Source: Nemertoderma westbladi (taxonomy: Eukaryota > Animalia > Xenacoelomorpha). Taken from it: a stretch of DNA of 64,000 nt. This document shows positions 1-64,000 of this stretch, in pieces (within the stretch, counting starts at the first letter, position 1; the number at the start of each line of letters is the position of its first letter). A program made the translations under genes and the position numbers. The DNA lies in the NCBI GenBank assembly GCA_032718475.1, contig JAUCBJ010005512.1, positions 90,270 through 154,269 on the forward strand. Reading direction: 5' to 3'. The notes beneath the pieces were generated by a model. It was given only the letters and a program-made list of their open reading frames with translations. It was not told the origin of the DNA and did no database searches.

Positions 1-1214
1 GGGGCTCACTCAACGTGTTGGCGGGCAGTCTACTGTAGAATGTGATACCTTGAAGCAATTCCCACGCAGACACTAGAAGCTCTGTGGAGTTGGTGAAATT
101 ATTTGTTCAAGCAAATTTTCTGGTGAAATCAGTGCATTGAAAACCTTGATGTTACATGGCGGCATTGTTGGATATTAGACTGCGACCATTTTCTAGAAGA
201 GAATGCTGGAGAGTCCCCTATTATATTAATATTATAATATAATTAATAATATATACTATAATCTAATATTTTGTATAATATAATATCTATATAATAATAA
301 TAATAATCTGTAATAAATATAATATATAATCTAATATAATATAATATTAATCTAAATATAATATTCTATATAATATAAACTAATATTTTGTCAAGGAGAT
401 GCATCATGGTATTATATGCTACAGTACAACATTTGCGATGATAAAATATATTTGTGGTAGGCCTACATCACATTCATTTATAATTTCTGAGATTGCCAAG
501 ATAAGATCCCTTTCGAATGGTTGCTGCTCTTTGTAACGCTTTCCAGGAGTCATGAGTTATTGGAGTGATAGATAGATTGATTGATTGATTGAGCCCATAG
601 GACTCGTATAATATCCAATATAATGATGTAATAAATTTAAACCTATACCTAACACGATTAAACTAAAATATTTAATGAGAGCATGCACGTGTTACCAACC
701 CAACCCACCCCCCTGAGGCCTTAGGATAATGACTGTACGATATTGTTTAGTAGTTACAACTGCCTAAGTCTAGTTAGTAAATCTTCAGTATAAATCTAAA
801 GAAAACAATTGCACCCGAATTCCGACTTCAACCAAAGTACTAACATCAGCAAAGCATAGCTTATCCGCCGAGGTGAGCACTGTAAATGTGAGAAATAAAA
901 TAACACTGTGCATTAAAAATTTACTTTATAGTCATTTTGAAATTCATTGCGAACAATTTATATTTCTTAAACAGAAATTTATAAACAGAGAGAAGAAGAA
1001 TAATCGTTATATGGAAATCATTACGGTACACAAATAAGTGAAGTAAACAAAGGCGATTCTGGCTTTTTTTGGTTATTATTGTTGGTTATTATTGAGTCTA
1101 TGTGGCTCTCGAGAGATTGCAAATGAAAATTCATCATAGAATTATAGATAGGATAATCAATGGAACTGTACTAATACTTTTCATTTAGTAAAAATTGGTA
1201 AAGAACGATGCACG

Positions 1215-1940
1215 TTATGAATCATAGGTGTTTAGGATGTAGTTTTGAATTTTAGTTTTGAATTGTGGCAGGGAAGTGCATTGTTTAATATCCGTCTGAA
1301 GCTCGTTCCATAATGCAGGGCCTTGGTACATGATACCGCTCTTAGCTAATGCTGTTTTATATAGGGGCAAGTGATAATTAGCAGCATTTCTTGTTGGATA
1401 AGAGTGTACCTGTCGATTGAGTATCAGTTTGGAACTCAATTCGAGGATGTTCTATGTTTATAGATTAATTTGACACATTGTAACCGATAGGAATCCTGAA
1501 GTTTTAGTACTTTTAAATATTTGAAAAGTGGTTCGGCGTGAACTGTTTTGGATTTCAGTGAGACGACACGACACGTATTATTTTATTCTGCAATTTTATC
1601 AGTGGTTTAAGAGTTGACTCTGTCGCACTGAAACCCCACAGTATCAGACCAAAAGATAAGTAAGATGTAAGAGTGTATGATATAACATGATACGTATAGT
1701 TTCAGGAATGAAATGTTTCAGTTTATTGATAATTCCAACGTTTTTAGAAATATTTGATCTTATAATTAAAGTGTGTTTTCCACTTGAAGTCGTTTGATAG
1801 CATAAGACCAAGAAACTTTATTGTGGTTACTTCTGGAATAGAGGCATTATATATTTGTAGATGTGGTAAGATTAAATTTGAAGGACGTTTCTGTTTGAAT
1901 ACCATGAAATTAGTTTTATCAATATTAAGAGTAAGTTGTA
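1215..1940 (-). pseudogene. 3' fragment of a non-LTR retrotransposon (CR1 group, L2/Crack-like) ORF2, 5'-truncated and frameshifted
   Basis: Minus-strand translation gives LTLNIDKTNFMVF...KFLGLML...NVGIINKLKHFIP...LILWG and ends HSYPTRN..YHLP...GIMYQGPALWNEL...TSLPQFKTKIQNYIL. This is the typical post-RT C-terminus of CR1-group LINEs. Confidence 0.8.
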
Positions 1941-3639
1941 TGTCACCTTCATTTTATGTAGGTAGTGAATGTACAGTATATATTGAAGGCAGCTAAGGTA
2001 CTGTATATGAAAAACACTCTGAAAAACACAATTCTGACGAGTTGCCATGGGATCTTGAAACTAAAAACATAATGCATTTTTTTCCGGATATTCGATATAG
2101 TGGGGGTGGAGGTTGATTTAATGACGCTCCGGAAATTATATAGCCCGTTTCTAGTTAAAGTTACCCGTTGCCATGTCAACTACAAGCAAGCAAGTAGTGC
2201 ATACTATATTGCTTATACTGACTTGATATATTGGTGGTAGACTCTGATCCCATGACGCTAAGACCATTGCATATGGATTACGCTCGTTTAAAGCCTGTTG
2301 CTAAGGACATTGTCAATACTGTGAACTTGAAGGTCGTTTTCACTTTGGTTGCGATGGTATTTTCAAAAAACTAAAATCATAAAACGGCTGGCCCTGATGG
2401 GATATCGAACGAATCTCTAAAGTTCGGCTTAGGTGTCCTTCTTTCTTCCCTTTCTACTAGCTCTCTTCTCAGCCTGCTTCTCACTTGCAAAGTGCCCAGT
2501 TGCTTGGTTGACATTAGTATCACCTGCCACTGTACAAAGGGGAGGGATTTAAATCCTCCCCAGCTTCGTATCGTGCGTTTACTGTCCTGTATGCTCAAAA
2601 CATACACGACAGTTCTCTATAATAGACTATATACCGGTACTGTACGTGGGCTGAAGCACACAGAATACTGCCAGATTGCCAGTATGGCTTCAGGAGAGGC
2701 CGCTCTGCGTTACATGCTGCTACAGCACTTCTGGCCGTTATCCACTTTGCTTCGAGTACACCCCGTGTGTTTGTCGATTACTCGAACCCTGCAAACCACC
2801 AACGTTAATCTAACGTTGGGTTTATATGTCAAGACATCATAGGTTTAAAATTAACAGTTAGAATTTAACCAAAAACCTATGTGAAAATACTTTAGAATTC
2901 TGCCATTTTTTAACGTTAATTTTGAAAGTAATTTTACGTAAAAAATATACAAAAATATCAGACAATACCACATTTTTTAACGTTAATCAACGTTTATTTT
3001 GTAACGTTAATTATTAACATTAATATAGCATTAATTTACGTCAAAATTTAACAATGATCAACCCTGAATCATCAGTAAGTAGGCTTACATAAACGCATTG
3101 TCGGCCTGACCATCACGTAATTATGCACTGTTATTTTAGGCTAAATTATATTTTTTTAAATATTATTTTAAAACTTTTGTTCCTAGTCAGCATTAATGTA
3201 CCAGTAGACCCAATGATCAAACTGTAGGACAAATGGTTGAATTCAATGATGTGACAATTCCATTGTTATGATCGTTCTGACGATTTCCAATCGAGTCTCA
3301 CTCAAATAGCTATCTGATTTTTTCTATCTGGTGCCATATGGGGAGGGTCGAAATAGTGAGTATTATTACTGTTTATTACTATAAAAATAGTTGTAATAGT
3401 TAAAAATACTGTAGGAACCTGTCATAATGATTTTATTATACCAGACAGACCTTAGCCTTTAGAACCCACTTCTTTTATGCACAATCCATTACAGGCATGA
3501 GATTTCTTCTTAATAATTGTTTTCCTCACGTGTACGGGCATGTAAGCTACAAAAACGTTAAACATATACTAGACAATATTATGTATTATATTCTCCCATA
3601 TTTTTCAAAGATTGGAAAATATTACAGCTGGCAAATGAG

Positions 3640-3870
3640 GACGCAATCAAAATTAATCCCTCTCCAGGGGAAAATCGACGCAAATAACGGCTGGGCTGAG
3701 GTTGATGATACTCGCTAAAATAACATTGTAACCTGTTCTGTTGACTTTACAGCAGTTTATCGTTTGTTTGGAATAGCGTGCCACTGTGACCTGCGCCCCA
3801 GTACCTATCCAATGGATCCCACCACATGATTTACCGGAGAAGAAGCTGCTGGAGAGCTTCCCCTACGTGC
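3640..3870 (+). repeat. Old interspersed repeat (unclassified, SINE- or MITE-like), copy 1
   Basis: Shares gcaatcaaaat..atccctctc.aggggaaaatcgac and tgtaacctgtt..gttgacttt..cgtgccactgt.acctgc with inverted copies at 7503-7567 and 9880-10007. gctggagag..cccct is also seen near 206-220. Confidence 0.55.
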
Positions 3871-4446
3871 ATCTGTCTCTCCTATGTAGCGGCCAGACAC
3901 GCTGTAACCTGTGCAGGAATCCTAACCACTGCGTCAACTTTTAAACTGCGCAATGAACCGATTGTTGGCCGCCTAACTCTTTTAAACTCTTAAATTATCT
4001 TATCCTAATTACTACTAATTAACCCTCTCTCTATAAACTATAATGTGTTTTTGTGTTCTTTGCCTTAGTGTATATTTTATATACAGAAGTAATAGTACAA
4101 TAGAAACCCCAACCTACTGTATGGTGGTATAATAAAAGTCCTTATTTAAAAAAAACTAAATATGCAATTAAATTCTTCATATCCAAAATAGTAATCTTCC
4201 ATTAAATTTCAACTCGTCATATTTACTATAAGAGCTGTTGCTATGACAATTTCCTCCGTTGCTATGTTTAAGACCCTTTAAAAAACCAGCCCAACCATTG
4301 GCGAAGTCTACCCAAATTTTTAATAATGTCCCATATCTGTACTAAACATCCATGTAGGGTAGCTCAGTCATATAAAAAATTCCTAAGGGGTTATAGGCTG
4401 AAGCCTTATTAACACTTTTCCCAGATGGAATGGGGAAGTATAATGT

Positions 4447-4481
<35 letters not shown>

Positions 4482-5417
4482 CTGTTTAATTCTCTAAAAT
4501 CAAATAAGTGAAAATAAAGTTATACATATAACTTTAGGTCAATACAGAGATGGCACACTCAGCCATGCTTATAAAGAGCACCACAAAGTGATTAAGTAAA
4601 ATACAGTATGGCTATAATTAAAACACAAGGAGAACATATGATACTTAAAAATATATTAAATCGGAAAAGCTACCTACAGTACAGTATGTACTTGTACAGT
4701 ACAGTACAAGCGATGCAGTTTATTAGTAGAATCGTCACTAGCTACTCAATGAGGTGGCCATAGGACATCATACATATGGAATCCTTCCAGTTCCCTTTAC
4801 AATGATCAAGTAAGTTAATATTATTGATTGCCTTGCGGAATGTTGGTAAACTGGGGCACCGCAAATAAGTCGTCGCAGACTATTTGCGACTTCCGCAATA
4901 ATATGCGAGTTACAGTACTTGGGCCACGTTTCCTATAACCAACCACTCAACCAGTAACACGCAGTCTGTAGATGTTTGTCTTATATTTTTAAACATTAGG
5001 ATTTTTTTGTCTATAACAATAAGGATCAGTCTGAGCTCAATAGCTAGTCAGTCATTCATTACAGCATTACACATTACTGCATTACCTGTAGGGGTTAATC
5101 AGTCTGTCTGCAGGCTGCTGGTCTGTAGTCAGGTAGTTTACAGCACAGGCAACCTGCACTGCGACTGCCTGACTGCAGGAGTACTGGAACTGGAACTGGA
5201 GTAAAACTGCAGTAGCATAGCAGTAGGCCTACTGCTACTGCAGTAGTCCCTATACTGCTATACAGCTATAGTTCCTGCAGTCCTAGTCCATGTGTGTGTT
5301 ATCCCTACAGCACAGTCCCTATCTGCCTATGCTGCGCTGCTATATGCCATCATTGCAGCATTCATCAGTTGATTGCATTGCCGCGTCGTTCCCGTAGCGC
5401 CGTAGGCTTATCAGCTT

Positions 5418-6773
5418 ATGGTTATGGAAAATTATTCGCAAAACCTACCCGAAACCAACCCGATTTATACCCAATACAGAGGCGGGATCAATCCCGGTAG
5501 AGCTCCCTGTGATACGAACTCGATGGATCCAGGAGGGCTAACACCAGCCCAGTTAGCGCATCGAGAGAAACAACAAAGTATTCTTAACGAAATGAAACAA
5601 ATGTTATTCCCTAGCAACCCGGTTTCTTCTGGGGAATACCTTTATGTTAATTCTCAGCAAACTGAAATATATACCGGTACTGGGAACTTTATGAATCCCC
5701 ACTACCCGGCGCCAGCGACAGGAAATCCCACCAATCATAATTTAGGCTTAGCTAATTCTGGTGTAAATCCCTGTCGTTTCGATAATCTAACAGTCTACGA
5801 AGATAACGGTCGATTCCATAATTATAATTCCTCGGCCCCGTTGCGCAATGACTGTAGGCCCACCGATCATTCTTCTAGAAGAAACCCGTCTTACCATAAC
5901 GAAAACTTCAACCGTGAATTCGGCCAAACGCCGGCCGATTTACACCAACAAATTGGCTATACTAACGGCTACCGGGAAGTCACGAGCCATCCACCACGCC
6001 GCGTTCGCGAGAGTTGGAATCCCGCAACTAATAAACCGAGCTCCCTCCAACTACTCGGTCAGATGTGTCGCGATACATCGTACACGGACGCAACCCCACT
6101 GCCGCCCACCGCTGCACCACAACCCACCGCTGCACCGCAACCCACCGCTGCGTCGGTAACCAACCCTTATCATCACCAGTACACACAGAATCACCACCGG
6201 GACTTCCATATCCATCCGCAATACGGTGGTACTAACGGTTGTCAGGATAACCAGATGGTTTTTAACGAATTCCCTTCTGACGTTTTTCCGGGAATTTTCG
6301 GTGAATCTGAAACTGATTGGAATTACAACGACTGCGAAAATTTTGACGATTTCTCTTGGTGCGAGCAAATCGCCGATATAATATCCTCGCCTGGTAGGGA
6401 AGAGACGTCCAGTCGCAACGAGTCATTCTACGCGGTGCCACAACAGTGGCAACAGCAGCGCGTAGTCCCACCCCCGCCACATACAGCGCCACCCTCCACC
6501 GAGCAGTGGCGCCCTGAGCGGCCCAAACAATGGCGGCAATGTGTGGCGCCGTCGAATACTGTGGCGCCGCCCGGGGAGCAGAGGTGGCGTTCTTCTGGGA
6601 GGCCGCAGCCCGAGCAGTGGCGCAGCCAACCCGAGCAGTGGCGCGCCCAACCCGAGCAGTGGCGCACCGGACGCCAACCCGAACTCCCCAACCCCCTAGA
6701 GACGCTGCAGACCCTGGCTATTCTCGCCTCCGGCGGTAGGAATCCGCCAAAAAGTAATTTAGGAAAAATTTAA
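5418..6773 (+). CDS. Intronless 451-aa low-complexity protein with N-terminal BCL9/Legless HD2-like beta-catenin-binding motif and C-terminal (E/Q)QWR repeats
   Basis: Long, GC-richer ORF within AT-rich flanks. Residues 40-66 GLTPAQLAHREKQQSILNEMKQMLFPS align without gaps to BCL9 HD2 as recalled (GLSQEQLEHRERSLQTLRDIQRMLFPD). No other BCL9 domain was recognised, so no gene symbol is given. Confidence 0.65.
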   Translation: MVMENYSQNLPETNPIYTQYRGGINPGRAPCDTNSMDPGGLTPAQLAHREKQQSILNEMKQMLFPSNPVSSGEYLYVNSQQTEIYTGTGNFMNPHYPAPATGNPTNHNLGLANSGVNPCRFDNLTVYEDNGRFHNYNSSAPLRNDCRPTDHSSRRNPSYHNENFNREFGQTPADLHQQIGYTNGYREVTSHPPRRVRESWNPATNKPSSLQLLGQMCRDTSYTDATPLPPTAAPQPTAAPQPTAASVTNPYHHQYTQNHHRDFHIHPQYGGTNGCQDNQMVFNEFPSDVFPGIFGESETDWNYNDCENFDDFSWCEQIADIISSPGREETSSRNESFYAVPQQWQQQRVVPPPPHTAPPSTEQWRPERPKQWRQCVAPSNTVAPPGEQRWRSSGRPQPEQWRSQPEQWRAQPEQWRTGRQPELPNPLETLQTLAILASGGRNPPKSNLGKI

Positions 6774-7502
6774 TCGATTGGATAAAAAAATTAGCTGACA
6801 GATTATCAATTTTTTTTAATAACCTCAAAAGGTTTTCAAATAATATCATACCTTTCTCTAGAATTGTTGATGACTTGAAAATTTAATTTAATTGAAAAAC
6901 GGCTAAGTTTTTGGAATAACAATTTAACCCGTTTTCCCCCTATTAGTTAAATTTAGTGCTGTTCATTTGGGAATTCCGTTCATCTGCATTGACCGGTGTA
7001 TTTTCCGCCAATGCTGCAATCAATCTCTATGCCTGTTGACTATCTACATTTAATTGCTTAAAACTAATAATTAATATCGCCTTAAACCATAAAACTTAAA
7101 TCTTAAACAAAAAAAAAACTTAAACCATAAAACTTAAACAAAAAAAATAAAATCTTAAACCATAAAACAAAACATTAGGGATGGGCTGATTGTTTTATTT
7201 AATTAATAGTAATCGAGAGTTAGAAAGCGATCAAATCAGCATCATTTTATATAATTCCTTAAAAAAAACATTTATTAAATTTCATATCGAACGAGCTTTT
7301 TTCATTGGATATAAAACAGCTGATATTAACTGAGTTTTTAGTAAATCTTTATCAAATTATATAAAGAACAATATTTAATATTTAGTAGAAAGCGAGTGTG
7401 GAATTAAATAAACTGGGGGGGGGGGGGGGGGGGGGGCTGGACGCAAATCCCACTGCGGCAAATTAATTTTTCGTATCGCTCGCAAATAATAATTTAAGGG
7501 AA

Positions 7503-7567
7503 AGGAGCAGGTTACAGTGGCACGTTATTCTACCCAAAACAATAAACTAAAGTCAACTGGTTACAGT
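7503..7567 (-). repeat. Old interspersed repeat, partial inverted copy 2
   Basis: Reverse complement resembles 3727-3800 (tgtaacc..gttgacttt..gaata.cgtgccactgtaacctgc). Confidence 0.5.
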
Positions 7568-9879
7568 TTGAAATTATAATTTGGTGAGCATTTATTATTT
7601 AATACACAATAATGCTGATGTAAATATGGTATATTATAGTTGTAATAACGTAACTTACCGACCAATCCTATGCTTATTATTTTTATTTAATTAGTTATAT
7701 TATAATTAATGGGACACCAAAGATCCAATTAATGTGCGTACCGTAGATTCTTTAGAAATACTCCATTTATTTATCATTATTTGACATTTAATTATTGACA
7801 ATTCATGGCATGTTGTATTTTTCTTAAAATTTCAATATTCGGTTACCAGTAATTCAGTATGTGATTGTTATGCAACAGCTTTGGGTGCGGGAAACGAACG
7901 TAACTAATTAATGTAATTAAAGCTTCGGATACTGTAAATAAAAGTGTTTAAACTGCCAATATTTGTAATAATTATTATTCTTTTAAAAATTCACTTTTTT
8001 ATCCGCAAAAATGCGGTCATAATAACTATATACGTCGTTGTTTATAAAATAGCACATTATAGCGTTACGGCACAGGTGATTTTGATTAATAATTGAAGTA
8101 AATAATAGAACCAGGGCCGTAAAAGCTTTAAAGTGCTAAGTATATATGAACAATGGCGAATATAATTCTGTTTATTTGAGGGGAATTATTTGTAGTTATT
8201 CACCCAAACTTACTGGACATACTGCGATGTAAAGTAGGAAAATATGTCGCCCTGGTGATTTGGTAGTGCGAAATTAATTCCGGATACAAATAAATAAAAT
8301 ACTTTTTTGTTCGCATGTGCGACAAAAAAAAGTAATTATCCAATCAAAATTCTAAAATTGCGGTAATAAATTATTTATCCAATCAACGATCCAGAAGATT
8401 TTTCTTTGATTTCTCATTATTTATTCTAGAACAGTAATTAAATTAAGTTGGTAATTATTAATAAATTTAGCATTAAAATGTTTAGTTGTAGGATCTTTTG
8501 AACAAGTTTAATGAGTTTAATCAAATTTTTGGTAAGATTATTTGATTAACGTTCTGGAATGTCACCTTCACCTTCAATAACACAGTGTAGCTAATTAATA
8601 GTAGCTATGTAGTATTATTTAATTACAAAATGGTGCAGAATAGACATCAAATTTACGATAACTTTGTTACTTCAAATTCAACAGGGAATATTTTAAAGAA
8701 AGATTAAATGGAAGCTGCTGAGGTGCTCAATGTACCTTCAACTTCCAATATTTGTATTTAATATTATTCATAATTAATATTAGATTATTCTAAATGTGGG
8801 TTGATTTTGGGCAAAAAGTCGTTCTTGTCAGAATTTATGCGGAGAAAAGTGAATTTTAAAAAGAAAACAACATCTTCTACAAAAATAATGTGAATTTATT
8901 CCTCAGCTACGCCTCCTCGGATAAATTGTGCTCAATCTACTATTCCTCGAAAATGCGGATAAAAAAGTCGGACAAAAAAAATAGTACTAACTTTTTGTAA
9001 AAGAAATAGTTATATTACAGCATAATATTAATGAAAATTATGATTTGTAATTTAACCTTCGTTATTAAATTATTCAATAATTCAATAGTCTACTAATTTA
9101 ATCTTATTGCTTTTTCATTAAATTTTTTTCTTAAATTCTTATTGATTGTTGAATAATTATTGTAAACCGAATGAAATTCAACCGATTTACTTGTTTTTTA
9201 TTAATGCTAAATGCGTCAGTTTTTTGGCAATAAAACATATTTTTTGAAAAATGTCATAAATATTCAAAGAAATATTCATACTTCTTCGTTGTCACAAACA
9301 TTAATAATTAAATTATACGCCCACTAATTATTATACCGTTACGTAAATGGTCACCTAGACTTCGTGGCTCGCCCCACAAGATTGATCATACCAGATGTAC
9401 CTTTGTGACTATTTACATCAATACAGAAAGCTGCCCTCTGCTTTATACTGAGATCTGAGAACGAAGTCGGGACTTTTGAAGTGAACTCACTATATACCGG
9501 TTATTCACTCTCAACTTAACATTTTTGATACATACAGTAGGTTTTGGTGTATATTATTATAATGTTAACTTTGGTGTGTGATTTATCCTTTGATGCCTTT
9601 TTTTCTTTATTCCTATTGCCATTTTGAGCAGTTGTGTTACCGTTGAATGCCTTTATAGATGTGCCTTATGTTTCTAATTGTAAGTTATTTGTCGAATCTA
9701 ATAATCTAATTAATTATTAATACATAACTCTGGATGATATATTGCCCGTTGAATCATTATATTTTTTTTCACCGTACAGTAAAGCTAAAGACTATTGTAT
9801 TTGAAACCATATTTTAAACAAACATAACAATGACAACTCCGCGAATTACCAAAAAAAGGGAAATGAGCATATTACAGTG

Positions 9880-10007
9880 ACATGTCAATCCAACCAAAAC
9901 AATAAATGAAAGTCAATATAACAAACAGGTTACAGTATTACTTTTTGTCATAATCAGCAGGCAATTGGGTCGATTTTCCCCTTGAGAGGGATATATTTTG
10001 ATTGCAT
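9880..10007 (-). repeat. Old interspersed repeat, partial inverted copy 3
   Basis: gtcgattttccccttgagagggatatattttgattgc is the near reverse complement of ~3643-3679. Confidence 0.55.
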
Positions 10008-10417
10008 ATTATTTTGTTTTAAACTGGCTAGACTATCCTTCGACGACTTCATCCATACACACCTGCTGCATAATGTACGAGTGTACCTAAACTGTAACAG
10101 GCCAAGAAACTATTGTTTAAACCGGATCAGTCTCTTCGGGAATTTGAATTGAATGTTTATTTATTTTTACCCATTTTATACATATATAATATATACGAAA
10201 TTAATTCACACCTTATATAATATAATACATAGGTAAAGGAAGGTAGCCAATGGGATTGCTAGTGAACTGTTGCCCACCGAAGGGGCATACTGTAGTAGGT
10301 AGATTAGGAGAGGGTTCGATTGGTTAGGAAGCTATGCGCAGGTTAGGATAGAGCAGGGTAGGTTAGGATAGTACGGTGGCCCATAAGTGACAGCCATACA
10401 ACATTTATAAAACAATA

Positions 10418-10781
10418 TTAACATTTAGGTTATCAACATTAACATTTAGGTTATCAACATTAACATTTAGATTATCAACATTAACATTTAGGTTATCAAA
10501 ATTAACATTTAGGTTATCAACATTAACATTTATGTTATCAACATTAACATTTAGATTATCAACATTAACATTAAGGTTATCAACATTAACATTTAGGTTA
10601 TCAACATTAACATTTAGGTTATCAACATTAACATTTAGGTTATCAACATTAACATTTAGGTTATCAACATTAACATTTAGGTTATCAACATTAACATTTA
10701 GGTTATCAACATTAACATTTAGGTTATCAACATTAACATTTAGGTTATCAACATTAACATTTAGGTTATCAACATTAACAT
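10418..10781 (+). repeat. Subterminal 21-bp tandem array (acattaacatttaggttatca)n, left arm of the IS3EU inverted repeat
   Basis: About 17 direct units are visible; mirrored at 13762-14058. Confidence 0.95.
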
Positions 10782-11068
10782 ATAGTACCGATAGGCCTAT
10801 ATATTATTCGTTACAGAAAACTGAAACAACAGGAACTTACAGTACCGGTATATGATTCGCCGCAAATTACACACCATTTACCCTACCGGTATCAACATTT
10901 TAGTACCGGTACATTATTTGATACTGAAAACTGAAACAACAGGAACTTACAGCACCGGTACCGGTATCTATCGAACCCTAGACTAGATACTAGTATGGAA
11001 TTTTGAAATACATACAGTAGGCCTGTGTAGCTCTTAAAATTTGAATAAATCTGGACTTACAAAATACA

Positions 11069-12064
11069 ATGTACTGCCATATATGTGGAAATATAATCGA
11101 AGGCGAACACACTAAATACTGTCACAATTGTGGGAGTGCATTGTCTCATTCAATTATGCATATAGATGAGAATGATTTTTTGCAAACTGAAACTCTCACT
11201 GGTGTCTGTACCAGCACCAGCACTCCTGTTGTTAACCGCAGTGGTAGTGATAAGATTAATCGGAAACGTACCATTCTTTCATTTGATGAATACATAAGTT
11301 CTAAAGGGAAACAATGGAAAGAACGAGTACCCGGTGGGATTGGTGGCTCAAGCCCTGGCAATCGGGCAGGATCTAGTGATGTATCAATCGGGATTGGAAT
11401 GATATATTGGAACGACGTCGATGGCAAATTCAAGGTTCGACGCGGTAAGAGGCTAGCACTATCAGTTAATGAAACGGATAAGTATAATGATTTGTTGAAT
11501 AAGGCCTTAAATAAGTGGAAGGCATATTGTCCTGATTGTTATGATGAACATATGTCTTATTGTTTAACTTTTGAAAATGGCATTACTGCAGAATTTCTCC
11601 CAGGTAGTAAGGAGATTTTTAATTTAAAGATATATAAGGAAAATGTCGGAAAACAGTACAGCCGGATCACCCTGTATTTATGTAGCCAAGATGATAGGGA
11701 AGATTTTGAAGGGATTCAAATAAGAGAGTCTGTGGTTGAGTCTGTGAGCGATACGCAACAGGTAAATGAACAAGTATGTGAGAATAATAGGCCTACTGAT
11801 TTTGAAAACACAACATTAGCACAAGATAATCCCGTAATCGAATCAGTTTCCAGCAAGGGACTGGTCACAACATTGGGACAACAAGATAATCCTATTATGC
11901 TTGGTTACTTAGATGAAGATTTCCCATTGCAGTATTTGTGTGAAATTAAACCATGGAAATATGATAATATTACAAGTTTTATTGATTCTCTATCTAACTC
12001 AGTTAATCAGGAAGTTCAATTCGAAGGAAGTTCAAGAGAAACGATTGTCAGAACTAGCCCTTAG
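11069..12064 (+). CDS. IS3EU accessory ORF (N-terminal zinc ribbon), 3' end displaced by a hAT fragment
   Basis: CHICG...YCHNCG zinc ribbon and a conserved-looking LPG....F.L..YK...GK.YSRITLYLC block; lies inside the TIRs. Confidence 0.65.
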   Translation: MYCHICGNIIEGEHTKYCHNCGSALSHSIMHIDENDFLQTETLTGVCTSTSTPVVNRSGSDKINRKRTILSFDEYISSKGKQWKERVPGGIGGSSPGNRAGSSDVSIGIGMIYWNDVDGKFKVRRGKRLALSVNETDKYNDLLNKALNKWKAYCPDCYDEHMSYCLTFENGITAEFLPGSKEIFNLKIYKENVGKQYSRITLYLCSQDDREDFEGIQIRESVVESVSDTQQVNEQVCENNRPTDFENTTLAQDNPVIESVSSKGLVTTLGQQDNPIMLGYLDEDFPLQYLCEIKPWKYDNITSFIDSLSNSVNQEVQFEGSSRETIVRTSP

Positions 12065-12268
12065 TATAGAGTCAGAAACATTAGATAGCTTAGAATTAGA
12101 TGTAGTAATTACCGAATTTGCTTCACTTAAAACACAAGAATAAAAATCATTAAATTTGCAACTTTCTTATTTTGTGTAATTTTTGTTAGGGGGGGGGGGG
12201 GGGGGGGGGGGGGGTGGCGCTCCCAGTGGGCCTTGCCCCCGGGCGCAAAAAACCTAGCTCCGCCCCTG
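12030..12268 (+). mobile_element. 3' end fragment of a hAT DNA transposon
   Basis: Encodes QEKRLSELALSIESETLDSLELDVVITEFASLK, like a hAT C-terminal dimerisation tail. Ends in cctagctccgcccctg, the reverse complement of a CAGGGGCGGAGCTAGG hAT-type TIR. Confidence 0.7.
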
Positions 12269-12543
12269 CCCCCCCCCCCTCATATCTCCCGTCTCTGAAA
12301 TAATATTATGTTGTAACCCGGGCAACGTCAGGCTCGTAGTGTAGCTACTACTGTACAATATAAAACAATACTACTGTACTGTATGTACAACGCATCTCTT
12401 AATATTGTAGTACAAATTGTACTGTAGTACAAATTTGAATTTGATGAACGATTATAGCAATTGGTTTCCTACAGTGTATGAGTATGTTACTATGTGAGTT
12501 TGGGGGAGCAGTCTTTTATGCAATTCACTTGTTCATTCGTGAT

Positions 12544-13670
12544 TCACTGCCCCTGTTCCGCCACGTGCATTAGAGTTTCATAGTTCGTAAGGGCGGTTCC
12601 TACATCAGATGAGAATGGCAGTTGTTTGATAGTAAATACCATGGATAAATAGTCCTGATAGATATTTCTATACTGTGGCACTATGATATGGTCCATTAAA
12701 GAATTTAAATCATGAACCGAGATCTCTGAATTGAAACATCTTCTGAAAGATAGTACAAACAATCCGGACGTCCATTTACTCTACTATACTGGGACTTTCT
12801 TATTAGGTGTGTGTTCCACTGTTCTTTCACGAGATTGAGTTCGTCCTGAATTATCCCAGAAAAACAGTACCATAAGCACTCTTTTGCTAGTGGGGAACTC
12901 AAGTCTATGACACCGCGTGCTTCTAGATCACCGAAAAAATTCCGCCACCACAATGATCGTGTTTTCGAAAACTGAGACCACCAGGCCTCGATACGCTGAT
13001 TATGCTGGGAGGAAACATAACGGTGAGCGTTTATATTTTGATGTAGAAAGGCTTGAATAGAAGCAGCGATACAGTTTTCTGTACCGAGATCGCTAATTAG
13101 TTTTTGGGGATAACCTAAGTTTCTAATGGTGTTGAGAAACAAAGAAGCAATGTTATCGGGGCAGTTATTTGAACGGATCACATTTAACCAAAGTATCTTG
13201 CGGCTATAACCATCAATACAGCCGTGAATAGGGAATCCCCAGGGTTTGAGCTTGTCGTACCCATCTATATGCCAAGTATAGTTGGGTCCTCGACTGTAAT
13301 ATACCCTTCTTTTGAGTTTGTGGCGTTTACGTAGTTCAGTCCCATCAGGGTCAATCTCTTTTAGAAGTTTCTGTACTAACAGACGTGGAACAACTACTCC
13401 CTGTAAACGAAGCGCGTGCCAAACAGTGCGGTATCCTGCAAGACTCCCTGGTCCTTCAATTACATTCTTTATTCTCTCACGAATTGCCTCTTCAGAGATC
13501 AGATGCAGATGATTATTTCCTCTACGTCTATATAAACCATAATGTAGTAGGCGCCTTAGCAATGTCCTAATACTCAAATTTAAACCGAAAGCGTGTAAAA
13601 ATGTTACAATTTCTTTATACGAAAATCCACAATTAAAATAATGAGTGATAAGTTCCTCTTCAGATGCCAT
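12544..13670 (-). CDS. IS3EU DDE transposase (integrase core); ORF 12705-13670 plus a probable frameshifted C-terminus to 12544
   Basis: WHIDGYDKLKPWGFPIHGCIDGYSRKILWL, SDLGTEN and NQRIEAWW supply D-D-E, with an HTH-like N-terminus. The overlapping ORF 12544-12762 looks like the continuation. Confidence 0.85.
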
Positions 13671-13761
13671 ATTACTCTGTGCCGGTACCTAATGTAATGG
13701 GGGTGTAGGTTGAATAAATGCAAAGTTGATAATAAGGAATAAATGAATAATGAATATAATA

Positions 13762-14058
13762 ATGTTGATATCTAAATTTTAATGTTGATAACATAAATGT
13801 TAATGTTGATAACCTAAATGTTAATGTTGATAACATAAATGTTAATGTTGATAACCTAAATGTTAATGTTGATAACCTAAATGTTAATGTTGATAACATA
13901 AATGTTAATGTTGATAACCTAAATGTTAATGTTGATAACCTAAATGTTAATGTTGATAACCTAAATGTTAATGTTGATAACCTAAATGTTAATGTTGATA
14001 ACTAAATGTTAATGTTGATAACCTAAATGTTAATGTTGATAACCTAAATGTTAATGTT
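13762..14058 (-). repeat. Subterminal 21-bp tandem array, right arm of the IS3EU inverted repeat
   Basis: (tgataacctaaatgttaatgt)n, the reverse complement of the left array. Confidence 0.95.
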
Positions 14059-14124
14059 GTTTTATAAATGTTGTATGGCTGTCACTTATGGGCCACCGTA
14101 GGATAGGGAGTAACACACGATATA

Positions 14125-16728
14125 ATAGGATAGGATAGGATAGGATAGGATAGGATAGGATAGGATAGGATAGGATAGGATAGGATAGGATAGGATAGGA
14201 TAGGATAGGATAGGATAGGATAGGATAGGATAGGATAGGATAGGATAGGATAGGATAGGATAGGATAGGATAGGATAGGATAGGATAGGATAGGATAGGA
14301 TAGGATAGGATAGGATAGGATAGGATAGGATAGGATAGGATAGGATAGGATAGGATAGGATAGGATAGGATAGGATAGGATAGGATAGGATAGGATAGGA
14401 TAGGATAGGATAGGGTAGGGTAGGGTAGGATAGGATAGGATAGGATAGGATAGGATAGGATAGGATAGGATAGGATAGGATAGGATAGGATAGGATAGGA
14501 TAGGATAGGATAGGATAGGATAGGATAGGATAGGATAGGATAGGATAGGATAGGATAGGATAGGATAGGATAGGATAGGATAGGATAGGATAGGATAGGA
14601 TAGGATAGGATAGGATAGGATAGGATAGGATAGGATAGGATAGGATAGGATAGGATAGGATAGGATAGGATAGGATAGGATAGGATAGGATAGGATAGGA
14701 TAGGATAGGATAGGATAGGATAGGATAGGATAGGATAGGATAGGATAGGATAGGATAGGATAGGATAGGATAGGATAGGATAGGATAGGATAGGATAGGA
14801 TAGGATAGGATAGGATAGGATAGGATAGGATAGGATAGGATAGGATAGGATAGGATAGGATAGGATAGGATAGGATAGGATAGGATAGGATAGGATAGGA
14901 TAGGATAGGATAGGATAGGATAGGATAGGATAGGATAGGATAGGATAGGATAGGATAGGATAGGATAGGATAGGATAGGATAGGATAGGATAGGATAGGA
15001 TAGGATAGGATAGGATAGGATAGGATAGGATAGGATAGGATAGGATAGGATAGGATAGGATAGGATAGGATAGGATAGGATAGGATAGGATAGGATAGGA
15101 TAGGATAGGATAGGATAGGATAGGATAGGATAGGATAGGATAGGATAGGATAGGATAGGATAGGATAGGATAGGATAGGATAGGATAGGATAGGATAGGA
15201 TAGGATAGGATAGGATAGGATAGGATAGGATAGGATAGGATAGGATAGGATAGGATAGGATAGGATAGGATAGGATAGGATAGGATAGGATAGGATAGGA
15301 TAGGATAGGATAGGATAGGATAGGATAGGATAGGATAGGATAGGATAGGATAGGATAGGATAGGATAGGATAGGATAGGATAGGATAGGATAGGATAGGA
15401 TAGGATAGGATAGGATAGGATAGGATAGGATAGGATAGGATAGGATAGGATAGGATAGGATAGGATAGGATAGGATAGGATAGGATAGGATAGGATAGGA
15501 TAGGATAGGATAGGATAGGATAGGATAGGATAGGATAGGATAGGATAGGATAGGATAGGATAGGATAGGATAGGATAGGATAGGATAGGATAGGATAGGA
15601 TAGGATAGGATAGGATAGGATAGGATAGGATAGGATAGGATAGGATAGGATAGGATAGGATAGGATAGGATAGGATAGGATAGGATAGGATAGGATAGGA
15701 TAGGATAGGATAGGATAGGATAGGATAGGATAGGATAGGATAGGATAGGATAGGATAGGATAGGATAGGATAGGATAGGATAGGATAGGATAGGATAGGA
15801 TAGGATAGGATAGGATAGGATAGGATAGGATAGGATAGGATAGGATAGGATAGGATAGGATAGGATAGGATAGGATAGGATAGGATAGGATAGGATAGGA
15901 TAGGATAGGATAGGATAGGATAGGATAGGATAGGATAGGATAGGATAGGATAGGATAGGATAGGATAGGATAGGATAGGATAGGATAGGATAGGATAGGA
16001 TAGGATAGGATAGGATAGGATAGGATAGGATAGGATAGGATAGGATAGGATAGGATAGGATAGGATAGGATAGGATAGGATAGGATAGGATAGGATAGGA
16101 TAGGATAGGATAGGATAGGATAGGATAGGATAGGATAGGATAGGATAGGATAGGATAGGATAGGATAGGATAGGATAGGATAGGATAGGATAGGATAGGA
16201 TAGGATAGGATAGGATAGGATAGGATAGGATAGGATAGGATAGGATAGGATAGGATAGGATAGGATAGGATAGGATAGGATAGGATAGGATAGGATAGGA
16301 TAGGATAGGATAGGATAGGATAGGATAGGATAGGATAGGATAGGATAGGATAGGATAGGATAGGATAGGATAGGATAGGATAGGATAGGATAGGATAGGA
16401 TAGGATAGGATAGGATAGGATAGGATAGGATAGGATAGGATAGGATAGGATAGGATAGGATAGGATAGGATAGGATAGGATAGGATAGGATAGGATAGGA
16501 TAGGATAGGATAGGATAGGATAGGATAGGATAGGATAGGATAGGATAGGATAGGATAGGATAGGATAGGATAGGATAGGATAGGATAGGATAGGATAGGA
16601 TAGGATAGGATAGGATAGGATAGGATAGGATAGGATAGGATAGGATAGGATAGGATAGGATAGGATAGGATAGGATAGGATAGGATAGGATAGGATAGGA
16701 TAGGATAGGATAGGATAGGATAGGATAG
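14125..16728 (+). repeat. (GGATA)n pentanucleotide microsatellite, ~2.6 kb
   Basis: Nearly perfect; the only interruption seen is three TAGGG units at 14411-14425. Confidence 0.99.
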
Positions 16729-16931
16729 TACAGTATAAAAGCGCAGACTGCTATTTTTTCATCATTATTTGTTATATTAATTCTTTGGCATTAGGCCTAT
16801 TTGTTATATTAATTATTATCAATGCAACAATTTACATCATTATTTATTTGTGTTTTATAATTTTATTTATATTAAGTATTTTTATGTACCATAAACTTTA
16901 TTAAAGCATTTACTAGGGGGATAATTTCTAT

Positions 16932-17042
16932 TGACCCCGCGCCCGTGTAGATTGAATAAAGGCCCACAAGGAGTGAGCGTGACCCCGCGCCCGGGTAGAT
17001 TTAATAAAGGCCCACAAGGAGTGAGCGTGACCCCGCGCCCGG
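16932..17042 (+). repeat. 48-bp satellite, left part (split by BEL-A)
   Basis: Unit gtagatttaataaaggcccacaaggagtgagcgtgaccccgcgcccgg, ~2.3 copies; continues in register at 49554. Confidence 0.93.
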
Positions 17043-18126
17043 TGTAAAAGCTTTTGCGGACATAACAAGTCATTTTTCCGCAATGCGCAGAATACTCTAA
17101 AATAGCCCTAAATTTGTCCAACTACGCGACGGGAAGGGATTGGAGCTGGTGTGACGAAATCTATCAGCTGATTCTTTGTGGATGTGGAATTTTTCTTTGT
17201 TCTGCCTCATTCAGCCAATCAGAGTAATTTTCCCTTTATGTCTAACAGAGGCCTACGGAAACTCGCGCAATGCATTACGGTCTTTGTTTACCTTTTTCTG
17301 AGCCTCAGAACCAGCTCGGAATTCTCTGTGCTTCTGTGAGGAAGTTTCAGACTTTAGCATAGGGACATCAGATGGCTTTGATTATAAGAACGTAAACCTA
17401 TTACCATATCATATCGCACCAACTTACCCAATGCATTACGTAACACATACTGACTGTTCACCGCATTATTTTACTTCTGTTTACGGTCTGTTATTAATTG
17501 TTGTTATATTAATGGATATTGCTGTTATATTTGGAGAATACCGATAAATAATCATAAAACCCCCAATCTTCTTGATTACTGAAGGTAAGAGGAACAGGTT
17601 TACCGGTAGCAACTGCGACTTACATTATATTGGTTTTGTGTGAGCTAAATGCTATTTCATAATCCCTACATGTGTCAGTTGTGACCCTCCTTATATATGA
17701 TCAAATTCAGTGACGGTCGGCAGATTAGTGTGAAGTAGTGTGAAGGTAATAAAGCATCTCCTAAAGAATGCGCTATTTACGAAACTCTGTGGCCATCTAG
17801 TTGTGATTAGTATAAGTCATAACTCTTTTTTATACTTAAAGCACCACGCCCCAAAGGAACTGTTAATATTTCCCCGAAAGTACAGTAAATATATTTGTCA
17901 GAGATAGTAACGATCAATCGAATAATACAGTAGGTCTACACTGCAATAATTTCAAGGCATCCGAATCCAGTCTCCCAAAACCGTGGGTGATAGGTCGCGC
18001 ACGGACTGGCTTCGGCTGATGTAACTTCAGTACATTAGGTAATTGTTAAATGCTAAAGTCGATTTATAAATAAGAGGACAACTAAAATTGGCAGGTTAAA
18101 CTGCTAAAGGTCTAAAAGCGCGAACA
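17043..18126 (+). repeat. BEL-A 5' LTR
   Basis: tgtaaaagcttttgcggac...aaaagcgcgaaca; matches 48599-49548. Confidence 0.95.
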
Positions 18127-18137
18127 GTAATAGATTT
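18127..18137 (+). promoter_or_regulatory. BEL-A PBS position: non-tRNA, complementary to an 11-mer in its own LTR
   Basis: gtaatagattt is the reverse complement of aaatctattac (48949-48959, exact; the 5' LTR copy 17394-17404 has 1 mismatch). No TGG start. Confidence 0.7.
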
Positions 18138-20022
18138 CAAGTTTCTTTATTGCGCCGTAGGCAATAAAGGCGAATGTACCGGTCGGACGGTAAACTGTAG
18201 GCCTAACTGCCCAACCACCCGAACCGGTACTTACAGGTACAGCAGTATTATTCGTTGTGATAATTATATACCGGTAGGTCTTGATATTTAATCGGGACTG
18301 CAGCCCTGGTTTTTATTGAGATTTTACTTATTTCTGTCAGTTTTATTTATCTGTAAGTGTAATATTGAGCAGAAGGCATGTAAGCCTGCTCAGATTGTAT
18401 AAATAATTTGTAGGCCGGATTGTTGTCTAACAGTTGTTAGGTCTGAGGAGATTGCAGTATGTGTAGAGTGTCTGTCCGATAAAGTGCTAGTTAGGAAGGT
18501 GGGGGCATCCAGTGCTGTAAGGTAAATCCCCCCCCCCCCCCCCGAAAGAATAAGTCGTACTACTTGGTTAGAACGCCTACTAACTAACCATTTCGGAGTC
18601 TGTATATACTGTAGTTTATTTAGGCTTGACAGTAGTCTGCCAGCATTTGGTCTGTATTTTATTTGAATAGTCTGCACGGGTAGCGTAATATTTATTATTC
18701 AGAGTCTATGCGAGTATTCGCAACCTCCAATTCCCCAAGTTTATTCCTACAGTAATTGTGCTTGTTATACATACCGTTATAGTTAAATTAACCCCGGTAC
18801 TACATCAGGGCTGCTTGGCGTAGGTAAAGACTGATGATTTTGTGCTCTGGTCACTCCAGCAGATACCGTGGTTCTTTTGGCTGTTCAAGTATATTTAACT
18901 GCTGGTTATTTGTTGTATAAGTACTTGTACCTAATTTAGGGTTTAGAGTACAGTGCTTTCCGAAAGTAATTTAGTGTGTGGGCAGTATATTTGTGTTATA
19001 ACGTGGTTAATAGGCACGTTAGCTCTGGTTGGCTTCGGTAATTAACCTCTAGGTAAGGAGACTCCGGGTACATAATGTAGTACTTATAGAGCTAAGACTA
19101 TAAGTCGTCAGACAGTGGTATTTCCTTATCTGGACAACGCAACTTACTTACTACTACTTTATTGTTTTCAAATACCGTAGTTTCCTGTCAGTTTGTAAGA
19201 ACCAGAAATTCTAACTCCTTGTTAGGCTGGTTTGTAGATTTCTTGTAAAATTACCCTAACAAATTGTACGTGTAACTTGTTATTGTTTATTTAAAGATTG
19301 TAATCTCAACCTGTTTGTAATTGTAAGTAATTGTAAGTAATTTGTAGTGATAAGTAACTTAGTAAAGTAGAATTATCTGTATTAGTGTCCAACAAGTACC
19401 ACTCCACTGAGAGCGTTCAGCTTCTGTGTAGTGACTCCTTATCCAGAAATAATAACATTTATTTCAAATATTGTCAAAACCCCTTGTACGGGTATATATA
19501 TATTTATAAATCAACTCAAACAGATTTATAAAATAGTAGGCCTGTCATACATCAAATAGGTCTTAATATCAGTTGAACTACTGCTTAATATCAGTAATAA
19601 AGTAAAGGGAAGTAACCCTAAAATTCAGAAATTCAGTTATTATTAAATAATTGACATTACCAGTATTTACGGTAAGCTTATTATATTTATTTATATAAAT
19701 TTAGGCTGAAATTATATACCGGTATTCTGTGACTAATCCTAGTCTGTAATAATACTTATATATATACTATAAGTGGGTTTAAGTGGGTTTATAAGTGGCT
19801 TTATTATTTTTAAACCAGACTGATCATAATTATATTGCCATGTAAATTTTGAATTTTTTAACTATACTATAAGTGTATACCGGTATTTTAATATTATATA
19901 TATATCACGTTACACTGAGTAACGGTATCGGTAATTAATTACTAGGCTTACAGTTGATACTGAATTACTAGACTTGCTTTAACTGTCGTTATAGTAGTAG
20001 GCATTCAGCTGTAAAATAAATC

Positions 20023-23000
20023 ATGGCTAACACAAAACAAACACTGTCAGATAGTCTCCTAGAAAGAACAATCTGTGACTCAGATAAGAGTATAGAACAT
20101 CTGAGACCAAAGTCCAAGTCCCCTCCTACTGTAAGAAAGGTCATCCCTACAGTAGTAGTATCAGACCCTAGGCTAGTAAAGCACCATAGGTCTATTATAG
20201 GCACTAGGGCTCAAGTTAAGCGGGACCAAGAGGCAGCTGTTAAACAGCAGCAGCACCCGAGCCGAGAACTTATTTCTCAATGGCAGGATAACTCTAGTAG
20301 TTCAGACACTGAAGAGTTGACGCCCGAGATCGGAGCAAGGATGGCAGAAGCGGTTTATCCAGATCCACTTCTAATTCTTCCTGGGACACTAGAGATCCAG
20401 CTGTATGGAAGAGGTCGGCAGCAGGATATGTCCAGGGATTCTTCAGCTCTTTAGAGCGATTAGAAGAACACTTATTTGAACAACGCCAAGGACCTCAAGA
20501 GCAGGGAGAGCTGCTTTATCAAGTGCAAGAACGAATTTTATGGATCAGACTAATCCTTTCAGCCTTTGAGGAAGCCTCGAAGAGAAGCCAAGACACGTCG
20601 TTGCAAGTGGCCGTAAAGACTTGGTTCCAACGGGTGAGTCTTAAAGTCCAGGGAACGACACAATGGAAAGTTCAGCTAACGGAGCGCATGACCCACGGAG
20701 AATCAACAGACGCTACCTTTTCTCAGGTGGAAGGCGAAGCTACATCCGAAAAACCTCAGAAGAAGGATGCTACGGACATCTATCTGTCGGACTATCAACG
20801 ATTTATAGGTGACAAAGAGCTAAGGAGACGGCTAGCTGGACTTCACCCTAATAGTGAGGGAGCCAAACTCGTTAGATGCGGAAATATTAGCCGCGGAGCA
20901 GGCTAAATTTGATGAAAGCATCCTCATCGCTATGGAACAGGAAGAACAAATAAAGAAACGGCAAATAGAAGACCAAAAGTTGGCAGCAGCGGCAGAAGCT
21001 GAAAGAAAGGCGGCGGAAGCTGAAAGAAAAGCGGCAGTGGCAGAAGCAGAACGGAAGGCATCTGAAGCGACTACCCAACTAGAGCTGGAGAACCTTCAGG
21101 CGAAACAAGATTACTTGAATAAACAAAGGACAGCTACTCAGATGCAACTACCGAGTCGATCTACTCCCAGAAGACAGGGATTTACCTCCTCCGATGAGGG
21201 TGATACAACAGATCCCGAGGGGAAAGGTAATAAATCTCATTCAAGCGGACGTAGAAGAACGCCACGCCGTCAGAAGTTACCTAATTTACCTCCTGCGGTG
21301 AGAAGGCAACTAGCTAATCTAGACTTAAGTAATCAAGAACCTACAGACCAAATTATTAGAGTAGAAAGACTCCCTACTATAGTAGATGAGCCTGAAATAA
21401 TTAGGCCTGTCATTGAAGCCACTCCGGTGATAGAGACCCCTGTACTTCCAGAACCTAACTCTAAATTCCCTTTGCACAGTACTAAACTACATGTGCCCAG
21501 TAGACAAGCCCCAGAACCACATTCAGTCCTGGATGCCGAGCAAGACATAAATGACTCGTCTCCCGTCGCCCCTACGTGTCACCCCGCTACCATGTTGGCG
21601 GCTCCCGCTTCGGCGGTTGAGTGGGTGGACGAGGGACGGCGGGGGATGAATCAGTTGCTCGGGCAGCTGGAGGACCATAAGAACAGGTCTTTCCAGCAGG
21701 TCCGAGAATTGGAAGGGACTGTTCAGCAGTTAAAGGGAACAGTAAGAGAGAGTAGGTTAGAGTTGCAAGAAGTACAACAAAGTATCGCTTTAGAGCGAGA
21801 TAAATTAGTAAATATACAAATGGGTATACCACCACCCCCTGTAACAATGTGTCAGCCCGTTAGGTCTGAAGTATTTCATGGGCAAGGTGTGGAGCCTACA
21901 CGCATCTATACTGCTAGTGAAGTAGAAACTCCTATAGTAAACCCTATTAAGGGTAATTATAAACCCGTTGATAATGATATCCCATACAGATCTGATCATA
22001 ATCCGAGAAATTTATATACCGATAACTCGATATTAAATAATACGATGGCTCAAGAAAGTTTTATACATCAAATGGCTAGAACCGAAGCTTGTCAAGCGGT
22101 AAAGGTGGGAGAGGTCGTCAAGTTCAATGGAGATGAGATGAAATGGTTACCTTTTAATGAATATTATAAAGATAACATACAGAACTCTGTACTATCCAAT
22201 GGAGAGAAACTTAGATTCCTCATCGAGTGCCTGGAAGGACCTCCCAAATTAAAGGCGTTAAAGTTTATTGGACATCCAGATGGATTAAGACAAGTTTGGG
22301 ATACACTAAACATAAGGTATGGTAATAGGACTAACATAGCTAGGTATTTATATGCGAAATTATTAGCGCCCCGAAAGTTTCTTAGCAGTGGGATTATAGA
22401 GTTTTCCGATGAGATTCAGGAGATCTGTAGACAGCTAGATTGGTTAGGTAAGTCTCAAGAATACCAGAGTTCTATGGTTGTTGGAGCCGTAGCATCTACT
22501 TTACCAAAGGGTGGAGTAGGTACGCATTGGGACAAAAAGGTTCTCTATATGATGGACCAGCAACAAAGAGACCCTACCATGGCTGATCTCATGTCATTCT
22601 TAAATGGAGAGGTAAGATTACAGCTCCTAAAGCAGTCCAGAGAGAAGACACCGGAAAGTAAGGTGAGTGAAAAACCCGTTTCTAGAAGAAAGGTAACACC
22701 AGTGTGTTATACGGACGATGGCGAAAGCCAAACCTTATACGAGGAGAACAGCGGTAAGGACATCGAAAGATCGTATTATGTCAATAAAATAAGGAAAGAC
22801 GTAAGTAAATCTAAGTCTCGAACCAGTGACAGGAGAGAACAGGTAACAACTCCTCCTACGTCTCCTAAGAGAATTCATGGAAGAAAGCCCGAGGAAAGAA
22901 CCAGTGTGCACAACACAACACAGGTTAAAGTAAGTAACATCAAACCCAAGTGTGCATTGTGCGATGGGCCACATCGCTTGAGTGAGTGTGATGAATTCTT

Positions 23001-26000
23001 GAAGAAATCCCTGAAGGATAGACGTGATGTCATGTGGGATAAGCGGTTGTGTTATAATTGCCTCAGACGAGGACATCAACGACGGACCTGTTACTCAGAC
23101 GCAAGGTGTGCTAAGTGCGGTGCGAAACATCACATCTTGCTGCACGCAGAATTTGACAGAACCCGCACGAGTCAGGTAAGTGAGCCCGAACTACATGTCC
23201 AATTCAGTGATGTGAACGACGCTGACCACAGTTCTGAGATGGAAGGATTCTACACGGACGAATTCTCCGACGAAAATGAATCCTGTTATATGATAAACAC
23301 CGCTGTGTATCTAGCACTTACGTACGAGACTGAATCGGAAGCGGAAAATCCTTGACTGACTATTCCGGACCGACAACCATCTTGGAAAACAACCAACTTC
23401 CTCCGTCGGTATCCGAGAATTCCCTGTGGTGCAACTGAGAGTCCATGGGCTAGGTAAGAGCCTCATAGTAAACGCCCTCCTTGACTCCGGCAGCATAGGC
23501 ACCTTCATTGACAAAGAACTAGCTGAAGACATCTTTGCTGGACAACCCAAGTTCTGAACTCAGTTGAACCTTTCCGGAATTATGCAGGTTTGGAAATCCA
23601 CAGTAGCTACAGATTACTACGTGGGTGCGTTGTCCACTCCCCAGGATGAACTAGGAGAACATAGTGTAAGGTCGGTCAAAATGGTGGCTATAAAGAACTT
23701 TGCTACTAGCCAAGTGGAGCCTTACAACTGGGATGAAGACCATTTTACCCAGCAACATAATATTCCTAGATTCAACACTGATTACCCAGGGGTGCAGATC
23801 TTAATTGGCCAAAATGCGCACGAAGTGCTTGAGACATTAGAAAAACGGCCTGCTCGACCGCAACCATTGCAGACGTACGCGGGAAGAACGAGAGTAGGTT
23901 GATACTTCACTGGACCTTCCCGTAGAACCCTAATGGAAAGACTCCCTAAGGAAAGAATACATCAGGTGAGTGAATGGGAAGAAGAAATCAGTAAGGGAGA
24001 AACCACCACTGAGGGAACCCCATACTCCTCAGATAATGACGACATTAATCAACTGTATGATGAGGAAAATGTCCTAGACATCCTCACTTAGAACCAAACT
24101 TGGTTAAACCAAGCCAACCTATGCCATCTTATCAATCAACATGGCGGACAATACACATATAATGACGAATTAAACGAAGTGATAGATCGATACAATAACA
24201 AAATCCGTGATGAACACGCCGTACGATTCTTTACTCAAGAAGCCGTAGAGCCTAATTCCTACGACAAAGCCTTGTCTGTCGAGGAAGAGAGAGCCAAGCA
24301 GATTCAGGAAACGACTACACGTTATCTGAAGGACGAAGGTCGCTATGAGATTGGTCTTCCGTTCCGACGGCGAGAACCCAGCTTTATAAATAACCGACCT
24401 TTAGCGGAAAAGAGAATCGCACAACTACATCGGCATCTTACGGCCAATGTTCAAGCCAGGGAAATGTATAAAACCCAGCTGAAGAAATTCATTGATAAAG
24501 GATACGCAGAGCGAGTTCCGGAAGAAACACCCATAACGGAGAGAACATATTATCTAACACATCATTACGTTCCCAAGCCTGGTAAACCCAACAAAGTCCG
24601 GGTAGTGTTTGACGGCTCCGCCCTTTACATGGGTCAATCCCTGAACTCAGAACTGTTGCCGGGACCCAACTTACTCCAATCCTTGTTGGGAATATTATTA
24701 AGACTGCGGCAATATTCTATCGCATTCGCTTCGGACATAGAAGGCATGTTCTTACAAGTCAAGGTGCTGGATAGGGATTGAGACAGCCTACGATTTATGT
24801 GGTGGCCTGAAGGAGACCTCAACCGAAAACCGGTGGAGTACTGGATGACCATCCAGGCTTTCGGGATAATCTCGAGCCCCTCGAACGCTTGTTCAGTAGT
24901 GCGTACAACTGCCGATGACAACCGAGACGCCTTTTCTAAAGCGGTTATCGACAACATCAAACGGGATATATACATGGACGACAATTTAAAGTCCCTCCCA
25001 TCGGTGGAAGAGGCCATTGATGTTGCCAAGGGAACGGTAGAGTGCTTGCAACGTGGTGGATTTCGACTAACCAAATTCACTAGTAACTCCCGTGAGTTTC
25101 TGGAATTGATCCCGGTAGAAGACCGAGGACCGAGGTGTTAAAGATCTGGACCTCATCAAGGACGATCTTCTGGAAACCAAAACGCTTGGCTTAAAAAGGG
25201 ACACGGAGAGAGATATCTTGTTTTTCCAGTTAAAACAGCGAGATAATCCAGTTAGAACTAAACGGATTTGTCTAAGTATCCTGAGCACTTATTTCGATCC
25301 ATTGGGATTTATTAGCCCAGTTATATTAGTTGCTCGGAGCTTAGTGCAACAAATGTGGCTCGAAAACCACTCGTGGGATGATCCACTTAAGGGAGAACTA
25401 CTAAAGAAGTGGACGAAATGGGAAGATTCTCTACCATCCATCAAGAACTTTAAGATTTCCCGTTCATATTTTGGTCACGTTCTCCCCACGTATTCCTATC
25501 AACTCCATGTGTTTCGAGACGCCAGCGATATGGGAATAGGTATAGTAGCCTACCTGAGGGTTGAAACTCCGGATGGAATTAAAGTTGCCTTGGTTACCTC
25601 TAAGGCCTTGATAAACAACAAATTAGAAAAAAACAAAAAGTTCCTCGAGCGGAGTTAAAGGCGGCTCTATACGCTACAGCCATCGGCTGGAATGTAACAG
25701 AACAGATCGACTATCCACTGGAGAAACTGTCTATTGGACTGATGCTTTACTCGTTCTGGAGTATATAACCAATGAAGTCTGTCAGTTCAGCATCTTCGTT
25801 ACCAACAGAGTAGCCATTATACTCAGTCGCTCTAATGTAGATCAATGGAGACATTGCCCTGGGACGATCAATCCAGCCGACATCGCCTCCAGAGGAGCAA
25901 CTCCTCAAGAACTGATAGATACTCCAGACTGGTTAGGTGGACCCATCTTCCTAAGTAAAGAAGAGGATGAATGGCCTCCTCATCTCACCACGGCGGAGAT

Positions 26001-27834
26001 TAGACAAGCCAAGGGAGCGGAGAAAGTCAAACCTAAAACCCGGACGAGTAAATCAAAGTTATTTAAACCCGTGATAGATCTGTCTGTACTACACACCTCC
26101 GGGGACGACGCCGTAGATCTAAACTCCCCCACCACGAACAAATCTGTTATAGAAATCAGAGAAAGAGACTGGAAATCTGGAACACCAGATGTCTCGCAAG
26201 GACTCTCCCCTCTTCTGAGAGAGCAATAAATCATTATAGCTCCTGGAATCGGCTTTGTAAGGCCGTTGTGTATCTTAAAAGATGTTTCCATCATCACTAT
26301 TCCAGGACGAAGATCGCTAGTGATACCGCTCCAATAATATCCGAAAAGGTCCATGCTATTAAAGACCTTCCCGCTTATAAAGTGTCTGATAGGTTTCTGA
26401 ATGAGAAGATCAGTTACCAAGAGCATGAGGATACCAATAAGCAGATACTGAGACTCCTGCAATGCTACGAAGATTCCAATAAGTATTTCCTGTTGTTGAG
26501 AAATCCGCAGATGCGCTTAAGGGATCGTTTCTCTAGCACAATGATGGATGGGTTAATACGTGTCGGAGGGATAAAACTAAATTTCCCATACTCATTAGAA
26601 ATCTTGAAACACAAATCAAGATGATTGTAGATGTTCACAGTAGGCTTTACCATGCTGGTAGAGAACGAGTTCTTAGCGAAATTCGAACTCGCTATTATTT
26701 CCATGAGCCCCGTAGAGCTCTGAACCAAGTTCTTAGGAACTGTATACCCTGTAGGAAAGCATTCAGTAGGCCTTTAACACAGCGAGAGGCAGAATTACCT
26801 AGGGAACGAGTAAGCTTCTATGAACCACCCTTTACTAATACTGGTGTGGATTTATTTGGCCCTATTGAAGTATATCGTGCTAGGACTATAGTCAAGCGAT
26901 GGTGTGTAATCTTTGTCTGTATGACCCATCTAGATATGGTGAACGATCTATCTACCAACAGCTTCATACTGAGTTTACGCCGACAGATCGCTCGTTTTGG
27001 AACTAGCAACACTATGAGATCCGACAAAGGAACGAACTTCATTGGCGCCAATAATGAGATCAAAGCTTACATGAAAGGTTGGAACCAAAGACAGGTGGAC
27101 GATCAGCTAAGGATAACGGCATCTAGCTGGACCTTCACGCCGCCGATGCCCCTTGGTGGGGAGGAAGTTGGGAGAGATTAGTACGGAGCGTGAAGACCGC
27201 ATTTCACTTTATAGTGCCGTGCCGCGCGTATCTCACCGATGAACCTTTGCGGACGTTAATGGAAGAAATCGCCGCCTATCTTAATGAGAGACCGCTTATG
27301 CCAGTCTCATCGAGTCCCGACTCCCTAGAAGCGCTAACACCCGCGCATTTCCTACTGAAGAAACCTGTAGCCATGCTCCCTCAATCGGAAATCACGGACG
27401 GAGACGAATACTGCCGACAAACTTGGCAACTTATGCAGTTACTATCCCGTCGTTTTGCTGACCATTTCAAAAAACATTATCTTCCTACGCTACAACTTCG
27501 AACAAAGTGGTTTGCGCAGCAAGAAAACGTCAGCGCCGGAGACATGGTCCTTATTGTGGAATCAGATCTTCCATGTAAGAGGTGGCAGACAGGTCGTATC
27601 ATCGAGACTCATATATCCGATGATGGTTTAGTGCGATCGGTAGAACTCGTCGTCATGCGACATAACTTTAAGAAACCTGGAATTGTATTCGAAACACAAC
27701 AACTTAATCGCCCAGTTGGTCGTTTATGTTTACTGGAACGAGACCGAGAGTTATCCGGAAACTATGGAAGGCAAGATACTCTTCCCACGACCACCTCCCT
27801 AATCCAACAAACATCTAGGGACTCCCCAACGTAA
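20023..27834 (+). pseudogene. BEL-A gag-pol polyprotein, multiple stops and frameshifts
   Basis: Gag (VKFNGDEMKWLPF; knuckles CALC..H, CYNC...GH...C, CAKC..HH.LLH), protease LLDSGS, RT (KVRVVFDGS, SDIEGMFLQV, YMDD), Pao RNase H (FDPLG, DAS, NPADIASRG), integrase (GVDLFGP, SDKGTNF). Confidence 0.93.
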
Positions 27835-28365
27835 CAGCATCCAGAGTGGGTGTGTGACTACATTATTTTATATTTTTTTTTTATTATTTTTATATTTATG
27901 TATGCATTATTATGTAATTTTATTATTATAATCGTTTTCTTTAATATTATTTAGTAGAATAATATTTTAACGATTATTCAGTAGATTAGTGCAATATATA
28001 TTCGTGTTTATTACTTAATTACTTAGCATTATATATTTCGTTTAACGGCGAGAAACAATTCATTTTCTCTTTCCTTACTGTCCGTATTATACTATAAATA
28101 CATGACTACAGTAAGATGAAATGTCCGTACTTATTAAAGTACAAAATACCGCCCCTACTATACTCAAGTATTATTGGTAAGTAGAGTATTAGGAATGCAA
28201 AGTTCAGATCCTCGTGTCTCGGCTAAACCAAGCTCTGGGTAGACCTTGGAAACGACTTGCCTCTTCTCACTGACATTGCTTCTTGCAATATTGCTCTCAT
28301 ACCGTATATTAAATAATACATATAGTAGAATGATGTCCATTTAACAGTAGCGTTAAAACGCAAAA

Positions 28366-28680
28366 TAAATCTGTTAAACCCTTTGACCATCTGAAATTCT
28401 AGTCGATTAAGATATCGCGGCACCCACCGATGTACTTGAAAGACAAATTCTAGAATCAGTGGTTAATGGCCCCAGACATGTTCTGGAATAAATCGGTGCC
28501 CATCTTAAATATTAAATATTTAATAAATATTTATAAAATCTGTTAAAACAAATGTTATAATAGAGTAAATGCTGACAAATTAACTCTAGAGTTTGTAAAT
28601 CAAAATCTGTTAAAATTTCGATCCTTTAAAATTCTAGTCGATTAAGATATCGTAGCACATGTTCTGGAATAAAATTGTGT
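28366..28680 (+). repeat. Imperfect direct duplication in the BEL-A/C post-pol non-coding region
   Basis: aaatctgttaaa..aaattctagtcgattaagatatcg..gcac..catgttctggaataaa occurs twice; also present in BEL-C at ~59455-59815. Confidence 0.7.
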
Positions 28681-28731
28681 CTACTTTAATATCAAATAAT
28701 AAAATTTACGGGAATAAATTTAAATTCATAA

Positions 28732-30655
28732 TATTCGAAGAGACGGTAACAATACCTGCAATATCTTACTGTAAAGTTTGTAAATCAAATCATAAATCCG
28801 ACCTTCTCACCAAAACAGTAAACTCTAAGTAAGCGAATATATTGCAGTATCGATCTCTTATAACCGGTGAGGCAGAAAACAGTCTACGAGCAGACAAACT
28901 TCGATAAAACAAAATCCCGCGCAGCGAATCCTAAAATCAGGCTGACTCACTGACGGACTAAGGGGCTCGTACACTTTGCCGCGGTGTGATTTATATGGTT
29001 TGGGCGAAGAGACGCTAGCTAGGTACACAGGCAGAGATTTGGAGATGTCTAACTAGCGGGCAAAGCACAGTACGGACAAAAGTTAAATTTTATATATTTT
29101 GAGGTGTAAATAATTCCTAACGCGCGTGTGTTAATTCTGAACGGTCAAAAACAGTTTTGCTCCTTCACATATATAATTACTGGGTACGGTGTGCATTTTA
29201 CGAATATTCTAATTTTGCAACTTGTAGGTCCAATACTCACGAATGATAAAGTTCCTTCCCCTCTTGCGTATTTCCAGGACTCAAATTCAGGCATAAAGTT
29301 AATGCTACGCCCAGAATTCGGCAATTTTAGGTACCAGGTCCCTGATACTAAGAAGAGATGTGTTAGTTTACTACTGTAGGCGTACAGTTACTAATAGCTA
29401 TCCTGGCTCCTATCTAGAATTTTAGTCACCCAGGTAGTCCGGGTAACTTCCTATTAGGGCGTTGGCGGGGACACGGTAGATGTTAGTATATCCCTAATAG
29501 CCTCAATTTATTTGCGCCTAGCTGTAAACTGCCCTACCGCCTGAACGGTACAATCCCAATTCAGGTGAAAACACAGCAACCCCCCTAGCCTACAAGTTCT
29601 AATGCAATGGACACTGTCGTACTACAAATAGTCGCACACACATCTGTACTTAGCAAGAGTTAGGCGTACAGTTTGCTGCACCCTACCAATTTGTATGCTT
29701 CGTACCGGTGTGCCTACGTCCTATCTGCGTACTAGTATCTGCCTGCTCTTTCCCTCTCCCCCGTAGGAATGTGAAGGTCTACTGTGGTTTTTCCTGAATC
29801 GAGACAGTACAGTCCCTAAGATGTAATTTTAGGCTCACAGCGTGTCACTACTTCTACCTTTTGATCTTTGGTCTTACGCTTAGGTAGCGAGGTGTCGAAC
29901 GCTGTCTAACCTTCAGGCGATGGGCGAATAACTCAAGATGGTATTGTGGGTTGTCCCTTGTCTACATTCCCGTGATGTTCCCGTTCATTGCTGCGGCCCG
30001 ATCTCTAGCCGGCCATCCTGTCCTTAACTTTGTTCACCGTAGTGAATCATGGTAAAACAGATAGAAAAGGCAGATTAGCAATAATTCTGACTTTATTACA
30101 GAAGATTATAATAATATGTACAATGTAATCTGAAATAAACTAAGCACGACAGAATTAAAGTGATGTGTGTGAGAGATTGAATGAGAAGTATAAGATAGAT
30201 TGAGAGATTGAATGATAACTAATGAACAAATCGCACCTTTTTATACTAAATTTGTGCCGCAATCAATCGAGAAAATTCTCGATTGTTCTATAGGTTCTAA
30301 CGGGGTTTTAAAGATAGCTATTGGTCCAGCTAATATATAACTTGCACGACATTGGTTACAATCAAATAACTACAGTCTCATTGGTACAGACAAATGCAAT
30401 TAATTTGTAGCGGTCAATTTAAATGAGTTGAAATTCTGCACAAAAAATAATTCGCACTTACTAGGATTCGAACTCAATACCTACTACACATATAATTTCC
30501 AACGCTCTACCGACTGAGCTACTGAACCACTTGACCAATAGGCGTACAATAGATATAACAAATACAAATGAGGATTCAAAGCAATCTTTTACAAAGTTAA
30601 TTCGAATAAAATAAAATTTTGAAAATCCACGGCATTTAGGGAATATAATTCTATA
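28732..30655 (-). repeat. BEL-B 3' LTR (TA..TA termini)
   Basis: Direct repeat of 43855-45777. Confidence 0.95.
30461..30528 (-). ncRNA. Degenerate tRNA-like/SINE-head Pol III cassette in the BEL-B 3' LTR
   Basis: ggttcagTAGCTCAGTCGGtagagc...GAGTTCGAATCC gives A and B boxes, with T6 shortly downstream. Acceptor and anticodon stems do not pair. Confidence 0.6.
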
Positions 30656-31214
30656 CCGCTCCATGAAAACAGGATATTATCGTGCATAAAATATACGGTT
30701 TTCACCAATAATCAATCAAACTATAGAGTACTTAGGGCGTACTTACATATTTACAATTAAATTTCAAACAATACTTCCTTTCTACGTAATGATTCGATAC
30801 AAAATAATTACAAATTCAAACTTTACGTATTTAAGGCTTTACTAAGTAAGTACAATATAAATCTAAATTAAATTCACCAATATAAATCTATTGCATCTCA
30901 ATATTGCATAAATTCAAACAATTACAAATACAAATAAATGAAAACAATAAGAAAGGCTCGCGAGTCTTCCATCTACTATTGCATCTCAAATATTGCATAA
31001 ATTCAAATAATTACAAATACTTTCGTACCTAAATGTAGATTGCATAAGTTTGGAATAATTACAAATATGAGTCTTTCTAAGCACAAAACTTTCTGACTAT
31101 AAAACTTTCTAAATACAAAATATAACACTTCACAAATAAAACTATAAGAAAGGACCACGAGTCTTCCATCTACTCTTACTTTCTGTGTTACTGTAAATAC
31201 TGCCTATAAAATGT

Positions 31215-31312
31215 AAATTGCATAATATTCGGAACAATATAAATTGCATAAGTTCGGAATAATATAAATCGCATAAGTTCGGAATAATATAAATTGCATA
31301 AGTTCGGAATAA
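31215..31312. repeat. 25-bp tandem repeat in the BEL-B 3' non-coding region
   Basis: (aatataaattgcataagttcggaat) x ~4, with further degenerate copies nearby. Confidence 0.8.
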
Positions 31313-31595
31313 TCACAAATATAAAATATAAATTCTTACTAAATATAAATCTTTACTAAATATAAACATAAACTGCATAAGTTTAGAATAATATAAACTC
31401 CTTTGCATCTCAAATATGAAACATAAATCTTTCAAATATAAGTTCCTTCTAAATATAAACTTTCTAAATTTCATAAATTCGGAACAATACAAATTGCTTA
31501 AGTTCGGAATAAACACAAATATAAATATAAATTCAAATAAATCACAAAATCATAAGAAAGGCTCACGAGTCTTCCGTCCACCCTTGCCCTCCCTT

Positions 31596-33540
31596 TTATC
31601 GCTTAGTTGATCGAGCCCTGCCGCGTCCTCGAAAACTGCGCACAGGTGACTTTGCTCGCGATATGGGACTCGTGGAGCGAGTCACTGGTTTACTTGGGAC
31701 GTTGAGAGACGGTGCGACTATTTCCTCGCAAATTCGTCTATTTGGCATCCCAAAACCCCGACCGATTCCTCGTGACCGATCAGTTGTCACTACAGTTGGT
31801 AGAACGTCTGGGAACGCGCGAAAAGCGGACGACGCAGACCCAAGAGTAGCTTGCGCCCCCTGTTGATCAGCTGGTGTATGTCCCGATCCTCCTACTGGTT
31901 CTCTTGGAAGCGATACCGTATCCCGAGTAACTCGAATGGTCGGCTCAACTCCCTTGCGTTCTTCTACATTAATAATTTTCTTTAATTGTTGGCCCACCTT
32001 TTGGACCCGTATGATCCTACCCTGCCCGTCCTCCCGAGGGTGACGTGCAGACGGCGCAACCGGAGTGGCTGGTATATTTGTCGCCTCTAGGACCTCTTCT
32101 TCCTCGAATACGCTCGCTCGTATACGTTTATGGTAAAACGCGGCTCGGTACGCCCATGCGACGGTTAACCAAGCTCCTTTATTCCGTTTTTCAGTTCGGA
32201 AACGATCGAATTCACCATATGTAATGCGGTTAACGACTTTCTGAAAATTCCACGTGTTTTTGTTATCCGGGTGAATCTGTAGTAGATACTCGCGCACTAC
32301 TCGGAATCCACTGTCGTGGGGCAAAATATCGACAACCTCGATAAGTTCGTCATATTGGGGCATAGCGGAGATGTATCCTTCCGACATCATCGTTTGAGGA
32401 TTTACCGCCCAAAATCCGAGATGCGCTCTCATCGGAAACCGTCTTCTTTGTGCCGATACATGTTCGTCGGCTAAATCTTCCCACTCATCAAATAATTTCC
32501 TCACGAGTTTTACAGATTCGTGTTCATAAGGTATGTCTCTTAGTTGGCATTCAGATGCTCGATGTCCTTTTATATTGCAATAAGTACATTGAGCCATAAA
32601 TCTCCAGCAAGTATAAAAGGTATGAGACCCTTGATCCCCACACCATCCACAGATTAGCTGAGTCGTAGTAATGTGCTTTCCACTGCACTTTGTCATATGA
32701 TGTCCAGCGACGCCACATTTACTACACATCGTATTGGCAGGGTACCACACTCGTTCGTATATAAGATCTCCAATCGGTCGAGCGCTTCCTCCCACACTAT
32801 AATCGTAATCATCTGGGTCTATGGGTTGGTAGGTTTCTGAAGGTTGTATACAAACTATAGCATCTGTTGCTTCAAGTTGTCGAATCTCCGTCTGAGATTT
32901 CTTCGGGAGGTTCCTTTCTATCTCAAGAAGTTCCTCTAAAGGATCGTCAGTGATCGTAGTAGTTACTTCGAAATCATCACCGAGGTGACCGATAGGCGCG
33001 CGCGTCTGCCGTGATTCTTCCGTAATCTCCACGATACGTTCTCCTTCATAGGGTAACAATGTAAACATAGATGGTCTTTCGATAAGAGATCCCGCATTGA
33101 TAATAAAGTTTATAAACTGAAAATGCTTCCTTGGTTTCTCTATCGTCCCCTCGAGTTCGTCTGTAAAGATGCATTCCATCAAATTCATCTCTTACCGCAG
33201 GCATAGGTTCGTGCGCCTTTAGGTATTGCATGGTATGATACAAACGACTAATTTCAGTATCGGGGTCCTCGCTAATATCTCCCGTATCACACAAGGCGTC
33301 GTACGGGTAAAGTTCGTTGAAGGTTTTGCGCAAACTTTCGATTCTTTCGTTTAATGCATTTTGTCTTCTCTTTAATACGTTCGAGTCATATTTAGTTCTC
33401 GCGAGTTTCGCTGTACTTTCCGATAATTCCTTTATACCGAATATAGTGTAGTCCTTGGCTCCAAATCTTTCGAATGGCGCTGCTGCCTCCTCTTGGATAT
33501 CATATCCCCATCTCGGCTCTCCTTGTATCCCTTTCTCCAT
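31596..33540 (-). CDS. BEL-B accessory ORF after pol (two overlapping frames 33046-33540 and 31596-33188; probably one frameshifted gene) with three CCHC zinc knuckles
   Basis: CSKCGVAGHHMTKC, CGWCGDQGSHTFYTC, CTYCNIKGHRASEC. The N-terminal part is homologous to the BEL-A accessory ORF. No signal peptide or TM segment evident. Confidence 0.75.
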
Positions 33541-34202
33541 AATTAGGGGTGTAGTTACATAATCATTACTACTAGAGGGAATACAACAGAGTTTGTAGTT
33601 AGTTATGAGGAGACGTGAGAGTTTCGTCTGCCCTTTGGGCTCGACAACGCTCTAACCTCCTACCCATAGCCTAAGATCTAGGGTTTCTTTAATGACACGC
33701 TGCTTCTTATCTAAAATTTTTTGCCGAAATAAAAACGAATTTGGGCTAAACTGGCTGTGAGTCTAAAATACTCACTTTTTGATCCCAAACTATTATCAGA
33801 AAATAAGCAATCAAGAATTAGTAATAAATATAGGGGAGTCTATTTTGACGTAACTTATTGAAACAAGACCGTGTAAAATTTAATTAAAAAATTTTTAAGA
33901 AAGGCTCGCAAGTCTTCCTCTCTTGTTTCTCTAATTTTAAGTTCCACCCGACTGTACCCTGAAATCTATTCACTGGAGAAAATTTTAAAAATTTTTCAAA
34001 TCCAAATGGATTGTCTAAATTTTCGAAAATGTCTCAATATTGTGAGTTCCAAGTAGAATTCCATTTCTTATACCTACAAATCCCGCTCCTATGTGACACA
34101 TAAGGGTACTACCCTCAACGTTCACATATAAAGACAATGGAATTCTACCGCTGTCCTTACTACGGTGTACAGGTACGTGGAAATCTATTTGTAAACTCCT
34201 AA

Positions 34203-34730
34203 TTATTTACTAGTATTAGGTGGAGATTTGTAGTCTCCAGACTCGTTACGAGTCTCTTCAAGAAGTACGAGACGTTGAGTCGGTCTGTTAACTGTACGAC
34301 CGTCAATTGTCCGTACCGTCACAGTTCTTGTCACTCCATCCATAGATGGATGTGTGGCTAAAATTACACCTGTTATCCAGAAGCGTCTTTTTAGATTCAC
34401 TTCCGCTAACAGCACGTGATCTCCCGGCTTTAATGCGTGGGTGTTATTGTACCAAGTTGTTCTGGCAGAAATAGAGGGCAAATAATGGTTTTGCCATATT
34501 TCCCAGAAATTGTTAGCCAGTAGTTGCGTGATTTTCCACGCCTTTCTACCGTAGCTGTCGCTTTCTATTGGAATAGAAATCGGCGTCAAAGTGGTCGGTG
34601 CCTGCATTAGCAGGTGTGCCGGTGTCAAAGCAAACTGAGATTGTTTGTCATCGGGTACTAATACTATTGGTCTAGTATTTAGTATTGCCTCGATTTCAAC
34701 AAACAATGTTGTCAGTTGGTCGTCTGTCAA
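34203..34730 (-). CDS. BEL-B integrase C-terminal part (frameshifted continuation of pol)
   Basis: LTTLFVEIEAILNTRP..LTPAHLL..FWEIWQNHYLP..GDHVL..DGVTRTV..RPTQRLVLLE, the Pao integrase C-terminus. Confidence 0.9.
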   Translation of the reverse strand: MTDDQLTTLFVEIEAILNTRPIVLVPDDKQSQFALTPAHLLMQAPTTLTPISIPIESDSYGRKAWKITQLLANNFWEIWQNHYLPSISARTTWYNNTHALKPGDHVLLAEVNLKRRFWITGVILATHPSMDGVTRTVTVRTIDGRTVNRPTQRLVLLEETRNESGDYKSPPNTSK

Positions 34731-34738
34731 TATGTGGT

Positions 34739-37700
34739 TTACTGGAATGACCTTTGCGCCATTGCCGTCTTTATAGATCTAATCAATCTCTCCCAGACTC
34801 CGCCTCTCCATGGACTATCTGGAGGATTAAACTTCCAAACAATCTTGTGAGGTTGTAGTTCGTTCGAGATTTGACCATGATCTAATTTCTTAAAGGCTCT
34901 AGCAATCTCATTCCGAGCACCAACAAAGTTTGTCCCTTGGTCTGAGTACAAGCATTTCACTAGTCCGCGTCTAGCGATAAATCGCCGCAGTGCTAGTATA
35001 AACGCGTTGGTGGAAAGATCCATCACACGTTCAATGTGAACTGCCCTACTGGACATACATGTGAAAATCAGTCCCCAGCGTTTTACTAGTATACGTCCAC
35101 GTTTCGTATGTATGGGACCAAAGCAATCAATTCCAGTCTCTGTAAAAGGTGGTCTGAATGCTTGAAGTCGTGCTTGTGGAAGTTCACTCATTTCCTGGGT
35201 ACCTATTCTAGAATGTACCTTTTTACAAATAATACACGTACGTGTCACTGAACTTAACGCTTTACTAGGTCTAATCAATACAAATCTTGTACGTAAGTAG
35301 GAAAGACAGTGGTGTCTTCCAGCGTGTTTCAGATGTAAATGTGCATCCAGTATCATTGCACGTTGTAGTTCGTGGTGTTGCGGTATTATTATTGGGTACC
35401 TAAAGTTTGTGTTAAAGTCAATGTTTTGAAGCCGAGATTTATGACAAAGTAAGCCATTATAAATTATCGGACTCCAACTCAGTATTGGTGACGACTTAAT
35501 AGGTTGACCTTGATTTATGGATGTGAATTCGCGCGCGAAATATCGCAGTTGGTAATGGCGAATTAATTTAATCTCACACCTTTCAATCTCAGCCAATGTA
35601 AGTCTACGTGTAAAGTCGCGTTTGCCTTTAACGTATTGTACAAAACGTACAATCCACGCTAATTTTCGGCAAGCGTTCGTCCAAGAATCTGTTAAGTTTA
35701 CAATACGGTCGACGTAAGTATTTGTGACGTCATCAGGTAAGTCAATGGAGAATTTGGAAGGTTTTGAATTACTAGAAGGGCCCACGGGTCCACCGGTAAG
35801 TATTCCCTTGTTGACTGTTGATCCGTCCGGGTCTACAAGTAATTTGTCCTTCTTCGTCTTCTTACTTTGATCGTCAGTACTTTGTAAGTCGATCGTTAAT
35901 GGTGGTTTGAACTCTATGGGGTCAGCAGGTTTCGGTAAACTTATTTTTCTGCCGACATTAATCCCAGGTCTCACCATAGGTTGCAAGTTCGGTATGTCTC
36001 TTGAGCGCAAAGTAACACCTGTATTTACATTAGCGTAGGTACTACCCACATCTGTAATACATGAGGTTTCACCATGCTTATGGTTGCTCAAGTGTGTCAA
36101 AATTGGTAGTTTGTAAATACAAGGCCGCTCCAATAGGGAAACTGCGGCTTTATGGTTTGTCAATATGTTACTAGTGTCTGGTAGAACATTTTGTGACATG
36201 TCTGGTAAAATGTTTCGCGGAACATCCGGCGAAATATCTAGTGACGTGTCTGGCAAAACGTCTGGTTGACCGTCTAGTAACGTGTCTGGCGATACGTCTG
36301 GTAACGTATCTAGTAACGTGTCAATAGAAGGCCGCTCCAATAGAGAAACTGCGGCTTTACTATTTGTCAATATGTCACTAGTGTCTGGTAGAACATTTTG
36401 TGACATGTCTGGCAAAACGTCTGGTTGACCGTCTAGTAACGTGTCTGGTTGACCGTCTGGCGATATGTCTGGTGTAGAAAGGCTCGCAAGTCTTCCTCTC
36501 TTGACCTTTGAAGTTATATCTTTCCATTTCGCCTTCGGTTTTTTCTTGAGTTTTGCCGCCGTCGTCTTTTTCTTTGCCTTCCCCTTTTTTGGTTTCTTGA
36601 TTTCGGCGTCCTTAGGGATGGTGTTAGACTTGTTGTCGTATAACGGTGGCCAATCTTGCGTCGATTTCTGCAAGAATTGGGGTCCGTGTTGCCAAAATTC
36701 TTTGTTCTCCGGTTTACAGAATTCCTCAGGCATCATTCCTCGCGACGCAATATCAGCTGGGTTTTGTGGTCCGGGACAATGTCGCCAATCCTCTTTTATT
36801 GAACGATCTAGAATTTCTGCGCGACGGTTAGCTACGAATGTCTTGAATTCAAGTGTGTCGTTGTTTATGTAAAATAAAACCAACGTCGCGTCAGTCCAAT
36901 AAAATATCTGTAAACTTGACTGTAATTCTGTCTGTATGAGGTTCACGATGGTGGTTGACAGGGTTGCGGCTTGTAGCTCAGCTCGTGGTGTCGTCATATA
37001 CTTAGTAGGCATTGTTTTTGCCTTAGAAGTAATGAGCGAAACATCGAATGCTTCTGAGTCTACTTGTCTGCGCAAGTACGCTGCCACACCAAAGCCGTTG
37101 TCACTGGCGTCAGAAAAACAGTGTAATTCCAAGTTGTCAGGGAATGTTGTTTGTAATGGAAAGTAGACTCTGGGTATGGAATAATTCTCTAGCGAAGATA
37201 ATTCCGCCTCCCAGGTCTTCCATAAGTCCACTTGGTCTGATGAGATCGGCTCGTCCCATGTCAGTCCATCCTTCCAAATACTGCGCATATAAATGCGGGC
37301 TTGCAGTATTACTGGACTGATGAATCCTAATGGATCGAACAATCGGCTCAATTTTGACAAGCATGATCTCTTTGTCAGTGTGTTTTCTTGACTGTCCAGT
37401 CTCACTTTCACTCGAAAGTTGTCTGTGTTTGGGTCCCAAAAGAGCCCCAACACCTTGGTCGTCGGTAGTGGTTCGAACTCTAGGTCTATGTCACCACCTC
37501 CACGCTCAGTCATTCCGAATGAGTCTACTAATTCGGCACTGTTTGAGGCGAATTTGGTGAGGTTAAAACCTCCGCCCGCTAAGCAGTCCCGTAATTGATG
37601 TGCTACTGTTGTAGCACGTTCTACTGTGTCGCAACTCTGTAAACCGTCATCGACGTAAAAGTCACGCTCCACAATCCTAATTATCTCTGGGTCATACAGG

Positions 37701-40700
37701 TGTTTCTGATCCCTAGCGGCTTGTTTTAGGGCGTACATCGTGCAGTTTGGGCTGTCCCTGGCACCGAAAACGCGAACTTGCATTTGGTAAGTCGCCGGTG
37801 GTAGACTTAAGTCTCCTTCCGGATACCAGAGGAACCTCAAACTGTCTCTGTCTCGCTCTAACGCTCTCACTTGGTGAAACATCGCTTCAACGTCGCAAGT
37901 AAAAGCTACTTGACGCTGACGGAAGCGCATAATCACCCCCATAAGATAATTATTCATGTTTGGTCCATCCATCAACTCGCTATTGAGGGACATTCCCTCA
38001 AACAGAGCCGCACAGTCATTGACTACACGTACTTTGTCTGGTTTGTCGGGGTGTCTTACGTAGTGATGTGGCAAGTAATACGTCTGGTCAGTCACTCGCT
38101 CCGGGTTAGTCATTCGGATAGCGTATCCCTTGGTCAAATACGTCTCCATCTGAGTGTTGTACTGCAGATGGGCTTTCTCGTCCTTTAATAGACGCTGTCG
38201 GATTGAGTGTAGACGTCTTAAAGCCATTGGGTAGTTATTTATGAGTTTAGGACTTTGGCTACGCCATAACATCCCTACCTCATAATGTCCGTCCTCCGTC
38301 TGGCAGATAGTATCTTCCATGATCTTCAGAGATTGTTTCTCCTGTTCCGACATACATGGTTCGTAGCTACCAGGTTCAGCTGTATCTTGTTCTAACCACC
38401 TGATAGTCTTCTCCGTTAATTCTTTGTCCAGTGCAGCTTGTTCCATTTGATGATTTCTCAACGCGTCATCATCGATATCGACGGGCATTGTTGAGGTTAT
38501 TGGGGTAGGTAGACTCGCAAGCCTTCCGGCGTTATCATCTGTCGTCGATGGAATCTCTAGCTGACTTGTCTTCTCCCCAAGTTCTAAACTCCGCTGGTGG
38601 ATTAGCTGCTCCTTGTGACTTATCATACTAGTCACACGTCTGTCACGTTTTGTCGACTGTAGTATAGTATGGTTCACGTCGTGTGAGAAAGAATGAATTG
38701 AATTTGTAGTTAATAAACTACATGTACTTTGTACATCGTCTTCCTCGTCACTTACGTCTAGTGTGCGCACAGGCGCTCGAGTATACCAGCCTATCGGCGT
38801 TCTGCAGGCGTATGCGTTTCCCGCTACGACTGCCGATGGTCTGGTTTCCCACACTTGGTGTAGGTTGAATTGGTCTGTCCCGATCAGCATGGCTACCGAT
38901 CTATAATTGACAGGACATTCGGTTACACCAAGGTGTCTGAAATACTTACGGTCCTCCAAGGATTGTTCTGGGACCGGACCTAGTAGGTTACTAAAGTCTT
39001 TTGTGGCCGCAAAGGTCAAATCCTTGAAGGGTAACAAAGACCTCTCCCTCTCGCTGTGTTGCGATTTCGGAAGAAGAGAGTCTAAGTTTAACTTGACTCG
39101 TGTCACTGGTATTGCACGCTGTCCGTGCATACTACTTACGGTATAACTGACGCGCTTACCTTGTCTGAGATCCGTTACGACGTCAGCTATCTTTTCATCC
39201 ACGTAACTGTGAGATGAGGCTGAATCTAGAATAGCGTAGATTCTCTTACTCCCCTTTGTGCCAGTAACCTTAATCGGAATTACACTGAATCCCTTCAGTT
39301 GGTCAGTAGTCAGAAGCGCGATCGATGGCTGTTCATCTCCATCCGAATATACGTCGTCGTCTTCTGACTCTTCGTCCGACGATCCGGATTGTTCTGAGAA
39401 GCAATCCTCAATATGGGTCACGAAGGTTGGAGTCGTTTTCGATTCTCGTTTTCTGTAGGCCGCATCACATCTCGCTGCTGCTTCCGGGTGTTCCCTGGCG
39501 AAGCGTTTTGTCGGCGTGTGGCTGTCTGTGTGGAGCAGACCGTCGTGGTTGTGTCCACAGGATGGACAAGTGTCGGTATTTGGGCAATCTTTACGGACGT
39601 GTCCGTGTCGCGTACACCGCCAACAAGAGTCCAATGGCCGTATCTGCAGCCGTCGTTCTTCCGAGTTTAACTCGCGAAACTGTCGACAACCTCGCAACTT
39701 GTGACCGATATACCGCTTGCCTAAATGCTCGCAGTATTGGCAGCCGCTGAAGTCGGTACTGAGTTGTTGTCTCGTCTGTTTTGTCCCAATGGGCGCAGAT
39801 ACCCTACTACCGTCCGAGAATTGCCGTGATTCCATCGGTGTGGCGTAAGTGGCCGTCTTAGTGGATGTTGTCTGGGGTTTTTGTCGGTTGGAGGATGGCA
39901 AGGTGATCCCTTCTGCTACGATGTGCTGGTCAGTGTAGTTGGATCGAGTCTCTACAACTGCTTCCCTGGATATCAAAAGGTACACATCCTCTAGTTTTAA
40001 GAATCCACCCCGCTCTTCTCGCTGGTATTCGATCTTTCTCCACTCCCGACGAAGCCGATGGTGGAGTCGTCCTATGATCTTTAATAGGACTGTAGGGGTA
40101 TTCCCGTAGTCAAGTTGTCCAATGGATCTTAAAGTAGTGATAGCGTTCTTTATCTCGTCGGCCAGTTTTAATAAGTCGACGGGTTTAGTGATAGCCCCTC
40201 CCTTACAGAGTTCCTCTATTACTGACCTGGCCATACTGACTTTACCTCCATATATCGAAGTTAAACGATCGTACGCTAGTTTGAAGGCGTCCGGTACACC
40301 GACGAAAGTCTCCGCCAAACGTTTAGGTTCTCCTGACAACGTTTGAAGCAGGTAATTAAACTTCTCCCGTGATGTAAAGGCGCACACGGCGATCTGGGAT
40401 TCGATATAGTCTACGAAAGTGTGCCAGTGTTTTGAGCTACCGGAAAACTTCGGTGGTTGTTGTACCGGCAATCCCTGTCTGGCTGCGAATTTCGCTATCT
40501 CCTCGGCAACGTTCAGAGTTTCGCGTCCTTGGTTGGTACACTGGTTGATATTCTCCCTTCTTGGCGCTTTCCCCTGATACGATGTGTTTTTTGAAGGTAC
40601 CGGTCTTTGTGGTTCCTTCGGGTGTCTATTGTGTTCGAACTCAGTGTTCCTCGAACTGTCGGTTTGAACTTCCTCCAGACGCTCCTCGATCTGAGCCAAC

Positions 40701-43042
40701 TTGTTAACAACTGGTCGCAGGATGTCGGCGAACTGTTGTGTACTGATTGCGTCCGTTGGTTGTAACGCCTTCTGTGTTGGTGTATTCTGTGGAGGATTGT
40801 CTACAAAGGAGTTGTCTGAACGCTCGCGTTTATATTCATCGGCCGCCCCTGTTCTAAATACCTCGCGTTTCGGGTAATCCGATTCGCTCGAAGTACTACT
40901 ATCATCTGGATATGGTGGTCGACGTGCTCGCGTCCGTTGCGTCGTACAAATTCTCACGTTTCGTTTCGGAACATCGTCCACTGATCTCCGTTGTTCGGTA
41001 GGCTCACAAGTCTTCCTCGAAGTCGTAGATTGCGATGTAAACTGATTTAACGGTTGCGTATCCACTGTTCTCCGTTGTTCGGTAGGCTCACAAGTCTTCC
41101 TCGAAGTCGTAGATTGCGATGTAAACTGATTGAACGGTCGCGTATCCACTGTTCTCCGTTGTTCGGTAGGCTCACAAGTCTTCCTCGAAGTCGTAGATTG
41201 CGATGTACACTGGTTGAACGGTCGCGTATCCACTGTTCTCCGTTGTTCGGTAGGCTCACAAGTCTTCCTCGAAGTCGTAGATTGCGATGTAAACTGAACC
41301 GGTGGTCGGACGACAGCGTTTGAATCCAAAGGCCTTGTTGGCCTAAACGTCATTGGGTAAGCGTAGTGTGTAACGGGTTTAGGTGTCGACGGTGGACTCA
41401 CCTGTTTAGTCGTCAGTAGTGCAGGTCCGACTAATAAACTACTACGATCTGTAATCGGTGGGTTACTTACCTTGACCCTCGGAATAGGCGATGACGTTGC
41501 TCTTGGCGGTGTAAACTTGTCCGGAATAACAAACCTGTGTTCCGTCGCACCATGGATAGGAGAAATATTACTACTACCAGCAATCGAAACAGGTTCCTTA
41601 GTCGTAACCGGTGCAAACATATGAGTTACCTGTGGGAATCGTTGACACAAGTCCTTTACTAATTGTCGTTCCCGTCCGGGTGCTCCTACGCTTCCTTCCT
41701 TCTTCCGTTCCTGAATTTGGCGATGTCTTACCTCTATCTGGTCCAAGTCATGTCCGTCTCGAGATCTCATCGATCGATCGCGGGCTTGTAGATCCAGATC
41801 TTCCTTCGCGTTGGCTAATTCTCTCGCCTTCTTCCCGAGTTCGAAATGAGGTTTAACTTCCTTCTCGCGTTGTTCCGTCTGTTGTTGTTGCGCCTCGAAC
41901 TCCGCTTGTCGTATAGCTGATTGAGCCTTTATTTGCCGTTTTTTCATCTCGGCTCTCGCTTCTGATACTAACCTCTGTCGCTCTAACTCAGCCGCTGCTG
42001 CTGCCGTTCGTTGCGCTAACTCGGCCGCTGCCGCTTGTTGGGCGATGTCCAACTCCAACCTTTCCATCTCGGCCGCTTCCAACTCGGCTTGTTCTTGCAG
42101 ATGAGAGATTCTTGCAACATTCGCAACACGTAGTTTTTCTTCTTCTACCGCCGCTTGTGCCGTCAACAGTTGAGCTTGTTCCTCATCTTCCCGTTGTTGT
42201 CTATCATGCTGTTGTTGCTGTCTGGAAATTTCTGACGTCACTATACTTATCTCGCCAATTTCGCTGCGAATACTCACTAACGATTGGTCCAGTATTCCCG
42301 GTGCCGATTCGATTCGTACGGGTGAAGTTTCCCTCGTATATTCCGGCACGGTTTCCAAATCGCCGATGTCTTCGCCGCACATACGTAAGTGGTCCGTCAG
42401 ATGTTTCAATTGTCCATCCAGTCGGTACAGTTCCTGTTCTTCCTCGGGCTGCAATAATTCGTCCGAAACTGACTCACCTAACAACTGGTCTGCTTGTTCC
42501 TGTTGTGTCTGCCTAATCGTCGACTTAAACTGAATCAGTTTCTCTCTAGCGATCATTAGTTTCTCGAGGATTCTAAGTTGATTATCCATGTCCTGTCTCT
42601 GTCTAGCTAGATCTTGTAGACCGATTAGGTTATCTACGGACTTGTGTACTCTAGTTTGCACTCTAACCTGGAGGGTGTAGAACTCGAATCGAGACATCGG
42701 AGCGGTCAACTCGTCTAATATGCGTTGGCCTTCTCCAATACTCCTGGTTATATGCGCCATGTATCCACCGACGCTCCTAACAACGCTTTCCTGACTTCCT
42801 GCTGAACTTACCATGTCCGATTCCCTATATCTAGGTTGCGGAACAGTTAGAAAGTCCTCGGTCCTGCCGTTGCCTCGTACTACGGCATCCGGTACTCCCG
42901 TTGGATGTACTGGTGACGCACACGGTGTAGGTTCGGTAGGCTCGCGAGTCTTCCCCTGTTGTTCTTCCGCTGCTGACTTATCTCCATCACATGAGTCATA
43001 GTCGGTAGGTGTATTTTTCGTATAGTCTGGTTTGTCACTCAT
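34739..43042 (-). CDS. BEL-B gag-pol polyprotein, 2767 aa
   Basis: Gag PPKFSGSSKHW with 3 Cys/His knuckles; protease AILDSAS; RT KVRVVNDC, DVEAMFHQV, YVDD; RNase H FSDAS/YWTDA/NPADIASRG; integrase HHCC, GIDCFGP, SDQGTNF, GGVWERL. Confidence 0.97.
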   Translation of the reverse strand: MSDKPDYTKNTPTDYDSCDGDKSAAEEQQGKTREPTEPTPCASPVHPTGVPDAVVRGNGRTEDFLTVPQPRYRESDMVSSAGSQESVVRSVGGYMAHITRSIGEGQRILDELTAPMSRFEFYTLQVRVQTRVHKSVDNLIGLQDLARQRQDMDNQLRILEKLMIAREKLIQFKSTIRQTQQEQADQLLGESVSDELLQPEEEQELYRLDGQLKHLTDHLRMCGEDIGDLETVPEYTRETSPVRIESAPGILDQSLVSIRSEIGEISIVTSEISRQQQQHDRQQREDEEQAQLLTAQAAVEEEKLRVANVARISHLQEQAELEAAEMERLELDIAQQAAAAELAQRTAAAAAELERQRLVSEARAEMKKRQIKAQSAIRQAEFEAQQQQTEQREKEVKPHFELGKKARELANAKEDLDLQARDRSMRSRDGHDLDQIEVRHRQIQERKKEGSVGAPGRERQLVKDLCQRFPQVTHMFAPVTTKEPVSIAGSSNISPIHGATEHRFVIPDKFTPPRATSSPIPRVKVSNPPITDRSSLLVGPALLTTKQVSPPSTPKPVTHYAYPMTFRPTRPLDSNAVVRPPVQFTSQSTTSRKTCEPTEQRRTVDTRPFNQCTSQSTTSRKTCEPTEQRRTVDTRPFNQFTSQSTTSRKTCEPTEQRRTVDTQPLNQFTSQSTTSRKTCEPTEQRRSVDDVPKRNVRICTTQRTRARRPPYPDDSSTSSESDYPKREVFRTGAADEYKRERSDNSFVDNPPQNTPTQKALQPTDAISTQQFADILRPVVNKLAQIEERLEEVQTDSSRNTEFEHNRHPKEPQRPVPSKNTSYQGKAPRRENINQCTNQGRETLNVAEEIAKFAARQGLPVQQPPKFSGSSKHWHTFVDYIESQIAVCAFTSREKFNYLLQTLSGEPKRLAETFVGVPDAFKLAYDRLTSIYGGKVSMARSVIEELCKGGAITKPVDLLKLADEIKNAITTLRSIGQLDYGNTPTVLLKIIGRLHHRLRREWRKIEYQREERGGFLKLEDVYLLISREAVVETRSNYTDQHIVAEGITLPSSNRQKPQTTSTKTATYATPMESRQFSDGSRVSAPIGTKQTRQQLSTDFSGCQYCEHLGKRYIGHKLRGCRQFRELNSEERRLQIRPLDSCWRCTRHGHVRKDCPNTDTCPSCGHNHDGLLHTDSHTPTKRFAREHPEAAARCDAAYRKRESKTTPTFVTHIEDCFSEQSGSSDEESEDDDVYSDGDEQPSIALLTTDQLKGFSVIPIKVTGTKGSKRIYAILDSASSHSYVDEKIADVVTDLRQGKRVSYTVSSMHGQRAIPVTRVKLNLDSLLPKSQHSERERSLLPFKDLTFAATKDFSNLLGPVPEQSLEDRKYFRHLGVTECPVNYRSVAMLIGTDQFNLHQVWETRPSAVVAGNAYACRTPIGWYTRAPVRTLDVSDEEDDVQSTCSLLTTNSIHSFSHDVNHTILQSTKRDRRVTSMISHKEQLIHQRSLELGEKTSQLEIPSTTDDNAGRLASLPTPITSTMPVDIDDDALRNHQMEQAALDKELTEKTIRWLEQDTAEPGSYEPCMSEQEKQSLKIMEDTICQTEDGHYEVGMLWRSQSPKLINNYPMALRRLHSIRQRLLKDEKAHLQYNTQMETYLTKGYAIRMTNPERVTDQTYYLPHHYVRHPDKPDKVRVVNDCAALFEGMSLNSELMDGPNMNNYLMGVIMRFRQRQVAFTCDVEAMFHQVRALERDRDSLRFLWYPEGDLSLPPATYQMQVRVFGARDSPNCTMYALKQAARDQKHLYDPEIIRIVERDFYVDDGLQSCDTVERATTVAHQLRDCLAGGGFNLTKFASNSAELVDSFGMTERGGGDIDLEFEPLPTTKVLGLFWDPNTDNFRVKVRLDSQENTLTKRSCLSKLSRLFDPLGFISPVILQARIYMRSIWKDGLTWDEPISSDQVDLWKTWEAELSSLENYSIPRVYFPLQTTFPDNLELHCFSDASDNGFGVAAYLRRQVDSEAFDVSLITSKAKTMPTKYMTTPRAELQAATLSTTIVNLIQTELQSSLQIFYWTDATLVLFYINNDTLEFKTFVANRRAEILDRSIKEDWRHCPGPQNPADIASRGMMPEEFCKPENKEFWQHGPQFLQKSTQDWPPLYDNKSNTIPKDAEIKKPKKGKAKKKTTAAKLKKKPKAKWKDITSKVKRGRLASLSTPDISPDGQPDTLLDGQPDVLPDMSQNVLPDTSDILTNSKAAVSLLERPSIDTLLDTLPDVSPDTLLDGQPDVLPDTSLDISPDVPRNILPDMSQNVLPDTSNILTNHKAAVSLLERPCIYKLPILTHLSNHKHGETSCITDVGSTYANVNTGVTLRSRDIPNLQPMVRPGINVGRKISLPKPADPIEFKPPLTIDLQSTDDQSKKTKKDKLLVDPDGSTVNKGILTGGPVGPSSNSKPSKFSIDLPDDVTNTYVDRIVNLTDSWTNACRKLAWIVRFVQYVKGKRDFTRRLTLAEIERCEIKLIRHYQLRYFAREFTSINQGQPIKSSPILSWSPIIYNGLLCHKSRLQNIDFNTNFRYPIIIPQHHELQRAMILDAHLHLKHAGRHHCLSYLRTRFVLIRPSKALSSVTRTCIICKKVHSRIGTQEMSELPQARLQAFRPPFTETGIDCFGPIHTKRGRILVKRWGLIFTCMSSRAVHIERVMDLSTNAFILALRRFIARRGLVKCLYSDQGTNFVGARNEIARAFKKLDHGQISNELQPHKIVWKFNPPDSPWRGGVWERLIRSIKTAMAQRSFQ
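40975..41297 (-). repeat. 84-bp in-frame tandem repeat (~4 copies) in BEL-B gag
   Basis: Encodes FTSQSTTSRKTCEPTEQRRTVDTRPFNQ repeats. Confidence 0.95.
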
Positions 43043-43127
43043 TTCGGTAGTTGTAAGTCAAGTAAAGTGAGTGTCAAAGTATCGAGTTTACCGTATTTAT
43101 ATCTAAACGGTACTAATTACAGTCATA

Positions 43128-43250
43128 TAAAATTAGCCTACCGGCCGATTTTATAGCAGATGGATAAAATTAGCCTAAACGGCCAATTTTACAGCAAATA
43201 AATGTCACGGAATAAGTATATAATAAAATTAGCCTAGCGGCCAATTTTAT
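43128..43250. repeat. Three short imperfect repeats in the BEL-B 5' leader
   Basis: aaaattagccta..cggcc.atttta x3. Confidence 0.7.
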
Positions 43251-43843
43251 AACAAATAAATCGGATAACGATATGCGTTATCAAAAGGTAAATTAAATAC
43301 AATAATACGGACTAATTCAGCAATGAACAAAGAAATCATACGGAATGCATAAATACTTGAGACAGTGGAACCCACAATAATTTTAACTAATACGGTAATG
43401 CCTAACTTATTTATGCAACTTTTCGAACTCACCCACTCCAATAATTCTCCAGAAAAACAGATTCCCAGATACAAACCGAACGTGAACCTTTCCGTTTTTA
43501 ACGTTGCGGACGAAGCGCGATTTTCCCAACCAAAGTTGTTGAGTTATCTATCTCCCAAACTTGCTAAACACGGTCTTGCTCCCGTTACAGTCTAGAAATG
43601 AGTTCTGAATCCTGAAAAACAAAAGAGTTAGGTTTTACTTTTTACGAAAATTTTGTACCGGTACAATATGGTATTTAAACCCTTTTTAAACACCGGTATT
43701 CAATTCCAAAAATATTTTACACGCGGTTCAAATCAAATTTTATTTCAAAAAATATTAGCACTTAGCTAATCAAATATAAACTTTTACCTCAAAATACAAA
43801 ATTTTCAAATAACTTTAGTCCTACCGAACCGTAGTTCAGTAAA

Positions 43844-43854
43844 CACATTCCTAC
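43844..43854 (-). promoter_or_regulatory. BEL-B PBS position: non-tRNA, complementary to an 11-mer in its own LTR
   Basis: Element-sense gtaggaatgtg is exactly complementary to element-sense cacattcctac at 44885-44895 (and 29763-29773). Confidence 0.75.
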
Positions 43855-45359
43855 TATTCGAAGAGACGGTAACAATACCTGCAATATCTTACTGTAAAGT
43901 TTGTAAATCAATCATAAATCCGACCTTCTCACCAAAACAGTAAACTCTAAGTAAGCGAATATATTGCAGTATCGATCTCTTATAACCGGTGAGGCAGAAA
44001 ACAGTCTACGAGCAGACAAACTTCGATAAAACAAAATCCCGCGCAGCGAATCCTAAAATCAGGCTGACTCACTGACGGACTAAGGGGCTCGTACACTTTG
44101 CCGCGGTGTGATTTATATGGTTTGGGCGAAGAGACGCTAGCTAGGTACACAGGCAGAGATTTGGAGATGTCTAACTAGCGGGCAAAGCACAGTACGGACA
44201 AAAGTTAAATTTTATATATTTTGAGGTGTAAATAATTCCTAACGCGCGTGTGTTAATTCTGAACGGTCAAAAACAGTTTTGCTCCTTCACATATATAATT
44301 ACTGGGTACGGTGTACATTTTACGAATATTCGAATTTTGCAACTTGTAGGTCCAATACTCACGAATGATAAAGTTCCTTCCCCTCTTGCGTATTTCCAGG
44401 ACTCAAATTCAGGCATAAAGTTAATGCTACGCCCAGAATTCGGCAATTTTAGGTACCAGGTCCCTGATACTAAGAAGAGATGTGTTAGTTTACTACTGTA
44501 GGCGTACAGTTACTAATAGCTATCCTGGCTCCTATCTAGAATTTTAGTCACCCAGGTAGTCCGGGTAACTTCCTATTAGGGCGTTGGCGGGGACACGGTA
44601 GATGTTAGTATATCCCTAATAGCCTCAATTTATTTGCGCCTAGCTGTAAACTGCCCTACCGCCTGAACGGTACAATCCCAATTCAGGTGAAAACACAGCA
44701 ACCCCCCTAGCCTACAAGTTCTAATGCAATGGACACTGTCGTACTACAAATAGTCGCACACACATCTGTACTTAGCAAGAGTTAGGCGTACAGTTTGCTG
44801 CACCCTACCAATTTGTATGCTTCGTACCGGTGTGCCTACATCCTATCTGCGTACTAGTATCTGCCTGCTCTTTCCCTCTCCCCCGTAGGAATGTGAAGGT
44901 CTACTGTGGTTTTTCCTGAATCGAGACAGTACAGTCCCTAAGATGTAATTTTAGGCTCACAGCGTGTCACTACTTCTACCTTTTGATCTTTGGTCTTACG
45001 CTTAGGTAGCGAGGTGTCGAACGCTGTCTAACCTTCAGGCGATGGGCGAATAACTCAAGATGGTATTGTGGGTTGTCTCTTGTCTACATTCCCGTGATGT
45101 TCCCGTTCATTGCTGCGGCCCGATCTCTAGCCGGCCATCCTGTCCTTAACTTTGTTCACCGTAGTGAATCATGGTAAAACAGATAGAAAAGGCAGATTAG
45201 CAATAATTCTGACTTTATTACAGAAGATTATAATAATATGTCCAATGTAATCTGAAATAAACTAAGCACGACAGAATTAAAGTGATGTGTGTGAGAGATT
45301 GAATGAGAAGTATAAGATAGATTGAGAGATTGAATGATAACTAATGAACAAATCGCACC

Positions 45360-45506
45360 TTTTTATACTAAATTTGTGCCGCAATCAATCGAGAAAATTC
45401 TCGATTGTTCTATAGGTTCTAACGGGGTTTTAAAGATAGCTATTGGTCCAGCTAATATATAACTTGCACGACATTGGTTACAATCAAATAACTACAGTCT
45501 CATTGG
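45360..45506 (-). promoter_or_regulatory. Candidate Pol II promoter in BEL-B U3
   Basis: Three CCAAT boxes (45442-6, 45473-7, 45502-6) upstream of TATAAAAA (45360-7); AATAAA at 45214-9. Confidence 0.5.
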
Positions 45507-45582
45507 TACAGACAAATGCAATTAATTTGTAGCGGTCAATTTAAATGAGTTGAAATTCTGCACAAAAAATAATTCGCACTTA

Positions 45583-45650
45583 CTAGGATTCGAACTCAAT
45601 ACCTACTACACATATAATTTCCAACGCTCTACCGACTGAGCTACTGAACC
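45583..45650 (-). ncRNA. Degenerate tRNA-like/SINE-head Pol III cassette in the BEL-B 5' LTR
   Basis: Same sequence as 30461-30528. Confidence 0.6.
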
Positions 45651-46398
45651 ACTTGACCAATAGGCGTACAATAGATATAACAAATACAAATGAGGATTCA
45701 AAGCAATCTTTTACAAAGTTAATTCGAATAAAATAAAATTTTGAAAATCCACGGCATTTAGGGAATATAATTCTATACATAACCTCTCATGAATTTGATA
45801 AATTGTCATTTTATACAATTTATAACATTCCCAAAATTCCATTAATTAATAGATCATGGGAGCGGAGATTCACCCTATTAAGTATATTACTGTGCGAGAA
45901 TCTCCAATGTATAGTCAATAGCCGATAAAAATTAATAAAATCATGTATAAAGGGGAATATTGACAATTAAAGAATTACTATTAAATAGCATCCCAGATCT
46001 GTTTGCATGAGAATTACCCTAATTCTACTCCTAGCTTTCCATAATGTCACCATAGCAACAACCATGCTAGAATTAGAAGCGAGTTAAAAGAACAATAGAA
46101 AGCTTGCCCCATTGAATAGCATAAGGAATAAATAGCACCCTGCTAGTATCCAGGGATACATAACAATAACGTGGCATTCTGGAAGGCACTTGACTAACAG
46201 ACAAATGGCCCGAATGTGTACAATTTGTGACAGGAGTATGGAATTTGTGTATTTATAGGTGAATGTTACTACTAAAGTGTGTTTACAGTAGCGAGTCGCA
46301 GTTGTGAAAGTTACCCTGCCTCTGTAGCAAGAACCTCCAGTAATTCTAAGCCCTTGGGACAGACAGTGGAGTGACTCGCGCTGGTTATTGTTGTCATT

Positions 46399-48520
46399 GT
46401 GTGGCTACTACATTGGCGAGAGGCACAGCGACGACAGTACATCAGCGCTGAGGATCTTGCGCTGTCCGGGGGCATTGAGGAGGAGGCAGCTAGTCAACCT
46501 ACTACGGAGGACAATGGCCGTTATATCAAAACACCAATGTCAAAGGAACAGAATTGGACTGAATTGGACTATAGAAAATTCACCGTTCGCTATACGCATC
46601 GTAATGACATGATACATGACACGGACGACGTAGACACCGAAAGGGAAATGATTCTGTTTAAATATCATACCCAGCGGAGTCGGAATGATAAACTGAGAAT
46701 CGAACACGAAAATTATATTCGAAACCGACTCGAAAGAGAAGACGTAGAAGAATGGGATAAACGCAGTGACTTCAACGAATATTTGGAATTCTTGAGAGAA
46801 ACATATCTCAATGTAGCCAGTCAACAAAATCTAGAAACTCGATATCCTCAAGGTATACATCATAACCCTATGATAGAACTCAAACGACTCTATTTCACTA
46901 TGATGTATCTTACCGCCGATCGACCGCTACCTGTTGTACCGGATAGCTTCGAACAGATGGAGGAATATTGTAAAACTGGAGAAAGAACGCCCGCATTTCC
47001 CCTACAAGACGTGCGTCTTTGGTATTATTGCGATGAATGCCCTAGACCCAACCAACAAACGGAAAGACATAAACATCCGCGGAGACGTTGCGCTAAACAC
47101 AGTTTTACTCGCTATACTTACGGGCTTGTTCGACGTATCACCCACGCTCGCTCGACTCAAACGATCCTTAAATAAACCGATGATCAGAGTTCCGGAATAC
47201 TCGGTCAGACCTCCTCATTCCCTGGTGAGACCTCAGACTCTTAATCCTAATAGTATGACGGATCCTCCTGAACTGTACTCATTGTTCAAAGATCTAGTGT
47301 TACCCGAACAATTAGTCGGTGGCACTCCGGTTGTGGGCTCCCTAGATATTCGCCCATCCTACCTAGCCAGATTGGGACGCGGACACCCAATATCGCCGTT
47401 CAACCCGTATAATCATCCCGGTTTAACGCCGATACAACCTGTCACCGAGGTGGAAGAAAGCGTTGTACGAAACGTGTTAGACGCTATTCGACAAAAGATT
47501 GGAAAAGGAACCTACGATTGTTTAGATAAACGTAAATTGCAGCAGCAAGTCCAAGCGGTAAAGGAATTAGCCTTACCCCAGTTCGATCGGGAAATCCAGA
47601 ATCTCGAAGAAGATATCGAACTTGGACGAACCTACTCTCTACAAGAGTTTTTAGATGAACGCTTCCAACGACAAGCAGAGGAAAATCAGCTCGAGGAGAA
47701 GCACATTGAAATGGATGAGAGAGAAGAAGCAGCTTTAGCCCAGCCAGAAGCTCAAATCCTTATGACTGATCTCTATTCCAAAACCATTATTCATCCTTCA
47801 ATGGTTCCCCATTTCGGAGACAAACTCTTCGCCATGGTACAACCCCAACCGGTTGATATCAACCTAAGATCTAGAGATCTTATCGCTGACGCTCCTATGT
47901 TACAACGTCCGCCGGTCGAAGCTGCTCGTGTCGACGGTATACTCGTTGAACCTCCGGACAATCGAGCGGATCTTGTCCGTTGTATGGTACACGAGGTCAA
48001 CCTATGCGCTAGACCTTTACCGAACTAATTTTATGGGATCAAAGACCACCCTTATTATGTCAATTTAACTCAATATTATATGGTGAAACCGGAAGATCCT
48101 ACGCACAGTTTAAAGTTCACAAACTCGCATCCAGGGCTACAAGAAGTTCATAGACGACCATATGAATATAGAGCCCGAGAACGCGAGTTGGAAAGAACCA
48201 TCAAACCGAGGAAATTTCTCACTACTCACGGTCAACCTACCGCTCTCGTGCAAACGACCCGTCAGGGACCAGTAAGAGCTGCTGTCCTGAAACACGCTCT
48301 AAAGGTTGTTCGACCTCGTTCCACTGAGGTTGATATAGATCAACCGGGTACCTCGACCGGCGGATACACCGACCGTAACCCGAAACCTTCCGATGCAATT
48401 GTATTGCACCCCTCACCCAGGAGTTATAGCCCTCCTAGTAAAGTGGCTCGCCCCAAAGAGAAAAGGACTCTTGCTAGCCTCAAAAAACTTCGTAAACGCC
48501 GTTCACGTAAGAAGGACTAA
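46399..48520 (+). pseudogene. BEL-A accessory ORF after pol (disrupted; unknown function, not env-like)
   Basis: ORF pieces 46399-47175, 46934-48028 and 48080-48520. BEL-C has 14 extra nt (agtttcgagcgaaa) that join the first two frames. Ends in a basic KKLRKRRSRKKD tail. Confidence 0.75.
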
Positions 48521-48598
48521 TAGTTTAGAGTATTTTTTGTATTTTAGAAACTGTGATTTTTATATTTTATAGACTTAAATCCCATTTTCTGGGAGCGG

Positions 48599-49548
48599 TG
48601 TAAAAGCTTTTGCGGACATAACAAGTCATTTTTCCGCAATGCGCAGAATACTCTAAAATAGCCCTAAATTTGTCCAACGACACGACGGGAAGGGATTGGA
48701 GCTGGTGTGACGAAATCTATCAGCTGATTCTTTGTGGATGTGGAATTTTTCTTTGTTCTGCCTCATTCAGCCAATCAGAGCAATTTTCCCTTTATGTCTA
48801 ACAGAGGCCTACGGAAACTCGCGCAATGCATTACGGTCTTTGTTTACCTTTTTCTGAGCCTCAGAACCAGCTCGGAATTCTCTGTGCTTCTTGAGGAAGT
48901 TTCAGACTTTAGCATAGGGACATCAGATGGCTTTGATTATAAGAACGTAAATCTATTACCATATCATATCGCACCAACTTACCCAATGCATTACGTAACA
49001 CATACTGACTGTTCACCGCATTATTTTACTTCTGTTTACAGTATGTTATTAATTGTTGTTATATTAATGGATATTGCTGTTATATTTGGAGAATACCGAT
49101 AAATAATCATAAAACCCCCAATCTTCTTGATTACTGAAGGTAAGAGGAACAGGTTTACAGGTAGCAACTGCGACTTACATTATATTGGTTTTGTGTGAAC
49201 TAAATGCTATTTCATAATCCCTACATGTGTCAATTAGTATAAGTCATAACTCTTTTTTATACTTAAAGCGCCACGCCCCAAAGGAACTGTTTATATTTCC
49301 CCGAAAGTAAATATATTTGTCAGAGATTATATAGTAACGATCAATCAAATAATACAGTAGGTCTACACTGCAATAATTTCAAGGCATCCGAATCCAGTCT
49401 CCCTAAACCGACGGACTGGTGCACGGACTGGCTTCGGCTGATGTAACTTCAGTACATTAGGTAATTGTTAAATGCTAAAGTCGATTTATAAATAAGAGGA
49501 CAACTAAAATTGGCAGGTTAAACTGCTAAAGGTCTAAAAGCGCGAACA
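48599..49548 (+). repeat. BEL-A 3' LTR (internal deletions relative to the 5' LTR)
   Basis: Matches 17043-18126 but lacks ~130 bp around 17676-17806. Confidence 0.95.
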
Positions 49549-50404
49549 CACGGGTAGATTTAATAAAGGGCCACAAGGAGTGAGCGTGACCCCGCGCCCG
49601 GGTAGATTTAATATAGGCCCACAAGGAGTGAGCGTGACCCCGCGCCCGGGTAGATTTAATATAGGCCCACAAGGAGTGAGCGTGACCCCGCGCCCGGGTA
49701 GATTTAATAAAGGCCCACAAGAAGTGAGCGTGACCCCGCGCCTGGGTAGATTTAATAAAGGCCCACAAGGAGTGAGCGTGATCCCGCGCCCGGGTAGATT
49801 TAATAAAGGCCCACAATGAGTGAGCGTGACCCCACGCCCGGGTAGATATGGTAAGGCCCACAAGGAGTGAGCGTGACCCAGCGCCCGGGTAGATTTAATA
49901 AAGGCCCACAAGGAGTGAGCGTGACCCCGCGCCCGGGTAGATTTAATATAGGCCCACAAGGAGTGAGCGTGACCCCGCGCCCGGGTAGATTTAATAAAGG
50001 CCCACAATGAGTGAGCGTGACCCCGCGCCCAGGTAGATTTAATAAAGGCCCACAAGGAGTGAGCGTGACCCCGCGCCCGGCTAGATTTAATAAAGGCCCA
50101 CAAGGAGTGAGCGTGACCCAGCGCCCGGGTAGATTTAATATAGGCCCACAAGGAGTGAGCGTGACCCCGCGCCTGGGTAGATTTAATAAAGGTCCACAAG
50201 GAGTGAGCGTGACCCCGCGCCCGGGTAGATTTAATAAAGGCCCACAATGAGTGAGCGTGACCCCGCGCCCAGGTAGATTTAATAAAGGCCCACAAGGAGT
50301 GAGCGTGACCCCGCGCCCGGGTAGATTTAATAAAGGCCCACAAGGAGTGAGCGTGACCCCGCGCCCGGGTAGATTTAATAAAGGCCCACAAGGAGTGATC
50401 GTGG
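49549..50404 (+). repeat. 48-bp satellite, right part (~18 copies)
   Basis: Same unit as 16932-17042. Confidence 0.97.
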
Positions 50405-50827
50405 CCCTTATGACTTAGAAATACACCCATCGGCAACCCTTATGACTTAGGAATCCACCCATCGGCAGCCCTTATGACTTAGGAATCTACCCATCGGCAG
50501 CCCTTATGAGTTAGGAATCCATCCATCGGCAACCCTTATGACTTAGGAATCCACCCATCGGCAACCCTTATGACTTATGAATCCACCCATCATCGGCAAC
50601 CCTTATGAGTTAGGAATCCACCCATCGGCAACCCTTATGACTTAGGAATCCACCCATCGGTAACCCTTATGACTTAGGAATCCACCCATTGGCAACCCTT
50701 ATGACTTATGAATCCACCCATCGGCAACCATTATGAGTTAGGAATCCACCCATCGGCAACCCTTATGACTTATGAATCCACCCATCGGCAACCCTTATGA
50801 GTTAGGAATCCACCCATCGGCAACCCT
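50405..50827 (+). repeat. 32-bp satellite, left part (split by BEL-C)
   Basis: Unit cccttatgacttaggaatccacccatcggcaa, ~13 copies. Confidence 0.97.
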
Positions 50828-51980
50828 TGTAAAAGCTTTTGCGGATCTAGCTAGTCATTTTCCCCGCAAAGTACTCTGTAGGTGTTTTAGCGGACATAAA
50901 AAGCAGTTTTCTTACTGTGTAGGTGTTTTAGTGGACATAAAAAGCCATTTTTCTGTATGTGTACTTTAGCGGACATAACTAGCGATTTTATGCCGCAATA
51001 CGCCAAAATACTCTTGATACAGTGTAGTTCAGATGACGACATCTATCAGCTGATATGTCCACGTAGAGCTTTTTGGACCAATCAGAGCGATTTTCATTTT
51101 ATTTGCACAGAAGCCTCCGGGAAATCGCGCAATGCATTATGGTCTTTGTTTACCTTTTTTCCTGAGCCCAGAACATCGGCTGTGGAATTATTCTGTGTTT
51201 CAGACTTTAGCCAAACATTAGAATGGCTTTGATCATAGAAACGTATAACTGTTATCGAACTGGTCAGACTCAAATGCTATACATACCTTTCACCGCATTG
51301 TTTTACTGCTATTTACTGTCGGTTATTAATTGTTATCAGTTGATGGAATGTTGTTATATTTGGAGAATATCGATAAATAATCAGAAAACCCCAATCTTCT
51401 TGATATACTGAAGGTTAGAGAGACCGGTTACATATAGCAATTGCGACTTACATTATAGTGGTTTTGGAGTGAATTGAATGCTATTTCATAGACCCTACAC
51501 ATGTGTCAGTTGCTGTTCTCCTTATATATGATTAAAATTAGTGAAGGTCGGCAGATCAGTGTGCAGCAGTGTGCGGTAGTGTGCATGAGTGTGACAGATA
51601 ACAAAGCATTTCCTAAAGAATGCGCTTTATACGAAGATCATTAGCCATCCCGTTGTGTTTAGTGTAAGTCATAACTCTGTTTACATACTTAGAGCGCCAC
51701 ATCCTAAAGGAACTGTTAATATTTCCCGAAAGTGAATAATATTTGTCAGAGATTATATATTAACGATCAATCGAATAGTACAGTAGGCCTACACCGCAAT
51801 AAGGTCAGAGCATCCGAATCCAGTCTCCCTTAACCGTGGGTGAATGATCGCGCATAGGCTGGCTTCGGCTAATGTAACTTTATGTGTATCAAATACTTGT
51901 TATAGGCTAAAGTCGATTTATAACCTAGAAGACACCTAAATTTGGCAGGTTAAACTGCTAAAGGTCTAAAAGCGCGAACA
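50828..51980 (+). repeat. BEL-C 5' LTR
   Basis: Matches 62267-63435 (about four substitutions and two small indels by eye). Confidence 0.96.
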
Positions 51981-51991
51981 ATAACAGTTAT
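51981..51991 (+). promoter_or_regulatory. BEL-C PBS position: non-tRNA, complementary to an 11-mer in its own LTR
   Basis: ataacagttat is the exact reverse complement of ataactgttat at 51245-51255 (and 62702-62712). Confidence 0.7.
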
Positions 51992-53890
51992 TGCTTTCTT
52001 TATTGCAACGTAGGCAATAAAGTCGAAAAGTACCGGTCGACCGGTAACCAGTAGGCCTGACTACCTAACCACCCGAACCGGTACTTACAGCAGTACAGGT
52101 ACAGCAGTATTATTCGATTTTGATAATTATATACCGGTAGGTCTTAATATTTAATTGGGGACGCCTGGTTTTTTATTGGGATTTTACTTATTTCTGTCAG
52201 TTTTATTTATTTGTAAGTTAATATTGAGCAGAAGGCGTGTAAGCCTGCTCAGATTGTATAAATAATTTGTAGGCTGGATTGTTGTCTGGCTGTTGTTAGG
52301 TCTGAAGAGATTGCAGTGTGTGTAGAGTGTATGTCCGATAAAGTACTAGTTAGGAACGTGGGGGCATCCAGTGCTGTAAGGTAAATCCCCCCCGAAAGAA
52401 TAAGTCGTACTACTCGGTTAGAACGCATACTAACTAACCATTTCGGAGTCTGCATATACTGTAGTTTATTTAGGCTTGATAGTAGTCTGCCAGCGTTTGG
52501 TTTGTATTTTGTTTGTGTAGTCTGTACGGGTAGCGTAATATTTATTATTCAGAGTTTATGTGATTATTCGCAACATACATACCCCCAAGTTTATTCCTAC
52601 AGTAATTGTGCTTGTTATACATACCGTTATAGTTAAATTAACCCCGGTACTACATCAGGGCTGTTTGGCGTAGGTAAAGACTGGTGATTTTATGCTCTGG
52701 TCACTCCGGCAGATACCGTGGTTCTTTAAGCTGTACAAGTATTTTTAACTGCTGGTTATTTGTTGTATAAGTACTTGTACCTAATTTAGGGTTTAGTGTA
52801 CAGTGCTTTCCGAAGGTAATTAGTGTGTAGTCAGTATATTTGTGTTGTAAAGTGGTTAATAGGCACGTTAGCTATAGTAGGCTGCGGTAATTAACTTCTA
52901 GGTAGGAACACTCCGGGTACATAACGTAGTACTTATAGCGCTACGGCTATAAGTCGTCAGACGGTGGTATTTTCCTATCTATCTGGACAACGCAATATAT
53001 TTACTACTGCTTTATTATTTTCAAATACCATAGTATCCTGTCCGTTTGTAATAACCAGAAATTCTAACTCCTTGTTAGGCTGGTTTGTAGGTTTCTTGTA
53101 AAATTAACCCTAAAAATTCGTATGTGTAATTTTTGTGTTTATTTAGAGATTGTAATCTCACCCCGCAATTGTACGTAATTTGTAGTAATAAGTAACTTAG
53201 GCAAGTAGAATTATTTGTTTTAGTGTCCAACAAGTAGCACTTCACTGAGAGCGTACAGCTTCTGTGTAGTGACTCCTTCCCAGAAATAATAACATTTATT
53301 TCAAACATTGACAAAAACCCATTATACGGGTATATATATATTATAAATCAACTCAAACCGATTTATAAAATAGTAGGCCTGTCATCCATCAATTAGGTCT
53401 TAATATCAGTTGGACTACTGCTTAAATAACGGTAATAAAGTAAAGTAAAGTAACCAAGTAACACCTAAAATTCAGAAATTCAATTAATCTAAAATAATTG
53501 ACATACCGGTATTTACAATAGGCTTATTATATTTATTTCTATTAATTTGAGCTGAAATTATATACCGGTATTCTGTAATTAATTCTAGTTTATAATTATA
53601 CTTATATACTATAAGTGTAAGTTGTATACCGGTATTCATGATAGGCTTATTATATATTTATATATATTTGCGCTGAAATTACATACCGGTATTCTGTGAC
53701 AAACCTAGTCTGTAATAATACTTATATATATACTATAAGTGTATACCGGTATTCTAATATATTGTGTATATATATCGCGTTACATAGAGTAACGATATCG
53801 GTAATTAATTACTAGGCTAACAGTGATACTGAATTACTAGACTTGCTTTAACTGTAATATAGCAGTAGGCATTCAACTGTACAAACAAAC

Positions 53891-56800
53891 ATGTCTGACA
53901 CAAAGCAAAACCTGTCAGACAGTCTCCTAGATACAACCATCTGTGACCCAGATAGGAGTGCTGAACGTTTGAGACCGAAGTTCAACTCACCTCCTACTGT
54001 AAGAAAGATCATCCCTCCAGTAGTAGTATCAGACCCTAGGCTAGTCCAACACCGTAGGTCTATCATAGGCACTCAGGCTCAAGTCAAGCGGGATCAAGAA
54101 GCAGCTGTCAAACAGCAGCAACACCCTAGCCGAGAACTTATTTCTCAGCGGCCCGATAGCTCCAGTAGTTCGGATACTGTAGAGCTGACACCCGAGCGCG
54201 GAGCAAAGATGGCAGATGCGGTTTATTCGGATCCCCTTCTCATTCTTCCTGCAGCCGTACTCACTAGGGTATTGATTGCGGTGGAGGAACACCAAATTGA
54301 TTGGGCGAGAAGTAAGCGATCGACCAAGGATAGTTATGCGGGATACACAAGGGAGGAACTGAAGTCTATTGTCGAGTCGCAATGGAACTTCCCCAGACCC
54401 GGACTCCCGTTTAACTTATCGGAAGCTGCCTGGGAAGACTTATACAGGATGGGAGTGACAAAGGACACTGTGATCCAGCTGTATGGAAGAGGTCGGCAGC
54501 AGGATATGTACAGGGATTCTTCAGCTCTTTGGAGCGATTAGAGGAACAACTGTTTCAACAACACCAAGGACCTCAAGAGCAGGGAGAGCTGCTTTATAAA
54601 GTTCGAGTAAGAATCCTAAGAATCAGACTCCTCCTATCAGCCTTTGAGGAAGCTTCGAAGAGAACCCAAGACACGTCGTTGCAAGTTTCCGTCAAGACTT
54701 GGTTCCAACGGGTGAGTCTCAAGGTTCAAGGAACGACCCAGTGGAAAATTCAGCTAACTGAGCGCTCGACCCATGGAGAATCAACAGACGCTACCTTTTC
54801 TTAAGTGGAAAGCGAAGCGACAGCAGAGAAACCGCAGAAGAAGGACGCTATTGACATCTATCTGTCAGACTATCAACGATTTCTAGGTGACGAAGAGTTG
54901 AGGAGAAGGCTGGCTGGACTTCGCCCTAATAGTGAAGGAACCAAGTTTGTGCTGGACGCAATAGATGCGGAAATGCTAGCTGCGAACCAAGCTAAATTTG
55001 ATGAAAGCATCCGCATCGCTAAGGTTCAAGGAGAACAAGTAAAGAAAAAATGTATAGAAGACCGAAAGGCGGCAGCGGCGGCAGCAGCGGTAGCTGCAGA
55101 AGTTGAAAGAAAAGCGGCAGCGGCAGAAGCAGAAGCGGAAATAAAGGCAGCAGAAGTGGAAAGGAAAGCGGCAATGGCAGCGGCAGAAGCGGAACGAAAA
55201 GCGGCCGAAGTGGAAAGAAAAGCGGCAGCGCCAGAGGCAAAAGCGGCAGCTGCAGCAGTAGAAGCGGAAAGAAAAGCGGCAGCGGCAGAGGCAAAAGCGG
55301 CAGCGGCAGTGGCAGAAGCAGAACGGAGGGCATCTGAAGAGACAACCCAACTAGAGTTGGAAAATCTTCAAGAGAAGCAAGACAACTTCAATAAACAGAT
55401 AACAGCTAGTCAGATGCAGCTGATAAGTCGATCCACCCCCAAGCGACAGGGCTTTACATCATCTGATGAAGGCGATACCACCGATCCTGAAGGCGGAGGA
55501 AATAGATCTCGTCTAAGCAGGCGTAGAAGAATGCCCCACCGTCAGAAATTGCCTGATTTGCCCCCAGCTGTTAGAAGGCAACTAGCTAGCACAGACTTAG
55601 GTAGTACAGAACCCACAGACCAAATTATTAGAGTAGAAAGACTCCCTACTATAGTAGATGAGCCTGAAATAGTTAGGCCTGTTCTCGAATCCACCCCTTC
55701 GGTGATAGAGACACCTATACTCCCAGAACCTACCTCTAAATTCCCTTTGCACAGCACTAAACTACCTGTGCCCAGCAGAACCGCCCCTGAGACAGTTCCT
55801 GTCCTGGACTCCGAGCGAAATATTAACGATTTGTCGCCCGTTGTCCCTCGTCTACCCGCTACTATGTTGGCGGCTCCCGCTTCGGCGGTCGAGTGGGTGG
55901 ATGAGGGACGGCGGGGGATGGATCTCCTGCTCGGGCAGATGCAGGAGACTGTTCAACAGTTCAAGGGAACAGTAAGGGAAAGTAGGTTAGAGTTGCAAGA
56001 AGTGCAGCAGAGTATCGCGTTAGAACGCGATAAATTGGTAAATATACAAAGAGGTATACCACCACCCCCTGTAACAATGTGTCAACCTGTTCGGTCTGAA
56101 GTATTTCATGCACAACGTGTGGAGCCTACACGCATCTATACTGCTAGTGAAGTAGAAACTCCTATAGTAAACCCTATTAAGGGTAATTATAAACCTGTTG
56201 ATAATGATATTCCATATAGACTGATAATAATCCGAGAAATTTATATACCGATAACTCGATATTAAATAATACGGTGGCCCAAGAAAGTTTTACGCGTCAA
56301 ATGGCTAGAACCGAAGCCCGTCAAGCGGTAAAGGTGGGAGAGATCGTCAAGTTCAATGGAGATGAGATGAAATGGTTACCTTTTAATGAATATTACAAAG
56401 ATAACATACAGAACTCTGTGCTATCTAACGGAGAGAAACTTAGATTCCTCATCGAGTGCTTGGAAGGATCTCCCAAGTTAATGGCATTAAAGTTTATTGG
56501 ACATCCAGATGGATTAAGACAAGTTTGGGATACACTAAACATCAGGTATGGTAATAGGAATAACATAGCTAGGTATTTGTATGCAAAATTGGTAGCGCCC
56601 CGAAAGTTCATTAGCAGCGGGATTATAGAGTTTTCCGATGAGATTCAGGAGATCTGTAGACAATTAGATTGGCTAGGTAAGTCTCATGAATATCAGAGTT
56701 CTATGGTTATTGGAGCCGTGGCCTCTACTTTACCAAAGGGTGGAGTAGGTACACGCTGGGACAAGAAAGTCTTATATATGATGGAACAACAATGAAGAGA

Positions 56801-58926
56801 CCCTACCATGGCTGATCTCATGTCATTCTTAGATGGAGAGGTAAAATTACAGCTCCTAAAGCAGTCCAGAGAGAAGACACCGGAAAATAAGGTAAGTGAG
56901 AAACCCGTTTCTAGGAGAAAGGTAACACCAGTGTGTTATACAGACGACGGCAAAAGCCAGGCTTCTCAAGAAGAGGACAGTGGGAAAGACACTGAAAGAT
57001 CTTACTATGTCAACAAAGCGCCTAAAGACGTAAGTAAATTTAAGTCTCGAACCAATGACAGGAGAGAACAGGTAACAAAAACTCCTCCTATGTCTCCTAA
57101 TAGAGTTCACGGAAGAAAGCCCGAGGAAAGAACGAGAGTGCACAACGTTACCCAAGGTAAGGTGAGTAACATCAAACCAAAATGTGCGCTGTGCGACGGG
57201 CCCCACCGTTTAAGTGTGTGTGATAAATTTTTAAAGAAATCACTAAAAGATAGACGTGAAGTCATGTGGGATAAGCGGTTGTGTTATAATTGCCTCAGAC
57301 AAGGACAAAAACGGCGAACCTGTTACTCCGACGCAAGGTGTGCAAAGTGTGGCGCGAAACATCATATCTTGCTGCACACAGAATTTGAAAGAACCCGCAT
57401 GAGTCAGGTAAGTGAGCCCGAACTACATGTCCAATTCAGTGATGTGAACGACACTGACCACAGTTCTGAGATTGAAGGATTCTACACGGATGAATTCTCC
57501 GACGAAAACGAATCCTGTTATCTAATAAACACCGCAGTGTATCGAGCACTTACGTATGAGACTGAAACCGATAGCGAGCTCCACCTAACTATTCCAGACC
57601 GACAACCATCTTGGAAAGCGCCAACTTCCAACGTAGGAATCCGGGAATTTCCCATAGTGCAGTTGAGAGTCCACGGGTTAAAAAAGAGCTATATAGTGAA
57701 CGCCCTCCTTGACTCCGGCAGCACAGGAACATTCATCGACAACAGAACTAGCCGAAGACATCTTTGCTGGACAACCCAAGTTCCGAACTAAGTTGAACCT
57801 TTCAGGAATTATGCAGGTTTGGAAATCTACAGTAGCTACAGACTACTATGTAGGCGCGTTGTCCACCCCCCAGGATGAACTAGGAGAACACAGTATAAGG
57901 TTAGTAAAAATGGTGGCGATAAAGAACTTCGCTACCAGCCAAGTGGAACCTTATAACTGGGATGAAGACGATTTCACCCAGCAGCATGAGATACCTAGAT
58001 TCAACACCGACTACCCAGGGGTACAGATACTCATCGGCCAAAATGCGCATGAGGCGCTTGAGACATTAGAGAAACGGCCTGCTCGACCGCAACCATTGCA
58101 AACCTATGCGGGAAGAACAAGAGTAGGTTGGTACTTCACTGGACCTTCCCGTAGGACACTCCTGGAAAGGCTACCCAAAGATCAGGTCCATCAGGAGAGT
58201 GAATGGGAAGAAGACATCAGTGAGGGAGAGACGACCACAACTGAGGGAACACCATACTCCTCAGATAATGACGATATTAACTCTAATGTAGATCAATGGA
58301 GACATTGCCCCGAGACGATTAATCTAGCCGACATCGCTTCCAGAGGAGCAACTCCTCAAGAACTGACAGATACTCCAGACTGGTTAGGTGGACCCGACTT
58401 CCTAAGTAAAGAAGATGAATGGCCTCCCCATCTTACCACGGCTGAGATTAGACAAGCCAAGGGAGCGGAGAAAGTCAAACCTAAAACCCGGACGAGTAAA
58501 TCAAGGTTATTTAAACCCGTGATAGATCTGTCTGTACTACACATTGCCAGGGACGACGCTGTGGATCTAAACTCCCCCACCGCGAACAGATCTGTTGTGG
58601 AGATCAGAGAGAGAGACTGGAGATCTGGAACACCAGACGTCTCGCAGGGACTCTCACCTCTCCTGCCGGGAGCGATGGACCACTATAGCTCCTGGAATCG
58701 GCTTTGTAAGGCCGTCGTGTATTTGAAGCGATGTTTCTATCGTCACTATTCCAGGACGAAGAGGAAACCTGGAATTGTATTCGAAACACAACAACTCAAT
58801 CGCCCAGTTGGTCGTTTATGTTTACTGGAAAGAGACCGAGAACTGTCCGGAAACTATGGAAGGCAAGATACTCTTCCCACGACCACCTCCCTAATCCAAC
58901 AAACATCTAGGGACTCCCCAACGTAA
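53891..58926 (+). pseudogene. BEL-C gag-protease plus fused remnants of pol
   Basis: High similarity to BEL-A gag/PR with stops and frameshifts. Junctions at ~58280 and ~58762 remove RT with most of RNase H, and the integrase core. Confidence 0.92.
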
Positions 58927-60636
58927 CAGCGTCTGGAGTGGGTGTGTGACTATATTATTTTATATTTGTTTTTATTATTTTATATTTATGTATGTATTAT
59001 TATGTAATTTTATTATAATCGTTTTCTTTAATTTTATTTAGTAGAATGTTATTTTAGCGATTATTTAGTAGATTAGTGCAATATATATTAGTGTTTATTA
59101 CTTACTTACTTATATTATATTATATATTTAGTGCGACGGCGAGAAATAATTCTTTTTCTCTTTCCTTACTGTCCGTATTACATTATAAATACGTGACTAC
59201 AGTAAGATGAAATGTCCGTACTTATTAAAGTACAATAAAGCTCCTACTATATTCAAGTATTATTGGTAAGTAGAGTATTAGGAATGCAAAATTCAGATCC
59301 TCGTGTCTCGGCTAAACCAAGCTCTGGGTAGACCTTGGAAACGACTTGCCTCTTCTCACTGACATTGCTTCTTGCGATATTGCTCTCATACCGTATATTA
59401 AATAATACATATAGTAGCGTGATGTCCCTTTAACAGTAGCGTAAAACGCAAAATAAATCTGTTAAACCCTTTGACCATCTGTAATTCTAGTCGATTAAGA
59501 TATCGCGGCACCCACCGATATACTTGAAAGACAAAATTCTAGAATCAGTGGTTAACGTCCCCAGACAAGTTCTGGAATAAACCGGTGCCCATCTTAAATA
59601 TTAACTATTAATATTTATAAAATCTGTCAAACAAATACAATAGAGTAAATACTTACAAGTTAACTCTAGAAAATCTATAAATTAAAATCTGTTAAAATTT
59701 AGATCCTTTAAAATTCTAGTCGATTAAGATATCGTAGCACTTACCGATACTCTTAAAAGGACAAATTTCCTAGAATTCAAGGATCCCAGTCCCCAGACAT
59801 GTTCTGGAATAAAATTGTGTCTATTTTAATATTAAATAATAAAATTTACGGGAATAAATTTAAATTCATATCTTTTAATGAATTTGATAAATTGTCATTT
59901 TTATACAATTTATAACATTCCCAAAATTCCATTAATTAATAGATCATGGGAGCGGAGATTCACCCTATTAAGTATATTAGTGTGCGAGAATCTCCAATAT
60001 ATAGTCAATAGCCGATAAAATTCATAAAATCATGTATAAAGAGGAATATTGACAATTAAAGAATTACTATTAAATAGCATCCCAGATCTGTATGCATGAG
60101 AATTACCCTAATTCTACTGCTAGCTTTCCATAATGTCACCATGGCAACAACCACGCTAGAATTAGAAGTGAGTTAAAAGAACAATAAAGGCTTGCCCCAT
60201 TGAATAGCATAAGGAATAAATAGCACACTGCTAGTATCCAAGGATACCCAATAATAACGTGGCATTCTGGAAGGCACTTGACTAACGGACAAATGGCCCG
60301 AATGTGTGCGGTTTGTGACAGTTGTGTGGAATTTGTGCGTTTATAGGTGAATGTTACTACTAAAGTGTGTTTACAGTAGCGAGTCGCAATTGTGAAAGTA
60401 GCCCTAACTCTGCAGTAAGAACCTGAAGTAAATCTTAGCCCTTGGGACGGACAGTGGAGTGACTCGCGCTGGTTGTTGTGGTCGTTGTGCAGCTACTATG
60501 TTGGCGATAGGCACATCGGCGAAAGTACATCAGCGCTGAGGATCTTGCGCTGTCCGGGGGCCGTGAGGGGTAGGCAGCGACGCCCGCTAGCCTAATTATA
60601 AACTCATTATAATATTGATAAACTCATATAGCAGCT

Positions 60637-62188
60637 ATGACTGAGTTGATAGAAGATGATCTTGGTATCAGGGAGCGATATACTCTACCGTTGCAAGCGT
60701 TTGTTGATAGCTTGATACGCGGCGACGCTAGTCCAACTACTACGGAGGACGATGGTCGTTATATCGAACCGCCAATGTCCCAGGAGCAACTCACGCGTGA
60801 ATTGGACTATCGAAAATTCACTGCTCGCTATACGCATCGTAATGGTACGCATATGGACTTCTTAACTACTGGTCATCCTATCGATTTACACGATACGGAC
60901 GATGTCGACACCGAAAGGGAAATGGTACTATTTAAATATCCTACCCAGCGGAGTCGGAACGATAAACTGAAAATCGAATGCGAAAATTCTATTCGAAATC
61001 GACTCGAAAGAGAAGACGTTAAAGAACCGGATAAACGCGGTAACTCCAACGTATATTTGGAATTCTTGAGAGAAACATTGTAAAACCGAATAAATATCAC
61101 CCGCGTTTCCCCTACAAGACGTGCGTCTTTGGTATTATTGCGATGAATGCCCAAGACCCAACCAACAAACGGAAAGACATAAACATCCGCGGAGACGTTG
61201 CTCTAAACACAGTTTTACTCGCTATATTTACGGGAGTTTCGAGCGAAACTTGTTCGATGTATCACCTACGCTCGCTCGACTCAAACGATCCTTAAATAAA
61301 CCTATGATCAGAGTTCCGGAATACTCGGTCAGACCTCCTCATTCCCTAGTGAGACCTCAGACTCTTGATCCTAATAGTATCACGGATCCTCCCGAACTGT
61401 ACTCACTGTTCAAAGATCTAGTGTTACCCGAACAGTTAGTCGGTGGCACTCCGGTTGTGGGCTCCCTAAATATTCGCCCATCTTACCTAGTCGGATTGGG
61501 ACGCGGACATCTAATATCGCCATTCAACCGTATCATCGTCCCGGTTTAACCCGATACAACCTGTCACCGAGGCGGAGGAGAGAGTTGTACGAAACGCGTT
61601 GGACACTATTCGTCAAAAGATCGGAAAAGGAACCTACAATTGTTTAGAGAAACGTAAATTGCAGCAGCAAGTCCAAGCGGTAAACGAATTAGCTTTATCT
61701 CAGTTCGATCAGGAAATCCAGAATCTCTAAGAAGATATCGAACTTGGACGACTCTACTTTCTGCAAGAGTTTTAGACGAATGCTTCCAACGACAAGCGGA
61801 GGAAAATCAGCTCGAGGAGAAGCATATCGATTCCGATAGAGCCCGAGAACGCGAGTTGGAAAGAATCATCAAACCGAGGAAATTTCTCACTACACACGGT
61901 CCACCTACCGCTTTCGTGCAAACGACCCGTCAGGGACCAATAAGAGCTGCTGTCTTAAAATGCGCTCTCAAGGTTGTTCGACCTCGTTCCACTGAGGTTG
62001 ATATAGATCAACCAGGTACCTCGACCGGCGGATACATCGACCGTAATCCTAAACCTTCCGATGCAATTGTATTGCACCCTTCACCCAGGAGTTATAGCCC
62101 TCCTAGTAAAGTGGCTCGCCCCAAAGAGAAAAGGACTCTTGCTAGCCTCAAAAAACTGCGTAAACGCCGTCCGCGCAAGAAAGACTAA
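60637..62188 (+). pseudogene. BEL-C accessory ORF after pol (disrupted; retains the likely ATG at 60637)
   Basis: Homologous to 46399-48520. Confidence 0.75.
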
Positions 62189-62266
62189 CTGTTTAGAGTA
62201 TTTTTATATTTTAGAAACTGTGATTTTTTATATTTTATAGAATTAAATCCCATTTTCTGGGAGCGG

Positions 62267-63435
62267 TGTAAAAGCTTTTGCGGATCTAGCTAGTCATTTT
62301 CCCCGCAAAGTACTCTGTAGGTGTTTTAGCGGACATAAAAAGCCGTTTTCTTACTGTGTAGGTGTTTTAGTGGACATAAAAAGCCATTTTTCTGTATGTG
62401 TACTTTAGCGGACATAACTAGCGATTTTATGCCGCAATACGCCAAAATACTCTTGATACAGTGTAGTTCAGATGACGACATCTATCAGCTGATATGTCCA
62501 CGTAGAGCTTTTCTTTGTTCTTTGTTCGGCTCGACCAATCAGAGCGATTTTCATTTTATTTGCACAGAAGCCTCCGGGAAATCGCGCAATGCATTATGGT
62601 CTTTGTTTACCTTTTTTCCTGAGCCCAGAACATCGGCTGTGGAATTATTCTGTGTTTCAGACTTTAGCCAAACATTAGAACGGCTTTGATCATAGAAACG
62701 TATAACTGTTATCGAACTGGTCAGACTCAAATGCTATACATACCTTTCACCGCATTATTTTACTGCTATTTACTGTCGGTTATTAATTGTTATCAGTTGA
62801 TGGAATGTTGTTATATTTGGAGAATATCGATAAATAATCAGAAAACCCCAATCTTCTTGATATACTGAAGGTTAGAGAGACCGGTTACATATAGCAATTG
62901 CGACTTACATTATAGTGGTTTTGGAGTGAATTGAATGCTATTTCATAGACCCTACATGTGTCAGTTGCTGTTCTCCTTATATATGATTAAAATTAGTGAA
63001 GGTCGGCAGATCAGTGTGCAGCAGTGTGCGGTAGTGTGCATGAGTGTGACAGATAACAAAGCATTTCCTAAAGAATGCGCTTTATACGAAGATCATTAGC
63101 CATCCCGTTGTGTTTAGTGTAAGTCATAACTCTGTTTACATACTTAGAGCGCCACGTCCTAAAGGAACTGTTAATATTTCCCGAAAGTGAATAATATTTG
63201 TCAGAGATTATATATTAACGATCAATCGAATAGTACAGTAGGCCTACACCGCAATAAGGTCAGAGCATCCGAATCCAGTCTCCCTTAACCGTGGGTGAAT
63301 GATCGCGCATAGGCTGGCTTCGGCTAATGTAACTTTATGTGTATCAAATACTTGTTATAGGCTAAAGTCGATTTATAACCTAGAAGACACCTAAATTTGG
63401 CAGGTTAAACTGCTAAAGGTCTAAAAGCGCGAACA
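62267..63435 (+). repeat. BEL-C 3' LTR
   Basis: Direct repeat of 50828-51980. Confidence 0.96.
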
Positions 63436-63916
63436 ACCCTTATGACTTAGGAATCCACCCATCGGCAACCCTTATTACTTATGAATCCACCCATCGGCAA
63501 CCCTTATGAGTTAGGAATCCACCCATCGGTAACCCTTATGACTTATGAATCCACCCATCGGCAACCCTTATGACTTATGAATCCACCCATCATCGGCAAC
63601 CCTTATGAGTTAGGAATCCACCCATCGGCAACCCTTATAACTTAGGAATCCACCCATCGGTAACCCTTATGACTTAGGAATCCACCCATCGGTAACCCTT
63701 ATGACTTATGAATCCACCCATCGGCAACCCTTATGACTTATGAATCCACCCATCATCGGCAACCCTTATGAGTTAGGATTCCACCCATCGGCAACCCTTA
63801 TGACTTAGGAATCCACCCATCGGCAAACCATTATGAGTTAGGAATCCACCCATCGGCAACCCTTATGACTTATGAATCCACCCATCGGCAACCCTTATGA
63901 CTTAGGAATCCACCCA
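63436..63916 (+). repeat. 32-bp satellite, right part
   Basis: Continues in register after the TSD, ~15 copies. Confidence 0.97.
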
Positions 63917-64000
63917 ACCTCTGATCTGGGAATCTATGCATCGTCAAAATTTTTTAATTAAATTAAAGCCATTTAATACAAAAATTTTAAATAATTTATG

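What the first reader, a model, noticed from the sequence alone, without database searches (positions are those of the whole stretch)
5523..5615. BCL9/Legless HD2-like beta-catenin-binding helix in an orphan intronless ORF
Seen: GLTPAQLAHREKQQSILNEMKQMLFPS near the N-terminus of a 451-aa single-exon ORF. Known (recalled): BCL9 HD2 is GLSQEQLEHRERSLQTLRDIQRMLFPD and binds beta-catenin; the HRE and L..(I/M)..MLFP positions are kept without gaps. True BCL9 is much longer, multi-exon, and has a Pygopus-binding HD1 upstream of HD2, which I cannot see here. Inference: a retrocopy, or TE/virus-borne cargo, that keeps only HD2 and could act as a Wnt/beta-catenin decoy or a rewired cofactor.
Basis: partly seen in the sequence, partly recalled or inferred. 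Interest (0 to 1): 0.75.

Follow-up and report, generated by a model that had tools for sequence, protein, structure and literature searches.

The report
Intronless gene keeping only BCL9's beta-catenin helix
An animal genome carries a single-copy, intron-free, transcribed gene whose mostly disordered 451-residue protein keeps only the beta-catenin-binding helix (HD2) of the Wnt cofactor BCL9, so it would likely dock on beta-catenin without recruiting Pygopus.

Summary
Window 5418-6773 (+) is an intact 451-aa ORF. Residues 40-68 hit Pfam BCL9 (PF11502, the HD2 helix) at E 8.2e-9, 35.6 bits against a cutoff of 25. All five published beta-catenin hot-spot positions are kept (H, R, L, I>M, L).

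One public run (X3) proved to be cDNA: a contig carries the SMART 5' cDNA primer joined at about 5074. Its contigs are colinear with the genome from 5074 to 7384, with no joints. In-frame stops inside that transcript (5403, 5370, 5244, 5202) rule out an upstream HD1 exon. Depth in three genomic runs fits a single copy, and no transposon or viral context was found.

The rest of the protein has no family and is predicted disordered. It contains an acidic-aromatic patch, PEQWR repeats and a C-terminal helix. No HD1 or HD3 motif was detected.

A 10-nt direct repeat (4991-5000 and 7170-7179) brackets the unit, directly after a 75-nt A-rich tract. This is a moderate retrocopy signature.

Verdict: a real, expressed, HD2-only BCL9 derivative, probably an old retrogene. 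Beta-catenin binding, and whether it acts as a decoy or a cofactor, are inferred. The parent gene, conservation and binding could not be tested.

The parts
4991..5000 (+). Left copy of the 10-nt direct repeat AAACATTAGG (candidate target-site duplication)
   Evidence: It occurs only twice in the 64-kb window, here and at 7170. Loose control: 33 of 300 shuffles reach a 10-mer. Position-fixed control: 3 of 408 zones.
5074..5417 (+). 5' leader of the mRNA. The cDNA 5' end lies within a few bases of 5074. It contains a 35-codon upstream ORF (5290-5397, other frame) and in-frame stops at 5403, 5370, 5244 and 5202. It is strongly structured.
   Evidence: The X3 contig carries 24 loose letters that match the SMART 5' cDNA primer, then window 5074-5507. 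The primer string is documented in 10.1101/2021.03.17.435796. uORF and stops. Fold -136.4 kcal/mol, z -4.32, 0 of 100 shuffles as stable. An 8-nt insertion polymorphism lies after 5208 in X2, X3 and X4.
5418..6773 (+). Single-exon ORF of 451 aa (a second ATG lies at 5424)
   Evidence: It is intact and colinear in cDNA run X3 (5074-5507, 5478-5537, 5539-6940, with no gaps in the ORF) and in genomic run X1 (4812-7403, 0 gaps).
5535..5621 (+). BCL9 HD2, the beta-catenin-binding helix, residues 40-68
   Evidence: PF11502, E 8.2e-9, above the gathering cutoff. Gap-free alignment to PDB BCL9 HD2 chains. AlphaFold helix 43-63, the best-scoring part of the model at pLDDT about 60. Hot-spot residues H48, R49, L56, M59 and L63 (papers).
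6258..6392 (+). Acidic, aromatic-rich segment, residues about 281-325 (candidate activation or partner-binding region, inferred)
   Evidence: Composition: residues 251-350 carry net charge -12 and 16 aromatic residues. No family hit. Predicted disordered apart from a 4-residue helix at 319-322.
6495..6668 (+). Trp-Arg repeats (PEQWR type)
   Evidence: TRF 6609-6668, period 21, 2.9 copies. Repeat family D3. The only hit among 1.84 billion representatives is to this low-complexity part, residues 396-432.
6693..6728 (+). Predicted C-terminal helix, residues 426-437 (LETLQTLAILAS)
   Evidence: AlphaFold single-sequence model, pLDDT about 50-56.
6774..7384 (+). 3' untranslated region covered by cDNA contigs
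   Evidence: X3 contigs 5539-6940, 6942-7001 and 6972-7384. The 3' end was not determined. AATAAA at 7146, ATTAAA at 7274 and 7403.
7095..7169 (+). Degenerate A-rich tract (64% A), a candidate remnant of a retrocopy poly(A) tail
   Evidence: TRF arrays 7081-7169.
7170..7179 (+). Right copy of the 10-nt direct repeat AAACATTAGG

Best explanation
This is a single-copy, intronless, transcribed gene whose 451-residue, largely disordered protein carries a genuine BCL9-type HD2 helix near its N-terminus and no HD1, so it is predicted to bind the first armadillo repeat of beta-catenin without recruiting Pygopus. It probably arose by retroposition of a BCL9 transcript. Shown here: the ORF, the HD2 family match, retention of the five published contact positions, transcription on the + strand from about 5074, colinearity with the genome, in-frame stops that exclude an upstream coding exon, and single-copy depth. 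Inferred: (1) the helix docks on beta-catenin as human HD2 does; (2) it would occupy the site the canonical BCL9 uses, and so would modulate Wnt output, either as a competitor or, through its acidic-aromatic segment and C-terminal helix, as a Pygo-independent adaptor; (3) it originated as an old, 5'-truncated processed copy of BCL9 mRNA, spanning 5001-7169.
For: - HD2: PF11502, E 8.2e-9, 35.6 bits against a cutoff of 25, with a gap-free alignment to 3sl9_C and 2gl7_C.
- Contact residues: human H358 and R359, and L366, I369 and L373, are the two hot regions (passages in PMC9698307 and PMC6506245). Here they are H48, R49, L56, M59 and L63, so 4 of 5 are identical and 1 is conservative.
- AlphaFold predicts a helix at 43-63.
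- Expression: in X3, a contig bears the SMART 5' cDNA primer joined at 5074. X3 depth is 365-763 on 5074-6940 and zero on flanking unique DNA, which genomic runs X1, X2 and X4 cover evenly.
- Gene structure: there are no joints and no loose ends between 5085 and 7104.
- No HD1: in-frame stops lie at 5403, 5370, 5244 and 5202, and only 39 residues precede HD2. PDB searches with residues 1-41 and 69-451 find no BCL9 HD1 chain at E<=10.
- Single copy: the contig 4812-7403 has the lowest depth among neighbouring contigs (20.6, 25 and 48.5).
- Retrocopy signature: the 10-nt repeat occurs only at 4991 and 7170, the second copy directly after a 75-nt tract that is 64% A. Only 3 of 408 control zones match.
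- ORF length is far beyond chance.
Against:
- No relatives of the protein were found anywhere, so conservation and purifying selection are unshown. The only variant I could place inside the ORF is 6650 A>G in X3, which is synonymous.
- The duplication is weak by the loose control: 33 of 300 shuffles reach a 10-mer somewhere in the zones.
- The A-rich tract is degenerate, and cDNA coverage runs past it to 7384.
- No parent BCL9 gene could be sought.
- The mRNA has a strongly structured leader and an upstream ORF, which may limit translation.
- The run's record does not call X3 RNA. Its cDNA nature is my inference from the primer string and the coverage pattern.
- X2 and X4 contigs carry 17 and 19 gap letters over 4812-7403, and I could not place all of them.
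Confidence: 0.5

Rival explanations
1. It is the organism's own, sole BCL9/Legless orthologue. It would be strongly diverged and secondarily intronless, with HD1 and HD3 lost or changed beyond recognition, and it still serves as the regular beta-catenin cofactor.
For: HD2 is the only part of BCL9 that general profile libraries model. BCL9 proteins are otherwise low-complexity and fast-evolving (established knowledge). No second BCL9-like sequence could be sought, because no genome is held. No transcript at least 80% identical to the ORF appears in X3 apart from this one (depth 763.2 from a single contig).
Against: [quoted passage not shown] Here HD1 is excluded upstream by in-frame stops. No Trp followed within 15 residues by an F/Y doublet exists. 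At 451 aa it is shorter than Legless, whose HD1 alone lies at residues 321-355. The flanking repeat and A-rich tail suggest an inserted copy.
Confidence: 0.2
2. It is a processed pseudogene or evolutionarily young retrocopy that happens to be transcribed. Its ORF would be open through recency or chance, and it would have no function in Wnt signalling.
For: The retrocopy signature. No detectable conservation. A structured leader with an upstream ORF. A parent that is 80-95% identical in the genome is not excluded, because the genomic runs were laid only at 95% likeness.
Against: The ORF is intact in two independent data sets (X1 and X3). At 455 codons it is far longer than chance allows. All five contact positions of HD2 are kept. 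The A-rich tail is degenerate, and the locus has no copy of at least 95% identity in the genomic runs and no transcript of at least 80% identity in X3. These points argue for age, and age without decay implies constraint.
Confidence: 0.17
3. It is cargo of a transposable element or virus.
For: The window is dense in mobile elements: BEL/Pao polyproteins at 34742-43057 (-) and 20313-27834 (+), and an integrase at 12708-13688 (-). High-copy short repeats lie at 3632-3693, 7496-7556, 9856-9916 and 9955-10016, and one inverted pair (79% over 62 nt) brackets the locus.
Against: The unit 4812-7403 has single-copy depth, while the flanking repeats reach thousands. No mobile-element domain was found in the six flanking ORFs scanned. 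There is no other copy of 5001-7169 in the window and no viral contig match.
Confidence: 0.04
4. It is a chance or convergent amphipathic helix in an unrelated disordered protein.
For: The domain is short (29 matched positions). The top PDB row is an unrelated designed ankyrin at a similar E-value.
Against: The Pfam score is 10 bits above the curated cutoff at E 8.2e-9. The match is gap-free and includes GL..QL.HRE and L..x..MLFP.
Confidence: 0.04

Closest known systems
BCL9 / BCL9L (B9L) / Drosophila Legless, adaptors of the Wnt enhanceosome (Pfam PF11502)
   Same: An HD2 helix above the Pfam cutoff, with the H-R pair and the L/I(M)/L hydrophobic face that contact beta-catenin armadillo repeat 1. 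The remainder is disordered and rich in Pro, Gln and Asn.
   Different: No HD1 (Pygo PHD binding) and no HD3 motif (ChiLS binding) were detected. It is 451 aa with HD2 at residues 40-68, whereas human HD2 lies at 351-374 (PMC6506245 passage). It is a single exon.
Engineered HD2 peptides (SAH-BCL9, hsBCL9CT-24) and truncated BCL9/B9L constructs
   Same: They are isolated HD2 helices that bind beta-catenin and displace BCL9 (PMC6506245 passages). C-terminal truncations of BCL9/B9L act as dominant negatives (PMC5352222 passage). A natural HD2-only protein would work in the same way if it lacks effector parts.
   Different: Those are synthetic or experimental, whereas this is a genomic, transcribed gene. 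It has about 380 further residues of unknown function that may add activity and not merely block.
HD1-deleted BCL9/9L alleles and Pygo-independent BCL9 function
   Same: BCL9 without HD1 still binds beta-catenin. A B9L mutant lacking HD1 gives partial rescue of Wnt responsiveness (PMC5352222 passage). BCL9 acts largely independently of PYGO in some tissues (PMC7434441 abstract and passages).
   Different: Those proteins keep HD3 and the C-terminus that bind ChiLS and TLE. Neither is recognisable here.
ICAT (CTNNBIP1) and Chibby, small natural beta-catenin-binding inhibitors
   Same: The concept is the same: a small protein that binds beta-catenin and blocks a cofactor site.
   Different: They are unrelated in sequence and bind other surfaces of beta-catenin. 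No BCL9-site natural competitor is known to me. My searches for 'BCL9' with 'retrogene' (1 paper, irrelevant by its listing) and for BCL9, HD1, HD2, Pygopus and evolution (18 papers, 15 listed) showed none in their titles or abstract starts.

Membership tests
Pfam BCL9 (PF11502; HD2-bearing proteins) | HD2 profile match at or above the gathering score | tested here: met
   35.6 bits against a cutoff of 25, E 8.2e-9, residues 40-68.
Pfam BCL9 (PF11502; HD2-bearing proteins) | Beta-catenin contact residues (human H358, R359, L366, I369, L373) | tested here: met
   H48, R49, L56, M59 and L63: 4 identical and 1 conservative. The residue list comes from passages of PMC9698307 and PMC6506245.
Pfam BCL9 (PF11502; HD2-bearing proteins) | Physical binding to beta-catenin armadillo repeat 1 | not testable with these tools
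Canonical BCL9/Legless orthologue (HD1-HD2-HD3 adaptor) | HD1: a beta-strand plus helix with an invariant Thr, N-terminal to HD2, binding the Pygo PHD finger | tested here: not met
   Only 39 residues precede HD2. In-frame stops at 5403, 5370, 5244 and 5202 lie inside the cDNA-covered leader. phmmer of residues 1-41 and 69-451 against PDB, which holds PHD-HD1 complexes such as 2vpb according to PMC3851687, gives no BCL9 chain at E<=10. AlphaFold shows no strand-helix unit before HD2. Caveat: HD1 is short and no profile for it was available.
Canonical BCL9/Legless orthologue (HD1-HD2-HD3 adaptor) | HD3: a single helix with an invariant Trp and an F/Y doublet further downstream (PMC5352222) | tested here: not met
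   This was a motif-level test only. No Trp is followed within 15 residues by two adjacent F/Y. The only aromatic doublet is FY at 337-338, 23 residues after W314. No HD3 profile or sequences could be obtained.
Canonical BCL9/Legless orthologue (HD1-HD2-HD3 adaptor) | Similarity beyond HD2 to other BCL9 proteins | tested here: not met
   phmmer against 1.84 billion representatives gave 1 hit at E<=0.001, to the PEQWR repeats only. The word-index searches found none. These libraries do hold animal proteomes.
Processed retrocopy / retrogene | Intronless and colinear with its mRNA | tested here: met
   cDNA contigs are colinear from 5074 to 7384, with no joints.
Processed retrocopy / retrogene | A-rich tail followed by a target-site duplication | tested here: inconclusive
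   A 75-nt tract that is 64% A (7095-7169) is followed directly by AAACATTAGG, which recurs only at 4991. The position-fixed control gives 3 of 408 zones. The loose control gives 33 of 300 shuffles. No empty-site copy exists in the window.
Processed retrocopy / retrogene | A multi-exon parent gene elsewhere in the genome | not testable with these tools
   No genome is held and both read-laying runs were used.
Transposon- or virus-borne cargo gene | Multiple copies, element termini or element genes adjoining | tested here: not met
   Single-copy depth. No element domains in the six flanking ORFs scanned. No second copy in the window. No viral contig match.

The most novel reading that the evidence does not exclude
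A domesticated retrogene has reduced the Wnt adaptor BCL9 to its beta-catenin-docking helix and fused it to a new disordered tail. This would give the lineage a genetically encoded competitor for the BCL9 site on beta-catenin, a natural counterpart of the stapled HD2 peptides developed as drugs, or a Pygopus-bypassing coactivator.
Probability: 0.3. Interest if true: 0.75.

Novelty: new variant of a known kind. Interest (0 to 1): 0.5.

Why it matters
BCL9 links beta-catenin to Pygopus and the Wnt enhanceosome. Its HD2-beta-catenin interface is a drug target because blocking it spares cadherin binding. I found no natural protein described that consists of HD2 without HD1 and HD3. If this gene's product binds beta-catenin, it would show how evolution can tune Wnt output by copying a single short docking helix. 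It would also give a natural reference for competitor design, and a test of what HD2 does when uncoupled from Pygo and ChiLS. If it proves to be a decaying retrocopy, it is ordinary.

Tried and rejected
- **No RNA holder listed** by the look-up of sequencing runs.
- **Organisms B and C.** Runs X6 and X7, and run X8, gave no cover of the ORF at 80% likeness, only A-rich matches at 7105-7172. This is no evidence either way.
- **Spliced leader or upstream exon at 5052: rejected.** By my arithmetic table 2, the loose ends before 5052 and behind 5084 belong to one contig of depth about 1295 that matches only 33 nt of a CATTAC-type repeat. Its 30 letters are absent from the window and from the paper library.
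- **Contig breaks as splice sites: rejected.** The X3 breaks at 5507/5478-5537/5539 and at 6940/6942 fit k=31 bubbles at single-letter variants, with minor branches at depth 5 and 10.8.
- **Homologue searches, all empty.** Near-length (7995 candidates scored, 0 hits). Longer (1 candidate, 0 hits). Exhaustive phmmer (only a repeat hit). Metagenome contigs (27 pattern matches, 0 confirmed). Viral contigs (none). ESM atlas (none).
- **Own genome:** not held.
- **Earlier scan notes:** nothing for this genome or sequence.
- **Organism placement from the BEL/Pao polyprotein.** 10 of the 120 listed hits carry organism names: 4 sea urchin, 1 hemichordate, 2 gastropods, 2 fishes and 1 coral. All listed hits are 35-43% identical, which is too distant to place the organism.
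- **Empty-site search** with the flanks inside the window: none.
- **Complex prediction:** not sent, because no beta-catenin sequence was available. The second structure job and fold search were not used, because the single-sequence model is of low confidence (mean pLDDT 39.4).
- **Weak HD1 look-alike.** YLYVNSQQTE (residues 75-84) resembles HD1 as I recall it. No search supports this, so I dismiss it.

Full report
**Observation.** Window 5523-5615 (+) reads MDPGGLTPAQLAHREKQQSILNEMKQMLFPS. It lies in a 451-aa ORF, 5418-6773 (+), whose frame opens only four codons before the ATG. Pfam-A returns one family at E<=10: BCL9 (PF11502), at E 8.2e-9 and 35.6 bits against a gathering cutoff of 25, with residues 40-68 on profile positions 1-29 of 39. 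phmmer against PDB aligns residues 37-72 without gaps to the BCL9 HD2 peptides of 3sl9 and 2gl7, at E 0.04-0.05. The match is far beyond chance even for a scan of this size (my arithmetic). The 455-codon open frame exceeds the longest frame in 200 random 64-kb sequences of local composition (maximum 271).

**Contact residues.** Passages of two papers name two hot regions in human HD2: H358 and R359 against beta-catenin D162-D164, and L366, I369 and L373 in a hydrophobic pocket of armadillo repeat 1 (PMC9698307; PMC6506245). Through the gap-free alignment these map to H48, R49, L56, M59 and L63. Four are identical and one is conservative. AlphaFold run on the single sequence is of low confidence overall (mean pLDDT 39.4). 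It places its best-scoring element, a helix at 43-63, exactly on HD2. Otherwise it predicts disorder, apart from a short helix at 319-322 and a helix at 426-437.

**Gene structure and expression.**
- No run is on record as RNA.
- When four runs were laid on window 1-12000, three of them (X1, X2, X4) covered unique DNA evenly. One colinear contig spanned 4812-7403 at depth 20.6, 25 and 48.5.
- X3 comes from a different study. It covered 5074-7384 at depth 365-763 and had zero depth on adjacent unique stretches: 1201-2000, 3201-3600, 4401-4800 and 10001-12000.
- In the second lay, the X3 contig over 5074-5507 begins with 24 letters that do not lie on the window. A 21-letter part of them occurs in 86 papers. 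One paper, read as a passage, gives it as the 5' primer of SMART-type full-length cDNA (10.1101/2021.03.17.435796).
- I therefore infer that X3 is cDNA, that the RNA is on the + strand, and that a 5' end lies within a few bases of 5074.
- X3 shows no joints in 4700-7500 and no loose ends between 5085 and 7104. The transcript is therefore colinear with the genome across the whole ORF.
- The leader contains in-frame stops at 5403, 5370, 5244 and 5202, so no upstream exon can extend this reading frame. The protein starts at 5418 or 5424.
- The leader also holds a 35-codon upstream ORF and folds unusually well: -136.4 kcal/mol, z -4.3, and 0 of 100 shuffles as stable.

**Two readings I dropped.**
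- A second loose end before 5052, right after an 'ag', looked like a spliced leader or upstream exon. My arithmetic on the depth bins shows that it, and the loose end behind 5084, are the two sides of one abundant contig (depth about 1295). That contig shares only a 33-nt CATTAC-type repeat with the window. Its letters are absent from the window and from the paper library.
- The short X3 contigs around 5478-5568 and 6942-7001 are assembly bubbles at single-letter variants, not splice joints.

**What is missing.**
- Canonical BCL9/Legless is defined by three elements. HD1 binds the Pygo PHD finger and is a beta-strand plus helix with an invariant Thr (PMC3851687 passages). HD2 binds beta-catenin. 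HD3 binds ChiLS; it is a helix with an invariant Trp and a downstream F/Y doublet, and is stated to be present in all orthologues (PMC5352222 passages).
- Here only 39 residues precede HD2.
- PDB searches with residues 1-41 and 69-451 find no BCL9 chain at E<=10.
- No Trp is followed within 15 residues by an aromatic doublet.
- These are weak tests for such short elements, because no HD1 or HD3 profiles were available. The stop codons in the transcript, however, make the absence of an upstream HD1 firm.
- Outside HD2 the protein matches nothing. The near-length search scored 7995 candidates with no hit and the longer-protein search had 1 candidate with no hit.
- The exhaustive search gave one low-complexity hit, to the PEQWR repeats, among 1.84 billion representatives.
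- The protein libraries do contain animal proteomes, so this emptiness carries some weight.
- The tail is rich in Pro, Asn and Gln. It has an acidic, aromatic-rich stretch around 281-325 and Trp-Arg repeats.

**Origin.**
- Depth shows a single copy.
- The six flanking ORFs I scanned carry no mobile-element domains. The unit has no second copy in the window and no viral contig matches. Cargo of a transposon or virus is therefore unlikely, although the window is full of BEL/Pao and other elements and high-copy short repeats lie nearby.
- The 10-mer AAACATTAGG occurs only twice in the window. One copy is at 4991-5000. The other is at 7170-7179, directly after a 75-nt tract that is 64% A.
- Only 3 of 408 other 150-nt zones share any 10-mer with the 36 nt after that tract. 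By a looser test, 33 of 300 shuffles reach a 10-mer somewhere.
- Together with the lack of introns, this is a moderate signature of a processed retrocopy spanning 5001-7169.
- The genomic runs show no second copy of at least 95% identity, and X3 has no other transcript of at least 80% identity. The tail is also degenerate. If this is a retrocopy it is probably old, and an old intact ORF suggests constraint. A parent of 80-95% identity in the genome is not excluded.

**Mechanism (inferred).**
- The HD2 helix would dock on armadillo repeat 1 of beta-catenin, as in 2gl7 and 3sl9.
- Lacking HD1, the protein cannot bring in Pygopus. It would therefore compete with the canonical adaptor for beta-catenin.
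- Published work shows that isolated HD2 peptides displace BCL9, that BCL9/B9L truncations lacking the C-terminus act as dominant negatives, and that HD1-deleted B9L retains partial activity.
- Whether this protein inhibits or acts as a Pygo-independent adaptor depends on its tail. The acidic-aromatic segment is the sort of sequence that can activate transcription (general knowledge, untested here).
- My probabilities are about 0.5 for the core reading (an expressed, BCL9-derived, HD2-only beta-catenin binder), 0.2 for a diverged sole orthologue, 0.17 for a functionless transcribed retrocopy, and about 0.04 each for cargo and for chance.

**Comparison and novelty.** It is a member of Pfam BCL9 by its HD2. 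It fails the HD1 and HD3 tests for a canonical BCL9/Legless orthologue. I found no description of a natural HD2-only protein or of a BCL9 retrogene (seen as search listings, plus the passages cited above). I rate it a new variant of a known kind and moderately interesting. What it lacks is evidence of conservation, translation and binding. Supplementary files were not consulted for any of the papers.

Noticed in passing
window 10413-10785 and 13760-14059: Two arrays of the same 21-nt unit (17.8 and 14.4 copies, 96% matches) lie in inverted orientation. They bracket a 339-aa zinc-ribbon-like ORF (11045-12064, +) and an integrase-core ORF (12708-13688, -, PF24764 rva_4, E 1.2e-33). This looks like a DNA-type mobile element with minisatellite terminal inverted arrays.
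   Followed up: partly
window 14125-16728: A 2.6-kb pentanucleotide satellite, (ATAGG)n, with about 521 copies at 99% matches. It causes extreme GC skew (0.96) and three long spurious ORFs on the - strand.
   Followed up: no
window 34742-43057 (-): An uninterrupted 2772-aa BEL/Pao polyprotein frame (DUF1759, Peptidase_A17, integrase zinc-binding domain), probably a recently active element. A second, fragmented BEL/Pao copy lies at about 20313-27834 (+). The best relatives are only 35-43% identical.
   Followed up: partly
window 3632-3693, 7496-7556, 9856-9916, 9955-10016: Copies of a very high-copy short repeat. Word depth reaches thousands to tens of thousands in all genomic runs, against about 20-50 for unique DNA. 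Many contig joints and loose ends cluster at 7497-7556 and 9887-9909.
   Followed up: no
window 5074-5417: The mRNA leader is CTGCAG-rich and palindromic, and folds far better than shuffles (z -4.3). An 8-nt insertion polymorphism lies after 5208 in three runs.
   Followed up: partly
window 7415-7437 and 12189-12214: Homopolymer G runs of about 23-26 nt. The first ends the unique contig that holds the gene.
   Followed up: no
window 7540-9631: cDNA run X3 also covers pieces downstream of the gene (7540-7964, 7996-8254, 8568-8764, 8864-9380, 9351-9631), mostly at repeats. Whether they belong to the same transcript is unknown.
   Followed up: no
window 5052-5084: An abundant X3 transcript contig (depth about 1295 by my arithmetic) shares only this 33-nt CATTAC-type repeat with the window. 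Its identity is unknown.
   Followed up: partly

Follow-up and report, generated by a model that had tools for sequence, protein, structure and literature searches.

Candidate self-encoded primers for reverse transcription in BEL/Pao retrotransposons of Nemertoderma westbladi

The 11 nt that lie flush with the 5' LTR's end are, in all three BEL/Pao elements found in a 64,000 nucleotide stretch of Nemertoderma westbladi DNA (the window), the reverse complement of an 11-mer within the element's own LTR. This complementarity, its flush register, the mirroring of changes between site and LTR in two related elements and the conservation of the arrangement across the clade form the established part of our account. 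Judged from sequence, it is highly probable that the primer in this BEL/Pao lineage is encoded by the element itself and independent of tRNA, all self-encoded modes being taken together. As to the mode, we favour with somewhat better than even confidence one in which the 5' copy of the LTR 11-mer lies inside a longer RNA, would be freed by a single cut just 3' of it and would then prime reverse transcription.

Self-comparison of the 64 kb window and Pfam searches identified elements A and C on the forward strand and element B on the reverse strand, nested inside A. The 5' LTR of A (17043-18126, forward) is 1084 nt long with TG..CA ends; it pairs with a 3' LTR at 48599-49548 (forward) at 927 identical positions in 945 aligned columns, plus 144 gap columns, and the flanking 5-mers CCCGG and CACGG match at 4/5 positions as a target site duplication (TSD). 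Between the LTRs gag-pol lies in pieces (20836-27834, forward), interrupted by frameshifts and stops, with DUF1759, an RT with YMDD at about 24971, Peptidase_A17, an integrase zinc finger, DUF5641 and partial RNase H motifs. B has a 5' LTR of 1923 nt (45777-43855, reverse) and a 3' LTR at 30655-28732 (reverse), identical at 1918/1923 positions, with the TSD TTATG; its gag-pol (34203-43042, reverse) holds a 2767 aa open frame with a YVDD RT and what we take to be RNase H motifs, the integrase end sitting in a different frame. C runs from a 5' LTR at 50828-51980 with TG..CA ends to a 3' LTR at 62267-63435 (both forward; 1146/1151 identical) and is flanked by the TSD ACCCT, but is without the RT region owing to an internal deletion. 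The TSD is exact for both B and C. A polypurine tract abuts the 3' LTR with zero gap in A (48591-48598, forward, read from the sequence), in B, where it lies directly upstream, and in C. The LTRs of B end in TA..TA instead of TG..CA (45777, 43855, 30655, 28732), with an exact 5-bp TSD.

The Gag-PR-RT-RNase H-IN order, the Pao-specific domains DUF1759, Peptidase_A17 and DUF5641, the paired LTRs, the short TSDs and the polypurine tracts are those of BEL/Pao elements. PF05380 is present in the listed protein homologues, at 33-44% identity. Those assigned to a mussel, to sea urchins, to a hemichordate or to corals are about 40-44% identical and, like a BCL9 domain match elsewhere in the window, indicate that the host is an animal. 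No chromodomain was matched in the elements by Pfam, which sets them apart from the chromovirus polyprotein of the Ty3/gypsy Tf1/sushi group. The LTRs of B share no DNA similarity with those of A and C. A quick RT tree of 90 rows, built without reference elements of the named BEL/Pao lineages (BEL, Pao, Tas, Suzu, Sinbad, Sparrow, Surcouf, Dan and Flow), places A and B as sisters (SH-aLRT 99) on long branches, and the window elements form a long separate branch. The ICTV Belpaoviridae profile, which describes replication as poorly understood, lists LTRs, a purine tract, the same gene order and Pao-specific Pfam domains, all shared by the window elements, as well as an 18-nt primer site matched to a tRNA of the host (tRNA-Arg or tRNA-Gly), which they lack (PMC8742986). 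We take this site to be a descriptive trait and not a ground for classification. B, 17 kb long overall and with an LTR of 1.9 kb, is in both respects larger than the ranges given there. By protein sequence, then, the elements are BEL/Pao, and they differ from this profile in their predicted priming.

The primer-binding site of A, GTAATAGATTT (18127-18137, forward), directly follows the LTR with no TGG, as the initial annotation had read it. Also as read there, its exact complement lies in the 3' LTR at 48949-48959 (forward), and the 5' copy, the candidate primer (17394-17404, forward), carries one mismatch, which our analysis places at 17397. The site of C, ATAACAGTTAT (51981-51991, forward), is flush with the LTR end and is matched exactly in both LTRs (51245-51255 and 62702-62712, forward), while that of B, GTAGGAATGTG (43854-43844, reverse), is flush with the LTR end, is followed by a UACG-loop hairpin and is matched exactly at LTR position 883 in both copies (44895-44885 and 29773-29763, reverse). 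The self-match claimed for all three elements is therefore present, and exact in 5/6 LTR copies, the 5' LTR of A being the sole mismatch copy; each match is exactly 11 nt long and starts flush at the LTR end. Just after the primer site A has a 9 bp leader hairpin (18145-18169, forward) that is kept in C with a variable loop. TGG, expected of an 18-nt host-tRNA site, follows the 5' LTR in none of A, B and C, and none of the splice junctions tried for the three improves the match. ARAGORN called no tRNA genes in the window, and Rfam at E up to 1 over 16800-64000 returned two weak matches below threshold and no ribozyme.

Non-cognate LTRs within the window match the sites over at most 7 nt at offset 0. 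A first-order model predicts 9.0e-4 (A), 9.5e-4 (C) and 4.2e-4 (B) exact matches at offset 0, or 3e-3 to 4e-3 per element with offsets 0-4 allowed, and shuffled sequences gave matches in 8 (A), 12 (C) and 3 (B) of 3000 cases; A and C are related, so these estimates are not independent draws. The initial annotation's verdict of a low chance holds, though its figure of a few 1e-4 is replaced by a slightly higher one of 4e-4 to 1e-3.

Covariation between primer and site is expected where the primer rewrites the site in every cycle, as in retroviral plus-strand synthesis. The 11-mers of A and C occupy the same aligned place in the LTR, and the two primer sites differ at 4/11 positions, every change being mirrored in the LTR 11-mer (7/11 identity on both sides). 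In the ungapped alignment the matching positions of these changes alone have a chance of 1/330; a gapped alignment of the sites can be made too and is also mirrored. Mirrored changes of this kind are what such rewriting would leave behind, so they speak for a primer and for more than a structural role alone.

The initial annotation had suggested searching related BEL elements for covariation, found here as four mirrored changes between A and C, and for complementarity between site and LTR, which also proved positive. The B polyprotein was aligned with 24 homologues, leading to 78 metagenome loci (the best 80 of 514 being the ones confirmed). Seven loci were too short, and among these best 80 of 514 a terminal repeat was found in 33/71. 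The LTR end could be fixed by the divergence of the two copies in 14 loci, and L028 and L032 belong to one family, which leaves 13 families; the LTR ends of L020 and L058 were moved back 1-2 nt by eye. All 13/13 families with a defined LTR end, drawn from the best 80 of 514, have a self-match of 10-15 nt, and in 9/13 of them it exists only across a GT-AG splice junction within the LTR.

Our first filter allowed any GT(A/G)...(C/T)AG intron and a gap of 0-6 nt, and found matches of 11-15 nt across a junction in 8 families, of 10-12 nt without an intron in 4, and of only 7 nt in L050; the donor was GTAAGT in 6/8 spliced matches though any GT(A/G) donor was permitted. With a different, fixed splice filter the match of L050 grew to 10 nt, spanning a junction, and that of L067 shrank to 6 nt. 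Under this filter at least 10 nt were matched in 15/16 cognate pairs, the three of the window included, against 5/240 swapped pairs, two of the five having one site in common, while controls at the same length gave 1/16 in antisense and 0/16 in each of two shifted search intervals. TGG lies inside the first 8 nt of the site in 1/16. A blind scan of the other 64 loci, run with no control and with sites required to start with GT, AT or AG, gave matches in 22, from which 12 were kept, 5 set aside as repeats of counted families and 5 dropped because the LTR was unverifiable. The resulting 28 elements have 25 different primer sites and match lengths of 10-15 nt (11 nt in 16/28), and the duplex ends in AC or AT in 15/16 unbiased cases. 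Spliced and uninterrupted forms are interspersed in the quick tree, where shuffles were as low in 81 and 58 of 500 cases. A scan of viral contigs found no relative. Given the long separate branch of the window elements, what the relatives reveal would apply to them by extension.

In L007, L016, L026, L030, L032 and L045 the primer site is spaced from the LTR (0-4 nt) by roughly as much as the LTR is from the purine tract; both spacings are zero in the window elements. The paired lengths suggest lineage-specific end trimming by integrase.

Pairing beyond the 11-mer gives information on the RNA in which it lies. Across the 28 elements, pairing of the 35-nt segment upstream of the 11-mer with the 35-nt segment that follows the site is stronger in cognate (-14.4 kcal/mol) than in swapped combinations (-11.4 kcal/mol; permutation p = 5e-5; 3.5e-4 for the 13 LTR-defined elements alone and 4e-4 for the other subset), and segments 35, 70 and 105 nt farther up have no effect. 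A short adjacent helix following a small bulge is found in 13/28 cognate combinations against 60/756; in B, 7-8 extra bp are possible upstream of the 11-mer past a 4-nt bulge. A and C, without the adjacent helix, rank 26 of 28 each. They share a predicted helix with U5, whose 5' arm in A (17350-17360, forward) lies upstream of the 11-mer and is conserved in C, and whose 3' arm (18050-18060, forward) lies 66-76 nt before the primer site; 10 bp (17350-17359 with 18051-18060) are common to A and C, with one compensatory pair. The commonest unphased contig variants, among the 40 of 437 rows listed, keep the pairing (17359 C with 18051 G; G/T wobble at 17356). This helix could instead form with the 3' copy of U3. 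Evidence from B and the relatives indicates that the 11-mer is probably inside a longer RNA and not at the transcript start; in A and C a start upstream of the 11-mer or at it would both fit the sequence.

The mechanism we favour would then run as follows. Transcription would start upstream of the 11-mer, and the upstream part would assist by pairing with the leader in B and most relatives or with U5 in A and C. Once the 11-mer had paired with the primer site, a nuclease, by analogy with Tf1 either the element's RNase H or one of the host, would cut after the A-C or A-U that closes the duplex and leave a 3'-OH opposite the last U5 base. Minus-strand DNA would copy U5 back to the cut and then jump to the 3' repeat, and plus-strand copying of the primer would rewrite the primer site, so that both stay in step. 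Many relatives would possess the 11-mer only once the LTR intron had been spliced out, while in the window elements it is uninterrupted. Priming in cis or from a co-packaged copy would be compatible with this scheme. In its broadest form, to which we give an even chance, a wide branch of animal BEL/Pao would have exchanged tRNA priming for a third route, a primer that is self-encoded, internal and released by a single cut behind A-C or A-U; in most families it would be assembled by host splicing of an LTR intron, so that only the spliced, cap-proximal copy primes, and the window would hold the uninterrupted form.

At the cut predicted for A, between 17404 and 17405, the sequence changes character. 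A hypervariable patch (17405-17455, forward) directly 3' of the 11-mer is identical between A and C at 13/51 positions, against 35/49 upstream and 194/245 downstream. In four DNA runs from three studies, the best run possibly being the sample of the window itself, family contigs align over 17365-17404 and diverge beyond it. Their depth in X1 drops from some 45,000 to some 1,000, and loose ends lie at 17403-17405. Divergence after the 11-mer fits an error-prone template end as well as an unconstrained loop and is no proof of a cut. Pairing of the sequence after the cut with the U5 end is weak (-8.4 vs -7.8 kcal/mol), and a shortage of G beyond the cut, which inspection had led us to expect, did not appear (G 0.19 vs 0.20-0.22).

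Tf1-like self-priming, as the initial annotation proposed it, contains two claims that fare differently. Self-encoded, tRNA-independent priming in BEL/Pao is upheld by the relatives and the covariation, while a transcript start at the 11-mer finds weaker support, several observations in B and the relatives speaking against it. In Tf1 the mRNA's initial 11 bases are the primer and are cut off by RNase H, according to the part of the source used here (PMC7175516). The strict equivalent, in which the 11-mer forms the very 5' end of the transcript, loops back to the site and is cut off between nt 11 and 12, is possible but distinctly unlikely. It would account for the commonest match length of 11, as in Tf1; indeed a near-fixed length of 11 nt (16/28) is what a 5'-terminal primer would give and so weighs against an internal position. 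The flush position of the primer site, and likewise of the purine tract, next to the LTRs suits it too. In A and C the bases at -1/+1 are T-A, in keeping with a start at the 11-mer; CCAAT lies at -179/-167, and upstream of the 11-mer there is a conserved block of 29 nt, a possible core promoter. Folding models give the B duplex a probability of 0.95-0.98 only if the RNA starts at the 11-mer; in A (mismatched 5' copy) and C the 11-bp duplex has near-zero probability from every start point, so that its formation would require a chaperone or a special fold.

Against such a start stand the pairing of the upstream sequence with the leader and the lack of an initiator bias, pyrimidine-purine at the putative +1 occurring in 7/28 elements where the background is 0.24, with TATA at about -31 in only 1/28. 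Spliced relatives would require first exons of 4-7 nt. The 11-mer of B begins with C, and a full promoter-like set lies about 440 nt upstream in its 5' LTR (reverse strand), comprising TATA at 45367 (-472), an Inr-like TCATTC at 45337 (-442) and three CCAAT boxes. An AATAAA follows 118 nt past that putative start, upstream of the 11-mer, with a later signal at +261. If the AATAAA is the poly(A) signal, a cut in cis leaves no overlap for strand transfer, and its position is unexplained unless the +261 signal is used or priming occurs in trans.

A second alternative, which we regard as improbable, makes the 3' LTR copy, or else a separate LTR transcript, the origin of the primer: near its 3' end the RNA would be cut or would terminate after the 11-mer, and that end would prime at the primer site. 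The exact match of A is indeed in its 3' LTR, although the single mismatch of the 5' copy is also expected from decay after insertion. Because U3 is present at the 3' end of the RNA, upstream pairing would need no assumption on the start site, and the promoter and poly(A) layout of B would be explained. However, A, B and C have no poly(A) signal 10-30 nt before the end of the 11-mer, and the spliced relatives keep the intron in both LTRs, which would be easier with a cap-proximal spliced primer and an unspliced 3' template.

We consider it very improbable that priming falls to a host RNA, be it a tRNA, a tRNA half or another small RNA, with the LTR pairing serving only as a regulatory structure that hides or presents the site. 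Host tRNA-Arg or tRNA-Gly is the primer named for BEL/Pao by the ICTV profile (PMC8742986), and tRNA halves prime some Copia elements, as described in part of PMC10886601; moreover, the 11-mers end in 7 nt that look like an anticodon loop (U-rich, then A, then a pyrimidine). Yet TGG is missing from the window elements and rare in the relatives, the 25 different sites in 28 elements are each matched by the element's own LTR, no anticodon-like stem surrounds the cut (1/28, the same as in swapped combinations), and both the AC/AT end and the flush register are more in keeping with a primer end than with a passive structure. Mimicry of an anticodon arm at the cut, tried as a candidate in its own right, was rejected, with at least 4 of 5 stem pairs in 1/28, the same as swapped. 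A chance match, for which the shortness and AT-richness of the words and the nearly palindromic site of C might speak, has a negligible probability, being refuted by the swapped-pair control (15/16 vs 5/240), the mirrored changes and the splice-site-exact matches in relatives.

Several further features of the elements and their surroundings were observed. The LTR of A has a splice-donor-like site at 17586 and the leader an acceptor-like site at 18326-18340, both also present in C; splicing between them could give an RNA with the 11-mer but without the primer site. In the U3 of B there is a tRNA-like Pol III unit at 45650-45564 (reverse), copied in the 3' LTR at about 30530-30440, which ARAGORN does not call and which does not match the B primer site. 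It has what are presumably an A box, a B box and a T run. The unit resembles those of Helenus TRIMs, as far as these are treated in the portion of PMC10886601 drawn on, but sits in an autonomous-type BEL/Pao element. Extra ORFs without a Pfam match follow the integrase in B (31596-33651, reverse) and A (46375-48520, forward), with a copy in C at about 60600-62190; the 531-aa extra frame of B has Cys/His zinc-knuckle-like motifs, and both the B and A ORFs end in basic, Arg/Lys-rich tails. A role for them in primer handling is conceivable. A and C both sit in tandem arrays of 48-bp and 32-bp units (16932-17042, 49549-50827, 63436-63916), which may reflect a target preference. Elsewhere in the window, an integrase-core ORF (rva_4, HTH_21; 12705-13688, reverse) lies between inverted arrays of a 21-bp unit, and the whole (10372-14106) is possibly a DNA transposon with array-like terminal repeats; a long ATAGG satellite occupies 14100-16730, and a host ORF with a BCL9 domain match lies at 5406-6773.

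Known self-priming elements offer the closest comparison. Tf1, Tf2 and Tj1 of Schizosaccharomyces and the Tf1/sushi group likewise have no tRNA site and an 11-nt site adjacent to the LTR that is complementary to their own LTR RNA, as set out in sections of PMC7175516, PMC4600332 and PMC5341516. The window elements thus share with this group a primer site that can pair with some 11 nt of the element's own LTR, although Tf1/sushi elements are Ty3/gypsy chromoviruses, of another superfamily, and the BEL/Pao elements of the window are not members. Self-priming has likewise been predicted from complementarity between site and LTR for Tcn1 (Ty3/gypsy) and, in plants, for TAR, Houba as well as Osr-1 (Ty1/copia); the plant candidates belong to Gypsy and Copia lineages, and the part of the source consulted includes no BEL/Pao element and no splice-junction primer (PMC6317226). 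Other LTR elements also lack a tRNA site, among them fungal GalEa Copia elements, which have a conserved hairpin site, Dictyostelium Skipper and bivalve TRIMs, but in the relevant excerpts of the sources no complementary LTR segment was found for these, whereas the window elements and relatives have one in every defined case (PMC5445492, PMC5006619, PMC6934838). For BEL/Pao, term searches of two surveys gave no match for primer, PBS or tRNA (PMC3118150, PMC6238403) and in a third matched only PCR primers (PMC554778), and nothing on BEL self-priming appears in the corresponding portions of PMC13524379, PMC10886601 and PMC3286476. The initial annotation knew of no description of tRNA-independent priming in BEL/Pao. 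Our search, made partly on excerpts and with subscription papers, Repbase/GyDB entries, primary Tf1 papers and supplements outside its scope, likewise turned up no mention of self-priming, or of priming across a splice junction, in this superfamily. An element-encoded primer was reportedly once proposed for a Cer element of C. elegans, which the literature search did not confirm. Self-priming as proposed here is a form apart from the known ones, in a superfamily where no description was found.

BEL/Pao priming is listed as dependent on host tRNA; if these elements do make their own primer, self-priming would have arisen independently once more, in animals. Such a primer would free the elements from tRNA supply and from control by tRNA fragments, and would explain why many BEL/Pao elements are left without a primer site in tRNA-based annotation. 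The position of the cut is predicted to the exact base. An internal and often splice-built primer would, if true, couple the initiation of reverse transcription to RNA processing by the host.

Follow-up and report, generated by a model that had tools for sequence, protein, structure and literature searches.

Retrotransposons of the BEL/Pao group are described in their ICTV profile as encoding gag, pol and an optional env-like gene, typically within a genome of 4.2-10 kb bounded by LTRs of 0.2-1.2 kb, and as possessing, again as a typical trait rather than a phylogenetic criterion, an 18-nt primer site complementary to tRNA-Arg or tRNA-Gly. The env-like genes of the group have several known origins, as set out in the available portion of PMC13524379. 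Accessory genes are named for Retroviridae, Caulimoviridae, Tat and fungal chromoviruses in the accessible text of PMC2774666, and self-priming is described for Tf1/Sushi, Tcn1 and TAR in the available sections of PMC6317226; for Tf1, the accessible part of PMC7175516 gives the transcript's initial 11 bases as pairing with the PBS. Neither a non-env third ORF nor self-priming surfaced for BEL/Pao in the parts of the open literature available to us (PMC3118150, PMC6238403, PMC8220671, PMC4600332, PMC3601003, PMC12451622 and bioRxiv 2025.03.14.642691), a scope that for both leaves aside subscription papers, Repbase, GyDB and supplements. The supplement of PMC3118150, which holds element sequences, could bear on whether such an ORF is already on record.

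The locus described here is a 64-kb window of animal DNA, the window being the whole stretch that was analysed, and contains three BEL/Pao LTR retrotransposons belonging to two families, A and B. Between pol and the 3' LTR, both families carry an additional reading frame, ORF3, that appears from its sequence to be a real and old accessory gene, orphan and non-env, belonging to a BEL/Pao sub-lineage that is represented by two families in one genome.

Two related BEL/Pao families

The elements and their main parts are as follows.

28732-45777, minus strand: B element, BEL/Pao, 17.0 kb
28732..30655, minus strand: B 3' LTR, with TA...TA ends
43855..45777, minus strand: B 5' LTR
34203..43057, minus strand: B gag-pol, a 2772 aa frame plus the integrase C-terminus in a second frame, with the break near 34740-34780
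17043-49548, plus strand: A1 element, BEL/Pao family A, 15.5 kb without B
17043..18126, plus strand: A1 5' LTR
48599..49548, plus strand: A1 3' LTR
20020..27834, plus strand: A1 gag-pol, split into many frames
50828-63435, plus strand: A2 element, second family A copy with internal deletions, 12.6 kb

B is nested in A1, between the pol and the ORF3 of the latter. The paired LTRs differ at 5 of 1922 aligned bases in B, 16 of 945 in A1 and 5 of 1151 in A2, and the 5-base target duplication is exact for B and A2 and agrees at 4 of 5 bases for A1. The polypurine tract before the 3' LTR is near-identical in A and B and ends in GGAGCGG, so that LTRs, a short target duplication and a polypurine tract are all present, as in BEL/Pao elements generally. 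The gag and pol regions of B contain DUF1759, ILDSAS, YVDD, Peptidase_A17 (2e-42), Integrase_H2C2 and DUF5641; they follow the Pao-type order gag-PR-RT-RH-IN, with which the pieces of A are collinear. PF05380 is found in all of the best 120 among 1307 pol relatives. The triple Cys-His box pattern of BEL Gag, including a C-x2-C-x3-H-x4-H box, is given in the available text of PMC554778; the three boxes are present here, the last as C-x2-4-C-x3-H-x4-H, with A1 fitting all three and the first box of B having a longer spacer. All three elements exceed the typical BEL/Pao size range, B at 17.0 kb with LTRs of 1.9 kb, A1 at 15.5 kb and A2 at 12.6 kb.

A search with the RT-RNase H region of B returned these 1307 relatives, the best 120 of which share 36-44% identity with it and, where named, come from cnidarians, molluscs, echinoderms, a brachiopod, a barnacle, a hemichordate and fish. 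Because the best listed pol relatives are as distant from B as A is, the lineage appears not to be sampled in the libraries. In a comparison set made up of pol relatives chosen by similarity to B, without an outgroup or named clades, A1 and B were sisters in five of five trees. The FastTree analyses, which drew on 96, 120 and 115 of those 120 relatives, supported the A1-B pair at 98, 29 and 99; IQ-TREE, confined to the closest 33 and 31, gave 98/97 (RNase H) and 92/98 (RT). The end branches of A and B measure 0.6-0.9, as compared to medians of 0.3-0.4, and long-branch attraction could contribute to the grouping; when the neighbours of A are ordered by raw BLAST score, B comes 1, 65, 4 and 77 in four pieces. 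The evidence for a sister relationship is good but not beyond doubt.

Several other properties of the window were recorded. The LTRs of family B start with TAT and finish with ATA and not TGT...ACA; this holds at both LTRs, and the 5-base duplication is exact. Family A has kept TG...CA. The B pol frame breaks within integrase at 34739-34778, a place where other copies have a small indel, and the break looks like a property of some copies. Long repeat-rich inserts occur in B gag-pol at about 36250-36750 and 40893-41381, these being a gag repeat of 84 bases and, separating RNase H from integrase, a Pro/Asp-rich repeat. Tandem arrays of 48-base and 32-base units flank A1 and A2 (49407-50960, 16884-17090 and 63370-63928), and family A may have an insertion preference for these satellites. 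Outside the retrotransposons, a 455-codon plus-strand frame at 5406-6773 contains a BCL9 domain (E 8e-9) with no sign of an intron, and is a host gene exon or a retrocopy. At about 10329-14106, convergent ORFs (11045-12064, plus; 12705-13688, minus, the latter with rva_4 and HTH_21 domains) lie between inverted arrays of a 21-base repeat, a unit that we take by its look to be an IS3EU-type DNA transposon. A simple repeat of ~2.7 kb at 14051-16790 has a GC skew of 0.96 and leaves all three minus-strand frames open. The 64-kb window yielded no tRNA genes and no Rfam families.

A third gene with a shared block

An initial annotation, made by eye, had reported a conserved domain in accessory ORFs of two divergent BEL families and had taken it to mark a lineage-wide third gene. 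Both families do possess such a gene between pol and the 3' LTR, the block being the N-terminal part of ORF3, and the two peptides that had been compared are encoded where they had been placed (B, minus strand, 33267-33094; A, plus strand, 46861-47031). A lineage-wide distribution would be an extrapolation from these two families of a single genome.

33046..33540, minus strand: 5' piece of B ORF3, beginning at the first in-frame ATG of a 201-codon frame
31596..33095, minus strand: B ORF3 3' piece, in another frame of 531 codons
33094..33366, minus strand: shared block in family B (initially marked core, 33094-33267)
32547..32726, minus strand: three CCHC zinc knuckles of B ORF3
33092..33096, minus strand: point at which this B copy and other copies part, seen from both sides
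46375-47175, 46904-48028 and 48029-48520, plus strand: A1 ORF3 in three pieces, with a Ser/Pro-rich basic tail
46759..47031, plus strand: shared block in family A, copy A1 (initially marked core, 46861-47031)
47029..47091, plus strand: A1 C-x2-C...H...C cluster directly 3' of the block, also in A2
60622..62188, plus strand: remains of A2 ORF3, with the shared block mostly deleted

Within the block, 22 of 56 aligned residues are identical between A and B, and the alignment withstands shuffling: its Smith-Waterman score of 97 was not reached in 5000 shuffles (mean 21.9, maximum 47). The similarity begins ~35 residues before the position first marked, at 33366 in B and 46759 in A, and over the full ORF pieces 30 of 93 residues are identical, with a pairwise E of 2e-9 and a score of 108, the best of 5000 shuffles scoring 67. 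By tblastn and tblastx against the window, the block (E 5e-7) is the sole significant match between the B 3' region and the rest of the window; at the DNA level, blastn with word 7 matched nothing of A to the B 3' region. Outside the block, nothing detectable links the ORF3s of A and B, with 35, 127 and 148 of 300 shuffles scoring as high. Chance resemblance between two unrelated ORFs is a concern where a block is short and the pair was chosen by eye; with no shuffle of 5000 as high in either of two tests, the window-wide E-value, and sister elements holding the block at the same position and in the same orientation, its probability is practically negligible.

The contrast that had been drawn with the rest of these elements was correct in the main. 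That the LTRs are not alignable stands, since LTRs, spacers and 3' UTRs score no higher than shuffled sequence (for the 5' UTRs the score is 31, the best of 60 shuffles reaching 30). The same claim for the gag N-termini stands for two of three pieces, in which 49 and 8 of 200 shuffles score as high, and fails for the third (0 of 200), a result put down to Ala/Glu-rich coiled-coil composition.

The present form of ORF3 in B appears to be a damaged one. Contigs of three public runs match B up to 33096 and then continue with different letters, and a 1887-base contig, the sole contig of a fourth run over 33110-33385, matches 33092-33481, its other 1497 bases being found nowhere in 31300-35000. Most likely this B copy lacks a stretch of at least 1.5 kb at 33092-33096, with a 5-base overlap at the joint; alternatively, the other B copies may have gained an insertion that brought a 5-base duplication. 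If a stretch is missing, the simplest reading is that the 201-codon and 531-codon frames are flanks of one longer ORF. On both readings the right edge of the block at 33094 does not mark the end of a domain; most likely it was set by the damage. A programmed frameshift or a small indel joining the two B pieces was also considered and rejected, as no indel is listed between 33046 and 33540 in the copies compared and the copies part at 33092-33096. The probable loss of at least 1.5 kb has occurred in a copy of B although its LTRs are near-identical. In A1, ORF3 has a frame break after the Cys/His cluster and an internal stop. The spacer between pol and ORF3 (~0.66 kb in B, 1.7 kb in A2) contains stops in all frames, which rules out simple read-through from pol and points to a separate transcript.

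The block had been supposed to be under selection, and comparison of family B copies supports this. The B ORF3 region is present in five public runs from four studies; four of these runs supplied variants, the variants being the best-supported differences among related copies and not independent events. Between 33097 and 33540, 24 of the 28 variants found among the best 40 of 44 rows are silent, against 20% expected, and 23 of the 28 are at third positions, so that the coding frame of the 5' piece is kept by selection to about 33097. In the 3' piece, 12 of 23 listed variants are silent and 15 are at third positions, these 23 being 12 and 11 from two tables, the second of which has 122 further rows beyond those listed. 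When A1 is compared with A2, all five ORF3 pieces show their lowest conservation at third positions.

Between families, amino-acid identity in the block is 37% across 71 codons, with nucleotide identities of 0.49/0.59/0.32 at the three codon positions; the corresponding values for six RT, RNase H and integrase pieces are 40-49% and 0.45-0.58/0.59-0.69/0.26-0.36, and amino-acid identity in the capsid region is 27%. Conservation of the block is therefore not unusual, being slightly below that of RT, RNase H and integrase and above that of the capsid region. The likeness of the codon-position pattern in block and pol argues against a recent swap and suggests that the block dates back to the split of the pol genes, so far as saturated silent sites allow; an ancient exchange of ORF3 may also be compatible with saturated third positions. 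Because A and B are sisters on both RT and RNase H, ORF3, known here from these two families of a single genome, most likely passed down together with pol. We consider it very probable that ORF3 is a real, co-inherited, non-env gene.

Primer-binding positions complementary to the LTR

A further peculiarity lies immediately inside the 5' LTR of each element.

43844..43854, minus strand: primer-binding position of B, complementary without mismatch to LTR 44885-44895 (and 29763-29773)
18127..18137, plus strand: A1 primer-binding position, exact complement of 48949-48959 (3' LTR)
51981..51991, plus strand: primer-binding position of A2, complementary without mismatch to LTR 51245-51255 and 62702-62712

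In all three elements, the 11 bases that directly follow the LTR form the exact reverse complement of a site in the LTR, at position 883 of 1923 in B, 418 of 1153 in A2 and 351 of the 3' LTR in A1 (one mismatch to 17394-17404 in the A1 5' LTR), and pairing ends at exactly 11 bases on both sides. A1 and A2 share the position of the LTR site, and their 11-mers differ at 4 places, each matched by a change in the primer site. Random LTRs of like composition contained the word in 3 of 5000 and 2 of 5000 cases, and among 120 downstream control windows a complement was present for 2 (B) and 0 (A2). No TGG occurs in the 80 bases that follow the 5' LTR of B and A2 or in the first 30 of A1, and the primer site typical of BEL/Pao accordingly appears to be lacking from B, A1 and A2. 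Thus, at the level of sequence, all three carry a Tf1-type self-priming signature. Tf1 and Tj1 likewise have 11 LTR bases complementary to the 11 bases after the 5' LTR, but self-priming is on record for Ty3/gypsy chromoviruses and, as a proposal, for some copia elements of plants, where no third gene is involved. A clean self-priming signature with compensated changes contradicts the tRNA priming of the ICTV profile.

Possible functions of ORF3 and comparison with known third genes

ORF3 occupies the slot in which other BEL/Pao elements hold env, and a degenerate env gene is for that reason an obvious candidate, the env-like genes of the group having arisen more than once. Across the eight ORF3 pieces of the window, the maximum 19-residue hydropathy by a simple window method is 0.07-1.24, the peak of 1.24 lying in A1 from 46375, before any ATG and directly behind a stop; no transmembrane stretch and no signal peptide after the first ATG were found in these pieces, although a stretch of B is probably missing from the window and may hold a membrane segment. 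N-glycosylation sequons number 0-1 per piece, A has few Cys (7 over three pieces), no glycoprotein family of Pfam matches, and the knuckles of B are of a cytosolic type. A degenerate env is thus highly improbable.

Other features point to nucleic acid. The 3' piece of B ORF3 comprises an acidic stretch, the zinc knuckles and a Pro/Ser-rich basic tail; two of the three knuckles fit C-x2-C-x4-H-x4-C exactly and one has x5 spacing, the zf-CCHC family of Pfam is reached at E 0.0046, below the cut-off, and the Atlas neighbours of the piece are knuckle proteins at 0.78-0.88, a lead only, with none at 0.9. CCHC knuckles are not present in A ORF3. In both families the tail is Ser/Pro-rich and basic, Lys and Arg making up 28% (B) and 38% (A) of the last 40 residues. 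The structural model of the block is of low confidence (pLDDT 42.5; a second AlphaFold model, 37.8), with helices over the shared part, and Foldseek returned no match for the former at E 0.001.

The combination of predicted helices followed by zinc-binding motifs, and the presence of three knuckles as in BEL Gag, might suggest a second, Gag-like structural protein derived from a duplicated or captured capsid-nucleocapsid gene. No ORF3 piece finds the gag of either family by tblastn at E 0.01, however, neither DUF1759 nor a capsid family of Pfam matches, and the third knuckle is CCHC rather than the C-x2-C-x3-H-x4-H of BEL Gag given in the available text of PMC554778; this origin is very unlikely.

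The third gene had at first been assigned to no named family, and none was found in Pfam, PHROGs, NCBIfam, PDB, Atlas or HMMER. HMMER over 1.84 billion representatives gave 0 matches at E 0.001; Pfam gave just the sub-cut-off zf-CCHC and weak noise, with no glycoprotein, DUF1759, capsid or DNA-binding family; PHROGs gave three weak matches (E 0.016-0.08); and NCBIfam and the PDB sequences gave no relative. A word-index search with the alignment of the two sequences as query found no relative among proteins of 371-2000 aa, nor did one with the B 3' piece among proteins of 292-930 aa, and 0 of 37 candidates from viral contigs were confirmed. Two of 406 metagenome candidates (L001 and L002, 10001-10072), 23-residue matches in bacterial DNA outside the listed ORFs, were rejected as chance because they had been selected by the search pattern itself. 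Since the libraries lack close relatives even of pol (best 36-44%), these blanks say little.

They nonetheless bear on the possibility that ORF3 is a host or other mobile-element gene, captured once by the ancestor and serving an enzymatic or other role than RNA handling. Such capture is documented for the ORF3s of rotifer LTR elements in the available part of PMC5408684, and the part missing from this B copy leaves room for a catalytic domain. Against this, no donor emerges from the 1.84 billion representatives or from Pfam, PHROGs, NCBIfam and PDB, and A ORF3, nearly complete by its look, is without a known domain. We regard such a captured gene as decidedly unlikely.

A role in counter-defence or transcriptional control, in which the ORF3 protein, by binding either LTR DNA or a silencing factor of the host, would keep the element expressed, is also unlikely. 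It would fit the Ser/Pro-rich basic tails with their possible nuclear signals, the small conserved core in a protein that otherwise diverges fast, and the youth and high copy number of B in contigs of four studies. CCHC knuckles, however, typically bind single-strand nucleic acid, no DNA-binding family matches, and changes within the family are mostly silent with no sign of positive selection.

It is this property of CCHC knuckles that favours an RNA-handling helper. ORF3 would have been acquired once, before A and B split, and then inherited with pol, and would be expressed from an RNA of its own, spliced or internally started. Its product would be an intracellular zinc- and RNA-binding protein acting on the transcript of the element, the helical block serving as an oligomerisation or partner-binding module, and the knuckles and basic tail binding RNA as a chaperone or an export or packaging factor. 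Because the two ORF3s are alike only in the block and the knuckles occur only in B, a common RNA-binding role rests on general features. That ORF3 is a non-env, likely RNA-binding accessory protein gene co-inherited with pol stands at about an even chance, and that its job is the handling of the element's own RNA, by chaperoning, export or packaging, at even or a shade below. A still bolder proposal, that A and B belong to a deep, unsampled branch of giant BEL/Pao elements combining own-RNA priming with a zinc- and RNA-binding helper in the env slot that folds or processes that RNA, is a long shot; if true, such elements would be 'complex' retrotransposons with a dedicated replication helper.

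Regardless of its function, a third gene that is not env and has been retained since A and B diverged, a split at which silent sites are saturated, would mean that BEL/Pao, too, has long-lived accessory genes, with parallels in complex retroviruses and in some plant and rotifer elements, and the block could serve as the seed for a new protein family missed by current libraries. Closest in overall design are the Belpaoviridae with an env-like third gene, namely Tas, Cer7, Roo and the mosquito elements with a Chuviridae-like glycoprotein, which share with A and B a gag-pol containing Peptidase_A17, DUF1759 and DUF5641, the triple Cys-His box, a 5-base target duplication and a third gene between pol and the 3' LTR. 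Unlike these, A and B have a third gene without membrane features and with zinc-binding motifs, are 15-17 kb long with a 1.9-kb LTR in B, and have no tRNA-type primer site.

The ORF3s of the bdelloid rotifer elements Vesta, Juno, TelKA and Mag, so far as the available part of PMC5408684 describes them, are also in sense orientation, after pol, non-envelope and kept within a branch of the pol tree, but they encode a GDSL esterase, a DEDDy exonuclease or membrane and coiled-coil proteins in other lineages, whereas the ORF3 of A and B has no known relative. The additional ORFs of plant Ty3/gypsy and Ty1/copia elements, as presented in the accessible text of PMC7264820, are likewise conserved across copies and related families, placed between pol and the 3' LTR and of unexplained origin and function; they belong to other superfamilies and another kingdom, however, and there the sense ORFs are mostly env-like and the orphan ones often antisense.

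Follow-up and report, generated by a model that had tools for sequence, protein, structure and literature searches.

The closest described counterparts of the priming arrangement reported here come from Tf1 and its relatives. According to the portions of PMC7175516 and PMC4600332 that were available, the PBS of Tf1 can pair with an 11-nt stretch in the LTR of the same element, and RNase H separates base 11 from base 12. Self-primers have been predicted for Tcn1 (Ty3/gypsy) and for the Ty1/copia elements TAR, Houba, and Osr-1 by a rule that calls for a complement of at least 10 nt starting 0 to 5 nt after the 5' LTR, and BEL/Pao is not named among the self-primers in the available part of that study (PMC6317226). 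A term search of the main text of the Sinbad paper (PMC554778) and of a BEL/Pao survey (PMC3118150) gave no occurrence of any of five priming terms; further papers examined were PMC6934838, PMC3601003, PMC8220671, and PMC5443660. Across the literature examined, then, self-priming is shown for Tf1, a Ty3/gypsy element, and predicted for some Ty1/copia elements, and BEL/Pao goes unnamed. The literature searched yielded no publication on BEL/Pao self-priming; an earlier mention may exist in PBS tables supplementing BEL/Pao surveys, in Repbase reports, or in subscription journals. Cer7 is said to be a lead on a self-encoded primer, and a literature search on it gave nothing relevant.

Here we describe BEL-B, an LTR retrotransposon of the BEL/Pao superfamily carried on the minus strand of a 64,000-nt stretch of the Nemertoderma westbladi assembly (GCA_032718475.1, contig JAUCBJ010005512.1, positions 90,270 to 154,269; hereafter the window, to which all coordinates refer unless a relative is named). 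Judged from its sequence, BEL-B probably primes minus-strand DNA synthesis with its own RNA, in the manner of Tf1, instead of with a tRNA. If this is true, tRNA-free priming reaches a third LTR superfamily and many marine animals. It would also explain the absence of a recognizable PBS, and tools based on tRNA matches would miss or misjudge such elements. The host, in turn, would lose a tRNA-derived handle against retroelements. The window holds a young element together with a co-varying pair, and its contiguous form of the primer can be compared with the splice-assembled form of relatives.

Structure and classification of BEL-B

The 5' LTR of BEL-B (43855..45777, minus strand; 1923 nt, with TA...TA termini) is paired with a 3' LTR of 1924 nt (28732..30655, minus). 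The two differ at 6 positions (99.7% identity), and a 5-bp TSD flanks the element (left copy 28727..28731, right copy 45778-45782); BEL-B is a young, recently inserted BEL/Pao element. Directly before the 3' LTR lies the end of a polypurine tract, GGAGCGG (30656..30662, minus), which is identical in the BEL-A elements described below.

A gag-pol ORF of 2772 aa (34739..43057, minus) has domain matches to DUF1759, RT, Peptidase_A17 (the Pao RNase H region), and integrase, the last detected as an integrase zinc domain located after the RT. The ORF ends before the Pao C-terminal domain, DUF5641, which was matched at 34203..34778 (minus). DUF5641 sits in a separate frame, so the pol frame of this copy is broken near its end. 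The translation also displays the YVDD motif of the RT and the acidic residues of the RNase H.

Like the BEL/Pao elements of marine invertebrates (Belpaoviridae), BEL-B combines DUF1759, Peptidase_A17, and DUF5641 with an integrase that follows the RT/RNase H, and it has the two LTRs, polypurine tract, and short TSD of the class. It differs from them in lacking a TGG site, in its TA...TA ends (not the usual TG...CA), and in its 1.9-kb LTRs, 2772-aa ORF, and extra 3' ORF. All listed homologues of the polyprotein carry PF05380. The best protein matches listed are 35-44% identical, and those named come from mussel, oyster, echinoderms, cnidarians, barnacle, and one fish. Tf1/sushi elements, in contrast, are Ty3/gypsy chromoviruses; BEL-B carries Pao-specific domains and not the chromovirus polyprotein. 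By analogy, BEL-B likely acts like a Tf1 self-primer without being a member of the Tf1 family.

The extra ORF of 531 aa (31596..33191, minus) occupies the interval between pol and the 3' LTR and has a weak zinc-knuckle match only. Post-pol extra ORFs occur in both BEL families of the window, at 31596-33191 (minus) in BEL-B and at 46375-48028 (plus) in BEL-A1. The two show no likeness to each other, and no envelope domain was detected in either.

Complementarity between the PBS and the LTR

The first-pass annotation had reported an exact 11-nt complementarity between the start of the internal region and the LTR, and both sites were found as it described them. The PBS (43844..43854, minus) begins at offset 0 from the LTR, and its exact complement, the candidate self-primer, is nt 883-893 of the 5' LTR (44885..44895, minus), 1031 nt away. 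An identical 11-mer is present in the 3' LTR (29763..29773, minus). The offset of 0 is well defined because the 5' LTR end (43855) is set by the second LTR, the TSD, and the polypurine tract. Pairing covers exactly 11 nt, with base 12 unpaired, and is the strongest duplex that the PBS can form within the BEL-B LTR (-17.4, against -8.1 for the next, a lead of 9 kcal/mol). When the LTR was dinucleotide-shuffled, 1 of 5000 shuffles had a complement at offset 0, and 13 of 5000 had one at offsets 0-4. BEL-B thus falls within the published rule for putative self-primers that picked out Tcn1, TAR, Houba, and Osr-1, which, by contrast, belong to plant and fungal lineages and to other superfamilies.

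No TGG-type tRNA site accompanies this pairing. By the rule used in the available part of PMC6317226, a tRNA 3'-end site is marked by TGG, which is absent from the 40 nt following the LTR in BEL-B and in both BEL-A elements, A1 and A2. An ARAGORN search of the window found no tRNA, and an Rfam search of 43000-46000 returned nothing at E<=1. In lacking a tRNA site and having an 11-nt complement in its own LTR, BEL-B resembles Tf1 and Tf2 of Schizosaccharomyces pombe, Tj1 of S. japonicus, and the Tf1/sushi group. It differs from Tf1 in the ~1030 nt that separate its primer from the PBS, in an adjoining stem that seems not to be conserved, and in that the primer of many of its relatives spans an intron junction.

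A tRNA-like stretch followed by a T run is present in the BEL-B U3 (45582-45645, minus). It holds A-box and B-box patterns of RNA polymerase III, received no ARAGORN or Rfam call, and is possibly SINE-like. As a candidate primer for BEL-B it was rejected, since it pairs poorly with the PBS (-5.6 versus -15.6).

The adjoining stem had been proposed as a second likeness to Tf1, formed by GGGGAGA (44877..44883, minus) and UCUCUUC near the LTR end (43860..43866, minus). These 7 bp can form in BEL-B, with a predicted pairing of ~0.6, and 1.1% of LTR windows pair as strongly. Such a stem beats a 5% cut-off set by the element's own LTR windows in only 2 of 14 elements. The predicted stem may be real in BEL-B, and it seems not to be common to the group.

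Comparison of family contigs over 1081 nt gave 22 substitutions and 10 indels (at least 12%), all of which miss the 36 paired nt; about one would be expected there, and the PBS lies near the edge of the stretch, so this avoidance of the paired strands shows little. One B-family contig (43997-44704) has 103 differing letters, many of them T>C on the plus strand and A>G in element sense. This single record resembles ADAR-type hypermutation.

Co-variation in the neighboring BEL-A elements

BEL-B is inserted inside another element, BEL-A1, and is followed in the window by BEL-A2. BEL-A1 (17043..49548, plus strand) is decayed, with LTRs at 17043-18126 and 48599-49548 that are 98.3% identical. BEL-A2 (50828..63435, plus) is internally deleted, has no RT match, and has LTRs at 50828-51980 and 62267-63435 that are 99.6% identical. 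The PBS of BEL-A1 (18127..18137, plus) has an exact 11-nt complement in its own 3' LTR (48949-48959); the 5' LTR copy of the primer (17394-17404) has one mismatch to the PBS in this older, decayed copy. For the BEL-A2 PBS (51981..51991, plus), exact 11-nt complements are present in both LTRs (51245-51255 and 62702-62712). Shuffle controls gave such complements in 3 of 5000 (A1) and 5 of 5000 (A2) cases.

The A1 and A2 primer 11-mers occupy a homologous place in the LTR, each preceded by the common letters AACGT. They differ at 4 of 11 positions, and every change is matched in the element's own PBS. This co-variation in effect refutes the idea that the pairing arose by chance or through a single copying error in the BEL-B copy. 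Eleven nucleotides are few and the LTR is long, and for 10 of the 13188 internal positions of BEL-B (the PBS counted among them) the LTR contains a complement of 11 nt. The offset is nevertheless fixed at 0, and the pairing is shared by three elements of the window and by 11 of 12 relatives (below), which leaves an accidental origin very improbable.

The first-pass annotation had offered BEL-B as independent confirmation of the complementarity. It is a very distant family in that the BEL-B and BEL-A LTRs do not align and the RT segments of BEL-B and BEL-A1 are 46% identical over 213 aa, but its independence is doubtful because the two are sisters in a quick, midpoint-rooted RT tree with long branches (SH-aLRT 95; no named references of the Sinbad, Suzu, Tas, Bel, Pao, Flow, and Dan clades among its sequences). 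Given that relationship, the trait was probably inherited, and the self-complementarity of the two families most likely reflects common descent, not a second origin.

Shortly beyond the PBS, A1 and A2 have an 8-bp stem (~18144-18169 in A1 and ~51997-52021 in A2) that is invariant between them while the PBS differs, and that could be a packaging or positioning signal. BEL-B has a predicted hairpin at the like place, directly 3' of its PBS (43820..43843, minus). BEL-A1 lies within a 48-nt tandem array, and the adjoining array that holds BEL-A2 is a 32-nt one; both elements have a 5-bp TSD, and stretches of array surround them at 16932-17042, 49551-50403, 50405-50828, and 63434-63916. These insertions may reflect a region rich in repeats or else a preference of the elements for their targets.

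Self-complementarity in distant relatives

A metagenome scan for relatives of BEL-B yielded 80 loci at 34-44% identity; no relatives were found in the viral contigs searched. We examined the 21 loci with long direct repeats and kept 12 in which the LTR end is fixed by both copies, leaving out 9 that are truncated or contig overlaps. The 12 include two sets of sister families, L017/L022 and L009/L012/L015.

A self-complement of 10-15 nt at offset 0-4 is present in 11 of the 12. One of these is contiguous, and the other ten are complementary only across the junction of an intron within the LTR (L015:9114-9807, L017:9225-9615, L044:6505-7045, L047:8108-8480, and L073:682-1077, together with L012, L009, L024, L037, and L022). 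All ten junctions have a GTAAG donor and a TAG or CAG acceptor, a donor rule that was noticed post hoc; GTAAG..YAG occurs in 0 of 10 control matches between unrelated families. When each PBS was paired with non-cognate LTRs, 18 of 210 combinations reached 10 nt (8 between sister families, 9 with other donors, and 1 contiguous). For BEL-B, A1, and A2 themselves a spliced primer was rejected, the contiguous 11-mers outscoring every spliced match. None of the joints listed for the family contigs has splice-like ends near the BEL-B primer.

Match lengths center on 11, the primer length given for Tf1 in PMC7175516 (10-11 nt in 8 of 14 elements and 12 nt in 4 of 14, with 15 nt in L024). Such clustering with a short tail is what a primer of constant length, 11 nt, should produce. 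Between L072 and L042, two matched primer/PBS positions differ. Among 30 hand-chosen regions of single-LTR loci, we found 10 spliced matches (10-12 nt), 8 contiguous matches, and 12 without a match; the 8 contiguous cases may be due to chance, as the LTR end is undefined in such loci.

Relatives were also where a tRNA-type PBS, the earlier reading's own counter-case, might have appeared. One of the 12, L030, has a TGG site and a self-match of just 4 nt, the single such case. The claim that self-priming replaces tRNA priming is well supported by the chance tests, the BEL-A co-variation, and the distant relatives, and is qualified by L030, which keeps its TGG. A primer taken from the element's own RNA, with no tRNA, appears likely for this BEL/Pao group as a whole.

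The pairing might instead be a conserved RNA structure with a role in packaging, dimerization, translation, or poly(A) control, some other primer, such as a tRNA fragment or small RNA, being used. The leaders of retroelements often contain long-range pairings. Half-tRNA primers are known in Ty1/copia elements, according to the available part of PMC6317226. We regard this reading as improbable. In every case the partner starts 0-4 nt past the LTR, the required seat of the primer 3' end, and pairing with the element's own LTR would block any other primer. Moreover, PBS letters vary freely by family and yet fit the LTR of their own element, which a few host tRNAs are unlikely to explain, and the tRNA-like stretch of the U3 is a poor partner for the PBS, as noted above.

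Proposed priming mechanism and the RNA start

For priming of BEL-B by its own RNA, we propose a fold of the genomic RNA in which the PBS is paired to LTR nt 883-893, with ~1030 nt of R-U5 lying between the two. Cleavage after nt 893, by the RNase H of the element if the analogy with Tf1 applies, would free a 3'-OH. Strong-stop DNA would then run back to nt 894, and the strand jump would use an R region ending past an AATAAA at +261. This hexamer (44629..44634, minus; its position counted downstream from where the primer starts) is a candidate poly(A) signal that would place the poly(A) cut site inside R. Poly(A)-type hexamers are likewise found only downstream of the primer in 7 of the 11 self-complementary relatives.

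Where the RNA starts is less clear. The first-pass annotation had placed a CCAAT/TATA promoter candidate ~465 nt upstream of the 11-mer, and it is present: three CCAAT boxes (45506, 45477, 45446) and a TATAAAA (45367) lie at 45361..45506 (minus), 472-611 nt upstream of the primer, with the TATA at 472 nt. The set looks like a real promoter, and some 30 nt past the TATA there is an initiator-like sequence. No TATA is present near -30 of the BEL-B primer. On this basis the annotation had suggested that the primer may not be the very start of the RNA and could need an internal cleavage. RNA would then begin at the CCAAT/TATA set, ~440 nt upstream, and the 11-mer would be cut from within the leader; a cut 3' of the duplex should yield a usable 3'-OH irrespective of the 5' sequence. 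In a variant of the idea, the 11-mer would come in trans from the other packaged RNA molecule or from a short transcript of the LTR.

The evidence from relatives and from folding is largely unfavorable to these two routes. The TATA is a poor guide to the start: 8 of the 11 self-complementary relatives have none upstream of the primer and L037 has one at -31, although in L015 and L024 it lies near -133, as an internal primer would allow. In BEL-B, a second AATAAA (45214..45219, minus) is located between the TATA and the primer, at -324 from the latter, and would fall inside such a transcript. Predicted pairing of the 11-bp duplex, from folds of ~1.5 kb that are rough and unreliable, is 0.96-0.99 for RNAs starting at 865-883, 0.80 at 850, 0.02-0.48 at 760-830, and 0.0 at 441-700, where a competing helix (889-896/1060-1067) takes the primer. 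The full duplex is predicted only for starts within ~30 nt of the primer. Taken together, the indirect evidence modestly favors an RNA start at, or a few nucleotides from, nt 883. Internal cleavage and supply in trans, taken together, are a distinctly less probable route; they and the start at the primer are the two parts of the self-priming reading.

A wider possibility, which we put forward tentatively, is that in a broad animal BEL/Pao lineage the 11-nt self-primer need not be the 5' end of the RNA, a route unlike that of Tf1. The BEL-B primer would then be cut from a long leader or act in trans, and the primer of relatives would be assembled by splicing.

Just downstream of the TATA, coverage depth is very low at 45231-45327, and several joints end at 45335-45342. 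This part of the LTR (45231-45342) varies among family copies, and depth there is not a measure of copy number.

Other features of the window

Upstream of BEL-A1, a BCL9-domain exon of an animal host gene is present at 5406-6773 (plus). An rva_4 integrase-like ORF (12705-13688, minus) lies between inverted 21-nt arrays (10372-10785 and 13760-14100), and the stretch at 14125-16728 comprises ~520 copies of ATAGG that are 99% pure.
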